A stretch of DNA of 63,997 bases, the filler included, from Diploschistes diacapsis (lineage: Eukaryota): assembly GCA_023645945.1 (NCBI GenBank). It is 7 parts of 7 records of this genome, joined end to end, with 100 filler letters (N's around TTAATTAATTAA, not from the genome) between each part and the next. Parts side by side here need not be neighbours in the genome. Positions count along the whole stretch, not along the records: positions 27,559 to 36,633 come from JALAIB010001075.1; 6 more parts are not named here. One strand, written 5' to 3'. The position numbers and the translations under genes were made by a program. Below are positions 1 to 63,997 of this stretch, one piece after another. Positions within the stretch are counted from its first letter, which is position 1. Each line of letters begins with the position of its first letter. The notes under the pieces were generated by a model. It was not told the DNA's origin. It did not search any database and saw nothing but the letters and a program-made list of their open reading frames with translations.

Positions 1-1554
1 AGTAAAATACTAAAATAACCCACAGGTATCTTGTGCCTTGGCGATGGATGATAACAATTGTCTCCGTGGGCCAAATGAGCCAAGGATGCCTCAACGAGCA
101 AGGCCTTGCTGCCTGACCAATAGCTGGCCAGCACTTCCGCCTCGATAGGTGAGTCATATTGAGGCAGACCGCACAACTCTACTACTGCCACGTACTATAC
201 TAATACTAATACTATACTACACTATACTACACTATAACTTTGGAAAACAAACAGACCGCTATTTCCCTGCGAGACCTGCTCGAGGAAAATATAAGAGCGT
301 CCCTCGAGACGTCTGCGGTGTACGCGGTCCCTGCTACGAAAGGAACTTACTTACGCACACCTCCCCCTCTGCCAATTCCATTGTAATTTGTAATCGTGTA
401 TATCACGGCGAATGGGATCACGGCTCCTATCAAATTCCCCAATCGTCCTAAAATCAAAACTTTAAAACGTCCGCAAAACTATTGCAAAGAATGAGTCACA
501 ATGTTCGTGTTCCCCATGCCGCACCAGAAAGTGCGCTACTGTACAGTTTCTGCCCCATTCCACCTTTCCCGCTCAACTCATTACTACCTTATAACTAACT
601 TAACTAAGTTAGCTGAGCACGATGCTTACCAATCTCCCACATAGGCCCTATTTCCGAAAGATAACTCTTCCTAATTCCAGTACAGTAGCCCTTTACTCCC
701 AACGACCGCCTCTCTTTTGGTAGTTAGTTACAAGTACTCGGCACGAGTAGGTGCTTGATACATCTCCCTTCAGAGCCCTCTCTGCCACCTTCCGCCACGC
801 CCTACCCTTCAAGCCCGGGCCCATCCCTGGCGAGCAATAACTTACTTGGCACTCTGAGGTTTGAGCACTCTCTGGAGGCACCATTTATGATTGGACAGGC
901 CAGCCCTGCCCGTTCCCATTGCAAATACAAAACCATGGCGCAGCGTAAATCGCCCGTATCATCCATCTTTAACCGGATCGTGCCCTTCAATTCTCCATCA
1001 CAGCCTCTGTAGATTCCGACCATCCAATGTGACTCGCAACGCACAACCGGGGCCAAGTCATCAAGTACACGAAGACGCAAAATCAAATCAACTTCTATTA
1101 ACTATTACCATTTCCTCTCGTGCCCTATTGGCAATGTGTCGGGCGACTCCAATAAGAGGCTGCCGCACGGGTATCAAGGGGGTATCAACGAAAGATTCCA
1201 AAAACAAACGCATGCAACTGACTGCTTGTCTGACAAGACACTGCTACAAGTGCATAGACGATAAAAGTGGGGTGTTCAATGCCGCAACGCGAACAAATCA
1301 TGGGGGTATTGTGCAAAATAAATCAGATCCACCACTGCGCATACCAGCAGCAACAAACTCGTCAACAGTCTCGCCATACTCTTTCACCTCAGCAGAGCAA
1401 AGCGTCGTCAGGCATATCAACGAAAATGACCGTATTGCTGAATGGATGCGTCGAGCAAAAAGACAAGGATTGCAGAGGCTATAGTTTTGAGCCCTCTCTG
1501 CCCTCATCGCAAATAGTCGAAATCCTCGAACTCGTCTGAGCAGCGTTCTAAGCT

Positions 1555-4005
1555 TTATGCCGAGGCAGCTACTGCAGGTGCACTGTTGCCAGTAGTCTCG
1601 GCCGCCGGGACTGCAGTAGGCTCGGGCACGGCACCGACAGCGGTGTCGTTTGACGGTATGTGGCCGGTGGTGGCCTCCTCGACAGCGGGAAGCTCCTTGG
1701 CAGCCTCATTTTCCTTGATAGCTTCACCGTCCTTCGCAGTTTCGCCTTCTTTGGCAACAGTACTCTCCTTGGCAGGAACAGGAGGAGCGTCAGGGTCGGC
1801 TGTGACGCCGTTGGCGCCCTTGGTCGACCTGCTAGCCTTGCGGAACAGGCCTTGAAGCTTGTTCGACTTCTTCTCGCTGTCCGTGCCTTCTGCGTCAGAA
1901 ACGGCGCTGTCCGACTTCTTTTGGTTCGCATCAACAGTCTTCTTGTCCTTTTTGCCAAGAGTGCTAAAGAAGGACGAACGACGCTTCTCCTTAAGAGTGC
2001 TTTCGTTGGGAGTGAGGGGGCCAGTGGCCTTCTCCGTCGCGGTTGCAGCAGCAGTCGTTTCGGCTGGCTTCACGTTCTCCTTCTCTGCCTTCTCCTCAGC
2101 TTTGACTTCATTCTTTTCTTCCTTCTTCGCCTGAATTTAAGTTAGATTGTCTCTGCCAGTCTCCAAACAAAGCGTAAACGTACCTCGTGCTGTGCCTCCT
2201 TCTGCTTCAAGAATCCGAACAAGCCTCCCTTCGACTCAGGCTTCTCATTCTCTTTGTTCTTGTGGCTAGCAGCGGCGGCGGCAGCACCTGCGGCAGCAAG
2301 GGGAGCACCAACCTCTGCCGCATCCCTAGCGGGTTCATCTCTGGCCTCCATTGCAGGAGTAGCAGTATGTGGCGTGGCTTCTTCTGGCTTCACTGGATTC
2401 TCGAGCTGGGGAGCGGTTTCAGAGACGGGCTGAGTTGGAACATCCTTGGCAGGCACAGCCGGGGGAACATCATCCTCCTTTTTTGGGGGTTCTTCTTTCT
2501 TCTTACCGAAGAACGGCATGCCGCCAAAGACAGAGCCTCGCTTGGACTTGAGCGGGGTCTTCTCTTCTTCCTTGGCCTTTACCTCTTCTTTGGGCTTGAC
2601 CTCCTCCCTCGGCTTCGACTCCTCGGCAGCAACTGCAGTACCGGCAGCGGTTCCTTGATCGCCAGTCAGGGGTATTGCATGATATAAAAAGGGGGGGGGG
2701 ACAAGTCCTTACCTGCAGCAATAGCAGCAGCCTCTTCCTCCTTCTTGTGCTCGGCCTTCTCGTGTTTCTTCTCTTCTTTCTCAGCCTTCTTCTCTTCCTT
2801 CTTGTACTCCTTCTCGATCTCCTTTTCCTCAGCGGCTTGAGCCTTCTCAACTTTCTTTTCCTCTTCAACTTCCTCCTTTTCGGCTTGCCTCTCTTCCTTG
2901 GCAAGTTCTTTCTCCACTTTCTTTTCTTCCTTTGCTTGCTCCTTTTCGGCCTTCTTCTCTTCTGGCTCATCCTTTTTGCTCAGATACTTACCAAAGATGC
3001 TGGCGCGCTTTCGTGATTGAGAGCGGCTCTTTTCGTCTTTCTTCGTGGGCTCTGAAGTAGTCGTGGTCGTCGCAGCATTCTCTATTGTACCATCGTGAAT
3101 CTTGTCATCAGGCTTGGATATTGTTGCCTTGGTGGCTGCGGCTGCACCGGCTCCAACACCAGCAGACTTGCCTGCAGGAAATCAGTAGATGCAGAAACAT
3201 TGCGTAGCCTGCAATACGAACCATATCTGCTCAGATTGTTCTTGTAGTCCTCGCTGCTGACAACTCCTTCACGAGATTGTTTGGCATCTTGCACGACTTT
3301 CTCGACGGCCACGATCCAGCTATCCCGCTCAGATTTACCAGAAGCCTGGAATGTGTGCTTCTGGCTATGAATCCTGAAGGAGAAATCGAGAATGCCTTCC
3401 TTGGTAACGTCCGAGGCGTCACTCTTTTCATCAAGGTTTAGTTCGTGTTACGATTGATATGTGTTCAACGAAGTACTAACCAGGTTCAGGATACCTTGCG
3501 GAGCAGACCTATCCTCCTCGCGCTTGGCGAAGAGCAGGAGACCTTTGCTGGTCTGAGACGCGTGAGCGGCATTGTGGTTCTTGTGTTCTGCCTTTTCGGT
3601 TTTGAGATAGTGGGAAATTGTGCTTTCTTCGAGGGCGTCATCGCCAAACCAGAAGTACTTGGACGAGAAACGAAGCTGACTGTTTCAAATACCGTCAAAA
3701 GTTGTTCCAGCAAGGTATCGATGGCAAGGCTGGAGGTTGGTTAAAACTCACTTGAGAATACCCGGTGCTTTATAGCCTAGATTTCCGGCAGCAATGGGTT
3801 GAGCTTCGATCCTGACGGCATCGTCGCTGACCTTGTCCTCCTTTGGAACTGTAGCAACGGCAGGTGCTGCCTCAGAGGCCTCGGGTGTAAGCTCAGCGGT
3901 GGGCGCCTCGGTAGCAGGAGCTACAGTGGTCTCTGCCGTGGTCCCCGTGGTATCGACAGCAGCAGAATGAACTGCTGGAGTCTCCTGGATCGGTTCGGCA
4001 GACAT
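1555..4005 (-). CDS. Meu6-like PH-domain protein (fungal 'immunogenic protein' family), multi-exon
   Basis: ATG at 4005 (MSAEPIQETP...GNLGYKAPGIL). Spliced translation gives LRFSSKYFWFGDD...AAHASQTSKGLLFFAK...PQGILNL/SDASDVTKEG..DFSFRIHSQKHTFQA...ERDSWI, then SRSQSRKRASIFG, Glu/Lys-rich tracts and KEKRRSSFFSTLGKK. Donors GTGAGT (3751), GTTAGT (3480), GTAAGG and GTACGT; stop at 1555. Confidence 0.8.
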
Positions 4006-5531
4006 GCTGATTGGGGTGGCAAAGGGATTTTGGGGGTTGGGTGAGTATGACTCGGGAAAGAGAGGCAGAAGCAAGCACAAACAACTAGAACGAGACAAAG
4101 ACCAGAAGAGCCGAGTCTCTGGATAAATATAACTAAGAGAAGAGCTCGAGAGCTAAAAGCAAAAGCAAGACAAAGTATATTTGCTCGAGAGTGGGTGAGT
4201 GAGTGGGTGAGTGAAGTGAAGGAGAGAAGATGTTGCAGGCGGAAAAATTAAAGTATGGCAGAGAAATGATTTTGTGGTTGGGGGGCCCTGAGGAGCTTCA
4301 AGTGGGATTAATTTACCAAGTAGGATGTTGTTGCTCAAGCTACGCTTGTCTTGTCTTGTCGCGGCGCTTGAAAACGGTTAAAGTCAAAGGCCAGTAATCC
4401 AAAGGGATAATAAATACGCAGGTTTTCTCATGCAAGCTATGAACACTAGTACCTACTAATTCGATTTATTTTTTATGCTCACAACAAATGGTAGTGATCC
4501 AGCAGGCATAATTCTGGGGAGCATTAATTGTGAATACAGCGGTCGGTGTAATAGGGTGTAATAGCGTCAATTGCTCATGCACGTCAAATGAAGATGCAGT
4601 TGATTAGTAGTCCAGTCCCAGTCCAGTCCAGTCCAGTCCAGTCCAGTCGTTAGTGCCAATCATCGGTGTTATCTTCAACCTGGGCAGCTGATCGTCCCCA
4701 TTGTTCAGGTAATGATGATAAGGGGACGGACCCGTCGACTATAGACTTTCTGTGGTGGGCCAGGTGACACTACTCTGCCTTTTTCGCATGCTTGGCAAAG
4801 CAGGCGTAGATGTCGGCGATATATTGAAGAAAAAAGAAAAAGAAGCACCAAATCTAGCTCACCTAATAGAACCTACGCATTGTCGATCTAAGCGTAAGAT
4901 CTACGGCGTCTTGTTGCAGGGCCCAAGTTTTAAACAACCACTGGAGTTGTACCACCCCGATGCCCTTGCAGGTCCCTGTGCGAGACCCCCTGACACAACA
5001 GACGCTAATGAACTCACCCTGACCAAAGGAAGGAATTGTATATTTTTGAAATGCAGTTTTTTCGGGTTTGTATTTGCTGTCACTGAAGAGGGGTGCTTAT
5101 GATAAGGAGTAAAACGAACGTACTTTGAATACTACTAGAGGTATCCCATACCCTATACACACTGTAAATACTACAAACAAAACCACGTGTCAACACGCCC
5201 ATGGAAGGCTCCCAGGCTCAAATGAACATATCAAGGTAGAACCGTAATAGAATCTTCCCTACTTGTGAAGTTGTCCGAATACCGTTAATTTACAGATAGG
5301 ATTTAAACAATCCATCCCCGGACCATCCGATGCAATTTCTCCTACTGTGGACATGGTAGATAGTCTGCGCCCACAACTCACGGAAAGCTTTTCACCCGTT
5401 GGCTAGTTAAGTTAATGTCCGCTACTCCGGCTGTCAGGTACGATAGCTACGTACTTATATATAGGCAATTCGTTTTGGGGTGGCGTGATATTTCCAACCG
5501 TTTCATGGCCCTCATTCATTAGGTTTTTACT

Positions 5532-6561
5532 ATGGCTGAAATGTTGGCTGAAATGTTCTGGACTACGGCATTGGTTCTTCCTACCCGTGCTGCTGTCGCT
5601 CGACCGACACCCATCATTCTCCGAAAACCACGTCACTCTCCTTCGTCTGTCTTTCTTTTCTATAGAAACGAACCGCTGGTACGCCGATCACGGTATTCAA
5701 CGGGTATGTCGCCATTTTATTGAAAGTGCAAGGCTTTTGACAAGTAGCTAGTCGCAGCAGTAACGCACTTAGAGCCCACCGTTCCCTCTAGGTTTCGCCG
5801 ATTACTTAAATTCTGTGCCCTCGGTGCTGTCTTTACCATAACAGGTTTCGTCATGGCCGTCGCTCCCGCATGGCCTATGGCCAACCAAATGATCAATCCT
5901 CCTACGGACCAAGAGACCCTCAATATGTTCGCCCCTCCAGACGAGAAGGCGGCCACGATAGACACTCGCTTGATTAATCATCCAATTGCCCTCGAATTGA
6001 GAGCAAATCCCAATTATAAGGAGTCGAGGCCACACATGAAGATCCCAGAATCGATGAGGGCCCACCATCTGACTTCGGGAGCCCTGGCCGGACCTGGACG
6101 GATAGAGGTTCCGCCGTTGATGTTCATAGAGAAAGAGGGCAAGGGTGGGTTAACCCTTACGTATCTGGGATCAGATATCTGCGGTCACCCAGGCGTGGTA
6201 CATGGAGGAGCTATTGCTACGTTGTTAGATGAAAGCCTTGCAAGAAGCTGCTTCCAGGCTCTCCCGAATAAGGTTGGCCTAACCGCCAACCTTACTATCA
6301 ATTACAGGAATCCCGTCCGTGCCGAAAGTTATGTCGTCCTGCGCTCGAAAACGGTCAAGGTCGATGGGAGAAAAGTGTGGGTGGAGGGTACCTTGGAGTC
6401 CCTGCCTGAAGAAGGCGAGACACCAGTCATATACACCGAGGCGTCGGCCTTGTTCATTGAGCCCAAACAAGCGAAGGTAAGCTAGCAGGAATCTCAGGCT
6501 GGGACATCCAACACTGAATATATGTCAGACGATGTCACGGCTATATCCAGCCGCCTCGTAG
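5532..6561 (+). CDS. HotDog-fold (PaaI/4HBT) thioesterase, probably mitochondrial
   Basis: YLGSDICGHPGVVHGGAIATLLDESLARSCF...GLTANLTINYRNP motif. Basic N-terminal exon; introns ~5704-5751 (GTATGT..TAG) and 6477-6528 (GTAAGC..CAG); last exon TMSRLYPAAS*. Start Met uncertain (5532 or a downstream in-frame ATG). Confidence 0.85.
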
Positions 6562-6919
6562 CCATAATAGATGAGTATGACAGGCGCAGAAATGCATACT
6601 GGGCTAGGCTGTATGGGGCAATAGTTAGGATTCACGCGACCACCGCCTTACCGCACTAGAAGGGGTTTTGTATATTCGTTGAATAGAATTAGCGATGTCC
6701 CCATTCCAGAAGCGCATAATGATATTGTATGGAGCACTCAGAAAGGCATAAATACAGACAAGTATTCAGCTCTGCAAAAGTGCGGGACGTCATCCGGCGG
6801 GTTTGCGCTTCGAAGTATAAACCCAAGACCACAAGACCACGGGGGGGCCAGTATACCTGGGAGCAACAATGCTATGACTGCTTTGCGTCACGCTGATTTC
6901 TTATTTCGTACTCCAAAAC

Positions 6920-8293
6920 ATGTCTAAAAACACGAAATACCTTCTAGTTTCCCTTCCAACGTCGATCTCGTCCTCCAACGCCCGCGATGAAGCTTTCGGC
7001 GCCCTACAGGCCAGTGTAGTCAAAGATAGCGAGTCGGTTGTACCCTTTACGATACCAGAGTTCAAAGTTGGAACCTTGGATGCATTAGTGCAACAGGCAG
7101 ATGACCTAGCGAAGCTTGAAGGCGCATGCGAAAGTGTAGCGAACAAGGTGGGAGACTCTTTGAGGACAATATTAGAGGGTGACGAGGGCAAAATTGCCCA
7201 GCAGAAAACGGTCAACGATAGTGAGTATGGGTTCACGAGCCTGCAATGCCTACGCTCATGCATCCTAGAGCCTGCTGACCAGTATCTGCGCTCTTTCAAT
7301 TGGAATAAGGTCAAGTACAGAGCGGATCGACCACTCAGCAGCCTAATAGACAACCTCCAGAAAGTATGTACTCTGTCTGTGCTACTACATATGATGAAGG
7401 TGAGCTGACCTGGGTTTCGAAGGAAATCACTAGCATAGACAACGATGTGAAGAGCAAGTACAACCAATATAACCAGGTCAAAACCAATTTGACCGCTCTG
7501 CAAAAACGACAGACGTGCGCAGGTTCCTCGAAGCGTTTCTTCTCAGGCTGACGGAACACCATAGCGGCAATCTTTCGAACAAATCTCTCGCCTCTATCGT
7601 CCCTCCAAAGCTCATCATCCAGGACTCCGAATATATCGAAACCCATCTCATCGCCGTCCCATCACAACTCACCAAAGACTTCTTGAAGAATTACGAGAGG
7701 TTGTCAACTTGGGTTGTGCCTCGCTCGGCCGTCAAGATTGACTCGGATGATGAGTTCGCACTCTACGCTGTTACAACGTTCAAGAAGTACAGTCCGGAAT
7801 TCATTCACAAGTGCCGGGAGCAGAAGTGGACGCCGAGAGAATACAAGCACAAGGAAGGCGGGAAGGAGGAGGAAAAGAGGGAGTTTGAGAAGGTGTCGAA
7901 AGAGGAGAGGAAGCTTTGGGGCGAGGTTCTGCGGTTGGCGCGCACCAACTGGGGCGAGGCAGTAATGGCGTGGATACACGTGCTCGTGCTACGGGTGTTT
8001 GTGGAAACTGTCCTGAGATATGGTCTACCGTTGTCTTTCGTTTGTGGGTTGATAAAGGTACGCCGAAGTGTCTTCGGCGAGCAAGCGTACACTAATCCTT
8101 CAAGACTACTCAGAAGCAAGAGAAGAGGATCCGCGATGCGCTCGACAACAACTACTCGTATCTGGCAGGCAATGCGATAGGACGCGATAAAAAAGGGCGG
8201 GTGGTCAAGGACAACATGAACGATATGCAGGTTGCGGGCCAAGGGAGTACAGAGTATTCAGCATACGTTTGTTACGACTTTGAGATCATTTAG
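6920..8293 (+). CDS. VMA5: V-type proton ATPase V1 subunit C
   Basis: MSKNTKYLLVSLP...IPEFKVGTLDALVQQADDLAKL, FNWNKVKYRADRPL, GNLSNKSL, VVPRSA, WIHVLVLRVFVETVLRYGLP. Four short introns (~7221, ~7365, ~7515, ~8058); stop TAG 8291-8293. Confidence 0.95.
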
Positions 8294-8427
8294 AAGCCAA
8301 GAGACACTGCTTCACGATTCAGCGGGCGTTCTTTTCGACATGGCATTCAATATGGTTTCTTCCAAACAGATGAACCATGCTACATGGCCAGCATTATGCA
8401 ACGCATGGCCCCATTCCGTTGGGCTTG

Positions 8428-9052
8428 CTACGCCGTCGTCCCCTTCTTCAAGTATCCCTTCCCCTCCAGAAACTCAACAATCTTCATGACCGACTCCTCC
8501 GTCGTCTCCCTATCGCTCCTGACATGCACCTCCGGCCTGTCCGGCTCCTCGTAGGGCGCACTGATGCCCGTAAACTCCTTGATCAGCCCCTCCCTCGCCT
8601 TCTTGTACAGCCCCTTCGGATCCCTCCGCTCCGCCACGTCGACGGGGCAATCGACCCAGACCTCGACGAAGCCGAGCCCGCCCTCGCCCCTCTCGTCCCT
8701 CTTCTCGTGCAGCTCCCTCGCGAGGGCCCTGTCGGCCCTGTAGGGGCTGATGAAGGAGGCGACGGCGACGGCGCACGAGTCGGCGAACAGCCGGGCCACC
8801 TCGGCGATGCGCCGGATGTTCTCGCCGCGGTCGCGCTCCGAGAAGCCGAGGTCCCGGTTCAGGCCGAACCGCACGTTGTCGCCGTCCAGCCGGTACGCCG
8901 CCAGCCCCAGGTGCAGCAGGTGCTGCTCGAGCGCGACCGCGATCGTCGACTTGCCCGACGCCGAGAGGCCCGTCAGCCAGATCGTCACGCCCGCCTGCTG
9001 CCGGATTTGCGAGCGCTCGGCGTGCGTGAGGGACGGGTGCCAGGTTATGTTG
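8428..9052 (-). CDS. MET14: Adenylyl-sulfate (APS) kinase, 5' micro-exon lost at contig end
   Basis: [32 protein letters not shown] (P-loop), [41 protein letters not shown]. Preceded by an acceptor CAG at 9053-9055 and a CTAAC branch site; no ATG before the gap. Confidence 0.95.
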
Positions 9053-9107
9053 CTGGAGGGGGGAAGGCGGGGGCGTTAGTTGATGTTGTTTTGGAAGGGG
9101 GTTTGAG

Positions 9108-9207
9108 NNNNNNNNNNNNNNNNNNNNNNNNNNNNNNNNNNNNNNNNNNNNTTAATTAATTAANNNNNNNNNNNNNNNNNNNNNNNNNNNNNNNNNNNNN
9201 NNNNNNN
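9108..9207. other. Artificial contig spacer (44 N + TTAATTAATTAA + 44 N)
   Basis: Palindromic stop-in-all-frames linker, identical at all six gaps. Confidence 0.98.
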
Positions 9208-12200
9208 GATGGAGATGGAGATGGAGATCTGAAAGGGGAATTTTGGGTAGGGTGTTGAAAGCGGGGCGGATGAGGGAGGAGGGAGGAGGGCTTTGATGAA
9301 ACATAAAAAGCAAGCCAATCACAATTTCCCTTCATCAGTACTAATAGCTCGAAAAGAGGAAATTACCTTTGGATGAGCCTAGTGAATGCGTTACGGGCGC
9401 TTCTCGAGGCCTTTTGTCTCTGCTGCCACGTTTTTATGGGCTGGAGGATCTACGAAGCTATTTCGCTCCTGGCGCGCGTATTTGCAGTCTGATTGTATCA
9501 GACACTCCTTGTTGCTTTTTCTCGTCGGATTGCTCATCTCGGCTTTTCCCCTTAGTAGGGGCATGAAAGGCTTAGATTGGCCCTTTTGTGGTTTTTGCGT
9601 TTTTCTCCTTGGGCGTACTCAGGAGCTTCGAAGATTTTTGGGCTTTCACGAAATCCACCGTCAGCCTCCTCAATGTCCTGCATTGTAGGATGGGGCGGTC
9701 TCGACTAAGAGACGTGATTTCCAAATGGTCATATTCGAAGCCATAATATGCTGTGATAGTGCAGCCGGTTCTTTTTCTGAAAAAAAAAAAGCCCATTCTC
9801 CGAACTGTTAAGAACACAACCCTGCTTTTTTAGAAGAGCATGAACGCTTGAAGCGGGTTTCAACAAGCAAGCCCATTAGTCCTTTGTTGAATTGGATCAT
9901 ATGCAAGAAATGGCATAAGCGCCAGCTCCCACTAACTCAGCCCCTCGCCTTTTCACAAACTCCAGGTCCGCTCGAGCTTTGATTGACCGATTTCCTGCAG
10001 TTCCAAAGATGAAGGCCCTTGACCTGCTTCCGAAGTGGTCAGGTAATTTGTCCGGGGCTCTTTTCGTTCTTGCAAATCCAGAGATGGACACAGACCTCCA
10101 TCGCCCCCTTCCGTCGAAAACGAAATAACATCGAGGGTTGCCTAGGCCCGCCGACGATACTGTCCAAGCGAAGAATGTCAAGGCCGCTACAGCAGTAGCA
10201 AAATTCGAAAAGATGCATTTCGAGGTTGGAGCTGGAGAGGGTGTTGGGGTTAAAGCCAAGAACCTCAAAGTCAAGGTAGAGGGCATCGATATCGAGATTG
10301 AGGATGTTATGATTAACGTTGACGAACCCAAGGCGAAGGTGGAGAAGTGATGTGGTAGAAGGACGGGGATTGTTTCCAGCATGAAACAAGGTTTTCTCGG
10401 CTATAGATCAGTGATTGTATGTATTTGGAGAGAAGGATGAATTCATGCATCAGAAAATCGTTTATGGAAAACTTGCCTTAAAAACCATTAACTACCCTAA
10501 CGGTTTTGAAATTGCGTAAAACCCCAACTGAAGCACCAACCAGGAAGCATCAACTAGACAAAGCAATGCCTCCCACATGCCAAAGTACTGTGGTCGCATC
10601 ACATTGACTCTTTCATAATAACTGTCGGGAAGTGACATTCCTAGCAGAATTCAAAAAGCATACCCGGCTCAGTCTCGGGCCAAAGAAGCCGAACACTCCA
10701 ACGCAGGGGCAAAAAAGCACTTGGCTTTCTCAAGACTCCAACAAAAGTGGCAAAAATGATGAATAAGTCTCTAGAAACTCAATATAAAGTAAGCATCAGT
10801 CTCTGGGTCTTGTGCCTTCGACCATCACCACATCACCACATCACGCTTCTGCTCAAGCAAGCCGTCCCGCACAATCCTAAAGATAGCCGCATGGACGTTC
10901 TTCATCGCACTATGCACCGTTCTCTGCCCTATCGGAATGTTGGTGTTTGGGCGCTATCTGGTGGCTCAAACCAGGTAAGTCTATTCCTTACAATGATGTC
11001 CTGTCCTTTACTGGCAGTTCCCACCTCGATTTCCAGGGCGAGTGGAAGGAAAAAGCGTGCAGTTTCCGACAAAACGGATTCGGTGAATCCAACAATGGTT
11101 TACCGCTTGAGGCTCCCGCGACGACTCGATCATGAGCGATTAGGATAATGAGTCGAGCTTGAGCAATTCGAACGCGCTAACCCCTAGGTCCTCCAGTATC
11201 CAGCCTGGCTTGAGTGATTCGAGCTCCGTACTGAACTCTGGTTGGGCTAGTGTCCATGATGAGACGAGCCTGAGCGTCTCGAGCTTCGTAACAACTCCTA
11301 GTTCTTCCGGTATCCAGTCCGACTTGATGGATTCGAATGCCGAGACAAGCTGAAAAGGCTCTAGTGATGTACCGAGCTTGGCGGTACACAAGTGAAGAAT
11401 CGAACCTATCGTCTTGCCCTAGCCATTTCTAGATGAAGTTAATCGAGCGAGCGATGCATCGTAAAGGGGTGGAAAGTCAGAACATGATAGAGAATTGAGT
11501 GCGATGGGGAACGGATAGCAAGATAGGAACAAAGCTAGACACAAGAGAGAGAGATCAACATAAGTTCTGTGGTAGTTTTAGTAGTTTGGTAGCAACAAGA
11601 CAGGTGCATGCGTCCAGAAGCTGATTTTCAAAGCTTGACCCAGAAGACAAATCAAAACCCTCGTAACCTTTGACGCTGAAAAACTGATACCCAAGGCGCC
11701 AACAGACAATGTGATAACAAAAGGCTCCCCAATGGGCTCTTTACTGAGTATTGCTTTGCTGGCGGACTCTGATGATGATATGATACGCAATGGCTTGAAC
11801 TGAGTAAGTCTTCTCTATTGCTGGTTTGATTTATAAAAATTCCCACGCATTCATGTCGGCGCTCAGAAATACCATTCCCATATATTGGGGACGATTATCT
11901 GGACCATTTTCATTATCTTGCGTACCTGTTTCATGGTTCTGTGTACCTGTCCCCGTATATGTTGCTGTTCTGCTCCTTTGACGGTGCTTTATACTATTAG
12001 TTTGATTAGACCGAGTAAGGAGTCTTGCTTTCTTGCTTACTTACTAATTCTTTACACGCCCATGCCAGCGTTCGAGCATAACCTGTTCAGTTACAGGAAA
12101 GAAAATACTCTAAGCCATCTTCATTTCGCTATCTGCTCATTACTACATACTATTTTTGTTGGCCGGATTTAGGGATGCTATCATCTGTTATTAAAGGGCT

Positions 12201-12629
12201 TAAACGGCTTAAACCAAATAAGTAATCTCTATTACCTACTCACTTCCCAATTTTTGTGCGATTATACCCGTGTCCAGGAACGTAATTGCCTAGGTATTCG
12301 ACATACTCACGCCAATAATGATTCAACCTAGAAGCGGGTAGCGAGGTAAGGACAAGGCCTAAAGAAGAATGGAGATCAAGATAAGGCGATACGATTCTTG
12401 CATCAGCTTCCAGCGTTGTAAGATAACATCGAGACCAATGCATGCGTTCCATAGGAAGCGAAATATAATCTACAAACCTTGACCCAGGGTGTGCGCTATA
12501 TAATCCACAGAGCGCAGTTATGGCGCTCCGACCTAAGCTCCTAAGCCACATAACGATGTGAGTATGTGTCCGGACTCCTTTCCCCTCCTATTTCATCATC
12601 TAGCTTCCCGCCCATGCCAACCATTCCTC

Positions 12630-13436
12630 TCATCCCCTGCACCTGCTCCATGCCGGCAGCCCACAGCCAAAACCAACCAACAAGTAAATCAAAAACACAA
12701 CCACCACCCCCACAAGCACCATAAGCTTAACATTCTTCCACCACATCCTCCTCCTGAGCCCCCTACTCCTGACCCTGAAATCCCTCGCCCCCTCCCCCAA
12801 CCGATCCGTCTTATCCACCAGCAAATCGATCCTCTCCCCCCTCTCCAGCACGCGCTCGATATTCTCCGTCATGATGCCCCGCACGTTGTCGATCTCCGCC
12901 TGCACGTTCTTGACCGCGTCCTGCTTGCCCGCCTCCGTGCTGCCGTAGCTGTGCATCAGCTGCTTGAGCGTCGAGTTGAAAGCCGCGCAGCCGTAGGAGG
13001 GCAGGTCGCCGAAGTCTGTGCTTGTGGCGGGGTATTGCGCGAGAAAGCGGTTCTTGATCTCGACGAGGAAGCCAAAGGGGACGCGCCGGCCGAAGGACTG
13101 CGGGGCGATGACGAGGTAGACCAGGCCGCCGGGGGAGGAAGGATTGGAGGCGGAGGAGTATTCGGAAGGCGAAGAGGACATGTAGTGGATGTAGTGGTCG
13201 CCATGGGCGTAGGTGAGTTTCTGGGGCTGCGCGTGGGAGATTTTGGGGAGGATGAGGGAGGGCAGAGAAGAAGGGTTGCCTGTTGTGCTGGCGGTGTGCT
13301 CTGTTAGAAGAGTTGTGTTGTGGGCTATGCAGGCGCTAAGGAAGGGCGAAGTTAGCCATGATGTTTGCCCAGTGGAAGTTCAAGTAGAGGGGACATACTA
13401 GAGGAGAGGTGTCGGGGGTGTCGAGGAGGACGCCAT
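12630..13436 (-). CDS. NYV1: Longin-domain R-SNARE (Nyv1/VAMP7-like)
   Basis: Exon 1 MASSSTPPTPLL, intron 13398-13336, then YACIAHNTTLLTEH...LILPKISH (longin domain). Synaptobrevin motif EIDNVRGIMTENIERVLERGERIDLLVDKTDRL...LRRRMWWKNVKL, TM helix, GFGCGLPAW. Confidence 0.92.
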
Positions 13437-13721
13437 ATTGAATGGCCAGAAAAGCAAGATGACTATCGATAAGATGCCGTAGTATCAAATGAAGAGCAAA
13501 ACTTGAGTTACAAATTCCAGGGTAGAAAGGAGGAGTACTGGAGAAAGTTAAGATATTAAGCTCGCAAGATAGGCTGCGAGCTTCACATCCAGGAACGCGG
13601 GCAGATGACGTTAAACTCGATCTATCTCCGTAGGGCTGAGTCTGGAGAGCTGAAAAAACAACGCATGACTTTTTGCAAAAAAGACCAAAGGAAAATAGAA
13701 AAACAGAACTCAAAATAAGTC

Positions 13722-13792
13722 TGCGCCGGAGGGGAATCGAACCCCTGCCTCAAGAATGGAAATCTTGAATTCTACCACTGAACTACCGGCGC
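13722..13792 (-). tRNA. tRNA-Gly (TCC), intronless
   Basis: Minus strand GCGCCGGTAGTTCAGTGGTAGAATTCAAGATTTCCATTCTTGAGGCAGGGGTTCGATTCCCCTCCGGCGCA. Acceptor stem GCGCCGG/CCGGCGC, anticodon stem CAAGA/TCTTG with loop TT-TCC-AT, T-loop GGTTCGATTCC. Confidence 0.95.
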
Positions 13793-14934
13793 ATACAGTT
13801 AATGTTGCTTTCAATGAATATATATATATATTTAATTGAATGAGAATACCTAATTCATAGAATCATGCGCTGATAATGGTGGCAGACAGCACATCATCTG
13901 GGCAACTATCTGAGGCAATATAAGCTCTATATCTTTATTATTTGCTTTCCCAGATGTGCTCGTTTCCAACCGGCTGCTCGTTCATAACATCTTGAGCCTC
14001 AGTTTTATTATCCCTTATTGGAGAGGAAAGGAAATCCGATTCAGTGGGGACTAGATCACGCTTTGAATCGATCTCGACACGGAAAATCATTTGCCATTTA
14101 TATCGAGTGAATCATGCGTTACATAAAGTTATAAAAAATTAACCCCTAATTAGCGGCGTTGATGGAATGCGATTCGACTTTGGTCTAAGACCCTAACCAT
14201 CACGTAGCCATTCTGGGACCCCGCTTACTTCTATTTTTTTTCGCTGAGGAGGGTTAATGAAGCCCTTGAGGACCTCCATAGGGGGGGTCGAAAGGCTGCT
14301 GGGGGAGATATTGTAGATAGAGGGTGTGGATGAGGATTCCACTTCGATCATAATCGAAAGGTCTAAATGAGGAAAACGTTAAAAGAGGTTACTAGCGTGG
14401 AAACAGAAAGTATTTATTACGCGTAGGATAGGCGCGCACAATGGCTCAAATGGTTTAGGCTGACTATAGCAGGCTATTAGCAGCTGTCGGTATTAATCAG
14501 CAGCGCTAACTGTTAACCAAACGAGCTAAGCGCGGATCTAACGAAGGCGACGCAATTCAGTTGATATTCAGTTTAGTAAATCTGGGCTCTAGAGAAATAG
14601 GCTCACCTTGCAGAGAAGATGTCTGGTTTCGCGTATTCAACATCGGACAGCAAATACCAATCCAGACCTTCATTACCATGCCTGAGCCTGATTCGAGATT
14701 GATTGGGCCTTCTTTGCAGCAGCAGGCCATCGAAAGGGTCCGCACGGTCTTCAAGCATGGCCGACATCACAGAACAAATTCTATTATGATTCAAGCCATC
14801 TCCGAGAACCTTCCTCGTCTTCACATCCATCTTTGTCGGCGTTCTACAATCGGTATTGTATTCCTATCACATCTTGCTGGTAAACTGATACGGACAAGTC
14901 AGGTAGGTCAAACTGTTGGCCACTGCATTTAGAA

Positions 14935-17563
14935 GTGACGTCGACAATATCACTCGGAGGCTTCAGCAACATGCTAAGGATTTTGATCGAACTGCTGCTG
15001 CTGCTGCTGTTGGTCTCCTCAGAGCATAGAAGTCTCAAGAAGCAAGTCATGGAAGACATGTCTCATAGTTGTACAATAAATAAGACTCCAGGAAAGAGTG
15101 ACTTCATGTCGAGATGCCGCATATGGCTTAATGCACTCAGCACGAGTGAGGACATCGATAGGCTTTAACTAAAAAGGCCCCAACAACATGTGAGTTGATA
15201 TGGTCTCATTCTGCATTTCTAGACTGGAGTAGAATTCGTGACGATGCACCTGCCTCTGATTACATGCACATATCGGGCCCACATGGATCCAAAAAACCCA
15301 CCCTAGCAGCCTCAATGGCACAATCCATGAGAGAGCAGAGAAAGCAGGTTCTGTACTTTTCGTTCTCCGGAGCTGATGCAGATCGCCAAACTTTCTCCGG
15401 CTTAGCTTGATCCTTCCTGTGGCGATGTATATAAGGCCTAAGCTTCGAGTCTGAGTATAAAAATATTAAGGAGCTTATCTATAAGGGTGCGCCAGTTACG
15501 TCTGATCGTTAGGATGCGCTCGGTAATCTTACGCAGTTATCTTAAACGCCCATTTTCTGGATCATTGACTGGTTAGAGGAGTATCAGGAAGAGGTTCAGG
15601 TACCCTTAGGCGCTTTTACAATTTCCTTACTACCAAAGAATCCAGGCAATTGGATGACGGCAGGTTATAGAGACTCTTAGCCCTGTGGAAACCTTCGGTC
15701 GAAATTACACTGGAACTAACTCGGCTTGATATTGATGCATTCGCACGTGTAGCATTAGATGATTCCCAAACCTACAATCCACAGGACTTTCCGGAAATGT
15801 TACAGACCGTGCCCAACGGCCTCAGAGAAGCTTACCGCCCGCACTGTTCAAAGCTCGTCGAGTCTTTAGATAGCTTTGACCTGAGTTTTTTGCGGGATGT
15901 TCTAACTTTGGCGGTAGCTGCACGCCGTCCGCTCAAAGTGGAAGAGCTTCGATACGCCCTTGCCATGGCCTCCAAGGAATCGAGGCAGCTATGCAACGCA
16001 TATCCGCTTGAAGATTGTGCAGATCAAAACATAGTTGATCGCATCGCATGCACATGTGGGAGCCTGATCGTTGTAAGAGGTGGTGTTGTTTCTACCACGC
16101 ATTTCTCTGTTCTAGAGTTTCTGATCGGGCCAGAAAAGAGTAGCCCACGCATATACGCTCTCCGAGGTTTCACATTCAAAGAGCGCATCGGCTTCCTGCA
16201 TTTGTCTGCTTGGACCTGTCAAGCACCGCAAGGTGGGAAGCTTTATTTTCCAGGCAGACTCGTATTTGATTCCAGAAAGTGAGGCTATTCTTTGGGATTA
16301 TGCTGCAAAGGACTTGATATACCATTTTAATAGAGGTTGGAAAGACCAAATACTCGTTTAAACAATGGGTTGCCTCTATCCATCACAACCTTTCAAGCTC
16401 TGGATGGCGTTTCTGGCACCATATGCGATGCTTACTGGGGACTTCAGCTGAGAGGTCATGGCCATATGGGCGGAGCCCAATTCGACCTGGACCGTTATGG
16501 CGATGCAGAAACAAGCTTTCGCTTCGCACTTAATGGGCAAAAGACTGTGGTCAGTATGGAGCATCATGTACAGTACGGACCATGGGACTTGAGACGCACG
16601 CTTGCAATGCGAGATAATCTTGAAGAGTCAGAATGGCTGTTGCGCCAAATATTGCATATCAGAGAAAAGAGGTACGGTGATGTGGCAAAGTCTCACCCTT
16701 GGTGTAAAACGTACTCTAGCATGTGTTATTCGCTTACAGAGATACCCGGAAGCTGAACAATTTCAGCGAAAGATGATCGAAACCAGCAAGAGAACCGATG
16801 TCGCAGAGCACGAAGAGACGTTGACTTGCCAGTATGGTCTTAGCATTACCCTATACTTTGGAAAAACGATACGATGAAGCGAACAGTCTCATGGAACAAG
16901 TGGTGCACACGGTGCAGGCTGTCCCAGGCGGTCATCACTATCTTACCCAAAAAGCTACCTTGGGCTTCATACTCATACTAATGTGGCAATGCGAATATGA
17001 GAAGGCTGTTGGTTCAGTACGTCTGATGGCGCGATCTGCAGCGGATGGTGAGGCGAATCAACTCAGGGAATTTCTGGATACAGCCTTTGAGTTGGGAGTT
17101 ATTCTTTACAGCCGACCGAGCTACGGGACGGCTGCCGAAATGCTTACAATTATAGCAAAAGGCCTCGCAATGACTTTAGGACCTGAGCACCCGGCTACTC
17201 CCCAGGCTATGCTTGGACTAGCAGAAGCGCAGATGGCGCAAAACAGACTTGAAGCCGCGGAAGCTACTTACCAAGTTGTGATCGACGCGAGATCAGAAAC
17301 CCTGGCCCTAATCATGTAGACACGCTTGAGGCTATGTGCGATTTAGGCGCAGCATTGCTTTTCCAGGCAAGTATACGCAGGAGAAGATGTTCTTGCATCA
17401 AACGGTGGACAAGAGAATGCAGGTCAAGGGTGAAACCCCCGACCGGATACTCATAGCCATATACAATCTTGATTCCCTTCTAGAGAAGTTGGATAGAAAA
17501 TACGCAGCCAAGCGTGGTACACCAGCAACGACTGGGACGGGAAAACAGAGCGCCCCGGAATAG
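14935..17563 (+). pseudogene. Degenerate fungal NLR-like gene (NACHT/STAND NTPase + winged helix + TPR repeats)
   Basis: CRIWLNA..., IWSHSAFLDW...MHISGPHGSKKPTLA (decayed Walker A), VLYFSFS, PIFWIIDWLEEY (decayed Walker B IIDGLDEC), AARRPLKVEELRYALA...CGSLIVVR..THFSVLEFL, and TPR-like RYGDAETSFR, LGPEHPATPQAMLGLA. Many stops and frameshifts; 5' limit uncertain. Confidence 0.8.
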
Positions 17564-18283
17564 AGCGCTTGGAAGCTATTTACTCCAGATTGGAGTGGTT
17601 AAGATCGTGGACGGCGAGACTCGCTGAGGTACTAATCATTGAACAATTCCCCAGCTAATCAACACTGTTTCCCTTGTCGGTTTCTTATGCCAGGCTGGAC
17701 TGGATAACATCATTAATGCTCATCCTGACAGAAAGGAATGAATCAGTGATTAGTTCTGACCCGGTTTTCTTTTAACGACCATCTGGACTTGCTGTCCCAT
17801 CTTGAATTTACCATAATATTCTATGTGCATTATTCTAGCGGATAGCAAAATAGTTTTTGGCCTCTCATTTCCTCCTTGCATGATTTCGTACTGGCACCTT
17901 CTCATGAGCAGCACCCGTTTTTCCCAGTAGAGGAATAGTAAGACATGCTAACATTTCGGGAGTGCTGGACGTTGTTGTACGCACAAGCAGCCCTTTGGGG
18001 TGTATTATGCTTGCACCATCGTTTATGCCATTTCATCTACAAGACCGATGACCGGCTGCTTATAGCGACACTGACACGGACTCATGGATGTGGCATGCTT
18101 TGGTGAATGTCAGAGACTCCATATCCTCAGCGAATTGTCGGCCTTCTTCCTCCCTGATTTGTCCCTTCGAAAGGGGCTCGCTTGACGTCCACTGTTTATC
18201 TCGCCCTCGTCGCCTCTTCCTCCCACCGATTCATCCCTATCACTATCATCATCTCGACCCACCTCTCCGCCCCCCTCGTCCCT

Positions 18284-18383
18284 NNNNNNNNNNNNNNNNN
18301 NNNNNNNNNNNNNNNNNNNNNNNNNNNTTAATTAATTAANNNNNNNNNNNNNNNNNNNNNNNNNNNNNNNNNNNNNNNNNNNN
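18284..18383. other. Artificial contig spacer
   Basis: 44 N + TTAATTAATTAA + 44 N. Confidence 0.98.
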
Positions 18384-18640
18384 GAAGCAGACGGGGGGGG
18401 GGCCGCGGAGCAGGTCTTGTGAATAGTATGCAGCGCTTAGGTCCTATCGATGAACCCCATCACACACCCGCAATTGGGCGATCGACTGCCGTGAACGAAT
18501 GGAGCTCCGAGACCTTCAATCCGAGTTTCTTCAAAGCCCAAACAACTATAGAGACGGCCGAGGAGGGGAATTGCGGTGCGGAGGGGGCTCAGTTTTTTGC
18601 CTTTCTTCGCAACGATTCGGGCCCCCCCCCCGTCTGCTTC
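18384..18640. repeat. 21-bp perfect inverted repeat pair (18384-18404 / 18620-18640)
   Basis: GAAGCAGAC(G)10CC at the contig start and its exact reverse complement GG(C)10GTCTGCTTC. Confidence 0.85.
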
Positions 18641-19404
18641 TGGTAGCCAAGATGCTTGGAGCTCGGCCTCGGCGCTTGGGCGAGCGAAGTTTGGGATATA
18701 CCCCCCGTTCCGCCTCGAATCGGATAGGCTCGTCGGACTAGAGCGTTTCGAGCCCTCCTGCGTCGCCCCGACCGAGCTGGATACCTCGCGGCATTTCCGA
18801 GCCTCGGGCTGCGTTGCCGCCGTGAGCTATGAAGATGGGTTGCAGAAACTATCCCGGGCGGGGGGGAGTTCTCATATATTAGAAATAGTCGGATCTGCCC
18901 CGAGGGCAGTTGTTCCAAGCACTAATCGATTTTTTCTTTGGATTCCTTGGTGAGAGGGAGTGGATGGGTGGGGAAGATCCGCTTGGACAAACCATTACTA
19001 TTGTTTTGCTTTTGTGACTGACTGGTTAGTGGATTCCACGAGGATGTCACGGTGGCTTCGGACTCGGACCTAGAAGATGGGGAAAAGAAATCTGGAACGG
19101 AGAAGAAGAAAGAGCAAGGGAAAACGAAGACGCTAATGCAGATGAGAGACACGAGACTTTTGAGGTTAACTGCTGCCTTTTATAGAGCCTCTTCTCCTAG
19201 ATTGATCGGTTTAGACTTCTATTTATCTGCTTGTTACGTTATATGCCTTTGCCTACTCCCTAGTTTGGTGTGTGGTTAGCTGTTTCTTTTCCCATCGACC
19301 CAGGAAGCCGAGGAACTTAGACGCCTTTGGTACAACGTAGCCGCTTGTGTCTTGGTCGCCTCGAACTATAATAGTCTGGTGGCCGACGTGCCCCTGCACA
19401 GCAC

Positions 19405-21160
19405 CTACCGCTGCTCGAAGGCAAGAATCGATACATTCCTTGTTAGCGTAGAAGATTGTATGGGCTTAGGGCGTCCTTGACTCATGAGCATCCAGCGTTG
19501 CAAGAGGTTTACCTCGAAAAGCTCGATTTCTGCACCCGCAAGTACATGTAGCTTAAATCCTGGTCTTGCTTCCTTGATGTTGGCCTTCTTGCCTACAGCT
19601 TCGCACCTAACTCCCGTACAGGGGAACCAAGCCTCGCTTGTTCCCAAACAGTTGTATGGTCTTTACAGGGAACATTAAAGGTTTGTGATGGACGCCAATA
19701 TCTGATCCATGAACTTCGAAAGCTATTTGTAGGGAGGAGCTTTTCTCCTTCACGAGTACTGAGACTTCGTCGAAGGAAAACCATTTTGGCCAGCCCGTTA
19801 TATGTGGGACAATCTCACTCGTCAAGTCAGTCTCGTGGTAATAGACCTTCCCATCTAACTCGATCCTACTAGGAATAACCATGATAGAGGCACTGGGTTC
19901 TCGATCGTCCGAAAGTTGGCTAAGAGTTTTGTAATAGCCACAGATACCATTTGCGGAGAAAGCGCAAGTTCTGTCATCTGGTTCAGGGTATATGGGAAGT
20001 CTTCACCGCGCGAAACGCTGGATCGAATTCTGTAACTTCTTTGTTTGTGTAAGCGTCGTTCGCCACTCTTTCCCATATTACAACCTGTTGCGCGTATAGT
20101 GCTTCCGCCCCGAGTCGAGATGGAAATATCATGATCGGAAGCGTCGCAGAGGACATAGTCCGTGCTATGTTTGCTATTATTCCGATAATCATAACACAGC
20201 AGTAACCTTGTAACAGTGGGTCTTTTCGACACATGCGGCAGGTGTAAGCTAGCTCGAGGGCCGTCATGCTTGCTTCATAATTCGTAAAGGTTTCTGAGAG
20301 ATTCTGACGCACTGCTTCTTCCATGTGACCCTTGAACGAAGCAAGCTCGGGGAACTGGTAAAGAATGTTCACCACAAGTCCCTTTTCATAAGAAGCATCG
20401 TTGTAGTGTCCGTACCCATCGCGAAAATGATGCGGGATACCTTCCTCTGCCGATGCTACGGCGTGGAAGATCCGAGCTAAGCTACCCAGGGCACTCCCTA
20501 CCGCGTGAGGGTTTTTGCTCAATTTCTTAAACTTGGGACCGAAGACGGAACCTAGGATTGTATTCCATTCCAGCCGTCCAGCGACAGAGGCTTCAGAGTA
20601 GTTCCGGAGATTTCCTGGCAAATCACATGAGGATCTTTCTCAGAACCTGAGATTGGGTACAGGACTTCGCCCGTTGGTCCAGAGATAATCTGAACAGAAA
20701 GCTCAAAGAAGCATTCTGCAAAGGCGGCTGGCCAACCTGCATCTGCGCCACAATATTGCAAGCGATGCGAGCTCTCCGCGGGTTATTTCTGCCGATGCAA
20801 GGAGGGCCTGGGCCAAGCTCTCAGCGCTTGAGCAGCCTCTGGTCTTGTCTTTCGTAGTTTTAAGTGATCTATAGCCCAGGAACCTATACTCCGGATGTAA
20901 CTGCATAACTTTTCTGCCAGGGTAGAACGTGTGCTTGTTGCAAATATCCTGGCGCAAGAATCAATCAAAGCTTTCCGCTCCAAACGCAGCGCTTCCCGGA
21001 GAGTGGCTTGCTTTGACCATCACCTCGGCGGCGATACTTCGAACGGCCAATCGCAGTAAGCTAACCCAGTCCAGCGGACCAGAAGTGGAAAAAGCGCCGT
21101 TCGCGCGAGATGCGCCGGTCCGGACGATGGAAGAGTTTGGATTCGATATTGGAACGTCCT
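19405..21160 (-). pseudogene. Frameshifted member of an uncharacterised fungal-specific protein family
   Basis: Consecutive minus-strand fragments in different frames form one protein-like path: FSTSGPLDWVSL..., LAQALLASAEITRGE, GADAGWPAAFAECFFELSVQI..GEVLY, GRLEWNTILGSVFG..AVGSALGSLARIF..YQFPEL, RIELDGKVY. Confidence 0.6.
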
Positions 21161-22040
21161 GAAATTCCCTCCTCCGGTCGGTTATGTAGGCTAAAAGTAG
21201 TTAGGTCCTTCCCATATCTCATCAAAAAAGTCACTTTTCTAGCCTTTATATCTCTGCGAAAACATTTTTAAAGAATTCAAATAAAAATCCCCAAGCTTTG
21301 CGAAACTTTAATTTATTCAATATTTTTCTTCTCGGGTTTTAAGAAATTTTCTAGGGGCCGTAAGACGTTGACGAAAAAGAGAGGGTACAGTTGTCGCACT
21401 GTAAACCCAATTTTTGGCGGGGACCACTTTTTATTAGGCACTCAAGGAAAATTCTAGAAATTCCAAAACAAGTCTCCTTTGTGCGTAATGCTTTAAAGTT
21501 CTTTATAATGTTTTGAACTTTTGGTTTGGCACATTGCTGGGGGTGGGGGGAAGGATATTTGGGTATAAAGTTAGTTGATTCTGGTGAGAAATACTTTTGG
21601 CACCCGACTGTAACGCAACGTTTGACGAATGCTACTAGTTTTATCTAGATAGCTCGTGCATCAAGCGTTGATCTCGCCAAAGGAAGAAAAGTGCCCGCTA
21701 AGAATATATTCAGCGTTGACAGCCTTGAATTGTACACCGACCCTATTCCCTAAGGGCAACCAAGAGAGGCTCCAAAGGTCTATAGGCGGTCGCCCTCGTG
21801 TTCCTGCTGATACCAGGCGTATTCCAGGCATGCAGGGCTGCGCCAGAGAGGCAGGCAGACATGCATTCCGGGCGCTGGCTCTGCCTTGACCTGCAGAGTA
21901 CGTCCTGTTAACGGGCTAACACATTGTATATAACCATCAATTGCTGTCTTTCATGCTTCCAATGGCTCACTACAAGCATGATCCTAAATTCAATTCGATC
22001 AGACAGTGCCTGAGTTCCACAGACAGAGAACCGCGCAACA

Positions 22041-22391
22041 ATGTACGCATCTATTAGCCAGTCGAGCAGCAGCAGGGATGCGCGCTCCATCTCTTCGCGC
22101 TCGACGTCTAGCCATTGCTCTAGCACCTCTTGCTCATCGCATACGCACTCGGCCGCTTCCTCTTCGATGCTACGCAGCTCCTTCAAGTCCCATGGCCTGC
22201 AACCTCTCTCCATCCGCCCTCGCAGATCCGACTTCGGTCCCCGAGATCCAAACGCACGAATCATTAATATTGCACCACCAAGAAGTGTGGAAGACTGGGC
22301 AAGGAGCGTTGAAGCAAGGTCAAGTCATTGCAGCTCAAGCTGTGCAAGTTTATCGAATGGAGGCTCGCTGTACGGAGGAAGTGGAAGATAA
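22041..22391 (+). CDS. Small Ser-rich hypothetical protein (116 aa)
   Basis: ATG in ACAATG context, single ORF with a non-repetitive core (HGLQPLSIRP...ARIINIAPPRSVEDW); no recognisable domain. Confidence 0.35.
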   Translation: MYASISQSSSSRDARSISSRSTSSHCSSTSCSSHTHSAASSSMLRSSFKSHGLQPLSIRPRRSDFGPRDPNARIINIAPPRSVEDWARSVEARSSHCSSSCASLSNGGSLYGGSGR

Positions 22392-24001
22392 AGGCTATCG
22401 AAGAGAATGCGGACGAAGGACAAAACTAGAGATGCGCGGGGTTGAGGCAGAAACTGTAAGCATTTGGGTTGCTTTTCCAGCGTGTACAGTATGCGGAATG
22501 AAAGTGGTGCTTTCATCTTTGTAGGTACAGGCAGCATAGTGCGAATGGTCGGAAATGGATCCCAGTTCATGCACAGAGAAATATTCGAGTGTGCTCAAGC
22601 ACCTAGCATAATGCTGTCGGAATTTACTCCCCGTTGACCCCTACAAGAAGGCAACAATTAGAGCTTACATGATGGTGAACTCTTAGGCGCTCGTTTGAAG
22701 CAACCGTAAGCAAAATTGCGATGATTCCGACAAGCCTGCAGTTGCTGCTTCCAATGTGCGTTCACGGCAATAAAAGCCCCTGGTGTAGATACGTTTGTCC
22801 GAGGTCGTCAGTTTCAAAGATTCATGCATGCGTCAATAGCAGTATGACTCAACCCAATCAATCTTAGAGTATCCCTGAGCGTGAAGGTGAGGATGAGGTG
22901 GCAACTGATAGCAAATGCGCTGTAAGCAAAGTTAGCTAGCGCTTGGTGCTGCTGACCTCCAGCTGCCGGGATCTCACCTCAATACCATGGGAGCATCAGA
23001 TTCACCAAATACCACGATGTACGTGCATAAGCTTTACGGACCTGAGCATGGTCGCTGAGCAGTGATTCTTTGCGTCAAATTGTCAATACGTCGCAACCGT
23101 CGCACTTCCGTAGCGGGGCTTTTGTGTAATAATGCGACAGGGTGAGCCTGCTCCGTGTGCATAGACAAAGAGGAATCTTTCTGCTATTGCGCTTCCTGAA
23201 GGAGAAACGAGCTGAGAACAAGGGTTATGAGTGATTGGTCGATATTGGGAATGTCCCCCAAATGATGGTGTGTAGTAGGACAGTATTGAAATCTTGTCAT
23301 CTTCCCAGCCTCTCTACTCAAGAAGTGCAAGGCTCACTACTCGACAGCCTTCAACTAGCTTCCATAGTGGCGCAGGCGGAAATGTTAGTATGCGTGCATG
23401 GACAAACTCGTGGAAATGTGAGATGATGGTGGTGGTAGTTGGAAGTGTGTGGTCTGTAGACTGCAGACTATAACTCACAGCCCAAAATAAACTGCACTAA
23501 CTGCACCTTAAGCGAGAATGCCATGTAACTGAGCACACAAGAGCACGAGATTCAAAGCCACACCAACAGCATCTGCTTCTCAAGTCGAATCTAGTGAGAC
23601 ATTGCCCCAGTCTGCCGTGCCGTTTCGAGCCTTAGAGTATGCTAACTTCTCCTCCAAGCTTCTTTTCTCGATCCATCCTCCCTCCTTTCTACCTGCTTGA
23701 CGAATCGGTGGCCGCCCCAGCCAGCAACTCTCTCTTTGATTCGTTCTTGACCCTCGAGCCCTTGACTTGCAGAGCCGCAGTTACAGCCTTGCGGTGATAT
23801 GCTTCCAGGCTCCATGGGTATGGGCGTGCGGCACAGTTCCAGAACTTGCTTGCTTTCTTGCACCATGTCACGCCCTTTATTACTTCACAGACCCGCTGTT
23901 GTCTGCCGACCTTCTGAGAGGAGCGGCGGCTCCTTGCCAAAAGCTCTACCGGCGAATTTGCGATATCGTTGGCCTTCGACTTCTTATCGTGTTACTGAAA
24001 G

Positions 24002-26551
24002 ATGGACTACGTTAATGGTCTGAGCCGCGACGCACGGTATCATTCAATCCCGGGGTCTCAGGGCAGCGAATTCGAGTTGCACAATACCGAGTACGCATCG
24101 CCCCAGCCAATATACAGCACGCCGGAGACTGCCTATGGTTTCCGAGATCTTCGCGACGATGAGCCTTTGCGAGGGCGTCCGGAGAGGCAGCATTCGGAAA
24201 GACAATACTCAGATACAAGCACGTCCACGGCTCAGGGAGGTTTGCTCCGGACAATGAGGTCGCGGCTCTCGTCTCTGAGAGATCCCGATTTCATCGCTGA
24301 AAGGTTTGGAAAATCAAAAGGAAAACCGCAAGAATTCAAACAATGGTTCTTCTTCTGGACAGGTATATTGGTCTGTGTGGCATGGTGTGTTCCTGCCATC
24401 GTTCTGCTGGTGCTTAATTTTGAGAGTTATATTGTGGGTGCTTCGGCATGGTGTCCGGAGAGATATTGTCCGGGGATAGCCGTGGGAATAAACACGTCGT
24501 TATCGTCGCTGCTGGCAAAGGCCGATCATGATACGCACAACTTTGTTGGCACACTGCAGTTCGTGGCCAAGGCCCTCGAGGTGTGGTTCGGCTACATAGC
24601 TGTCACTCTTGTCTACGCAATCACCAGCTTGCTGGCACGGAACGAACATGGCCTGCCGATTGGATGCAAGTATTCGTACTTGACACCATGCACGGACATG
24701 AGCTGACTTTCGGAGTTAGACCTACTCACTTATGTCGAGTTCACCGATATCTTGTCTATATTCAAGCCAGCGCATTGGACATCGGCGCACCTCGTGGACA
24801 ACAAAGATCCTTACAAAGAAAGTCGTCGAGTCAGGAAATTCTACCTCTTTGCTTTCGGAGTGGCATTTCTGTGCATTCTTGCCAACCTCATTGGGCCTGG
24901 TATAGCCGTTCTTCTTATCCCAACGGTCCAGATAATTTACACGGATCCAACCTATCCTCAACGGTTCACTACTCTCTCTTCGGCAAGCGCTCCGCAAGGT
25001 CCGAACGCTATTCCATGGTGTACTGCGGAGCAACTCGCAGCAAACGGTTATACCTGTACGGAATCCACGTACGACACAAACCTGGACAGCATGGTCAATT
25101 ACATTTATTCCCAGCTGCAGCAGGATTTCCTAGCGCATGGAAAGGTTTGGAATGGTGTTGCTCCTCCAACTCAAGAGGAGGCCCTTGTCTTCCAATTCAA
25201 CGTCACGGCGCTGAACCCTCATAATGCCAGCGTTTACACCGCCTGGGCGCCCAGCCGCCAGACTGTACGAGATCTCTCCCGAGATCAAGAGTGGTACTTC
25301 GATAACGGGACCAATGCAGACTCGGAGTATGCGGGCTTGAGTAACTCCATGACCCTCAATTTGCAAAGGGAAGGTCCCATCGTTAGCGTTACCCAGACGC
25401 TGTGGGGGGGCAACTTGACTGTCACGCAAGTCGATGACCAGAGAGCGATTCACTGCTACCACAAATGGTGGTGGATCGCTGAGACGGACCAATATTACGC
25501 GAAATGCTTTCGTGCTGGCTCAGGCTGGAATAGCACTGGCGGGATAGCTGAGTTTCAGGTCGGCACTGTGAACTCTGGGTGGTTACTGGACTGGGGCCCA
25601 CCCAGGCCGGCACAGGCCAGATCCTTCTTTGCTGACAACGCAACTTATATCCTCGACGACTGGAGCACTGGGAATCTTAAGTCTCAACCTTGTTTTCCAA
25701 ACGGAACTCTACCCAGCGATGCTGGCTGCGACTACGATAGCATCTTTAAAGCGCCACTGCCCTCCCTCCTGCCTCAAAACCTTACATCTTGGACCAGTAA
25801 CGCCTTTATCATCGAGAACGTTCTAATGAACGATACCTCGCTCGCATTCGTCGCGGAGTCATATCTGACCTTGGGTTTCACCACATACGGAGTCGAGGTA
25901 ACCAATGCCACGTACTCATCAGAATTCGGCGTCGTGCAGATCAGTGACTTGCCGGACATGACCCAGACTTCGCCGATTGCCTTGAATGCTAGCTGGTACC
26001 TTGGGGTCTGGTCTTGCAATAATACGAACGACGTGTCTATGTTTAGATACTCCGCGTGGGCATTGCAGACCTCGATAGCGGACCTTTATGACCAGGTGAA
26101 TACTAACGGCTCAATAGACTGGTCCGGGATCGATTTCTCGAACTGGTCACAGCTGAGCCTGTACACGGTTCTCCAGGCTGCATCGCTCATCCCATACAAC
26201 GTGACCGATCCAGCGACGGATGGCATCAACCTGTCTCCGGACGATATGTATCACCCGTCCCTGGCCAAGAACGCAATGCGGCAGGTGTATGCGTACGGCA
26301 TCGACTCGAGAACCTCGATCCTCGGCGTCGTAACCACCATCATGGGTATTATCGTGGCTCTTGGACGGGCGGGGCTCTCATTTGTCACGCGCGTCAGGCA
26401 CCGCGAGCCACTCGAGCTACTGGTTGCGGCCATGAAGCATCCACATATGTCAGAATTCGAGGGCTGCGGCGAAAGCGAGAGGAAGATGGCCAAGGTGCGA
26501 TTCAGAATCGATGATAGTAGGGAGGACAAGATCATTTTCTCGAAGAAGTGA
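24002..26551 (+). CDS. Multi-pass membrane glycoprotein of unknown function (fungal-specific)
   Basis: Two long ORFs in the same frame joined by a 54-nt intron (24666-24719). TM segments WTGILVCVAWCVPAIVLLVLNF, GTLQFVAKALEVWF, LANLIGPGIAVLLIPT and a C-terminal YAYGIDSRTSILGVVTTIMG; many N-x-S/T sites. Confidence 0.85.
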
Positions 26552-27458
26552 AAGGGCCTGTCTTGTTCCCCAGCGAATTGAATCAGACAGTGCATTTGCA
26601 GGACTGACAAGAGAGTTTTTGGTGGGAACAAGATCCATACAAGCCCTGAGCAGGGAGAGTATCTTCATTCAAAGGCGCTTCTGTGCGCACTTGATGCAGC
26701 ATGCGGAAACTGACAAAGCTTCGGTGTTCTTTTAGTGCACCAAGCTGAAAGCGGTTCGGTAGAGGCTTAGCCTGGAGGAACGCGTCCCAGATGATGTTGA
26801 AGGAAGACACTGCGCGGTGTTAAAGTTCGGAGCCAGGCTGGGCGTGGTGGTGATCTCTGGTAAATCAGGCGGGCTCAGACATAGGTGGTTGAGGTTTGTC
26901 GAGATTAATAACTGCGATTTACGGGCAGTGTATTTACGGACAGTGTATTATTCGATCTTTGCATAGTAGAGTTGACTTGGTAATACACCCTAACAAGGAG
27001 CGTCCGCCAGCGCTGCTCATGTCCAGATACAGTACAATCGTTGCACGCCGCCTATCATTCAACTCGGATCACTTTAACGTAGCGTTCATTCGCTGATGAA
27101 CTATACACTTACTCGTATTCCCGCACATGCTTGATCCTACCCATAGTCCTTTCGAGCTAGTTATAGGTTTCGGCGAGAAGAGATTACGTTATTGGAATTG
27201 AAAGCCACGCTGCTAGGAAGTTGCAACAAACAAGGAGCATGGGGCAAGAAACAAGGGAGAAGGAAGTAGCTTGGGCTTAGAAGGTAAAACTCACTGGTAG
27301 CGCTCGCCCGCCGTAGCCACCGTAGCCGAAGGGTATTCTACAAAATCAAAATAGCGCTCTGTATCAACTTCGCAGTACATTTAAAAAACTCCTACCACTC
27401 CCTCCCCCCGCTAACGACGACCGCCTTTCCGCTTCCCTCCCTCTGCGCCATTATGTCC

Positions 27459-27558
27459 NNNNNNNNNNNNNNNNNNNNNNNNNNNNNNNNNNNNNNNNNN
27501 NNTTAATTAATTAANNNNNNNNNNNNNNNNNNNNNNNNNNNNNNNNNNNNNNNNNNNN
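27459..27558. other. Artificial contig spacer
   Basis: 44 N + TTAATTAATTAA + 44 N. Confidence 0.98.
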
Positions 27559-27892
27559 AGCTAACCCTGTTATAATACAGCAGAATAACGTGCTTTATTG
27601 ATATCATGATTAACCTAAAAATCGCTTAAACGGATATAGATTTAGATTCAAATTCTTATACCAAATTTATTAATAATTATAAAAACGTATAATAAAATAT
27701 TTTATAGAAAGAGGCTCATTTAGTTTAAATAGGTCCTCCGCATCGCATCCGACTGTTAACTTTCCTCCTTCTAAAAAGCTATTCTTGAACCCTTGCGCCA
27801 GACATTTCTTCGCATATCATCGTTTCTTGCCATCGGCCTCGATCATCCGAAAGAAGATTTCGATTATTTAGCTTTCGTCCTCATCTTCCAGC

Positions 27893-28672
27893 TTACCGAG
27901 GAGCTGCATAAACCAAGCCTGGATCCACACGATACAAATGCTCCTGCTTCTCGAGACCTTTCAGGTTAAGCGTGCCTACGTACTCGAACCTAGGTTCTCC
28001 TGTAGTAAAAATACTCGACCTATCTGGGCTTCGTTTTTTGTTATATTCCGCTAACTTCTTTTTATATGTGGTAGAATCCGGACGATTAGCTCGTGTTTCG
28101 GCGTTAAAAGAACGTTATACTTCGGAAAGAAAAACTTCGGATACAAGTATTTCGCTATCGTTAGCGAGCGAAGTTATCCGCGAAACACGGTTAATCATAT
28201 CTTTAAGATAATCCATACGTTTGGTAATATGATTCAATTGATACAGCGGAATATCTCAATACGCGCTAATACGGATCGAAAGTTTTCTACGAACAACCTT
28301 ACCATTGTTTTTAAAGAACTTTTGGCCATCGGCGTTATCTAATATCTCAACTGGCTAAGAAGCAGCTAGCAGAAGAAATTGAATAAAAAGATTCCACAAC
28401 AAAACCGCAGTAGGTGCTTAAAACGAAACCATAAATCCGTCGTTTATTGTTTTAATCTTATAACCACCGAATAACTTTAATTCGTTCCGAAAAACCTCGT
28501 CGTGAATTTTTATAATAAAACTCATGACTTCGGGGCTTAATTCCTATAAAACGCATGAATTCTTGATGTCGGTAAAAACGATAACTAAACGTCCAAATAG
28601 CGTTGGAACTTTTCTTACAGATTTCGAGAATAGCAAGCCAGGCGTTAACGGGTGGCTGGATGATCGTAACAT
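27893..28672 (-). pseudogene. RIP-inactivated stand-alone class III adenylyl cyclase catalytic domain (Cyr1-like), 260 codons
   Basis: One frame without frameshift: MLRSSS...GRLVIVFTDIKNSCVL*ELSPEVMSFIIKIHDEVFRNELKLFGGYKIKTINDGFMVSF*APTAVLLW...AS*PVEIL...RKLSIRISAY*DIP...TKRMDYLKDMINRVSRITSLANDSEILVSEVF...FEYVGTLNLKGLEKQEHLY. Colinear with the fungal AC consensus VFTDIKNST.LWE..P.AMR.AIK.HN..MRRQL...GGYEVKTEGDAFMV.F...GLSVRMGIHWG.P...TRRMDYFGPMVNRASRI...ADGGQI...LKGLE.PE. Confidence 0.9.
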
Positions 28673-29585
28673 TTATCTATTTAATTACTTTTTCTAGAAA
28701 ATAAGAATGCTTACAAGAACTTTTTTAATCGAAATTATTACGAGAATTTCTTCTATAGGTCAATCGGTTGATAATTATACCCGTAAACTTGCAATCCGGC
28801 CACGGTACACGATAATAAAAGATTCGAAAAACCACGGCTCTAGAAAAGTAATATAGACACTTCTTATTATATGAAATATCAGGATGAAGCATAAGATTTC
28901 TTTTTTATCGGCCGGTATCAGTAAGACCGGAAACGTTCTATAAGAAAAAATCGTCCAGGTTTCCTATTATACTCCGCTATTTCCGGTCTATTACTTTTTC
29001 CTACCTTTGTTCCCTTTCTACCATCTTCGGTTCCGTTGCTGAGACGATCTACTAAAATATTACAACATTAGGAAAGCCCTCTTGCTTCAAATATGAAGAA
29101 ATAAAGGTCGGATCAACTTGAGAAAGCGAACCTTGTAAGAACGTTATACATCTTATCAACGATAACGTTAGTTGCTAATATAGTGAGTCAAACTTGAAAA
29201 AAAGGACTTCTTAAGTTATAACGGGCAGCTCGCAAATCTAACATAAAATAAAACTCTTGCATGCGGTATGGCTTACACTTTACGAGGAAAGTGGCAATGT
29301 CCGCTTAAAAAAACATTTTGCGATTCCCATATAGTATGTTTACAACATACAACAGGAAGATTATAGCAGCGTAACTGGCTTTATGTCGAACGGGAACTAA
29401 AGTTCTCCTAATACGACGTACTATTAATGATACGGAAGTAATTTAATAACATCACTCATTCCTTACGAGTCCATTTAAGCGATTGGCCAGAAACGCAATA
29501 TCTAAAAAAAAAGATTATTTAATAAATCTTAACCGAAGCGCGGTATAAACGTAAAACGTTTCGAGAAGAAATAAAGATTTCGACG

Positions 29586-29990
29586 ATGGAAATGATCGAA
29601 AAGCAATACTTAAAGCCGTCACAAGAATAATACGAGTATGTCAGAAATCTTATGAAAGGCCGTAAAAAACATTTAACTATATATCGACGTATTTCAGGTA
29701 AATTAGTTATATATTGAATTTAAAACAACAAAGGAACCTAAAAGCATCATACGGCGGAAGCTTCTTCTACCGAACTTATTACTTATCAAAAAATAATTCT
29801 ACACAAACGCATTATTAAATTCATCAACGCAAGAAAAACTTTACAATACTGATTCAAGAACAGAATTACATATCGATTGATGCTAGAATACTACAACGGC
29901 AGCGACCCGGATCATCTTTTAAAATACGGAAGATTACGTATATATTTCTTTCCCGAAAGGTTCGTCCGGCACGTATTAAAAACAAACGTT
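29586..29990 (+). pseudogene. RIP-mutated protein kinase N-lobe/hinge fragment
   Basis: From ATG 29586: YEYVRNLMKG...YRRISGKLVIY*...TELITYQKIILHKRIIKF...RLMLEYYNGSDPDHLL, then after a frameshift PERFVRHVL. Matches H.RIVKF / LEYCDGGDL / PE.F.WHV of fungal kinases; no catalytic loop or DFG seen downstream. Confidence 0.6.
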
Positions 29991-30503
29991 GAAAACGTTG
30001 ACATAGATAGCGCTACAGCGGATCGAGAATCTGCATATGTACCTTAACAATTTTTCCTTTATTTCGATAAGTACCTAGAGCGGGCAGTATTCCGAAGTTA
30101 TATTAGAAACTTTTGACATTTCTAGATCTTTAATTGAAATAGAACCGAATCCGTCGTATAATAAAACGATTAAAGAATTTATTTATTTTTTACTCGACAA
30201 CATTACGTAGCCGGTTAGCAAGTACGTAAGACCTATTAATACTCCCTAGTATTCGCAGAGCATTAAATACTGGCTTAAAACGATCGGTAAAGGGCAAGTG
30301 AGGAATACCTTCTAGCTACTTATGCAGAGTTTGTATCCTCTAATTTCAAAATTTCATCGAGATAACCTCTTCTAGACAATTTCCAGATTAGATAGTTCAG
30401 CGTTTTCAGTATCTATAAAACAAAGAACAAAACAAAAAACATTAAACAGAAACGGATATTCTGTTTTATGAAACTTGTCTAAACCGTTCTTATATTTTCG
30501 AAT

Positions 30504-31390
30504 ATGGCCAGCTTCGGTACAGGTTCAGATTTAGTTTCGGGATGCGGTCTTATACTTTAAAACTATCTTTTTTACTACGGATAAGCTTAAAAGGTTGTCC
30601 GATAATACGCAGAACCTTTTAAGGTATCGCTAGGTTAATCTATCCCATGTTAATAGATTTAGAAGAGGTTAAAAGGCGTAAAAAAAATAGTAAAAGCGCG
30701 GCATTACGTTAACGACTCATGACCTAAGATAACAAAATGAATAAATAACATAATATCGGAATATACAATAACTTATAAAATTCTTAACAGTCTTTAAAAA
30801 CGTTATTCTCTAAATCCGAAAAGTACCTTAGAACGTAATCATTAAATACTAATAACTTTAGGTATTAGAATCTATAAAAAGTATAATAAGTACATTCTTT
30901 TTTCGATAGCTTCGTTGACCGCTTTATTCTCAAGCCTACATGCTAACGGACTGGGCTCTCGAGCCAATGAATCACCAGACCATTATCCCTAAGTTTCTCT
31001 CTCCATATTAAGACATTAAGCTCGCCGTTTAAACGCAAGCTAAAAAAAGCGCAGAATATAGAATACATAAACAATAAAAATACTTCTTTTACAACCTAAG
31101 CCACCATCACGGCGCTACTACCGATGATGCCGGTGGGAGAAAAGACGATAACGAACTTACTATCTTTTACCCGCAACGAGAATTACGGTCACCTACATAA
31201 AAAGCTCCGTCACACCTTAAAGAAACCGAAAGACGCAAAGGGAATTATTCAGAAAGTTAGAAGAAAGAAATAAAACGCTTTAAATTACCTAAACCAAACC
31301 CTTAAACATATATACAAAGACGAAAGAAACAAAAAGATAAAAAGAAACACGAGTAATAAAGAACTCGTTTTCGTTACAACGGGCTAAAAT
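30504..31390 (+). pseudogene. RIP-mutated ORF with helical N-terminus reminiscent of fungal SesA/HeLo-like STAND N-terminal domains
   Basis: MASFGTGSDLVSGCGLIL*NYLFYYG*A*KVVR*YAEPFK... followed by helical-looking segments with many TAA (likely CAA). Similarity limited to the MSFG..GD start pattern. Confidence 0.3.
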
Positions 31391-31543
31391 GTTCCTATAT
31401 TTCTATTATGTACAGACTAACGGCAGTTAGGGGACATAATCATACAATACAGTTTATTATTAAAGATCAAATGATAAATTAAACATACTCGAGTCCGCAA
31501 TAATCTATTATAATCTCTATATGCTTGCGTTCTCTAATATATT

Positions 31544-33212
31544 TTACGATATTACGTGATCTTCGCCAACCACCTGTTCTTCTAAAGTGCGCCTTAGCTC
31601 CGCGATAACGTTAATAGCCTTTCTGATGCTGGATTCTAGTTTTCGCTCTCGCTCGGATTTTTCTCTCTTCCAGCGCTCTGCCCATTTCTTCTCCCGGCGC
31701 CGCATGGTATTAAGCAGTCCATTTGATGCTACAAGTTTGATTACTTAATATTTTCATCCGTATAATTAACGAAATCTAAGGTTTTGTAATTGTCGTTATT
31801 GATTCCGCTGACGTGGGTCCGTTGATCTTTACGCGGCTTCGAAGGCATACGCCTATATTTTAAAGATAAAGAAGAAGTTCTTGCGATATGCAGGTATACG
31901 TTCTTTATAGACGTTATAACTAGGTAAGAACCGTTTTATGTTTCTGTCGTAGAAGAAGAAGTATCCGCGTCTACTATTAATATAGTAAAGTCGCCATCGT
32001 TTTAGAACTGGACATTAAGAAAGCTTATTAGTTCCTTAATATCAATAATTTTGTCGAAAGCGTTATCTAAATATTAATATTCGCTAATCGGGTTTATTAG
32101 GGTAAGATTTGAAAACACGAAGGCGCCGGACCCGCCGAATATAAGGTCAAAGATTCCTGCGAAAAAATCATTAAAGAAGCCTTATAATTCCGTAAGAAAT
32201 GCTTTATGGAAGAAATCGCGTTCTTATAACAAAAAGATGAATGTAAGTATATAAGATTCGATAGTAAAAGGACCGTTTAATCACTCGTTCCTAATTATTA
32301 TAAACTTATGATTATTAAAGTTACTTTTTACTTACGAGTTTTAAGATGTTATAAATTAATTCACTTATTCTATTCGTTAATAAACTGTATTTCGTAGAAA
32401 AAATGATTGATTAATAGATTTATAGGTTCAAAAAGGCCGAGTATAGTAGGCATCGGGTGTATATTATATCAAAATCCGAGAACATACGTTACAAATGATA
32501 AGCAAGATGTTCACGAAGAAATCGAAGCGAGGAATAATAACATTTAAGTCGAGTAAGGAAACTCGTCTTTAATTTTAAGTAAATTAAATATATCTTGCTT
32601 TAAAGTGATGCGATAATTTAGTAAAGATATTTAGTTCAAAAACTCTAGTCAATTAATTTTAATATATATTAATTATTTATTGCGCCGATTTCTTTTTTTA
32701 ACTATTACGTCAAATCCGGTGCCGGTTTCGATAAACCTTGAACAAAAGATAGCATTGTTAATAACTATAGACGACATGTTAGAGATCCTTAATCTATTAA
32801 TTTTAATCCTTTCGGCCAAGACATTTTTAGCTTTGTTATTATTGCAGAACTTCCAGAAATAGGTACTATAAGGCCGAATTTCTTATCTAACCGTTTCCAG
32901 GTTTTTAATAAAAGGGCGACTGATTCCGTTCGTTAGTTAGTCTATACGTAATACTTTTGCATTTCATTTTTCCATTATTTCTTTATTCACGCTTCATTCG
33001 ATATAAACAAAGGTACTAACTTAATTGACTATTTTATTAATTATCAGTAACGTTTTATCGATCTTAATCCTTTTATTGCACTTCAATTCCTTATTTAGAG
33101 ATATCTTCTTAATGTATGCGTCCGGCATCCATTCCAGCTTTTTTGATAATAATACGTTGTTCGAATGTTTCAGATTATATAAAACTAGCTATTTTTCGTT
33201 GCGGTGAACCAT
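31544..33212 (-). pseudogene. RIP-mutated intron-containing ORF of unknown function with a C-terminal charged coiled coil
   Basis: ATG 33212 (MVHRNEK*LVLYNLK...KLEWMPDAYI), GTTAGT donor and CTAAC..CAG acceptor, long frames broken by TAA/TAG, ending RRREKKWAERWKREKSERERKLESSIRKAINVIAELRRTLEE. Confidence 0.4.
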
Positions 33213-34046
33213 AATTTAAAGATCATCTTTTTGGAACTGAAGGTAGGTAAAGAATTTGTAAGTATTCTATATATCAGTCTACTTCCGAGCATCTTTTTAG
33301 TCAAATTATACCTATACTTTCGCGTTAGGCAGGCCTTATATACCCTGATTGACCTAGATGTGTATTGTAAATAAAGGATTATAAATGGCAAGCCTGTCCG
33401 TCTTTATAAAACGTGTTAAATAGTTAATATAGGGATTCACTCAATAAACTATACTTACCCTTGCTGTAAATAATAACGTTATGATTGGCAGAGACGTTCT
33501 TAGGACGAACAATAAATCAGTTTATAAATTATTTCTTATTTTTATTTTATGTTTCGTATTCGCGCTAGCGCAGGGCTTCCGAAGCATTTGCGCGGCACTG
33601 TTCTGAAGAATACTTAAATCGACGTAAAAATATTCAATAATAAATAGATCGCACAATCATATAAAATCGAATATTCTTATTCGCGCTTCGAGTATAAAGA
33701 AATATATATATTCCATACGTGACGATCGAGATCCGCGTAAACGCCATTATATACGTTTTGATAAAGCAAAACTGGCCGGATGTTCCTAATCTTTAAATAT
33801 CTGGATGAAAGAAAAGACAATGTTTATCGTTGGGCCAATTGGATCACTAACAGAATACATACAGAAAACTAAAAGATTAGAAGAAACCTTATATTATAAT
33901 ACAAATCGAGGAGCATTAAAAGCCTGCATACCGCATGCGTTATGACATATCCTTATTATTAGACATCAATTCGAGGCGCACGCCTGAAAGCTTGGTGATT
34001 TTGATTACAGAAACGAAAGTAATCCCAAAGCTTTACACGAGTTACC

Positions 34047-35443
34047 TACACACGCTTCCTTCTTTCGTCTATCGTCCTTTAAGCGCCGCATACATAACTT
34101 CACTAAGAATCATATTTGTACTATCAGTCCTTCGAAACAGCCTGATGTTATACATTTTATTAAACAACGTAAACTTTCTATAGCCCGTTTCATTGTATTC
34201 TTTTAACGCTAGAATTTGAATGCGTTCTAAAAGGCTGTATAAAAGCCTAAACCGGCGTTGATTTCGATCAGCCTAGCCTCGGATATAGCTTTTCATATCT
34301 AGAAGTTCGATATCTTCGGGCTTGAATTGCCCCTTCGAGTGGCGACCGAGCAATATTCGATTAGTGCCCGAAAAGTAAAGCTACGCCACGATATCGTTTA
34401 TAGGGAATTTACGCACGATCGTTTAGGATTTAATCTCGACCAGATTTTCGGTATTTATAGTTTTATTAATTTCGTACATCAGCAAACGTGGATAACTAAC
34501 AGCAAAAGACTTTTCCGAAACCTTAAACGACTCGAATCAGATATTTTTTTTTTTTATACATGCATCATTCTCGAATTAAACGATAAGATTTATACCTCCA
34601 AATTAATAATTTAAAATACGGTGGTAAGTGGCCAGCTTGATCTACTTACATTTTGGCTTGACGGTGTAATGGTTCTCGAATCCTAGATTGTATTTTCGAG
34701 AATGGTCTTTGGACGTAAGATTGGTGCTTTGGATCCATCGATTAAAAAACATCGTGTTTCTTACGACTTCGATATCGATCCGTATGTTAGATTCGATGAA
34801 GCTTATATTCCCGTTGTATAGATGGTATAATTCACGGAGATTTTTGAATCCCGTTATAATATTAATATCCTTAAATCGGAAATTCGGTTCTTATACTTTG
34901 ATTACCCTGAACAGCGGTTTGAAACAAGGTGCGTAAAGATTCGGGTTTCTTTTCTTTTAATAGTTCATGTTTGTTTTATTTAGGTCGAGATTTAAGAGCT
35001 CGTTTCGTATATTTAATCGTAAAGCAAATCTTATTTAGTTAGCGACGAATTGTAAGAAAGAAATTATACTAATCCGGTACTAATATTATTAATTTAAAGT
35101 TTAATGTCTAATTATAACTTGTAATGATTCGTTATCGTCGAATTTCGATACTATCCTTCATCGGTTTTATTAAGTTGACTTTTAATACGTGAACTTTTGT
35201 TTCTGAGTTTTCGGAGGCCGGAACAGTTTGCGATCGATTGTGATAAAAAATATAAACTCTTTTAAACCTATAGTGTTCAGTCGTTTCCTATTTTATGTAG
35301 GATTCCTTTCTTTTCGGGATCCTTGTTATCATATTATGCGAGTAAAGATAACGATTTGAAGAATAGCCGCCATTAAAGAAGAATATATACGGTCGTTTTG
35401 ACCTCGGACGGTTAAAAGGGTGCGGAACTTTCTTTAAAAGCAT
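34047..35443 (-). pseudogene. RIP-inactivated gene: two CCCH zinc fingers + DXO/Rai1-like (PD-(D/E)xK) domain
   Basis: ATG 35443. Y-x7-Y-x4-Y-x3-H and Y-x8-Y-x5-Y-x3-H, where each Tyr codon is TAT/TAC (one G>A from Cys). Then ITSYN*...IILVPG, PCFKPLFRVI..PNFRFKDINIITGFKNLRELY, IRIDIEVVRNTMFFNRW, LGFENHYT, YHRILNY*FGGINLIV*FENDAC, LVEIKS, VA*LYFSGTNRILLGRHSKGQF, *ADRNQRRFRLLYSLLERI. Confidence 0.8.
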
Positions 35444-36633
35444 TACGAAGGTTTTAGATGTTGTTAACCAGGCTGTGATCTCTTAATAAGATAGATAAGA
35501 TCTTATAAAGAACTAAAAAGCTTAGAACCTCTATCAGAATCTTAGAATTTTGGCCGAAAGACCATATTTCAGATAAATGCCGATCGATAATATAAAAGAA
35601 ACAAAATAGAGTTTCGTATTCGGATTTCTTTTTAAAAGTTTGGTCAATATTAATCGTTTATTATCTATCCGTTACGTATTCTGTATATACTGCCTAATTG
35701 CGTACTATTCGGTTGCGGGTTTTATTCTAGTTTTCGTATAATCGATGCTCGTTCGCTGCTATTAGTTAGTAATGGCGTTCTATCGTCGAAAAGTCGAAGG
35801 AGTTTATACTTCTTTAAAAAGTTTAGAGTACGTACGAAACCTATTTTAATCTTATATAACTAATAGGTATATCGGACGGATAAGATGGTTTATCAGTTAT
35901 TATTTCTTTAACGATCGCGAAAGTAAGAGATATTACGGCGATTATTTTAATCTTAGCCTGGATTCCAGCCTATATTTTTCATTTATTTGCCGTGTATCTG
36001 AGCTCAGTATGTTTAATTGGGGCAATTTTTTTAGCGAAATGGGTGACCCGAAGACATTATTTATAAATTATGATAACTAGGCTTGCGGAATCGATAACTC
36101 TTTCTGTCTAGGACTCGGAGGCAGTAATAATAATATTAGTTTTATCGATAAAAAGAGCGCTCGAAATCTTTTTTTTATTAATAATAAAGCTTTTATATAC
36201 CGAACATACACATTCCGGATCGTAAAAATAGTTGAATTTAATGTTATTTAGAACAACTTACTTTCAGCTACGATAAGAAGTTGGACGATATAAACTTAAA
36301 ATGTTGGCGGCATTATCTAAACGATCTATAATAAAACGAAAGCTGATAAATAAAAATAAAAACTAACGAAAAAAACGAATTAATAAATAAAAAAGAAAGC
36401 CTGGGCTCCTCGAACTAAAGGAAGACGTTAACTTTATAAACATTACGTTCCTCTCGACTTCAATGCTCGGAAAGCTCTAAAAACCCGGATTAAATAATTA
36501 AGAAAAAAAAGACCTCGAATTTCGAAACAAACAGACACGGGATTCTATTGCAGGCGTTTGATCGTAGCAAAGAATTTATAGGATATATAAATAAAATTAA
36601 TCGAAGATTAAATTAACTTAAACTACGTCGATT

Positions 36634-36733
36634 NNNNNNNNNNNNNNNNNNNNNNNNNNNNNNNNNNNNNNNNNNNNTTAATTAATTAANNNNNNNNNNN
36701 NNNNNNNNNNNNNNNNNNNNNNNNNNNNNNNNN
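36634..36733. other. Artificial contig spacer
   Basis: 44 N + TTAATTAATTAA + 44 N. Confidence 0.98.
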
Positions 36734-37085
36734 GGTGCTGGGGGCGCGAGTGATGCGGAGAGCGGGGTTGGGCGGAGTGCGTGGTGGGCGTGCTGGAGGA
36801 GAGGGATGGTTGTGGTGGCGGTTTTGGCGGATCTTGGGAGTCGTTGGGGTACGGTGATGGAGCGCTGGCTGCCGGTGCTGGCGCTGCTGTTGTAGCGGAA
36901 GTGGGGGAGGACGATAGGCCGAGCTCGGCTTCGAGGGAGGAAACGATGGCGTCGATGTCCTCTTCCTCCCCGCTATCCTCCTCCTTTGCGGTTCCGTGGC
37001 TCCCGTCGCTTTTCGGAGGGGCGGTTCCGTTCTGTAAAGTCTGTGACCCTGCGATGGGAGGTCTGGATGCTTGCTGGTCCGTCAT
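36734..37085 (-). CDS. 5' part of a hypothetical protein, truncated by contig end
   Basis: ATG 37085 (MTDQQASRPP...EEEDIDAIVSSLEAELG), open to the gap, GC-rich coding-like composition. Confidence 0.5.
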
Positions 37086-38277
37086 GGTAGATGTGGTGTC
37101 TGTTGGAGCGGAAGTGGCCTCTTCTCCCTTCCTTTTTGAAAGGAGGGGCGAACAGATGGCGTGCTTCCCCACTATTACTACTGTTGCTGCAGTTTGAGAA
37201 CTGAAGGTTGGTGTTTTGCCGCAGAGAATATCGGCAGGGCTTAGGCAAAATGAAGAAGAGAATTGACAGGCCGGACGTCGATATATTCCTGATTCTGCAG
37301 TAGCCGCTGATCTATATTTTTATCACCGCCCTCCTAGGGCTGGAAAAAGGCCACTGTAAAGTCGAGCCTTTGATATCGGTAGAGTTTGGTACTTTTTAGC
37401 GGATGCAGTAGGTAGAGAGGCTGTTTCTATGCGGCAAGAAGAAATGTACCGGAAAGAGTCATACTACTTTACCGGTTTAGGTATGGAATCAGACGGCGGA
37501 CCAAGGGGTCGCCCTCGCCCACTCAGCCTTTATTCACCTAGAAATATACCGTACCTGCCAAGCCGTGTAGCTCACAAAATAGTCCCCATAACAATTTTGT
37601 CTGCATCTTATGTCCACGATACTTTACGCAAATGGAAATACAAAAACTTAGCGTGTACGCAAATTAACCGTCAGTCAGCCCTACGAAGTTTGTATTTAGT
37701 GCTGCTTCACCCCTTCAACCCGTCGGCCACGTTCTATGCTATAGGGCTCCTTGTCGCAAACCTTAACTAGAGCACTGCACTGCACTGCACTGCACAGTTT
37801 ATGAAAGTTACCACCGCCATTAGCACCAGCTAAAATTGTCACGGAAGATACTTCTGACTGGGGCATTTCAAAAGCCCTTGAATATATATTCCTGCCCAAA
37901 TTTGGAGGTCTCGTTGGATTTGCTAAAAAAAAAAAAAGCTAACTGGCCTTCATCGCCAGAGAGCGCTTTCGTTGGATCCATGTGTTGCCAGGCAGCTCTT
38001 CCCCAGATTCCGGCAATAAACCATTGGTCTTTAACTGTTCTGGTATGCAAGATTATCGACATCAAAAGATGGCGTCATAAAATGGCACTGGAATGGGCTG
38101 TGCATGGCTTAGAGGATGCTGAGGGGAAACATGCAATTTGCTGTCTGCCTAATGCTACACCCTGAGTCCCTTCTATTTTAGTCAAATCTACTCTATGCAT
38201 TCTCTAATACTTACCCAATTCCTCGCCGTTTTTGAGACTTTCGATTCCCCAAAGATGATCTTTCTCCCGCCGATGAC

Positions 38278-39541
38278 CTACTCCCCCGCCAACGACGACT
38301 TGCTATTCCCCACCAATGATGCCGTTGTGAATGACGTGGCCGGCGTTGATAGCTCAGGTGGATCAATAACAGGGGCGGCGCGTTTCTTTGACCACGAGTC
38401 GGTCTTGTGGTAAAGTTTCCCAAGACACCTCGTGAGTGTTTGAAGTCGCATCTGAAGGCCGTAGTCGTTGATATTCTTGACCATATTGCGGCATTTTTGG
38501 ATATCCTTTGGATCTATGATTGTGCAAGACTGCACATAGGACATAACATACTTCTCAATCTCCTTGTCATAATAGTGAACATAGAACACCACATGCCTGT
38601 GGTTAGCAGTGACACTTGAGCTCAAGAGTGAAGAAGGGCAGGCAGTTACCAGTCGCCGGGCGCGTGTAGTCCAGTGCATGGGGATGGTAGATAAACGCCG
38701 GCTTCTTTGGCCGACCGAGGGCCTCGAGCACCGACGGAATATCCCACACTGAAATCTGGTGTCGGCGCAGAAAGATAAAGTCCAAATTCTGGGTTGTATG
38801 GTAGTGCCGTTGTAGGGAATTTGCTGTTGCTTCCTAGACTAAGCTCCGGTCGACGAACGGGGAATAAAGGCGTGTCGATTAAGCTTGACACGACAGTCTC
38901 GGTAGAGTTTGCCCATTCGGCCATGCTTCGAGCCACATTATTCAACTCATTCTGCTCCATTTGGGGCGATGATGTTCGTTCCTTCTCTTGAATGTCATTC
39001 TTTTACAAATGCTCTGATGTCATCCGACATGTCCAGTCCAGTCGGGTCCATGTGAATGTGAATGTAATTGTAATGTAGAGCGTCTCTGTATGTAGCGCTG
39101 GAAGTTTTGACGCTAGGGGTGCGGCTGTTCCTTGTTGGCGGTTTGTCCTGCGTGTTCCGCGAGCTCTGCGAGATACTATCGTCTCCTCGCTGGCTGTTAT
39201 CGACTTACAGAACAGCGACGGTCTCCCATTCCTTCGAATGGGATGGGAAACTTCGGCTCTCCAAGAAGTTGTTTGAGGGTCAAGGATAACTGGTTGTTGA
39301 ACTTTGCCGGCACACTTTGTGGTCGCTCACCGGGGGCCTGGAGGATCGTGCCGCTATCGAAGTCTGCCAGCACACTTTGCGAGCGGGTCAGTGCAGGAGG
39401 AATGCTGCCTATCCAGTCGAGGACTGGCGGCTGCAACCGACCCCGCTTCAAAACAGGTTCGATTTCGGGGTCAAGAGCTTCCAGTTTTCGTTTGGCGCAG
39501 GGCCTCACGGGCGTGGGAGATTGTACATTGGGAATGTTCAT
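38278..39541 (-). pseudogene. Disrupted member of a fungal-specific family with P.PD..GY / PFF..ELK motifs (DUF7924-like, putative restriction-endonuclease-like fold)
   Basis: Fragments in several frames: DWIGSIPP, TYRDALHYNYIHIH, LSAPTPDFSVGY, GNCLPFFTLELK, then VVFYVHYY...CRNMVKNINDYGLQMRL. Stops/frameshifts near 39197, ~38970 and ~38740. Confidence 0.6.
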
Positions 39542-40820
39542 GGCGACTTAAGGCGGTAGGGAGGGGCCAAGTCAATGCTTAAGTGGAACGGAAGTAGAGG
39601 AGAAGAAGGATTTGGGAATCTCCTTGATTGGATCACGGTGCTGAACTCACTGAGGTGACACAAGCTCCGAGAAGGCGCGTAAAGAGGGCTTGTCGCTTAG
39701 CGCGTTTCGAAGACGCTAATTGAATTAGGAGGTAGTAGAGGTCAAGAGGTAAGAGGCGGGCAGCACTTATTGAGGCTGGATGAAAGTTGCGAGGGTTTAT
39801 GCCATAAGCTTCGCCTCGTGATAATTACCTCTGTTATAACCCTACTAGATGATTTGAAACAATTCGTGATTATTTGCGCAGTCCAGACCAACTTCCCGGT
39901 CTGGTGGTCATACCCCAAGTCAAAGGTCGCCTACAAGCATGGCATCCTCCAGAAAGCGCGCCACATGAGCACAATCAAGCACAAGCCATCCACACGGTTG
40001 AATTTCCAGTCATCAATTGCACACACCGCACACAAGCGAAACTATGTACCCCTAGGTATCCGAACAAAAGCCCCCCCGTAGGCATCCCACATCACAACAA
40101 CACCACATCCCCTACACACTGCCAGCCATCTCATCTGTATCCCGTGCCCATGCCCAAGTACACGCATCAAGCACCCGCAGCAGCAGCAGCAGCAGCGCAG
40201 AGAAGTTGGTACAGAAACACAGCCCGTCGCAAAACAGAAATAGCCAGCCCATCCCGGCGCCAGCTCTCGGAGAGCAAGGCACGCAGTGTGAAAAGCACCC
40301 AAAGGCCAGTCAGTATACAGAGTCAGTCGTAAACACATCCACCAAAGAACGAAGCCTGGCGAGTAAATCCCTGCCAGCCTCGTTCGTCCTTCCTTTTACA
40401 CAGTCACAGTCATGGCCCCGTAGCGCCCTGCTATTCACAAACCGCGCACGGACGCCTCACAGCGGCCAGCTGGAGGACCAGCATACGATTCCATCCCAAC
40501 CTATAACGCCCCGTCCGTGACTGTCATATGAGTGATGTTATGGGGACAACCAGAATCCCGAGCCAGCCACATAGCCATGAGGAGCCAAAGCCTGATCGCC
40601 GTCGGAACCGTAGACACCGCCACCGATTTGCCAGTCATCTAATTTTTTGTTTGCCCTATTTACCGTCGCGTCTTGGAGAAGGGTATCTAAAGAAATCTGC
40701 AAGCGTTGAAAGAGGATCGATCCGAGTAAGAATGAGCAATCTCGTATATGTGCATTACAAGTAGTATTGGAAGCATATAGTGGCCATCATCGAAATCCAT
40801 CATGTTCAGAAGTCAACGAG

Positions 40821-43800
40821 TCAAGTCTCTGTGGCCTTCGGCGTCGCGATGGAGGCCGCAGTGATGGCGATATTGTCCGCAACCTCGACATGCGACGTGG
40901 AAGATTTCCCCGGAGCTTCTCCGTTTCTCCCGTTGATAGGCTCGTCGACCGCGCTCTGGGAGGTGCTCGGTTGCGAACTGCTCTGCGGTGACTGAGTATC
41001 CTCCGTCATCAAGGGAGGTGTAGGTGCAACCGAAATGTCGAGTTGGGGTGGACGGTGCCCCGCGCTAGACGAAGCCGAACAAGGTTGAGCCGTAGTAAGC
41101 GTGGAAGGAGGGCCAGAGGTTATGAGACGCTCGATCTGGCCGATCTGCTTGCCGTAAGAGAACTGCTTCAGTCGAAGAAGCTGCGGCTTCAGGATCCCGA
41201 CAAAGTTTTCGTACTCGGCGGGCGAGGCTACGCTGGAGTTCTGGAGTTGCTTGATCAATTTTTCTAATTCGGATTAGCAAACATACTTCACCGCCGTTCC
41301 TTTCCCAGAGAACACTTACGGATGATGTAGTTTCCGTACTGGTCTCGCATCAAGCGTTGCATGGTCGACTCCCCCCGTTCATCGACGAAGCCAATAACAT
41401 TGATGATGCCCTGGCGCTGCTCGACCGTGGCGAACTGGATGCTCTTCTCCACAACATTGCTGGCAAACTTCTGTGTAGCAAAGCCGACCAAGTTCCCGGT
41501 GATGATCGAAATGATCTTGTTGCGGTCGCTCTCCCTACCGTGCTCGATGATGTGCTGGGTGACATAGTTACCGTACTGGTCGACAATCAGGTTGGCAGCG
41601 CAGACATGAAGCTCGTCAAGGATGTTCGTCTTGGCAGGCTCGTGACAGTTTTCCAACATGCGCTGGATGACCCGACAGCCGTATGGATGCGTCGCCAAAT
41701 GGTGTACTTGGTTGGTAAAGGCGTTGATGATGAACGAAATGTGCTGAGCAGGGATCCTCTGGATAGCCTTCTGAATCACATGATTACCGTTCTGGTCCTT
41801 GACGCATTTCAGAACCTGGTTCTCGAGCTCCTTGACCAGGCTGGCTTGCTGATCGACCAGGACGTGCTCGAAGGCCTGACGAACTTAGTCTCAGCGTTGT
41901 GGATGGGAACGACCTGCTTACCTTTTGAACGACCCTGCATCCGTACATCTGCAAAGAAAAGTCCGAGATGTGGCCCTTCATCTTGTCCGCCAGCTGCTTC
42001 TTTTGCTGTTGATTGCCATGCTCAAAAATTTTCTGTATGACATAGTTGCCAAAAACATCCGTCATCAGTTGCAGCGCATTCGATAGGATCTCGGTGAAAA
42101 GCTGGGCCTTCTCGTCACTGTTGGCCGTTTCGAGCTTCTGCTGAATGAAGCGGGACCCGTGCTGATCCCCGCTGAACTCCACAATGTGGTTATAGATATC
42201 CTAAACCATTCATTAGCGAAGCCCAACCAATAATGAAAATTCGTTTTACTGACTTTCAGTTCCCATCGCTTAGTGCCTTTACTTTGGCGGAATTCTTCCA
42301 GCAACGGACTTCGCAGGCTCTCGCCGCCCCCAGACATTTCGCTTGCGGGTCCCCGTGGGGGCATCCGCTGGCTCGCCACGCTCCCAGCGTATCCTCCCAT
42401 ACTTGCATTCTGGTAGTATTGCTGCGTCTGTGGATTGGCCCTCGAGAAGCTCTGTGCACTCGATTGATTGAAGTCGTAAGGGCTCGTATAAGTGCTCTTG
42501 TAGGACAGTGCCGGGCTGGGATGATAGTTCTGTTGCTGCTCAGCTAGTCCACGGAGCTTGCGATCCAGCAGAGTTTGGCTGTACGCGTTCAAATTAACGC
42601 GAGAGCTGTTCGTCGATAGAGCTCTTGCATGGTCTGGGATTGGGGGCGTGTTGTTGAAATACATAGGACTGTCGTTGTTCCTCCTGATATCGCTGCCTGT
42701 GGGTGAGTACGACTGTCGATCGATGAACTGATTTCGTTGCTGCCCGTAGTGGGATAATCCATTTGACATCAGGCCGGACGCCGTGTCAATGGAGATTGAG
42801 TTGTGGCGTCCGTTGAGAAAGTTCGCAGCGGGTACGCTGTTGATGCTGCCCGGTGAGGAAATCTGGTTCGACTGGTCCCAGTGCGATGGATACGTATTGT
42901 CTGTGACATCGCGGCCCAAATCCAACTTGCCGGTCACAGCCGACAGGTCGCCCATCGTCGTTTGCCAAGCTTGGTTTGACAGCTTGCTGCCCACGGCGTT
43001 CCCGTTCACCGAGAATGTTGAGGTTCGCGAATGTTGGGTTTGACGATGCGAGTATGGGTCGGCGCTGGTCGAAAACATTGCACTGTTGGGTGCGTCGCCG
43101 TATTGGATGCTCGGGTCATTTCCATTCCTAGACGGAGGCACGCTTCCGCTTCTGGATGCCACACTGCTGTTATATCCGGAATATGCGGCAGCGGCGGTAT
43201 CGGTACCTGCCAAGCTTCCAAAGTGAATAGCGCTCAGATTCCGCGAACCAGTGTCATTGCTTTCCGACTGGGGAGACAAAGTCTGTGGGAAACCGCCAAA
43301 AAATCCGGAAGCGTTGAAAGAGCGCGAGGTGGGATCGAGCACGCTGCCCGTGGCCGACTTCGTTGGGGCGTTGCTTCCTATCGCGGACGGCTGCGATGGG
43401 AAATATGGAGAATTACTTCGAGTATGCTGATTTGTACGTTGCCTTACAGGCGACGAGTTCGTATGGTTGCTGCGTGCGCTCGTCAAAGCAATCCCAAGCG
43501 TTGTAGAAGCACTGTTCATCGGTGGCCATCGACTTCCCCAACCTTCAGATTCGGATGAACGCAGCAGTGAGCCTGAACCGGTTTTCTCGCTCGGCGTTTC
43601 GCCCATGTGTTCCGCATTCTCTTCCCCAGATACAGCACCGAAGCCAGGCCTAAACAGAGGCGCTGGCTTGCTATTCGTGCGGTTCGTCTCGGATGCGGAT
43701 TTCATGCCGCTGCCGATTGGCGGCGCCCAGATACCGTTGCCCCAGTTTGTCCCGTAGGTGGCTCTCGGATTCCTCGACTGCATGTTGTAGTTCTGAGCTT

Positions 43801-43927
43801 GTTCTGGCATGCCCAAGACTGGACCCGTGTTCAAATCACCGAGTCTGGCTCTGGCCTAAAGTAGCACAACTCGGATTAGTAGGTGACGCTCATCACAAGC
43901 AAAGCGGTGACTCACGGTCGAGGACAT
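40821..43927 (-). CDS. PUF3: Pumilio-family mRNA-binding protein Puf3
   Basis: Micro-exon MSST (ATG 43927), long low-complexity N-terminus, [13 protein letters not shown] repeats [96 protein letters not shown]; several short introns. Confidence 0.92.
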
Positions 43928-45808
43928 TACTGATGGAAAAAGTCAGAGATTATCGCCAGTGGAATCGATGGTAGAATTTGTGTGGTGGCAAAATTCAGAG
44001 TACCGTGCACCTGTGGCTGCGTGCCGGGGTCCTAGCTTTCCTGTACCAAAGCTGAAGCAGGTATGCGCGAGAAAGCCGCAACTGAAGGCACACGACGGAG
44101 TCAGCATGTTAAGTCCCAAACATTGGAGCAGCTGATGGGCGCCTACCTGGAAGAAAAGATCAGAATCAAGGAGCTACAGAAGACCGTCAAGACCTTGCCT
44201 TCCCATATACAAGGCGATGGATTGATCGAGGAAAGGGAGAAACGGCGTGCAGAATATTAGTAGGCTCCCTTGATAGGCAAGGTAAAAGAGCTTTTCGCGC
44301 AACGAGCCCCCTTCGTTTGCCCAGCGAAATGGGGTTGTGTAATCTTCCAGCAGGCACCCGTCCAGTTATCGGGTGCAGATGGAAAAGGTGATGGCGGACT
44401 CCCCCGCAGTCGTAGCCTTCCAGCAGAACACAACGCCGCTTTGCCTCATATGCGATGGCAGAGAGAAAAGGCAAAAGGGGCAGGAAGCGCGTTTGCGTTT
44501 GAGTTGAAGGTTGGGGGAAAGGTTCGAGATATTGGGTGTGTGGGATGAAGCACGCAAGGGAGGTAGAATTGCGGCGTTCGTGTGTGGAATGTGGTATTAT
44601 ATATCCTAGGAGGGGAGTGTGTGAAACTCTGGAAGTGTTACCAGAGAACTGTAAGTAGTCAATAGCTGCCGACAACGATAGCGATAGGATAGCGAGCGAT
44701 TCGAAATTGAAATTGAAGTATACGGGGTGGTGCTAGGGACAGTGCCAGTGCCAATGCCAGTGGGGAGTGGGAGTGGAAGTTTACTACTTACTACCTACCC
44801 TCAAGGCTACAAGTAAAGGGACATACATGTTTAGTTCAGCAGATTACTTATCTGGCTTTTGGGGTTTTTATCCAAGTCAAAACAACAATTGCAGAGCGCT
44901 TGACTCAGCCTTCTGACTCTGCCCATTTTTACTGACTGTATATAGTTCTCTGCTGAAAATGGCGTAGTGGTCCCTCAGCCCATCAATTTTTCAAGCGCCC
45001 CAGTCCCAAGTGATGATGAATGAACCTTGTGAGTGGGAATACTTTCCATAGATAGATAGGATAGATAGATGGCCCTTATTATGCTGGGTGGGTAAGGGAT
45101 ATGTCACTTGTCAAACCTGCTCCAGTTTCCAGGTTTCCCACCAGCAAAACCCTGGTAGTATCATCTTTGGTGACACTTAAAGCAGCTCCACTCCTCCCTA
45201 CTACCTACTGCCTACCCAAGTTATATGAACCACTTACTCTTTCTTTCCAGAGCTCGCTTGAGGGGCAACACCATAGGTGGCGTAGTACAGTACGGAGCAT
45301 GCAAGCTGGATGACTTCTCAACTTCCCCATACACCATTATTTTCCTTCTGCGGTTGTATCTGGGGGCCCAAGCTCCCAGTAGTAGCTTGATACAGGCTCG
45401 AAAACAATCGAGCCTAGTATCATAAAGCGTTAAACTAAGGGACGCCTTTTTCCATGCGCACCAAAGGCTAGTGGCGCTCTACCTGGAGAGCATTTAAGCT
45501 TCTTCTCTCCTTGATTGAGAAGGTTGTTATCATTGCATGCCAAATACCTCGCATGCATACGTGTTCCTTGTCCCGTGGGTTAAGCATAACCCAGATAACT
45601 AAAAGATTTATATGGTTAAGAAACTCAAGTAAATAATGGTGACAGCCACTCCTCAACTAGGCCTTACAAAGAAAAACCCCATCATCCACGCGTACAGAAT
45701 GAGCGAATTAAGTTAGTCGGCCCACTCCACCAGATCATGGCAAGAACCTAGTAGAACTCCAAGACATGCAAGACACATACAACTAGCCTCCTCCTCCACA
45801 CATTTTGC

Positions 45809-45908
45809 NNNNNNNNNNNNNNNNNNNNNNNNNNNNNNNNNNNNNNNNNNNNTTAATTAATTAANNNNNNNNNNNNNNNNNNNNNNNNNNNNNNNNNNNN
45901 NNNNNNNN
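45809..45908. other. Artificial contig spacer
   Basis: 44 N + TTAATTAATTAA + 44 N. Confidence 0.98.
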
Positions 45909-46400
45909 AACATGCTAGAAGCTTAGTAAGCAATCTGACTAACCTATTTAGGTTAGTATTCTGACATTCCGTTATTACGTACGAAATTAATATATTTATA
46001 GGGCAATAATGTCTTGGGTTCCCCCAGGCGGCGGCGGCGGTGTATTAAAAAAAATGAGGAAAAAGGGTCCGTACGACTGGCTCGTCGTCGGAAAAATAAT
46101 AGTTAACGGGCTTCGTTCATAACGTGACGTAACGTGCGGTTCTTGTTCTACCCGATGTATTTATATTTTTTAAATTATAAAGTATATAATGCGAAAGCGA
46201 TTCGGCCTTCTTGAATATTTATAATAAGAAAATGTTATCGTACGAAAGATAAAAATGTTAAGAAATATATTTTACGAAAGTGCAGGGATTGTGTTCCGTT
46301 TGGTATTTGTGTTCCGTTGCGTGATGAAACATGTTAGAATACCTATAAAATTAGTAAGTATCCGCATTAGTAATCTGCCAAGGGAAATCGATCAATCAAA
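45909..46400. repeat. Short AT-rich, RIP-like relic at contig start
   Basis: TpA-rich, CpG-retaining composition like 27559-36633; no identifiable domain. Confidence 0.4.
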
Positions 46401-47047
46401 GTATTTGAATTTGGCCCTCATATCCCCATATCCACAAAGCAAGTGAACTCAACCCATTAGATATTAGATACACGTGCTACCTACGAGAGCTATATAAGAG
46501 CAGTTTGACCCAGGTGGGCATATCAGTAGCAGCTTCAAGCACCCTGTACTGGTTTCAATATCCCGTATACTATTCCGCTTTTGCGCAAGCAAGAATGGGG
46601 AAGCTACTAGTAGTAGTATCCTTGGTCGAGCAGGCTTAGAAGTTTAGATAGAACACGGCTGGAGGTAGTTAAGCTTTGCAAGCAAGCAATTAATAATTAA
46701 TCTTGAAAGTCTAATCGAGATTGTGTGACTGTGTGATGTGTGATGGGGAACAAGCCTAGGGGTGATAATAGTCCTAGTCCCACAAGAGGAGAAGCGCTGA
46801 GGAGGCTAGTAATTCAATTCCCAAACAGAGCCTCTCGACTTTCTCAAACAAGTCTCGGAATTAGAATTATCTAGCAATCTATCTCTCAAGCCAAAGTTTG
46901 ATCAGATCATCTTTTTCTTCCGAAATCAAGCCCAAGGTCCAAAAGGAACACAAGATGGGTTGCAGTGACATGAACCACCACACTTCCCCGCCAAGGATCT
47001 TCCCGGTCAGCGATTGATTGATAAATCCCCTTGCTTTTTCTGCGCCC

Positions 47048-49740
47048 ATGGCCTACAGCAACACTCCTTCGACGCCTGCACAACAATCCTCTGACGCTTT
47101 CTGGACCACAACAACGACAGCCACGACAGCCACGACAGCCACGACAGCGACAACAGAAACAACAGCGACAATAACAACAGCGGCGCGTTCAGCTCGCTAT
47201 CGCTATCGCTCTTCTAGCAACAGACCATCGACCTCCGATGGTTCTGCTGTGACTACCAAACCCCCTCCTTTAACACGACCAAAGTTCCACCGTCGTGTTA
47301 GTTCAGCGACAAGTCCCGCTCAACCACAAACCCCAGATTCTCGACCAAAATCTTCACCTACTGTCACTTCACTAATACGAATATTTTCACCAACACAGTC
47401 TTCTATATCTAATTCAATCCCGCCGCCCGCACAACCGTCGCAGCTGAGCAGTGATCTTCGATCGCCTTCAAGCAAACGCCCTCCAGCATCAAGAAGCAGC
47501 CATGGCATCGAGACTACCACGGGTCCCCCGCCCGCAATAAGCACACAGAGGGCATACTCATCCGATTGCACCTGGAGGTTGTCGAACAAGGAGAATTTCC
47601 CAGCCGTTTCTAAACTGACGCCCCTTGCGCTGGCCCAGCTTGACGCAGCAAACAGTCAAAAAATAATCAACCCAAATCCAGAAGCAGAAGAGCCTGAGCT
47701 TAGGCAGAGCATAGAAAGCACAGAGCAGCCGGAGGGCCAAGGCATGGTAGCAACTCTGGTACAACCTCAGTCCGAGCTCGCAATGGATAAAGAACGCAAG
47801 CGATACTCGATCGACACGGAAAAGAGAGCGCAGAGGTTGAGCGCTCACCCAAAGGACAACAATCTGGCTCTGCCAGAACATAGCTCAGACAAGTCGTCGC
47901 AAGAAGACTTGTTCCTGCACATGGCGCAGGGAAGGGAGGGGGACGATGATACGATCCAAGGTAATCGGAGGGTAAGTAAAGACGTGCTTTCACCTGTCGA
48001 ACTTGAATCAAACATTTACGCAGCCGTTTTTGACTAACAGGTATGACCGTACAGTCCCGTATTGCTCTAGCATCAAACCGTCTCTCGTTAAGTGGACAAA
48101 GCCCGGAACAGACAGCAGGCAGAGAAAGGAGGCAAAGCCTCGGAAAAGTCGGAGCCGTGAAAGATTATAGAACACCGCCCTCAATCGACCGGGTGTCAGC
48201 CCGCGAAAGGACATACGCTGCCACGGCACATCCTCTCGAGGGACGTTACACTTCGCGCTATACGTCAACACTCAACAAGCCTTTGCCTTCCATACGCGCA
48301 GGTGATACGAGGGACACGGTCGAATCTCCAAGCCTAGCCACCAAAAGATATTCGGTTCAAAGCTATCAGCCAAGGGGATACCGGCCGCCGCCACATCTTC
48401 GGAATAGCACCGACGGTAATTACCTATCCTCTCCCACCACCCAAATCAGGCGCGGCTCCATCGAGCCAGACGCATCCCCACCCGTGCCGACCCCCAACGG
48501 CGAGGGCGGGACAGAGTCTTCCGTATCGACCACTGCACCATCCACCGTGTGGGACGAGCTCGATGAACTAAAGTCTCGGATTCGTAAACTTGAGCTGACG
48601 GGTAGAATCCCTTCATCTTCAGGTGCAGCCATGTCCACGGCTGTTGAGAGACCGCGAACAGCAACGACTGCCGCTACAACGGTGTCTACATCTCCAAAAC
48701 GCAATCAAGCAAAGAGCACCCCACCCACAACTCCAATGCCCAGCGACCTTCTTCCGCACCCCATTCTGAACATGGCTCTCGAAAAGGTCAAGCCTTGTGT
48801 GACGGAAACGACATGGCTCGCCCTCGAGGCTACAGCGGGCGATGCCCAGATACTAGCAAAAATGGCTGCCGGTGGTTTTGCGGGATCGGGTCCAATTCCC
48901 ATCGATAGACAGCTCAAGCGCAAAGCCGACAGCTTGTGCCGAAATTTGACGGAGCTATGCTACACTCTCCAGGTGGCTCACAGACCGTCCGAATCCGAGC
49001 GGACGCCCTCTCGAGCCCAATCGCGAGCTCGCTCGGCGAGTAGGGATGCCAGCGCCGTGCGCCAACCCTTGGACCAGGACGACTCGGCGATCTCCCGCTT
49101 CCAGCGCGCCCGCAGCCTCGATCCCGAGCCCACAACCACCCAGCGCGTACTATCCCGGCTTGAAGCTCGTCGCACAAGCCTCTTCAACAGTGGTGCGGCC
49201 AGCGCGTCAGTCTCCCCTTCTATCGAGCACCATCCCGAAGCCAAAACGCCTACCCAAGCTACTCTCAACCGCACATCCACCGTCCTCCAGCGTCTCCGTG
49301 GGCGCGCAGACGACTACGGCGAGGTGGATAGTATCGTGCGGCCCCTGTCGCGCGCCACGCTCGAGCTCGGACGCGCCAACACCACAGGCCACACGGCGGC
49401 CTCGAAGAGAGTGTCGAGAGAGTACACGTCCAGGCATCCCCTGCCGAGCCCCGAGAGCCGCTCCGTGACCGCGCAGCAGGCTCTCTTACCGCAGCGCAGA
49501 TCGTACCTCTCGAACGGGAATGTAGACGCGCAGCAGGAGGCGAAGAGGGCTCCCACGACGCCAGGCACTGCGCTGGGACAAAGGAGGTACCTGAGCCAGG
49601 CGAGCGAAGGGGGCTCCTTGCTTGAGAGCAGGAGAAGGTTGGTGTCGAGCGGGCAGTATGGAGCTGCAAGGTCGTTGCTTGGGACGCGGACGGAGAGGAG
49701 AGAAAAAGAGGGGCAGGGGCAGGGGCAAGGGACGGAGTAG
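47048..49740 (+). CDS. Conserved Pezizomycotina Ser/Thr/Arg-rich hypothetical protein
   Basis: Family motifs KRPPASRSSHGIETTTGPPPAISTQR, EDLFL, TESSVSTTAPSTVWDELDELKSRIRKLELTG, DRQLKRKADSLCRNLTELC, SRLEARRTS. Phase-0 intron 47972-48054. Confidence 0.8.
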
Positions 49741-52404
49741 ATGCGAAGCGGGGTGTGTGAGATTGGGAGGTGTCGGGGGAAACGAGAGCGGGGAGGAGAG
49801 AAGTTGCACTGGGCAGGTGGAGATGGGCTGATGCGCAAGTCTGGTGGCTTGGGTGGCTCGCGTAGCTCTGGCAGCTTTTATCTTTTGAGCTTGCTCTACA
49901 GGGAAGCTCGAGGAGAGGGGGATATTTGGGCAGCATGCTCTTTCTCTCTCTCTTCTGAATCCATTTTGACTTGAGAATACTGCATCAAAGGCTGCTGCAT
50001 GCTTAACCTTCAAACAACGGGCCCAGTGCAGAGTTTTTTACTCAACGATCTTAATAGCCGAGCCTACATGCGCTCCCTTCCCCAAAATAAGGCATCATAA
50101 TGCCCACCGCCCCTCGGCATCAAACTTCTATTTTATGTTGCATGCAACCCCAGCGACCATCGACGCCGGTCTCTCCATTCAACCTGCAGAACTAAACAGC
50201 AGGAAAAAGATGTTCAATAGACGCAACAGAGCTCGTCTTTTGGCGTGCCCCATATTACTATTATCATATTTCTTATGATTATTATTACTGCGCAGCACGG
50301 GGCATATACGAGGGGTTGGCCCGGGTGGGTGGGTAGATATGATATATACCAACGCAGAACAACCCACTCGAGCCCAAAGCTGGGGGGGGGATTGTCGGGG
50401 AAGCTTCTTCGATTCACCGTCGCGCTAGCAGGAGTTCCGATCTAGTAGTTCTAGTCTACCGACAATGACTCAGATATAACGCTAACTCGGGTTGCGTCGA
50501 TCTCGGGGCTATCTTTGGTTGTGGCCTGTAGGCTGTGGGCTGTAGGTAGTGGGCTGTAAAACTTGTGTGGGTAAAAGTTTTTTTCTGGGGCACAAAAACA
50601 GATTTGGCCACGGTGCATACAAGTAGTAGGTCACGCGTAAGCTCTCGCTCGCGCCCTTTAGTGGCCACGGATGGGCTTGTCGTTGGTGGCGCCCCCTGGA
50701 TCCCCCGGGGACGGTGGGAGATGTAGCTATCCCCAGATGGGGCTGGGGAAGTTGCGGGAGGAAGCAAAGTATGTAGGGGTAGCTAGCGTCTGGAATGGAC
50801 AGTACTTGGGAGCTCTCCGATGTGATGTATACTCTTTGTGCGTGGGAGTTTCCTTTGCGCCTGCGTCTCGTATTGAGGCAAGCACGTAAGCAGGCAGGCA
50901 GGCAGGCAGATGGGGTAGGGAGATGGGGTAAGGGAGAAGTTGCATGTGCTCGCATTGCACGCGACTGAGGCGCTCCAGCCAGCCAATCATCCCCCTTTCC
51001 CCCATATTCGTCAACCCCCCGGCGAGTTAAGGATGCCGCTGTGTGCGACGACGCTATCTGGCTATCCCATATTCCCGATCTAGGCTACCTGCGTGTCGTG
51101 GTCAAATAACAAGCTGGAGAGGAGGTTGGTAGCCTTGCCGTTCCCTTCGCTGGTGTTGCTTGTAGGGAGGATATCGGTGTATGGCTTGATTAAGGCGCAT
51201 ACTGGATGATATTAACACGTATGGAGGGTGGCACGGCATCATCCAGCGTGGCTTCAAGTGCTAGCACTCAAGCGCCAGTAGGAGATGTCCGATGAGTAGT
51301 TGGACCCGTCCCCAGCGCTGTAGAAGCTCCATAACATAATATAACACAGTGGCTTGCAGATGGTGGCTTGTGGTGGGGGAAGTGTGAGTGAGTGAGTGAG
51401 TGAGTGAGTGAGACAGGTGTGTAGGGGGGGAGATGGAACACTTTGAGCTCTCTGCCCCAGCGTGGCTGATGGGTGTGGGGTGGACCCAGGCAGGTGGGAT
51501 AGGGATCCAGCTTAGCATGCAGAGCCAGAAAAGCACGCTAGTTAGTAGTAGTAGCTTGTGTGAGGTCAGCGATCATTGACCATTGCCCATTGTCCATTGT
51601 CCATTGTCCATTGTCGTTACAGCTTGCGTGCTTGCTGGTGGGCATCTACTGACTCGGCATGTCGCATAGCTGGACGGGCTCTTGTGACGGAGGTTCAGTC
51701 GCTTTCCTTGATGCGTACATGCATGCTGATTGCTGATTGCTGATTGCTGCTCCACGGTTTGCGGTTTATATATCATTCAAGTGCAGGCTACAAGGCTATG
51801 AAATGGCATTTGATTATGGGTGGGTGGTTATGAGTGATTCACGTGACGGACGGATGCATATTCTGCCTCCGGAGATGGATTAGTAACGCTGTAATAATGC
51901 TGTGATAATGCTGTAATAAACAGTAATCCATACATTGGTCCATGTCGTACTGGATTGATAGCCTGTTTCTTTTGTCGCTGGTTCCCTAGTATTATATTAT
52001 TACTCACTCACTCACTGTAATAGCCCTTGATGGCCTGCACGCCTAACTGACTGGTTGAACTGACCGACCCTTGACGGGCCACCACACTGTGAATTTCAGG
52101 CGTGCTTTGCTTTGCTCTGCTTGCTCTGCTTGCTCTGCTTGCTCTGTTTGCTCTGCTTTCTGATTCTATCTACCATCAACCTTCCCTTGCTCTCTCTTGC
52201 TCTTCACCTTTTCTTTATGCTTGCTGTGTAGAACCTCACGATATTTCTTGCAATCTTATTACACCGGCGTTGGGCCCGTCCTTGGTATATGCTATGAAGC
52301 GATTCGGCTATTTGGCATTTTCCTTACACGACCATTTACCCTCTTTGACCTAGACCAACAAATGAGTGCAAACAGGACCCAAAAAACCACCACAACGGCT
52401 GTCG

Positions 52405-54967
52405 ATGGAACCTAGGATACCCACAACTGCCGCCGAAGTTGGAGGCCACTATTCCTCACGCAACAGTCGCCCCCAGAACTTCACCTCTCACCGCTTAGCA
52501 AACGGCAGTAACGGTAACAATGTTAACCGCATGCCAGCTGCTCCTGCTATCGCTGCTGCTCCTCCCCAGCTCGAGCATCTGCACGCTGCTGAGGTTCTAG
52601 CATCCTTCCAGCAGTACCCGATCCGCGCTTCCACCAAAGCCGGACCGAGTCGCACTCCACCGCAGACCGCATTCGGCAACAGCTCCTACGCCTTGCCACA
52701 CCAACCCCAACGCCAGCAACATCGTCAGCAATATGACCCGCTCCTCCATGACATGCAGACGCACAGCCGCGATCTGGACACCACTCTGCTGCCGATCCTG
52801 CGAACCCCGGAAGGAGCACCGGGGACGGATTATGACCTCAACAACTGCCGCGGCGTCCGCGGTATCGGCGGTTCGATGCTGCCGGGCAACGAGGGGGCGG
52901 TTCGGAACTATCGGGCGCGGCCCGCGCTCGAATACGTGACGCCGTCGCCGACCGCAACCTCGCCGGAGGGGAGCAGACCGAAGCAAGAAACGTACGGCGC
53001 ACCTGTGCAGCTGCAGATGCAGCCGCAAAGCACGAGCAGGCCGGCCGAGGCGAAGCCGGAGAAGGAAGAGTTCAAGACGACCTTCCAGTTCGTCGTCAAT
53101 GAAGACGCAAAGGAGGCGCGGAACACGGTGCGCAAGCATGTCATGCGCGAGTACCGGAGGAGGGAGAGGTGGGAGCAGGGCCAAAAGGTACCGCCGGAGA
53201 AGAAACCGAGCGTAGAGGCACCGAAGAAGCGGCGGAGGAAGCAGACGCAGTCGCCAAAGGACGCACTGCGGTCACGTGGCCAGGAGACGGTCGTTGAGTT
53301 GCCAGCTTCGGCGGGCGAGCAGCGGAGGGATTCGCCGGTTCGGAACCATGGCAATAGTCCGACGACATCGGGCAGCGGAGGGAGCCCCAGTGGAAGTAAT
53401 TGCGAGGCTGCGTTCGCGCCAACGAAGAAGAAGCTCAAGTTGGTTCCCCCGGTCTTTGCGGAGAGCAAGCAGCATCAGCTTTGGGGTGCCGTGGCGACGG
53501 ACTACGACGATGCGATCGCGGAACTGGAGGGGAGGGTGAGGCCCTACGCGGCGGATCCGTGGGCGAGCGTGGCGGCCAACGAGATTGATCCCTTCTCCAA
53601 GCTGAAGTTGGAGCTCGGGCCGGCGACGGCATCGTTGCTGCATCATTGTACGTTCATTGGCTTTTTTGGTCTTGCATCAACGATGAGCTAATCGAGGTAG
53701 TTGCATGGGTGATGCCGAGCCTGATGGATGAGATCGTAACGGGCAAGGTGTTCCACCGGCTCGGTTGGCTGTACTCCGCCGTCGCAATACACGACCCTAC
53801 TCCCGTCCACGTTATCCTGGGCTACACGCTGGGCCATATTGCGAGCTTACGGGGCATCGATGAGCCGGCGCTGGCTATCGAGCACAAGTCAAAGGCCATC
53901 AAATTACTGCATGCACGCATGGCGGATCCGGCCCAGTGCTATAGTGACGGACTGATTGGAGCTATCGTCAACCTTGCTGGCTGGGAGGTGGGGCAGAACG
54001 TGACACTGGCACCCCTTGACTTGGCTAACTCTCGCAGCTGATTTGTGCCAATCCCAAAGCATACGCCATGCATATGAGCGGTCTCTCTCGCATCATCGTA
54101 GCTCGAGGCGGCATGTCGGCTTTCCGAAACAACTTCGACCTCGAGACCGTCCTCGTCAGGTTTGTTTGTCCCGTTCGCTGCTCCATGCCCTTGTGCCACC
54201 CGACTTACCATCTCCCAGACTCGACGCCATTCGGGCCTATGTGGCAATCTCTGCCCCTCGCTACCCTGCCTTCACCGCCGTGCGCAACCTCGAACCCCTC
54301 GCAATCAACATTCCTCCCCGCCCTCGCTCTCTGTGGTCCCCTGCTTCAGGGTACACCCCTTTCGAATACCACTACTGCCAGAATGCTCTAACGCTACTCA
54401 ACATGCTCGAGGACGTGCTCCTTCTCGCGCGCTCCGCCGCTGCCGATCTCCGCGGTCCCGTCGGCGAGCCCTTCAAGAAATTGCTCTCTTCCTCCCTAAC
54501 GCAACTCCTCGAGAAACCACAGGACCACCTCCCCAGCCCAAGCTCGTCGCCCATGAACAGCAGCACAGACCTCTACGCCTCCCTAAACGGTCCCTCGCAT
54601 TCCAACGCGCACTCGAGCCTCAACAATGCCGACGCCCGGCGGCTCTACCTCTCCTCCCTCGCGCTGCGGCTCGCGGCGCTCGCCTTCCTCGACGCCGCGA
54701 TCCGCGAGTTCTTCGACTCGCCGCCGCACCAGGGCTACTACACGAACCTGCTGAAGCTACGCTTCCTGGGCTCGAAGGCACTGGCCAACGACAGCCCCTG
54801 GGGCCGCAGCCTGGAGATGGTGGTTGCCGTGCTGCTGCAGGCGGACCGCATGGCGCTGGAAAGGCCGTGGCGGTCGTGGTACGTGGCGGATGCGCTGACG
54901 CTGACGATGAGGATCGGCGAGTGGACCTGGGAGATTGTGGCGGATGTGCTGAAGGGGTGGGTGGTTG
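52405..54967 (+). CDS. Fungal transcription-factor-domain protein (Fungal_trans_2/DUF3468-like), 3' truncated by contig end
   Basis: FQFVVNED...RNTVRKHVMREYRR, IDPF, AIEHKSKAIKLLHARMADP...SDGLIGAIVNLAGWE, HMSGLSRIIVARGG. Introns ~53648, ~53988, ~54160; ORF runs into the gap. Confidence 0.75.
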
Positions 54968-55067
54968 NNNNNNNNNNNNNNNNNNNNNNNNNNNNNNNNN
55001 NNNNNNNNNNNTTAATTAATTAANNNNNNNNNNNNNNNNNNNNNNNNNNNNNNNNNNNNNNNNNNNN
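54968..55067. other. Artificial contig spacer
   Basis: 44 N + TTAATTAATTAA + 44 N. Confidence 0.98.
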
Positions 55068-57681
55068 GAGGGAGAGAAGGGTGGAGGGGAGGGGTGGGAG
55101 AAGATGAGGAGGAGGTTAAGGCTAAAAGAAGAAGAAGAAGAAGCTCTTGGAGATAGTATGAAGGATTTCCAGGGCTTGGAAGAAAGCTGAAGCTCTAGAT
55201 GATGTAGTACTAGTACGAGTTGTCTTAGCAACAATAGGTGGTAGTAGGTGGGATGGGATGGGGGAGAATCTCAACCGGCACTGGTACAGTCTCACAGACA
55301 CAGCTAACTCCTAACTATTCTAGATACTATACATTGTAGTGTGTCCTAGTATACTACTACCACTACTCCTTTGGCTCGTTGCTCTGCCAGTGCGGTGCGG
55401 GTTGCTTGAGTTGCAGACTTGCAGTATTAGTAGAGTATTGGTATTAGTATCTAGTAACTGAAAGCTCAGTGGATCGGTTACAGCGCCAAGTTAGTTTACA
55501 ACGACAAGCTGCAGGCATCAAGCCGCTGCAAATTTCAACCCTTCGACTTTTCACAGAAGCTCGACGGATCAGTCCAATGAGACTGACTCCATAGCAACAG
55601 CCTTGCATCCAATTGCTGCAATAGATAATCGTGGTCATAGTCCAAATTCGCACCGACCATGACAGCGCCTGCACTCAGCGGCTACAGCTGGTTCACCCTT
55701 TCGCTCTGTTCTATTATGCTGAAGTGGTGTGCAGCCTTTGCTTAAGCTGCTTCCAAACATCACAGCTCGAACTGATCCCCATGGAGCTTCGAGAAGCTCC
55801 AAAGCTTGACAAAAAGCCCATCTTCCCGGCCCAGCAAATTCCACCTCTCACGTAATGTGGGTACAGAGCGGTACGGAGTAAGTAAACCGCAAGTAAACCG
55901 CAAGCCATTCATTCGTATCTGAGGAAACATGGAATTCGGCTAAAAGTAAATTCTTTCACCCGTGTGGAATGCTTGCACTACAGAACTCCCCCAATGGAAG
56001 AAAGAAAAACCTTTGAGAGCACCAACACGGAAACCTGCCCGCTCTTCTGTGCTCGCTGGGCTTATCGTAGCGGCCTCACGCCATCCTACGCTCCTTGCAG
56101 CTGGTCGACGTTAGTGAGTATGCCAGATCCCAATGGCGGATCTTATTCGCGAACTTGCACGCCTCTACGCCCCTATCATGCTTCACCTTGATTTAGTCTA
56201 AACCTCGGCGCTTCCCAATACGGCATTCCTTGCAACCGCCACCTTCGCCTTTGGTAGAGCACGGTCGGTCTAAATAACAGTTGAGAGTTGAGCCTCTCAG
56301 AGGCTTGAATCTTGAATGTGTTTGTTGGCATCTATGGCTGTTTCAATCCCCCGTCCCATGATTGGTTGCCCATGGCCTCGATCACCCTCCATGTGGCCGA
56401 TGATCCATGCGCCTCACGTCACTCGCAATTGCCCTACGAGGCCACAAAGAAGTGTTATTCCGCTTGTTTTCCTTGAGCGCTGAATTAAGGCCTGCAATCT
56501 TCTTCGAGATGCAGTGGCAAAACGTGGTTTTTCCAAGCTCAGGATATGGATCTATTGGTATTGGAATGGGAACGGGAATTGGGAATTGGGAATTTGGAAG
56601 TCTGCAGCAGCCATTGATTGATAGGAGCTGGGAAAGTTTAGCTTGGGAAACGCGACGCGTTCCCGGGCCACTTAAGTAAAAGTCAACAAACATACTTACA
56701 AGCCGCACGCTAAGTCACGGAAGTCACAGGACTTACTTATATCATGGAGGATGATGATGATGTAATATGCTGCCCCCCCAACAACAACAACCCCCCCACC
56801 ATGACGTATACCTACTTGACCTACTTGACCTACTTGACCTACATGAATTAAATTTCAAGTTTCGAACTTAACTTCCAAGGTTAAGGTTGTTGTGGAACGA
56901 AACAAGAACAACAACGGGCATTTCCCCTTTTCAAGATGCGAAGCGGGATCTGTACATATATCTGCATACACAAAAAGCAAGCTTGCACAGATCCGTGCCG
57001 AATAAGGAAGGCCTATACGTTTCCCGGCTATGTACGCTCTTGTGGCGATGCTTAGCTCTCATATCCCCTGCAGGTAATGAAGCTTGATTACTAACCCCGG
57101 CGGAGAGTTTCCCCCATGTGCTTCACATCAATCCTTTGTTAGTCTACCTGTGCTTGTGTATATCCTCAATAGCATCGTGCACTGTTCGTGTAAATCTTAG
57201 CAATCCGTATCAACACGCATTCAAACACGATATCCATTTTGCAAGAGGCTGCACGATGGGTGACATCAGGCTCAGGAATTTACCTTTTTCTTTTATAGTA
57301 GTTACAATACGAAGTATCCCCTCAGGTAAATATATGGTATCATTTGTATCGCAAAGAACCTGGAAAATAGAATATAATATAAAATTTAAATTCAAGGGCC
57401 CTTCTCTACCTTAAAGACCCAGCTATTCCGTATAGGCTTTGCCCTCTCTTTTGGCTTGTGAGCTTTACCCGGCAAGATGGTAATTGCGAGTATAGGCGAC
57501 GACGTACGAAGGGCCTGCTAAAACTTTTTCCGGGTTCATTTGTGCACCATCCGTCGCTAGTCTGATATCGACCACAAATGCCCTCCGAATCTGACCCTGC
57601 TCAATTCCCAGCAAATCTGAGCTCTCGGTTTCAGACAAGGGCCCAGAACTTGCCAAAGCAGGCTGGCTCATTGCGCTTGAC

Positions 57682-60600
57682 ATGTCCAAGAAGAGGGTTC
57701 GCGAGAAGCGCGATGTGAATGTGCAGCTCGTTGAGATTTTCGAAGACCTTGCAAATGAGAATGGGGAGATTCGCTTGAAAGCAGCAGCGCTCCTGCTGGC
57801 CAGGGACAACCTCAGCCAAGACGATCTCACCGTGACATGCAGCAGGCTGATCAGAGGTTTGTGCAGTGGCCGTAAAGCTGCTCGCCTAGGCTTTTCGGTT
57901 GCTCTGACAGAGTTCCTGGCACAGCATGCCTCCCATCAATCGACAACCCAGCCGTACCTGTCTCTGGGCTCGGTCAGCGTACTGGCGATTCTCAGAGAAT
58001 ATACGCAGACAAAGGGGCAAGCCACGGGCCAGGTTGGCAAGCCCCAGATTCTGGTGTGTGATATTCAAGCTTACAGAAGCTAGGAGAAAAGAGATCATTA
58101 TCTCGGAAGGCTGTTCGCTCTAGAGGCAATCATCAAATCTAAGATTTTGTTCGGCTCTGGTGATGCTAGTGTCTTCGATGAAGTCTTGGAGCTGATCTTC
58201 GAGCTTGCTCAAAAGAAATCATGGCTACGAGAAGAGTGCGGATGGCTACTGTATCAAAGTCTGCAAACCCTTCGTGAACATCCAGCAGGATCCATCTATG
58301 CCAAGTCCATCATCTCCAAGGTTCACTTTCACGGCCTGTGCAGATCCCTAGAAGGAGTCGCGTTATGGATAGCTGCTCAAGAATTGTTTCCGAAAGTGGA
58401 GCTGCCCGAGAACGTGTTCCGACGAAATGACCCCTTGAATCGGAAGGAGAAGTCAACACTGACCCGCATACTGAAGGACAACGGCTCCGAAGGTAATTCC
58501 ATCGATGGCCGGAGCAACGAGACTACATCTGGAAGCTGGACATCAAAACTCCATTTTGCCTGGGAGCTCATCTTTACTGCGACCATGCACGGCAATCCTG
58601 AGCGAATCACTTTCCCAACCCTTTGGACAGAGGTCGTCGATGGTACACAGCCCTTTGTTTACCGTTGTGGCCTCGCTGATATACAATAGATGGCATGTTT
58701 GCACTATCGTCTTCCAAAGAAAGGAAGCATCGAGGCTTCCTTCTGGTCCAGAGGTTCATTCTATCGGCGCCGGCAAACAACATCTCCACCATTCTGGGTA
58801 AAAATTGCATTCGTTGTCTGGCCAACCAGCATGCTCAGGAGGAGAGGTATCTGCACAGCATCGCGGGGCGTACGTTGAGGACTCTGCAAGATCGTGTTAG
58901 GTCAGAGCCTCGAGCGGTGCTACCAATGTTGCAGAGTATAATCAAGCTGCACGGATACGCGAACTTCGATCACCTCACAAAGGGCAAGACATTAGAAAAT
59001 CTATTTCGGTGCGTTCCATTGGAACTTTTGAAAGATGTGGTTAAGAATCTAGCATTGGTCTTGGTAAGCCCTGGCACTGGCGAAGCAAAACTTGCTTCCT
59101 CCAAAAGGCAGATACTGGCAGATTATCTCTTGATGATTGTTCGATCTCTACCCGTTCCTTCCTCTGAAGACATGCTGAAGCTGCATCGGGATGCAGTAGG
59201 GAGCATCTTGCGTTTGCTTGTTCGATTAGCCTATTTTGATCTCTATATCAGTCCAGACGATGGGACTGTTAGTAAGCCTGAACCCAGCATTACCCAGGAC
59301 AACCGGCAAACCTTCCGGTCAAGGATTTTGTCCTGCCTAGGCCATTTGGTATCGAAGGACCCGGACCCGGCCTACCACCCTTACGAGGTTGTTCTAGATA
59401 TACAAGGCCGCAGCGCTACGGACCATAAGCCTCTCTTTAAAGCAGACGAGGAAGTTCGGCGTTGCATCGAGCGATCGTGGAAGGCTCTATTGAAAATTCA
59501 TTCCAAAGTCGAGTCCAAGGGCCGCGCTGATACCCCGACTCACAATGCTCTGGAGCTACTTTTTTCGCTTACCATCATCCAGGCTTACTCGGGGGAACCT
59601 GACGCAGTGAACATTCTAGAGGAGCTGCAAGGTTGCTACAAGTCATTGCTCAAGGGAAAACCGGCCGCAAAGCAAGATTCCGGATCCTCGGCACTAATGG
59701 ATATCATCCTCAGCCTCATCTCAAAGCCGTCACTACTATTCAGACGCCTATCACAGCAAGTATTCACCTCATTTGCCCCACGCATCGGTGAGGATGACCT
59801 AGGATCAATGATTCGCGTAAGAACAGTGGAGTTGCGGAGAGGGCTGCTGCTGACGAGGAGCAGGTCCTTGAAACTGGAGAGGATATGGCAGGGCAGCAAG
59901 AGCTATTTGAACAGGAGCCCGATGATCTCGACGTAGAGATGACTGAGGGCATCGATTCGGACGTTGAAGTTCAACCACGTAGCTCCGCAGATGGATCCGG
60001 ATCGGAGGCTTCTGGCACTGATGATACTACTACTGAAGCAGACTCGGTAGACAATAATGATGAGGACGAGCTGGCCGAGTTTGACAAAAAGTTGGCTGAA
60101 GCGTTGGGAACTCGGCGAGCAGACGTCGATGCAGCCATACCCGAAAGCGAATCGTCCGGTGAGGACATGAATGACGAGCAAATGGCGGCCTTGGATCCTG
60201 TGATGGCAAACATGTTCCAGGGGCGGAACAAAGAGAACAACAAGAAGAAGGAGCGCAAGGATGCAAAGGAAAACATCGTCCAATTCAAAAGCCGTGTGCT
60301 GGAGCTTATAGAGATCTACCTAAAGCAACAGTTCTCCAAGCCCGACTCGCTGAGCCTTATCTTGCCCCTCCTCAATCTTGCCCGGCTCACTGGGAACAAG
60401 CAAGTTTCTCAGAAAGCGTGCGAAATAGTCCGAAATTATATGAAGGCATACAAGTTGAGCGTCGTTGACAAGTCAAGGGACGATAGGGCGCTGGACACTG
60501 CACGAGAGATTCTCCCAAGAGTCCACGGCCTGGTCACTGTGAGCGGCTCAAATGCGTACCTAAACGCTTGCAGTCAAGCCAGCCTGCTGCTGGTGAAGGT

Positions 60601-60769
60601 TCTCCTTAACAACGGAGGCGGTATCGAAGAGGCTTGGGCTGAATACTCCAAGACTGGGGAAAAAGTCGCCAAAGACCCAAAGTGCAAAGTCTTGGGCTCA
60701 TTGTTTCAGGATTGGTTCAACTGGCTAACATCAGCGAAACCCGAACTACAGAGCACCAGAGCTTGTTGA
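57682..60769 (+). CDS. POL5: Pol5 (DNA polymerase phi / MYBBP1A-like rRNA biogenesis factor)
   Basis: QLVEIFEDLANENGEIRLKAA, RLIRGLCSGRKAARLGFSVALTEFL, EKRDHYLGRLFAL, KKSWLREECGWLL, SSKERKHRGF, NFDHLTKGKTLE, EDMNDEQMAALD, AKENIVQFKSRVLELIEIY. Introns ~58033, ~58643, ~59817. Confidence 0.93.
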
Positions 60770-61322
60770 TATTGGAGCAAAGTGGGGTACCCTATCTAAA
60801 AGTGTTATAACATATAGTGAACTTTGCAAAAGTATAGAAAGGGTTTGGAGGTTGGTCAAGTTTGCATGAGCTCACTTAAACGGCACGGTCAAAGCATCAC
60901 GGGTCAAAGAATAGCTTGTTAAATACAACACCGGTGGGCATGCGCCTCAACTCCCGCTCTACCAATCCTACTACTATACTCAACCGTCCGGGCCCGTCCC
61001 ACGCGATTCCGGCACGCCGAGCTCCCGCTCCGGCCACGAAATCTCGACGGTGAGCATCGCTCTCATCTCTAATCAGTCTAGACAGCAACGAGTATCCTCC
61101 TTTTGCTTCATTCTTGCTCAAGGCTTACGTATGTGCGACGTCCAAGAGATGCTGGGGGATAACCAGCTGATAGCGTCTGTGCACCTTCTGTAAGAACTCT
61201 GGTGAGCTCCACGATTCGACGGTAAGTGTGGGCTTCTGAATCTGACTGGGTGTATCTTTTACTCTCCATTCGCTCTTTAATCTTTCTGATTGTCCCTGGA
61301 GTATTTTCATTTCAATTTAGAT

Positions 61323-62390
61323 ATGAAGGCGTCAATCGCATTCATTTCCGCGACCTTTGTTGATGCTATTGAATCTGCATATGCCGGCCTCCTTCTTGAC
61401 CAAGCGCCCTCAGGTCCTGAACCTTGTGTTCTGCCAAACTTGCAAGGTTGAATCATATGCCTTTGCCAATCTGGTAGCTCGGTTCCTCGTACCGAATGCG
61501 ATACCAGGTGGTGCATTCAGCTTGACAGGCTTCAGCTTGCCAGCCCGCCCGGCTCAGCTACCTCGCAATCATGTAAATGTGGAAACTTTCTACGTGCTGA
61601 AGGGTGCAGCAGATTCTAATTCGGCGGCAATCAGGGCCGCGCCTCTATCCAAGGTGATATCAACCTACTGTCGCTAAAAACTATCACACCTACCAGGCAC
61701 CGACCCGGATGTGCAGGTCACAAAGTTTCCACGCACCCGGCAGAATCGAGGGATTGTACAAGATGATAAGCGAACCTTACAGCTCGTCCACGAATGCGCC
61801 TTTCGATGGCTGCCAACCTCTATCCTGTCAATATCACCGTAGCTCTTGTTGAAGGACAAGCAGAATACAGCATCACCTTCTTCCCACTCTTCAGCACAAC
61901 ACGAACTTCACGAACGGCACCACACCGGATGGCGGTCTCGGCAACTGGCACGTTGGCGACAATCCCCTGCTGGGCAAGCACACCGACCACTGCATCGCGA
62001 ACAACCGGGGGCCAAAGTACCTGCAGAAAAGCGTCTACTGAGCCACTTCAACCCTCGCAACGGGCGCCGAGACTAACAAGGTAGCCAATGTTGCGACAAT
62101 GCGGTCAAACCTATCGCCTGGGGTGCTCCGCGACCTGCTGCTCAGGCCTTCAATGTGGCTCAGGCGATCCAGGTAACAGAAGGTCAGCTCATGATACAGA
62201 CGGCCAGCGAGACCGTCCCCATGATCTTTGGGGACGTTGCGTCTATCCCGATTGGCACGCCCGTTCAGCTATTGGAGTACCGTAGGCTTCACCAAATTCG
62301 TCATAAACTCCTCCGGAACAACGGGGCTGCAGAACAGCTCGATGATGGCCAGCCAACCCGTACAACCATGCCGTTTGGCCGACGAATTGA
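61323..62390 (+). pseudogene. Quercetin 2,3-dioxygenase (fungal bicupin quercetinase) pseudogene
   Basis: Signal-peptide-like MKASIAFISATFV; ARFLVP..PGGAFSL..LPRNHVNVETFYVLKG; NYHTY; NGTTPD..NWHVGDNPL...IANNRGPKYL; AIQVTEGQL..GDVASIPIG; AVWPTN*. Colinear with Aspergillus quercetinase motifs (PHIH..YENFYCNKG, WHTGAN..YFIANGWGPKYL, FQVQEG, GDVAFIPGG); several stops and frameshifts. Confidence 0.8.
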
Positions 62391-62982
62391 GATCCTGCGG
62401 CTAGCGTATGGAACCTGTGCATAGTTTTCGCCAGCCAGGCGCAATCGAATCTGCAATTCGTTATCATCAATCATATCCTGCAGTATTACATCACTTAAAA
62501 AGGGCCATATCCGTGGCTAGCTTCAGACCAGCGTTATAGGACAATAATGCAATATCCGTGGATCAGCTTTAGAAAAGTATAGTGCTTTACGTGTTACATC
62601 TTTTTGAAATATCACTGCTTTCAATAGAAAATGATTTATTTTTTTTATCGAACTTTAATACTGGTATTGTGAATCTTCCCTATCCGGACTTAATCCCCCT
62701 TCTCGCATCTTTTTTGATCTCCGTTTGTCTCTCGACGACTCCAGATACCCCTATTACAAAGCAGGGGAAAACTTCGACCAAGGTCCATCGTTACTAGGAT
62801 CAATACTTTGTTCTGCAAACGCAACGGAGCGAATTATGAATTGATATCGTTACTCCCAAATAGACATTATTCTCTTTTTTCCATAGTTGTCAGCAAGTTC
62901 ACAAGCATGTCACGCAGTGGCGCTTCTCGGAAAAAGAAACCTGCCTTCGTGTTACTTTCGAACATCTCGCGTCTCTCTCACG

Positions 62983-63931
62983 TCAAGTCCAATCTCCGGT
63001 ACTGGTTAGTTTATACACGAGGTCGACCCCCAGCTGCCCAATCTCTTCTATCATGAGCCTGAACCTGTCGTCCTGCCTGAAGATCCTAATATTGGCGGTG
63101 ACGTACAGAAGCACCACGTCCTGTAGGTCGGCAACCCTTTGCACCCCGTCCTCGGTGTAGACAAAGTACACAAGATCGAGCACGTCGTTGGCCTTGGCCA
63201 GGTCCAATTCGAGGCCCAGCAGGACTTTGTAGAGGTTCGCGAGACATTGGTCGCGAAGGCTGGAGATGAGATTAAGGTCCGCCAGGACACAGAGCTTGGC
63301 GTGGTAGAGCAACGCGGCCGAACTCGGGCACTCCTTGATCGTGACCTCGGCGGCTTTGGAGGAGCGGGATTGGAGGCTGGAGACTGCGTGCTTGCGGAAT
63401 TCGTGCCACAGGAGCCGACCCATCGGCTGATCCCGGGTAATGATACGTGTTTCCTCTGCTGGCATATCTGGTTTGCACTCATACACGCCCCAGCCCGACG
63501 ATACATTTTTCTTCTTCTTTTTCTCCTTACTAGCCCCAAAAGAACCCCACATGTTGTCATGATTCGTACCTGCATTGATAGCGGGCTCATCGAGTCGGGA
63601 GCGCTCGATTGGCGCGGACGGTTCTTCTTCTTCTTCTTTCCCCTCTACAGTCCCCATCTCTCCCCTGTCCACCACGCCAACGGACTTGCCCTTGTCTCTG
63701 GGCAAACTCCCCGCATAGTCTCCCGTGTAGGCGAACTCGACCAACCCCACGAAAACCTCCCACTCCACGTCCTCGATCTCGCTGACGGCGTTCTTCCACT
63801 TCCCGTCGTCTTCGTCGCTCGGAATGCGCGCGTCGAGAGGGTCGGAAAGGCCTTTGAAAAGGCGGCTCTGCACCACGATCGGCTTTCGGGTGGGGCCCAG
63901 GAGAAAGGTAAACGGCCTCGTTTGGAGGAAG
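62983..63931 (-). CDS. BTB/POZ-domain protein, 5' exon outside window
   Basis: After a CTAAC..CAG acceptor: FLQTRPFTFLLGPTRKPIVVQSRLFKGLSDPLDA...EDVEWEVFVGLVEFAYTGDY, and C-terminal LLYHAKLCVLADLNLISSLRDQCLANL...DLVYFVY, typical of fungal BTB proteins. Confidence 0.85.
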
Positions 63932-63997
63932 CTGTGGAAAGGAGAGGGATGTTAGTTCGCGCATGAGGGGGTGGAAGGACGGGGGAAAGGAAGGGAA

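What the first reader, a model, noticed from the sequence alone, without database searches (positions are those of the whole stretch)
27559..36633. Cryptic RIP-killed gene island: cyclase + kinase + helical effector-like ORF + CCCH-DXO nuclease, no transposase
Seen: a 9-kb AT-rich contig, nearly empty in the ORF track, holds five decayed host-type genes (AC domain -, kinase +, helical ORF +, unknown -, CCCH/DXO-like -), and I could not find RT, integrase or DDE motifs. Established: RIP acts on duplicated DNA or leaks from adjacent repeats, and giant fungal mobile elements such as Starships carry gene cargo that becomes RIPped. Inference: this is the remnant of a multicopy or mobile accessory module combining nucleotide second-messenger synthesis, phosphorylation and RNA decay. 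Conceptually it resembles cyclic-nucleotide immune systems and may be an undescribed fungal defence/signalling cassette. The functional linkage is speculative.
Basis: partly seen in the sequence, partly recalled or inferred. Interest (0 to 1): 0.85.

Follow-up and report, generated by a model that had tools for sequence, protein, structure and literature searches.

The report
RIP-mutated gene relics in lichen fungus
This 9-kb AT-rich contig from a lichen metagenome is fungal DNA scrambled by the genome-defence process RIP, and it holds two clearly dead genes (a small cyclase and a protein of unknown function), not a demonstrable defence cassette.

Summary
The piece 27559-36633 is a separate 9075-bp contig. 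Its GC is 34%, against 48-55% in the other six pieces, and it has RIP-type dinucleotide bias.

Two of the five claimed genes are real relics.
- **Cyclase relic (27893-28672, minus).** It is a class III cyclase catalytic domain (Pfam E 2.4e-7; fungal adenylate cyclases E 8e-40). It is not a copy of the CYR1 gene: no LRR or PP2C is present. It groups with two divergent short cyclase ORFs.
- **326-aa family relic (34066-35045, minus).** It matches a hypothetical protein of the lichen fungus Thelotrema lepadinum (E 5.6e-92).

Both relics are collinear with their homologues and have no frameshifts. Against P0075, all 9 stops of the second relic lie opposite Q or W, and 92 of 159 mismatches are C>T/G>A-explainable (controls 22 and 11).

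Not confirmed: kinase, CCCH finger, DXO membership, helical ORF. No transposase, RT or captain was found. The Logan contig carrying the cyclase relic has about 3x the depth of the rest.

Verdict: a RIP-affected region made of gene relics. The cyclic-nucleotide defence reading is unsupported, and co-location in intact genomes could not be tested.

The parts
27559..36633 (.). Whole 9075-bp contig: AT-rich (GC 0.34) with RIP-type dinucleotide bias, no long ORF, no repeats, no tRNA or Rfam match
   Evidence: All 17 one-kb windows pass the classic RIP index thresholds (thresholds recalled). 3 of 17 pass the stringent RIPper thresholds.
27893..28672 (-). Relic of a small class III cyclase gene. Homology-supported core is 27920-28640. 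Possible original ATG at 28672-28670 and stop at 27895-27893 (inferred). There are 5 in-frame stops within the aligned core, 3 of them at conserved Trp positions.
   Evidence: Pfam PF00211, E 2.4e-7. 73 hits, best E 8e-40. Family HMM 179.8 bits, catalytic domain only. Collinear, single frame. RIP-explainable mismatches 33-41 of 131-147, against controls of 9-19. Closest after RIP correction to P0147 and P0091.
27699..29571 (.). Segment covered by one Logan contig with mean word depth 83, against 12-27 for the five other tiling contigs: possibly a near-identical repeat of about 3 copies carrying the cyclase relic
   Evidence: table 8. There is a 30-nt overlap with the next contig at 29542-29571. 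The tool warns that this depth is not a copy number.
34066..35045 (-). Full-length, intron-free relic of a 326-aa conserved hypothetical protein family (P0075 Thelotrema lepadinum, P0076, P0077), with 9-10 in-frame stops and no frameshift
   Evidence: E 5.6e-92, 48% identity, 97% coverage. Alignment A1. tblastn 35028-34078 for P0075 and 35016-34066 for P0076. 92 of 159 mismatches are RIP-explainable, against controls of 22 and 11. 9 of 9 stops lie opposite Q or W of P0075.
31609..32350 (.). Hint of a further coding relic from purine/pyrimidine three-base periodicity (score up to 0.20). The minus frame has fewer stops. No homologue found.
   Evidence: Pfam none. The search for homologous proteins none, limited to proteins of 165-525 aa.
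32509..33100 (.). Hint of a further coding relic (periodicity 0.22). The minus frame has fewer stops. No homologue found.
35659..36550 (.). Strongest periodicity in the contig (0.28, above the maximum of 0.233 over 20 shuffles). Plus frame 3 has 1 stop in 133 codons at 35850-36251. No homologue found.

Best explanation

SHOWN. It holds at least two small intron-free genes that died by C>T/G>A transitions alone. One is a roughly 260-aa stand-alone class III cyclase of a divergent clade related to the Cyr1 catalytic domain. The other is a member of an uncharacterised 326-aa ascomycete family.

INFERRED. A gene-bearing, non-transposon segment became duplicated, either by segmental duplication or as the load of a larger mobile unit. 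It was recognised by the RIP machinery in one or a few sexual cycles. Both strands were deaminated, mainly at CpA and CpT, giving nonsense and missense changes but no indels. GC fell from about 50% to 34%. The intermediate GC fits few RIP rounds. The region is now non-functional AT-rich DNA. A 1.9-kb part with the cyclase relic seems to have been copied again afterwards, or is shared by about three loci. There is no evidence that the genes formed a functional unit.
For: Composition and RIP indices differ sharply from the six other pieces. 17 of 17 windows pass the classic thresholds.

The 326-aa relic aligns end to end with intact homologues in one frame. 92 of 159 mismatches to P0075 can be reached by C>T/G>A alone, against 22 for the reverse transitions and 11 for a transversion control. 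9 of 9 stops lie opposite Gln (7) or Trp (2). Identity rises from 49% to at most 79% after correction.

The cyclase relic is collinear over about 230 codons. 33-41 of 131-147 mismatches are RIP-type, against controls of 9-19.

Of the inferred transitions in the 326-aa relic, 82 of 102 sit in CpA or CpT context and only 8 in CpG.

The best homologue comes from a lichen fungus, and the only run holding the contig is labelled lichen metagenome.

Lichen-fungus genomes are known to be compartmentalised into genic DNA and RIP-affected low-GC DNA, with intermediate GC read as fewer RIP cycles (PMC12542154, section 6 read; bioRxiv 10.1101/2025.11.25.690456, passages read).

No TE protein domain was found.
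Against: Only 3 of 17 windows pass the stringent RIPper thresholds, and the whole-contig TpA/ApT of 1.07 is below 1.15 (thresholds from PMC7882544, passages read). By index alone this would not be called a large RIP-affected region.

No second copy was seen. The other six pieces hold no paralogue. Most of the contig has uniform word depth of 12-27. The duplication that RIP needs is therefore inferred, not shown.

In Cladonia rangiformis genes are reported as practically unaffected by RIP, and RIP regions as TE-derived (PMC12542154, section 6). A gene-derived RIP block is therefore not the usual case.

About 7 kb of the contig has no identified origin and could be degraded TE sequence beyond recognition.

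After RIP correction the cyclase relic is still only about 68% identical to its nearest relatives, so further divergence is unexplained.
Confidence: 0.6

Rival explanations
1. RIP leakage. The genes were single-copy and were mutated because RIP spread from large repeated elements lying just outside the contig. The contig ends are where the short-read assembly broke.
For: No repeat lies inside the contig. Five of the six tiling Logan contigs have similar low depth. Assemblies of lichen fungi break at RIP regions (PMC12542154, background passage). The RIP level is moderate (GC 0.34).
Against: The bias is spread over all 9 kb rather than declining from one end: 17 of 17 windows pass the classic thresholds, and the strongest are in the middle at 30059-32058. 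From memory, leakage is described over a few kb at most. [quoted passage not shown]
Confidence: 0.2
2. Cargo of a giant mobile element (Starship-like) or of another gene-capturing transposon such as a Helitron. The genes travelled as load, the element became multicopy, and it was mutated by RIP.
For: Several non-TE gene relics lie together without a classical transposase. There is about 3x depth and a graph branch at the cyclase-bearing 1.9 kb. Starships with RIP-affected repeats exist in lichen-forming fungi (bioRxiv 10.1101/2025.11.25.690456, abstract and passages). Helitrons are reported as enriched in lichenised fungi (PMC13535494, search listing and abstract start only).
Against: No DUF3435/tyrosine-recombinase, Rep/helicase or any other TE domain was found in six frames. 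There are no terminal repeats. Nothing recognisable lies at the borders of the high-depth piece. The contig is far shorter than a Starship, so absence of a captain says little either way. Only one run holds the sequence.
Confidence: 0.13
3. One reading: the remnant of a functional cyclic-nucleotide signalling or defence cassette (cyclase + kinase + effector + RNA-decay nuclease).
For: A stand-alone cyclase relic lies 5.4 kb from, and on the same strand as, a relic of a family with invariant G-L-G-F-E, E-S-D and E-I-K/E motifs. These resemble Rai1/DXO motifs II-IV (PMC4513879, introduction). The nearest annotated clusters in the ESM Atlas are RAI1 (score 0.90; 19 of 30 hits). This is a lead only.
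Against: No kinase and no CCCH finger. No PADLOC match for either protein. No Pfam or PDB sequence match to RAI1/DXO, even with a profile. Motifs V and VI were not found by eye in A1. All genes are dead. Adjacency in intact genomes is untested.
Confidence: 0.05
4. Not RIP at all: DNA of an AT-rich organism that reads stop codons as residues, or ordinary neutral decay of pseudogenes.
For: In-frame TAA, TAG and TGA are frequent. GC is 34%.
Against: TAG stands at conserved Trp as well as Gln positions, which no single reassignment explains. Mismatches are strongly directional. There are no frameshifts in 230 + 317 aligned codons, which is unlike neutral decay. Few changes are at CpG. The best homologue is from a lichen fungus.
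Confidence: 0.02

Closest known systems
RIP-affected low-GC regions (LRARs, 'RIP islands') of lichen-forming fungi such as Cladonia rangiformis and Xanthoria (PMC12542154; bioRxiv 10.1101/2025.11.25.690456; definitions in PMC7882544)
   Same: Low GC next to genic DNA of about 50% GC, a RIP-type dinucleotide shift, C>T/G>A directionality, fragmentation of short-read assemblies, and intermediate GC as expected after few RIP rounds.
   Different: Those regions are described as TE-derived, with genes practically unaffected. Here the only recognisable content is two non-TE genes and no TE domain. GC of 34% is higher than the 10-20% typical there. Only 3 of 17 windows meet the stringent index thresholds.
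Fungal adenylate cyclase Cyr1/CYR1 (RA-LRR-PP2C-cyclase)
   Same: The catalytic domain is the closest annotated relative: E 8e-40, with 179.8 bits to a profile of 49 full-length enzymes.
   Different: There is no LRR, PP2C or C-terminal part. The relic ends about 8 codons after the domain. It shares derived residues with two short divergent ORFs, P0091 and P0147, which are only 44-46% identical to canonical enzymes. Canonical enzymes are 50-88% identical to each other, and 55% or more among the fungal ones.
Rai1/DXO decapping exonucleases (PF08652)
   Same: Invariant GLGFE, ExD and ExK-like motifs occur in the same order as Rai1 motifs II, III and IV (PMC4513879). The nearest annotated ESM Atlas clusters are RAI1.
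   Different: No Pfam, PDB-sequence or profile match. Motif spacing differs: 35 and 45 residues here, against 49 and 21 in C. albicans Rai1 by the residue numbers in PMC4513879. Motifs V and VI were not found. The fold could not be modelled (pLDDT 42 and 35).
RIP-inactivated gene duplicates in Neurospora crassa and RIP-mutated genes in AT-isochores of Leptosphaeria maculans (recalled, not read here)
   Same: Genes are inactivated by transitions only, with stops created from Gln and Trp codons.
   Different: Here the partner copy and the genomic setting are unknown.

Membership tests
RIP-affected region (RIPper / LRAR criteria, PMC7882544) | Product index TpA/ApT > 1.15 | tested here: not met
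   Whole contig 1.07. 3 of 17 one-kb windows exceed 1.15.
RIP-affected region (RIPper / LRAR criteria, PMC7882544) | [quoted passage not shown] | tested here: met
   Whole contig 0.73, composite 0.34. The composite is above 0 in 16 of 17 windows.
RIP-affected region (RIPper / LRAR criteria, PMC7882544) | At least 4 kb of consecutive windows passing all stringent thresholds | tested here: not met
   Only three adjacent windows (30059-32058) pass.
RIP (alignment-based definition) | Excess of C>T/G>A changes relative to an unmutated homologue, on both strands, with a CpA preference | tested here: met
   92 of 159 mismatches are RIP-explainable, against controls of 22 and 11. 9 of 9 stops lie at Q or W. 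82 of 102 inferred changes are in CpA/CpT context. The comparison is at protein level only; DNA of an intact paralogue was not available.
Class III adenylate/guanylate cyclase domain (PF00211) | Profile match above Pfam's gathering score | tested here: met
   31 bits against a cut-off of 21.9, E 2.4e-7. PDB cyclase domains E 8.7e-7.
Fungal Cyr1-type adenylate cyclase gene | LRR region and PP2C domain upstream of the cyclase domain | tested here: not met
   tblastn with 7 full-length enzymes and an HMM of 49 of them match only the catalytic domain.
Rai1/DXO (PF08652) | Sequence or profile similarity to the family | tested here: not met
   No Pfam hit for the relic or for P0075-P0077 at E<=10. 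No PDB hit by phmmer or by profile.
Rai1/DXO (PF08652) | Six motifs: R, G-Phi-X-Phi-E, EhD, EhK, KX4-Phi-hQ, GhR (PMC4513879) | tested here: inconclusive
   GLGFE, ESD and EIK (E in P0077) are conserved in A1 in the right order. Motifs V and VI were not found by eye. Motif I cannot be assigned.
Rai1/DXO (PF08652) | Rai1/DXO fold | tested here: inconclusive
   Two AlphaFold2 runs on alignments of 3-4 sequences gave pLDDT 41.6 and 34.5. No fold search was made on such models.
Protein kinase | Pkinase profile match or catalytic-loop motif | tested here: not met
   No Pfam hit in six frames at E<=1. Only PEAK1, E 0.88, in PDB. No RIP-tolerant HRDxKxxN-like motif.
CCCH zinc finger | C-x7-8-C-x4-5-C-x3-H | tested here: not met
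   0 strict matches. 1 RIP-tolerant match against a shuffle mean of 1.4.
Starship | DUF3435 tyrosine-recombinase captain at one end | tested here: not met
   None in the 9 kb. The flanks are not available, so the element as a whole is not testable.
Bacterial-type cyclic-nucleotide defence (CBASS, Pycsar and the like) | Match to a defence-system cyclase or effector model | tested here: not met
   PADLOC gave 0 families for the cyclase relic, P0075 and P0076 at E<=1.

The most novel reading that the evidence does not exclude
The contig is the RIP-silenced copy of an accessory gene cluster of lichen-forming fungi. In it a stand-alone, Cyr1-derived cyclase (the clade of P0091 and P0147) works with a divergent Rai1/DXO-like nuclease (the P0075 family). 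This would be a eukaryotic counterpart of cyclase-plus-nuclease defence or signalling modules. It would be carried on a mobile or duplicated unit, and intact copies would survive in genera such as Thelotrema.
Probability: 0.05. Interest if true: 0.75.

Novelty: new member of a known kind. Interest (0 to 1): 0.3.

Why it matters
RIP-affected AT-rich DNA is ordinary in lichen-forming fungi, so the main result is that the proposed defence cassette has no support.

Two smaller points are worth keeping.
- This block is made of non-transposon genes. That is not the usual content of RIP regions in these fungi. It shows RIP removing gene duplicates or accessory genes in a lichen mycobiont.
- The relics point to two poorly known protein groups. 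One is a divergent, apparently stand-alone cyclase clade related to the Cyr1 catalytic domain. The other is a 326-aa ascomycete family without a Pfam domain, whose invariant acidic/lysine motifs suggest a metal-dependent nuclease.

Both groups have intact members that can be expressed and assayed.

Tried and rejected
- **Windowed Pfam scan.** The scan of 90 translated windows failed because of output size. I replaced it with 8 targeted frames (only a noise hit, Oxidored_q5_N, E 0.48) and with whole-frame searches against PDB sequences (cyclases only, plus noise such as XkdQ E 0.098, PEAK1 E 0.88 and a phosphoribosyltransferase E 0.89).
- **Stop density.** It does not separate relics from background: the shuffle mean minimum is 2.2 stops per 150 codons.
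- **Region 31534-32433, minus frame 1.** 365 candidates, none at E<=0.1, and only proteins of 165-525 aa were searched.
- **JGI metagenome scans.** No relative of the 326-aa family. For the cyclase clade there were only distant class III cyclases, 33-44% identical, of no use for context.
- **Structure.** Two models were too poor, so no fold search was run.
- **Unavailable resources.** No genome is held.
- **Earlier findings.** Nothing found.
- **Sequencing runs.** No RNA holder is listed. Runs X2 and X3 hold next to none of the words.
- **RNA genes.** No tRNA or Rfam family, which also argues against a mitochondrial origin.
- **Full-length CYR1 pseudogene.** I considered this and rejected it.
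- **Borders of the high-depth piece.** They show no recognisable element ends.

Full report
**What the piece is**

The window is not continuous DNA. It is seven pieces of 8930-9107 bp joined by spacers of 44 N, TTAATTAATTAA and 44 N. The finding covers one whole piece, 27559-36633 (9075 bp).

- GC is 0.34. The other six pieces have 0.48-0.55.
- TpA/ApT is 1.07 (others 0.74-0.87).
- (CpA+TpG)/(ApC+GpT) is 0.73 (others 1.18-1.36).
- In 1-kb windows, 17 of 17 pass the classic RIP thresholds (above 0.89 and below 1.03; these thresholds are recalled).
- Only 3 of 17 pass the stringent RIPper thresholds (above 1.15, at most 0.75, composite above 0) that PMC7882544 uses.
- The piece has no tRNA, no Rfam match, no tandem, direct or inverted repeat of note, and no similarity to the other six pieces.
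- The only public run that holds it is labelled lichen metagenome and may be its source.

**The cyclase relic**

Six whole-frame translations with stops read as X gave one Pfam family at E<=1: PF00211 on the minus strand at about 28121-28591 (31 bits, cut-off 21.9).

A 253-residue reading of 27901-28660 found 73 proteins among 2109 candidates. The best rows are fungal adenylate cyclases of the LRR-PP2C-cyclase type (E 8e-40, 38% identity). The last four rows are bacterial-type ATPase-cyclases at E 1e-5 to 4e-4.

Seven full-length fungal enzymes align only with their catalytic domain, at 27920-28639. The alignment is in one frame with no frameshift. All their other segments have E of 0.86 or more.

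A profile of 49 full-length enzymes gives 179.8 bits for profile positions 1390-1615 and nothing for the LRR or PP2C parts. This is therefore not a dead copy of the CYR1 gene.

- Three of the five stops inside the aligned domain stand at conserved Trp positions.
- C>T/G>A changes can explain 33-41 of 131-147 mismatches. The reverse transitions explain 9-18 and a transversion control 16-19.
- Canonical catalytic domains are 67-88% identical within Pezizomycotina, 55-66% between fungal subphyla and phyla, and 50-57% to the Capsaspora outgroup.
- The relic reaches at most 55-58% to them, even after a generous RIP correction.

A full HMMER scan of 1.84 billion representatives gave 2458 hits. No parent closer than 43-45% identity appeared, and for 147 of the 150 listed hits the best stretch lies within query residues 84-386, around the domain.

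After RIP correction the nearest are two short ORFs, P0147 (0.69) and P0091 (0.68).
- These two are 53% identical to each other.
- They are only 44-46% identical to canonical enzymes.
- They share derived residues with the relic: RNEL, GDG[FI]M, SFQ, GDM[IV]N.

The relic has a possible ATG at 28672 and a stop at 27895. That would make a roughly 260-aa protein consisting of the cyclase domain alone. This reading is inferred.

**The second relic**

I noticed that 34084-35073 in minus frame 1 carries GFE, END and EIK in the order of the Rai1/DXO active-site motifs. Pfam and PDB sequence searches gave nothing.

The large protein search, however, found three intact proteins:

| Protein | Source | Length | E-value | Identity / coverage |
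|---|---|---|---|---|
| P0075 | hypothetical protein MMC10_009834 of Thelotrema lepadinum | 326 aa | 5.6e-92 | 48% identity, 97% coverage |
| P0076 | not named | 326 aa | 1.6e-73 | |
| P0077 | not named | 244 aa | 4e-56 | |

The relic aligns end to end in one frame. Against P0075:
- 155 of 314 positions are identical.
- 92 of the 159 mismatches are reachable by C>T/G>A alone (controls 22 and 11).
- All 9 stops stand opposite Gln (7) or Trp (2).
- Identity rises to at most 79%.

Of 102 inferred single changes, 42 are in CpA context, 40 in CpT, 12 in CpC and 8 in CpG. This is direct evidence of RIP, and of a gene killed by it. It also places the contig in a relative of lichen-forming Lecanoromycetes.

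**Is that family DXO-like?**

The intact proteins have no Pfam domain. They have no PDB match by phmmer or by profile, and no PADLOC match.

The ESM Atlas puts them next to ascomycete clusters without a Pfam family (score 0.96; two of these carry the automatic name 'geranylgeranyl pyrophosphate synthetase'). Then come clusters in which 49% of members carry RAI1 (score 0.90; 19 of 30 hits). That is a lead, not a test.

Of the six Rai1 motifs listed in PMC4513879 (introduction read):
- II, III and IV have counterparts that are invariant or nearly so in alignment A1.
- V and VI were not found.
- The spacing differs.

Two structure predictions were too poor to use (pLDDT 41.6 and 34.5). Membership stays open. 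I put it at roughly even odds that the fold is of the Rai1 or a related PD-(D/E)XK-like nuclease kind.

**What was not found**

- No kinase: Pfam, PDB sequences and a RIP-tolerant motif search.
- No CCCH finger.
- No RT, integrase, DDE transposase or DUF3435.

Three further stretches show purine/pyrimidine three-base periodicity, which RIP preserves: 31609-32350, 32509-33100 and 35659-36550. Their scores are as strong as, or stronger than, those of the two proven relics: 0.20-0.28 against 0.16. The 99th percentile of shuffles is 0.154 and their maximum is 0.233. None of the three has a homologue in the searches I could make.

**Copy number**

Logan's contigs of run X1 tile the piece.

| Logan contig | Mean word depth |
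|---|---|
| 27699-29571 (holds the cyclase relic) | 83 |
| five other tiling contigs | 27.5, 18.5, 12.1, 22.4, 24.5 |

The high-depth contig overlaps its neighbour by 30 nt, as at a graph branch. No variant contigs of at least 80% likeness lie on the flanks.

This fits about three near-identical copies of a 1.9-kb segment in unrelated flanks. Such copies would have been made after the mutations. The tool warns that such depths are not copy numbers. The rest of the contig looks single-copy relative to itself.

**Reading**

The best explanation is a gene-bearing segment that was duplicated, recognised by RIP and mutated for a few rounds. It leaves a 34%-GC block of dead genes.

Lichen-fungus genomes are known to be split into genic and RIP-affected compartments, with intermediate GC read as few RIP cycles (PMC12542154, section 6; the Tangerine preprint, passages). 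In Cladonia rangiformis genes are reported as practically unaffected, so a gene-derived RIP block is the less common case.

Leakage from neighbouring repeats and cargo of a larger mobile element remain open, because the flanks are unknown.

**Verdict**

I file this as a new member of a known kind, with low to moderate interest. The two protein groups it points to are the most useful by-product.

Noticed in passing
window 9108-9207, 18284-18383, 27459-27558, 36634-36733, 45809-45908, 54968-55067: The window is a chain of seven separate contigs of about 9.1 kb, joined by N44-TTAATTAATTAA-N44 spacers. Neighbourhood across these points has no biological meaning. Frames that run through them (for example the 'X...LIN' ends) are artefacts.
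   Followed up: yes
P0075, P0076, P0077 (homologues of window 34066-35045): An uncharacterised ascomycete protein family of about 326 aa without a Pfam domain. It has invariant GLGFE, TYHRILNY, ESDA, EI(K/E)S and LLGRH motifs. ESM Atlas neighbours are partly auto-named 'geranylgeranyl pyrophosphate synthetase' without carrying a synthase domain, which looks like a propagated misannotation.
   Followed up: partly
P0078-P0090: The top-scoring representatives for the cyclase relic are proteins of 1000-2250 aa with 3-6 separate cyclase-domain matches each (24-31% identity). Their origin and architecture were not examined.
   Followed up: no
window 27569, 27641, 32291 (table 7): Logan contigs of the source-like run end in Nextera adapter sequence at these places. 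The first 140 bases or so of the contig (27559-27699) are covered only by a 110-nt contig flanked by adapters, so that end of the assembled contig is weakly supported.
   Followed up: no
window 45909-47000: The start of the sixth piece has lowered GC (0.40) with TpA/ApT 1.02 and substrate index 1.03. This is a mild RIP-like shift at a contig end, as expected if the short-read assembly breaks at AT-rich regions.
   Followed up: partly
window 24707-26551 (+), third piece: An intact 614-codon open frame rich in N-x-S/T sites lies in the neighbouring piece at normal GC. It was used only as a control for the periodicity measure.
   Followed up: no

What the first reader, a model, noticed from the sequence alone, without database searches (positions are those of the whole stretch)
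27893..28672. Stand-alone Cyr1-type adenylyl cyclase catalytic domain
Seen: 260 codons in one frame, with stops at expected Trp/Gln-like positions. An in-frame Met lies ~30 codons before VFTDIK, and no LRR or PP2C sequence is recognisable upstream. Both metal-binding Asp (FTD, ND), the ATP-specifying Lys (IKT) and Asp (RMDY), and the transition-state Asn/Arg (NRVSR) survive. Established: canonical fungal Cyr1 is a large, usually single-copy RA-LRR-PP2C-cyclase protein. Inference: this was an accessory, Ras-uncoupled cyclase paralogue that was duplicated or mobile before RIP.
Basis: partly seen in the sequence, partly recalled or inferred. Interest (0 to 1): 0.8.

Follow-up and report, generated by a model that had tools for sequence, protein, structure and literature searches.

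The report
RIP-killed stand-alone fungal adenylyl cyclase gene
This is a dead copy, wrecked by the fungal genome-defence process RIP, of a small adenylyl cyclase made of the catalytic domain alone, and it points to a little-known family of such mini-cyclases in lichen-forming fungi and black yeasts.

Summary
On the minus strand, 27893-28672 is a 260-codon frame with 5 internal stops. It matches Pfam PF00211 (E 2.8e-9) and keeps all six catalytic residues.

All five stops sit where intact relatives have Trp or Gln, and each is reachable by C>T/G>A alone.

The closest relatives are not Cyr1. They are cyclase-only proteins of 248-277 aa (43-51% identity), including a Thelotrema lepadinum protein, with the same Met start and about the same end. 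True Cyr1 proteins reach 35-39%. No LRR or PP2C is detectable in the 8 kb upstream.

In a careful tree the pseudogene falls in this short family (100/99). Together with short cyclases of black yeasts, the family forms a clade (96/94) nested among Pezizomycotina Cyr1/AcyA/CR-1 domains.

The "window" is seven unlinked contigs. The pseudogene's 9,075-nt contig is RIP-like throughout. Contigs of another public run tile it collinearly and differ at 1,046 A>G/T>C places against 22 in the reverse direction, so an un-mutated copy exists in a close relative.

Verdict: a young RIP pseudogene of an accessory, Cyr1-derived stand-alone cyclase. Duplication or mobility is inferred, not shown.

The parts
27893..28672 (-). 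Pseudogene of a stand-alone class III adenylyl cyclase: 260 codons, single frame, no intron needed
   Evidence: Translation. PF00211 E 2.8e-9. Collinear with P0001/P0002/P0003 from Met1 to the C-end.
28670..28672 (-). ATG that aligns with the start Met of the intact short homologues P0001 and P0002
   Evidence: Alignment A1.
28103..28591 (-). Core of the cyclase homology domain (Pfam PF00211 match, residues 28-190)
   Evidence: The catalytic hexad DKDDNR is kept.
28544..28546 (-). Premature stop 1 (codon 43, TAG) where homologues have Trp
28418..28420 (-). Premature stop 2 (codon 85, TAA) where homologues have Gln
28355..28357 (-). Premature stop 3 (codon 106, TAG) where homologues have Trp
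28256..28258 (-). Premature stop 4 (codon 139, TGA) where homologues have Trp
28115..28117 (-). Premature stop 5 (codon 186, TAA) where homologues have Gln
27893..27895 (-). Terminal TAA, probably the native stop
   Evidence: The short homologues end 6-7 codons earlier. No difference to the un-mutated copy of run X2 is listed at this codon among the 34 differences printed for 27597-28034; the printed list may be incomplete.
27559..36633 (.). The whole 9,075-nt contig: a large RIP-affected region that holds the pseudogene 334 nt from one end
   Evidence: GC 0.34, TpA/ApT 1.07 and (CpA+TpG)/(ApC+GpT) 0.73, against 0.51, 0.78 and 1.26 in the other six contigs. X2 contigs tile it with 1,046 A>G/T>C against 22 C>T/G>A places.
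27459..27558 (.). Artificial spacer (44 N + TTAATTAATTAA + 44 N): the end of the contig, not genomic sequence
36634..36733 (.). Artificial spacer at the other end of the contig

Best explanation
Window 27893-28672 (minus strand) is a recently inactivated pseudogene of a small, single-domain class III adenylyl cyclase. The gene belongs to a rare family of about 250-aa proteins that consist only of a Cyr1-type catalytic domain. They have no Ras-association, leucine-rich-repeat or PP2C parts and no C-terminal tail. The family occurs in lichen-forming fungi and, as a sister group, in black yeasts (Chaetothyriales). It descends from the catalytic domain of the canonical Pezizomycotina cyclase (Cyr1/AcyA/CR-1). 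[quoted passage not shown] G:C>A:T transitions made five stop codons from Trp/Gln codons and many missense changes. Inferred for the intact family: the proteins keep the full catalytic set and a confident cyclase fold. They should therefore form head-to-tail homodimers with two shared active sites and make cAMP from ATP without Ras or G-alpha input. Like the isolated Cyr1 catalytic domain, they may be stimulated by bicarbonate/CO2. Also inferred: RIP needs repeated DNA, so the 9-kb segment was probably duplicated or part of a large repeated or mobile element in this lineage.
For: 1. Frame, stops and Pfam match.
2. Short intact relatives with the same start and end: P0001 248 aa, 51% identity (121/239); P0002 251 aa, 45%; P0003 277 aa, 43%. 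Further members are P0036, P0086, P0177 and P0183.
3. Profile score gap: family 320-467 bits (partial P0086 215), every other protein at most 250.6. Cyr1 rows mostly carry about 100-560 residues after the domain (a few gene models have fewer than 20); the family carries 0-5.
4. Careful ML tree of 59 rows: family including the pseudogene 100/99. With black-yeast short cyclases (Capronia epimyces A1O3_07067, Exophiala dermatitidis, Knufia peltigerae) 96/94. This clade sits inside a 24-row group (92/86) with Paecilomyces variotii AcyA and Neurospora cr-1. An AU test rejects keeping the pseudogene outside the short clade (delta lnL 35.2, p 0.011).
5. No LRR or PP2C in the rest of the contig.
6. 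RIP: all 5 stops lie at W/Q. Of 125 residue differences to P0001, 54 are explained by C>T/G>A only, against 17 by the reverse transitions and 11 by a control transversion pair. RIP indices. In the CDS CpA+TpG total 61 while CpG is still 52.
7. Un-mutated counterpart: contigs of run X2 (another study) cover about 8,860 of 9,075 nt collinearly at about 88% identity. The differences are A>G 548 and T>C 498, against C>T 11, G>A 11 and 6 transversions. The load is 10-15% in seven of the eight pieces and 4% in the last, 182-nt piece.
8. Catalytic hexad D-K-D-D-N-R is kept in P0001-3, in the 5 black-yeast proteins and in the pseudogene.
9. AlphaFold2 model of P0001: pLDDT 83.4, pTM 0.80. Best PDB folds are the trypanosome adenylyl cyclase catalytic domains 1fx4/1fx2 (E 1e-17); by sequence E 9e-29.
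10. Passages of PMC2987819: class III cyclases act only as dimers with shared sites, Cyr1p is homodimeric, and CO2/HCO3- directly activates its catalytic domain through Lys1373.
Against: No enzyme activity, dimer or expression was tested for any family member. The dimer prediction could not be run.
The five internal stops could not be checked directly in the X2 copy, because only the first 34 of 1,074 differences (27597-28034) were printed.
No second copy of the segment was seen. blastn of the contig against the other six contigs found only itself. In the likely source run X1, 10 of 12 laid contigs were at least 99% alike, and no 88%-type copy appeared among the 8 records printed. Duplication therefore rests on the known rule of RIP, not on an observed repeat.
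No transposase, Starship captain, terminal repeat or other domain was found in the contig.
Four of the eight family A rows are N-terminally short gene models starting at the same internal Met; one lacks the Lys and one the Arg. Part of the family may itself be decaying.
The sample is a lichen metagenome, so it is not shown which fungus owns the contig.
The short clades sit on long branches (0.7-1.2 changes per column), so their union (96/94) could owe something to long-branch attraction.
Confidence: 0.85

Rival explanations
1. The frame is a partial duplicate of the 3' end of the host's canonical Cyr1 gene, copied without its LRR/PP2C part and then hit by RIP. On this reading it is not a member of a separate stand-alone family.
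For: The domain is clearly Cyr1-type and collinear with Cyr1, including its inserts. A weak resemblance to the Cyr1 tail continues for 21 codons past the stop (GRK..N..L..D....W). The host's Cyr1 is not available for comparison.
Against: Identity to short proteins is 43-51% against 35-39% to Cyr1. Family signatures cannot arise from Cyr1 residues by C>T/G>A: NDG from GDG (Cyr1 has GDA) and KDM from GDM (Cyr1 has GPM). Clade support is 100/99 and the AU test gives p 0.011. Start Met and end match the short proteins. The un-mutated X2 locus is collinear for 9 kb, and that stretch shows no LRR or PP2C.
Confidence: 0.04
2. The cyclase gene itself was single-copy. It was mutated by RIP 'leaking' from neighbouring repeated transposons inside an AT-rich repeat island, not because the gene was duplicated or mobile.
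For: RIP leakage into unique flanking DNA is known from other ascomycetes (recalled, not from a call). X2 depth rises above the flat figure of about 70 only outside the cyclase part (229 at 32407-32709; 136-165 at 36043-36633). That suggests repeats elsewhere in the contig, while the cyclase part is covered by one contig only. No second copy was seen.
Against: The mutation load is even over the contig: 10.8, 15.4, 10.5, 11.2, 14.0, 15.2 and 13.3% per X2 piece, and 3.8% in the last 182 nt. There is no decline away from a repeat. No recognisable transposon protein lies anywhere in the contig, and no internal repeats. Adding the 1,046 changes back gives a GC of about 0.46, near the 0.48-0.55 of the gene-bearing contigs, so the progenitor did not look like an old repeat island.
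Confidence: 0.2
3. The AT-richness and stops come from a process other than RIP. Candidates are ordinary decay of an old pseudogene, deamination of methylated CpG, or a deviant genetic code that reads these stops.
For: Without a cross or a second copy, RIP is identified only by its signature.
Against: 97% of 1,074 differing places are one-directional transitions, and non-RIP-type differences are only 28 in about 8,900 nt (0.3%). The event is therefore recent and mutationally uniform. CpG is not depleted (52 in the CDS) whereas CpA/TpG are. All three stop codons occur, and at both W and Q positions, which no single code change explains. The other contigs have normal indices.
Confidence: 0.03

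Closest known systems
Canonical fungal adenylyl cyclase Cyr1/Cdc35 (Candida, Saccharomyces), AcyA (Eurotiales), CR-1 (Neurospora)
   Same: Same class III catalytic domain with the same long inserts and the same six catalytic residues. The short family is nested among these domains in the tree.
   Different: Cyr1-type hits are 1,000-2,600 aa with LRR (PF00560/PF13855), PP2C (PF00481) and other domains, and mostly about 100-560 residues after the cyclase domain. The family here is 248-277 aa, cyclase domain only, with 0-5 residues after it. Signature changes are GDG for GDA and GDM for GPM.
Short cyclase-only proteins of black yeasts: Capronia epimyces A1O3_07067 (314 aa), Exophiala dermatitidis 'Adenylate cyclase' (449 aa), Knufia peltigerae H2204_005001 (449 aa). 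All are database entries and, as far as my searches show, uncharacterised.
   Same: PF00211 only, full catalytic hexad, and the same clade as the lichen family (96/94).
   Different: Only 35-39% identical to P0001. They form their own long branch (100/100). Two carry an extra N-terminal stretch of roughly 150-175 aa, rich in Arg/Ser, and all carry a conserved HWHQV..GVKGNVR tail.
Trypanosome receptor-type adenylyl cyclases GRESAG4.1/4.3 catalytic domains (PDB 1fx2, 1fx4)
   Same: Closest solved structures both by sequence (E 9e-29) and by fold (E 1e-17, TM 0.66-0.71).
   Different: 25% identity. They are the intracellular domains of membrane receptors.
Bicarbonate-responsive soluble adenylyl cyclases (mammalian sAC, cyanobacterial CyaC 1wc0)
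   Same: Soluble class III cyclases. The Cyr1 catalytic domain is placed in this functional subfamily by PMC2987819 (passages). CyaC is a fold match (E 6e-11).
   Different: 14-15% identity to CyaC. Bicarbonate response of the short family is untested.
Large RIP-affected regions (LRARs) of lichen-forming Lecanoromycetes, as described for Xanthoria (bioRxiv 10.1101/2025.11.25.690456; passages seen)
   Same: A low-GC block with RIP signature longer than 4 kb, in a lichen sample.
   Different: In that preprint's passages LRARs are repeat-dense. Here no repeat or transposon remnant was recognised, and the block holds a former host-type signalling gene. The word 'cyclase' does not occur in that paper.

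Membership tests
Class III nucleotidyl cyclase (Pfam PF00211) | Sequence match above the curated Pfam threshold | tested here: met
   37.3 bits against a cut-off of 21.9, E 2.8e-9, despite 5 stops read as X.
Class III nucleotidyl cyclase (Pfam PF00211) | Two metal-binding Asp, the Lys/Asp adenine-specifying pair and the transition-state Asn/Arg (residue roles recalled from the literature on class III cyclases) | tested here: met
   DKDDNR at the columns of P0001 D30, K69, D73, D149, N156, R160, in the pseudogene, in P0001-3 and in the 5 black-yeast proteins. Of the 40 rows of A4: 36 D (4 gaps), 39 K, 39 D, 40 D, 37 N, 39 R.
Class III nucleotidyl cyclase (Pfam PF00211) | Cyclase homology fold | tested here: met
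   Tested on the intact homologue P0001, not on the pseudogene. AF2 pLDDT 83.4; Foldseek best hits are all adenylyl/guanylyl cyclase domains, 1fx4 E 1e-17.
Class III nucleotidyl cyclase (Pfam PF00211) | Dimer with shared active sites; cyclase activity | not tested
   The homodimer prediction was never accepted because the queue was full.
Functional gene (as opposed to pseudogene) | Uninterrupted reading frame | tested here: not met
   Five in-frame stops, plus RIP-type missense changes at conserved Gly, e.g. GDG>NDG and GD>KD.
Canonical fungal Cyr1/CR-1/AcyA | LRR and PP2C domains N-terminal of the cyclase domain in the same gene | tested here: not met
   No Pfam hit other than PF00211 in six frames of the contig. 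Full-length Cyr1 queries hit only with residues 1354-1630 or 1343-1619. Intact relatives are 248-277 aa.
Canonical fungal Cyr1/CR-1/AcyA | C-terminal tail after the cyclase domain | tested here: not met
   0-5 residues after the domain in the family, against mostly about 100-560 in the full-length Cyr1-type rows; a few gene models have fewer than 20.
Canonical fungal Cyr1/CR-1/AcyA | Catalytic domain of Cyr1 descent | tested here: met
   Collinear including the inserts. Nested with Paecilomyces AcyA and Neurospora cr-1 domains, apart from protist outgroups (100/99).
Stand-alone short cyclase family A (P0001, P0002, P0003, P0036, P0086, P0177, P0183) | Clade membership, shared start and end, family signatures | tested here: met
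   100/99 clade. AU p 0.011 against exclusion. Met1 and the C-end align. Profile score 450.6 bits, against at most 250.6 for non-members.
RIP-affected region | Dinucleotide indices (TpA/ApT high, (CpA+TpG)/(ApC+GpT) low; usual thresholds 0.89 and 1.03, recalled) | tested here: met
   1.07 and 0.73 for the contig, against 0.78 and 1.26 for the other six contigs.
RIP-affected region | One-directional G:C>A:T transitions relative to an un-mutated copy | tested here: met
   1,046 against 22 places relative to X2 contigs.
RIP-affected region | A duplicated partner sequence that triggered RIP | tested here: inconclusive
   None in the window, and none recognised among the printed X1 records. No genome is held.
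Starship or other mobile-element cargo | Captain tyrosine recombinase or transposase, terminal repeats, target-site duplication | tested here: inconclusive
   None found in the 9 kb, but the contig is short and heavily mutated.

The most novel reading that the evidence does not exclude
Lichen-forming fungi and the black yeasts that live with them carry a second, minimal adenylyl cyclase. It would be a free Cyr1 catalytic domain acting as a Ras- and G-protein-independent cAMP source, perhaps gated by CO2/bicarbonate, which would be of obvious use next to a photosynthetic partner. On this reading the gene is dispensable and sits on a large duplicated or mobile segment of at least 9 kb. It is therefore present and intact in one lineage and freshly destroyed by RIP in a sibling that differs by only about 0.3% at other sites. 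That would be a natural knock-out pair for testing what the enzyme does in the symbiosis.
Probability: 0.12. Interest if true: 0.75.

Novelty: new variant of a known kind. Interest (0 to 1): 0.5.

Why it matters
Fungal cAMP signalling is usually described as running through one large, multi-sensor cyclase; for example, a paper title in the listing reads 'the sole adenylyl cyclase Cyr1 of Candida albicans'.

A conserved clade of catalytic-domain-only paralogues with all catalytic residues would be a second, differently regulated source of cAMP. It occurs in annotated genomes of at least four named species.

I found no description of such a paralogue in eight full-text searches. For these I saw listings and abstract starts only, plus passages of two papers.

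The pseudogene itself does nothing now. Together with the un-mutated copy in a close relative, it gives a dated before-and-after example of RIP removing a host-type signalling gene in a lichen fungus. It also shows that the gene is dispensable in at least one lineage.

There is a practical side too: the Thelotrema member is mislabelled 'cysteinyl-tRNA synthetase' in NCBI.

Tried and rejected
- Whole-genome search for PF00211 in the host: no genome is held, so no comparison with the host's own Cyr1.
- Earlier notes of this scan: nothing by place, sequence or words.
- JGI metagenome scan with the family alignment: 270 of 597 candidate stretches were relatives and 80 were kept. The best full-domain identities were 43-48%, i.e. 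ordinary Cyr1 level, so no clear family member. One partial match (L022, 54% over residues 20-148) was not followed up.
- Repeats in the contig: 0 direct families and 4 weak inverted pairs of 26-35 nt at 71-78%. No tandem repeats. No Rfam family.
- Scan for low stop density to find other dead genes in the contig: not discriminating, since many frames pass.
- Expression: no RNA holder listed.
- Runs X3 and X4 (same study as X1): nothing, or 42 nt, laid.
There is no result of any kind.
- Considered and dropped: a deviant genetic code, CpG-methylation decay and a Cyr1 fragment (see rivals).
- Considered and dropped: recent horizontal transfer between Chaetothyriales and Lecanoromycetes as the origin of the family. 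The two groups are only 35-39% identical, so nothing points to a recent event.
Full report
**What the window is.** The 63,997-nt window is not one stretch of genome. Runs of N lie at 9108-9207, 18284-18383, 27459-27558, 36634-36733, 45809-45908 and 54968-55067. Each is 44 N + TTAATTAATTAA + 44 N. They split the window into seven pieces of 9107, 9076, 9075, 9075, 9075, 9059 and 8930 nt, that is, contigs of a fragmented assembly laid end to end. The only public run that holds the stretch completely is labelled 'lichen metagenome' and may be its source. The finding lies in the fourth piece, 27559-36633. Everything beyond the spacers is unlinked.

**The observation.** On the minus strand, 27893-28672 translates as 260 codons from a Met to a TAA, with five internal stops. 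With the stops read as X the frame matches Pfam PF00211 (Guanylate_cyc) at 37.3 bits, cut-off 21.9, E 2.8e-9, over residues 28-190.
- VFTDIK starts at codon 32.
- The stops are codon 43 TAG, 85 TAA, 106 TAG, 139 TGA and 186 TAA. In all three full-length intact homologues these columns hold W, Q, W, W, Q, and each stop is reachable by C>T or G>A alone.

**Relatives: a family of short, cyclase-only proteins.**
- A search restricted to proteins of 143-455 aa found three hits among 306 candidates: P0001 (248 aa, 50% identity), P0002 (251 aa, 45%) and P0003 (277 aa, 44%). All carry PF00211 only.
- The search among proteins of 456-2000 aa found eight hits among 1,223 candidates. Seven are Cyr1-type (LRR and/or PP2C plus cyclase) at 33-39% identity.
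- P0001 is NCBI MCJ1333144.1 of the lichen-forming fungus Thelotrema lepadinum, on an 82-kb contig. It is mislabelled 'cysteinyl-tRNA synthetase'.
- The pseudogene's Met aligns with the first Met of P0001 and P0002 (MLRSSS against MLQTSS). Its end (LKGLEKQEHLYRV...) aligns with their last residues, and its stop lies 6-7 codons later. No gap suggests an intron.
- An exhaustive profile search of 1.84 billion cluster representatives gave 24,726 hits at E <= 0.001, of which the best 150 were listed.
- When all stored proteins were re-scored with the family profile, members scored 320-467 bits (a 165-aa fragment scored 215). Every other protein scored at most 250.6. Cyr1-type rows mostly carry about 100-560 residues after the domain, although a few gene models have fewer than 20. 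The family carries 0-5.
- A last word-based search with the family alignment listed 120 of 231 hits at E <= 1e-20. It added two more members (P0177, P0183; 56% to P0001).
- That search also found a second set of short cyclase-only proteins in annotated genomes. They are Capronia epimyces A1O3_07067 (314 aa), Exophiala dermatitidis 'Adenylate cyclase' (449 aa) and Knufia peltigerae H2204_005001 (449 aa), plus unnamed ones of 253-294 aa on contigs of up to 2 Mb.

**Phylogeny.** From the 297 stored proteins I chose 59 rows:
- the pseudogene;
- 7 family A proteins;
- 5 black-yeast-type rows (B);
- 2 rows of a third short type (C);
- 9 other short proteins;
- 30 Cyr1-type domains, picked by hand from the Cyr1-type hits (88 of which cover the domain in full);
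- 5 domains of multi-cyclase protist-like proteins as outgroup.
All other stored proteins were left out. The careful IQ-TREE run (LG+C20+F+G4) gave these results:
- Family A with the pseudogene has support 100/99.
- A + B + C + P0150 form a 17-row clade with support 96/94.
- That clade sits inside a 24-row group (92/86) that includes P0054 and P0071. These are Paecilomyces variotii AcyA and Neurospora cr-1.
- An AU test rejects the best tree in which the 16 short proteins form a clade without the pseudogene (delta lnL 35.2, p-AU 0.011). The group was named after seeing the tree.
- The short clades have long stems (0.7-1.2), so the union of A, B and C deserves caution.
So the frame is 'Cyr1-type' by descent, but it belongs to a separate stand-alone lineage and is not a piece of Cyr1.

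**Nothing of Cyr1 upstream.** All six frames of 27560-37200, read through with X, were scanned against Pfam at E <= 0.1. Only PF00211 appeared. tblastn with two complete Cyr1 proteins (1745 and 1695 aa) against all seven contigs hit only this frame, and only with their residues 1354-1630 and 1343-1619. The degraded cyclase domain is still found at E 1e-9, so a PP2C or LRR block with the same damage should have shown. Family signatures also argue against a Cyr1 fragment. The pseudogene has NDG and KDM where the family has GDG and GDM, which are RIP-type changes of Gly codons. Cyr1 has GDA and GPM there, which cannot give these residues by C>T/G>A.

**RIP, shown directly.**
- The contig has GC 0.34, TpA/ApT 1.07 and (CpA+TpG)/(ApC+GpT) 0.73. 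The other six contigs together have 0.51, 0.78 and 1.26.
- Of 125 residue differences to P0001, 54 can be explained by C>T/G>A alone, 17 by the reverse transitions and 11 by a control transversion pair. The figures are similar for P0002 and P0003.
- The strongest evidence came from laying public contigs on the whole contig at 80% or more likeness. Run X2 ('organism A', a different study) tiles it collinearly with eight contigs that cover about 8,860 of 9,075 nt.
- One of those contigs, 3,673 nt long, spans 27559-31142 and so includes the cyclase frame.
- The differing places are A>G 548 and T>C 498, against C>T 11, G>A 11 and six transversions.
- The per-piece load is 10.8, 15.4, 10.5, 11.2, 14.0, 15.2, 13.3 and 3.8%.
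- The window copy is therefore the same locus after about 1,050 G:C>A:T transitions. At all other kinds of site the two differ by only 28 places (about 0.3%).
- Hence the event is recent and organism A is a close relative. Adding the changes back gives a GC of about 0.46, close to the other contigs.
- Only the first 34 differences (27597-28034) were printed. In the last 48 codons they make 11 changes, 6 of them amino-acid changes, and none touches the terminal stop.
- The five internal stops lie outside the printed range, so their absence from organism A is inferred and not seen.
- In the likely source run X1, 10 of 12 laid contigs are at least 99% alike, and no un-mutated copy appears among the 8 printed records.

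**How the intact gene most likely works (inference).**
- P0001-3 and the black-yeast proteins keep the full catalytic hexad.
- The AlphaFold2 model of P0001 is confident (pLDDT 83.4, pTM 0.80).
- Its best structural matches are adenylyl cyclase catalytic domains (1fx4/1fx2 E 1e-17, then mycobacterial, CyaB, RhoGC and CyaC domains). The same entries lead the sequence search.
- Passages of PMC2987819 state three things. Class III cyclases are active only as dimers with shared sites. Cyr1p is a homodimer with two identical sites. CO2/HCO3- directly activates its C-terminal catalytic domain through Lys1373, which that paper calls essential for substrate binding in active sites; I take it to correspond to K69 of P0001, an alignment I did not make.
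- A free domain that keeps all residues on one chain should therefore form a homodimer and make cAMP. It has none of the parts through which Ras, G-alpha, peptidoglycan or CAP act on Cyr1, and it may respond to bicarbonate.
- None of this was tested. The homodimer prediction was never accepted by the queue.

**Why RIP struck here.** RIP acts on repeated DNA (established knowledge, and passages of the Xanthoria Starship preprint). The even load over at least 9 kb and the absence of recognisable transposon remains fit a large duplicated segment or a large element better than leakage from a neighbouring repeat. But no partner copy, captain gene or terminal repeat was seen, and the contig ends 334 nt beyond the gene. 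I put duplication or mobility at roughly 0.55 and leakage at 0.2.

**Novelty and verdict.** The fold, the chemistry and RIP are all well known, and the pseudogene is inert. What is new is the architecture: a conserved clade of Cyr1-derived, catalytic-domain-only cyclases in Lecanoromycetes and Chaetothyriales. The databases hold them only as hypothetical, generically named or mislabelled proteins. My eight literature searches found no description of them (listings and abstract starts only, plus passages of two papers). The un-mutated copy in a sibling lineage makes a natural knock-out pair. I rate this a new variant of a known kind, interest 0.5. Its clause on duplication or mobility remains an inference.

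Noticed in passing
window 9108-9207, 18284-18383, 27459-27558, 36634-36733, 45809-45908, 54968-55067: The window is seven unlinked contigs of 8.9-9.1 kb in descending length, joined by 100-nt spacers (44 N + TTAATTAATTAA + 44 N). Gene neighbourhoods across spacers are artefacts.
   Followed up: yes
window 27699-29571 against the rest of 27559-36633: In run X1, the Logan contig that holds the pseudogene has k-mer depth 83.1. The other contigs of the same 9 kb have 12-27.5. Extra identical copies, or several strains, could explain this, but depth of this kind is not a copy number.
   Followed up: no
P0001 (NCBI MCJ1333144.1, Thelotrema lepadinum): The protein is named 'cysteinyl-tRNA synthetase', although it is a 248-aa protein with only a PF00211 cyclase domain. 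This is a database misannotation.
   Followed up: partly
P0263 (Knufia peltigerae), P0277 (Exophiala dermatitidis): The black-yeast short cyclases carry an N-terminal extension of roughly 150-175 aa, rich in Arg/Ser, which looks like a targeting sequence. All group B members share a conserved C-terminal HWHQV..GVKGNVR motif that family A lacks.
   Followed up: no
P0036, P0086, P0177, P0183: Four of the eight family A rows (seven proteins plus the pseudogene) are gene models that all begin at the same internal Met (P0001 M45) and so lack the first metal-binding Asp. P0086 also has Glu for the substrate Lys, and P0183 has Gln for the Arg. They may be truncated calls or decaying copies.
   Followed up: no
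window 27830-27892 (minus strand, past the stop): The 21 codons after the terminal stop show a weak resemblance to the tail of Cyr1 that follows the domain (GRK..N..L..D....W; 8 of 21) in the tblastn alignments with P0005 and P0007. This may be chance.
   Followed up: no
L022 (metagenome contig, match 1058-1520): A partial match of 54% identity to P0001 residues 20-148 was the highest identity among the 80 metagenome loci. It could be a further family member or just the conserved half of a Cyr1.
   Followed up: no
window 45501-46500: There is an AT-richer patch (GC 0.38-0.39, TpA/ApT 0.98-1.11, (CpA+TpG)/(ApC+GpT) 0.83-1.08) at the facing ends of contigs 5 and 6. It looks like further RIP-affected DNA at contig breaks.
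   Followed up: partly
window 5748-6485 +, 7473-8180 +, 12630-13379 -, 58084-60769 +: The other contigs carry ordinary eukaryotic genes: a 4HBT thioesterase, V-ATPase subunit C, a longin/synaptobrevin SNARE, and DNA polymerase phi (Pol5) split over three frames, presumably by introns.
   Followed up: partly
window 32407-32709 and 36043-36633: In run X2 the summed depth rises from about 70 to 230 and to 136-165 in these two places. One short record of depth about 1,500 overlaps 32665. Parts of the 9 kb seem to be repeated in organism A.
   Followed up: no
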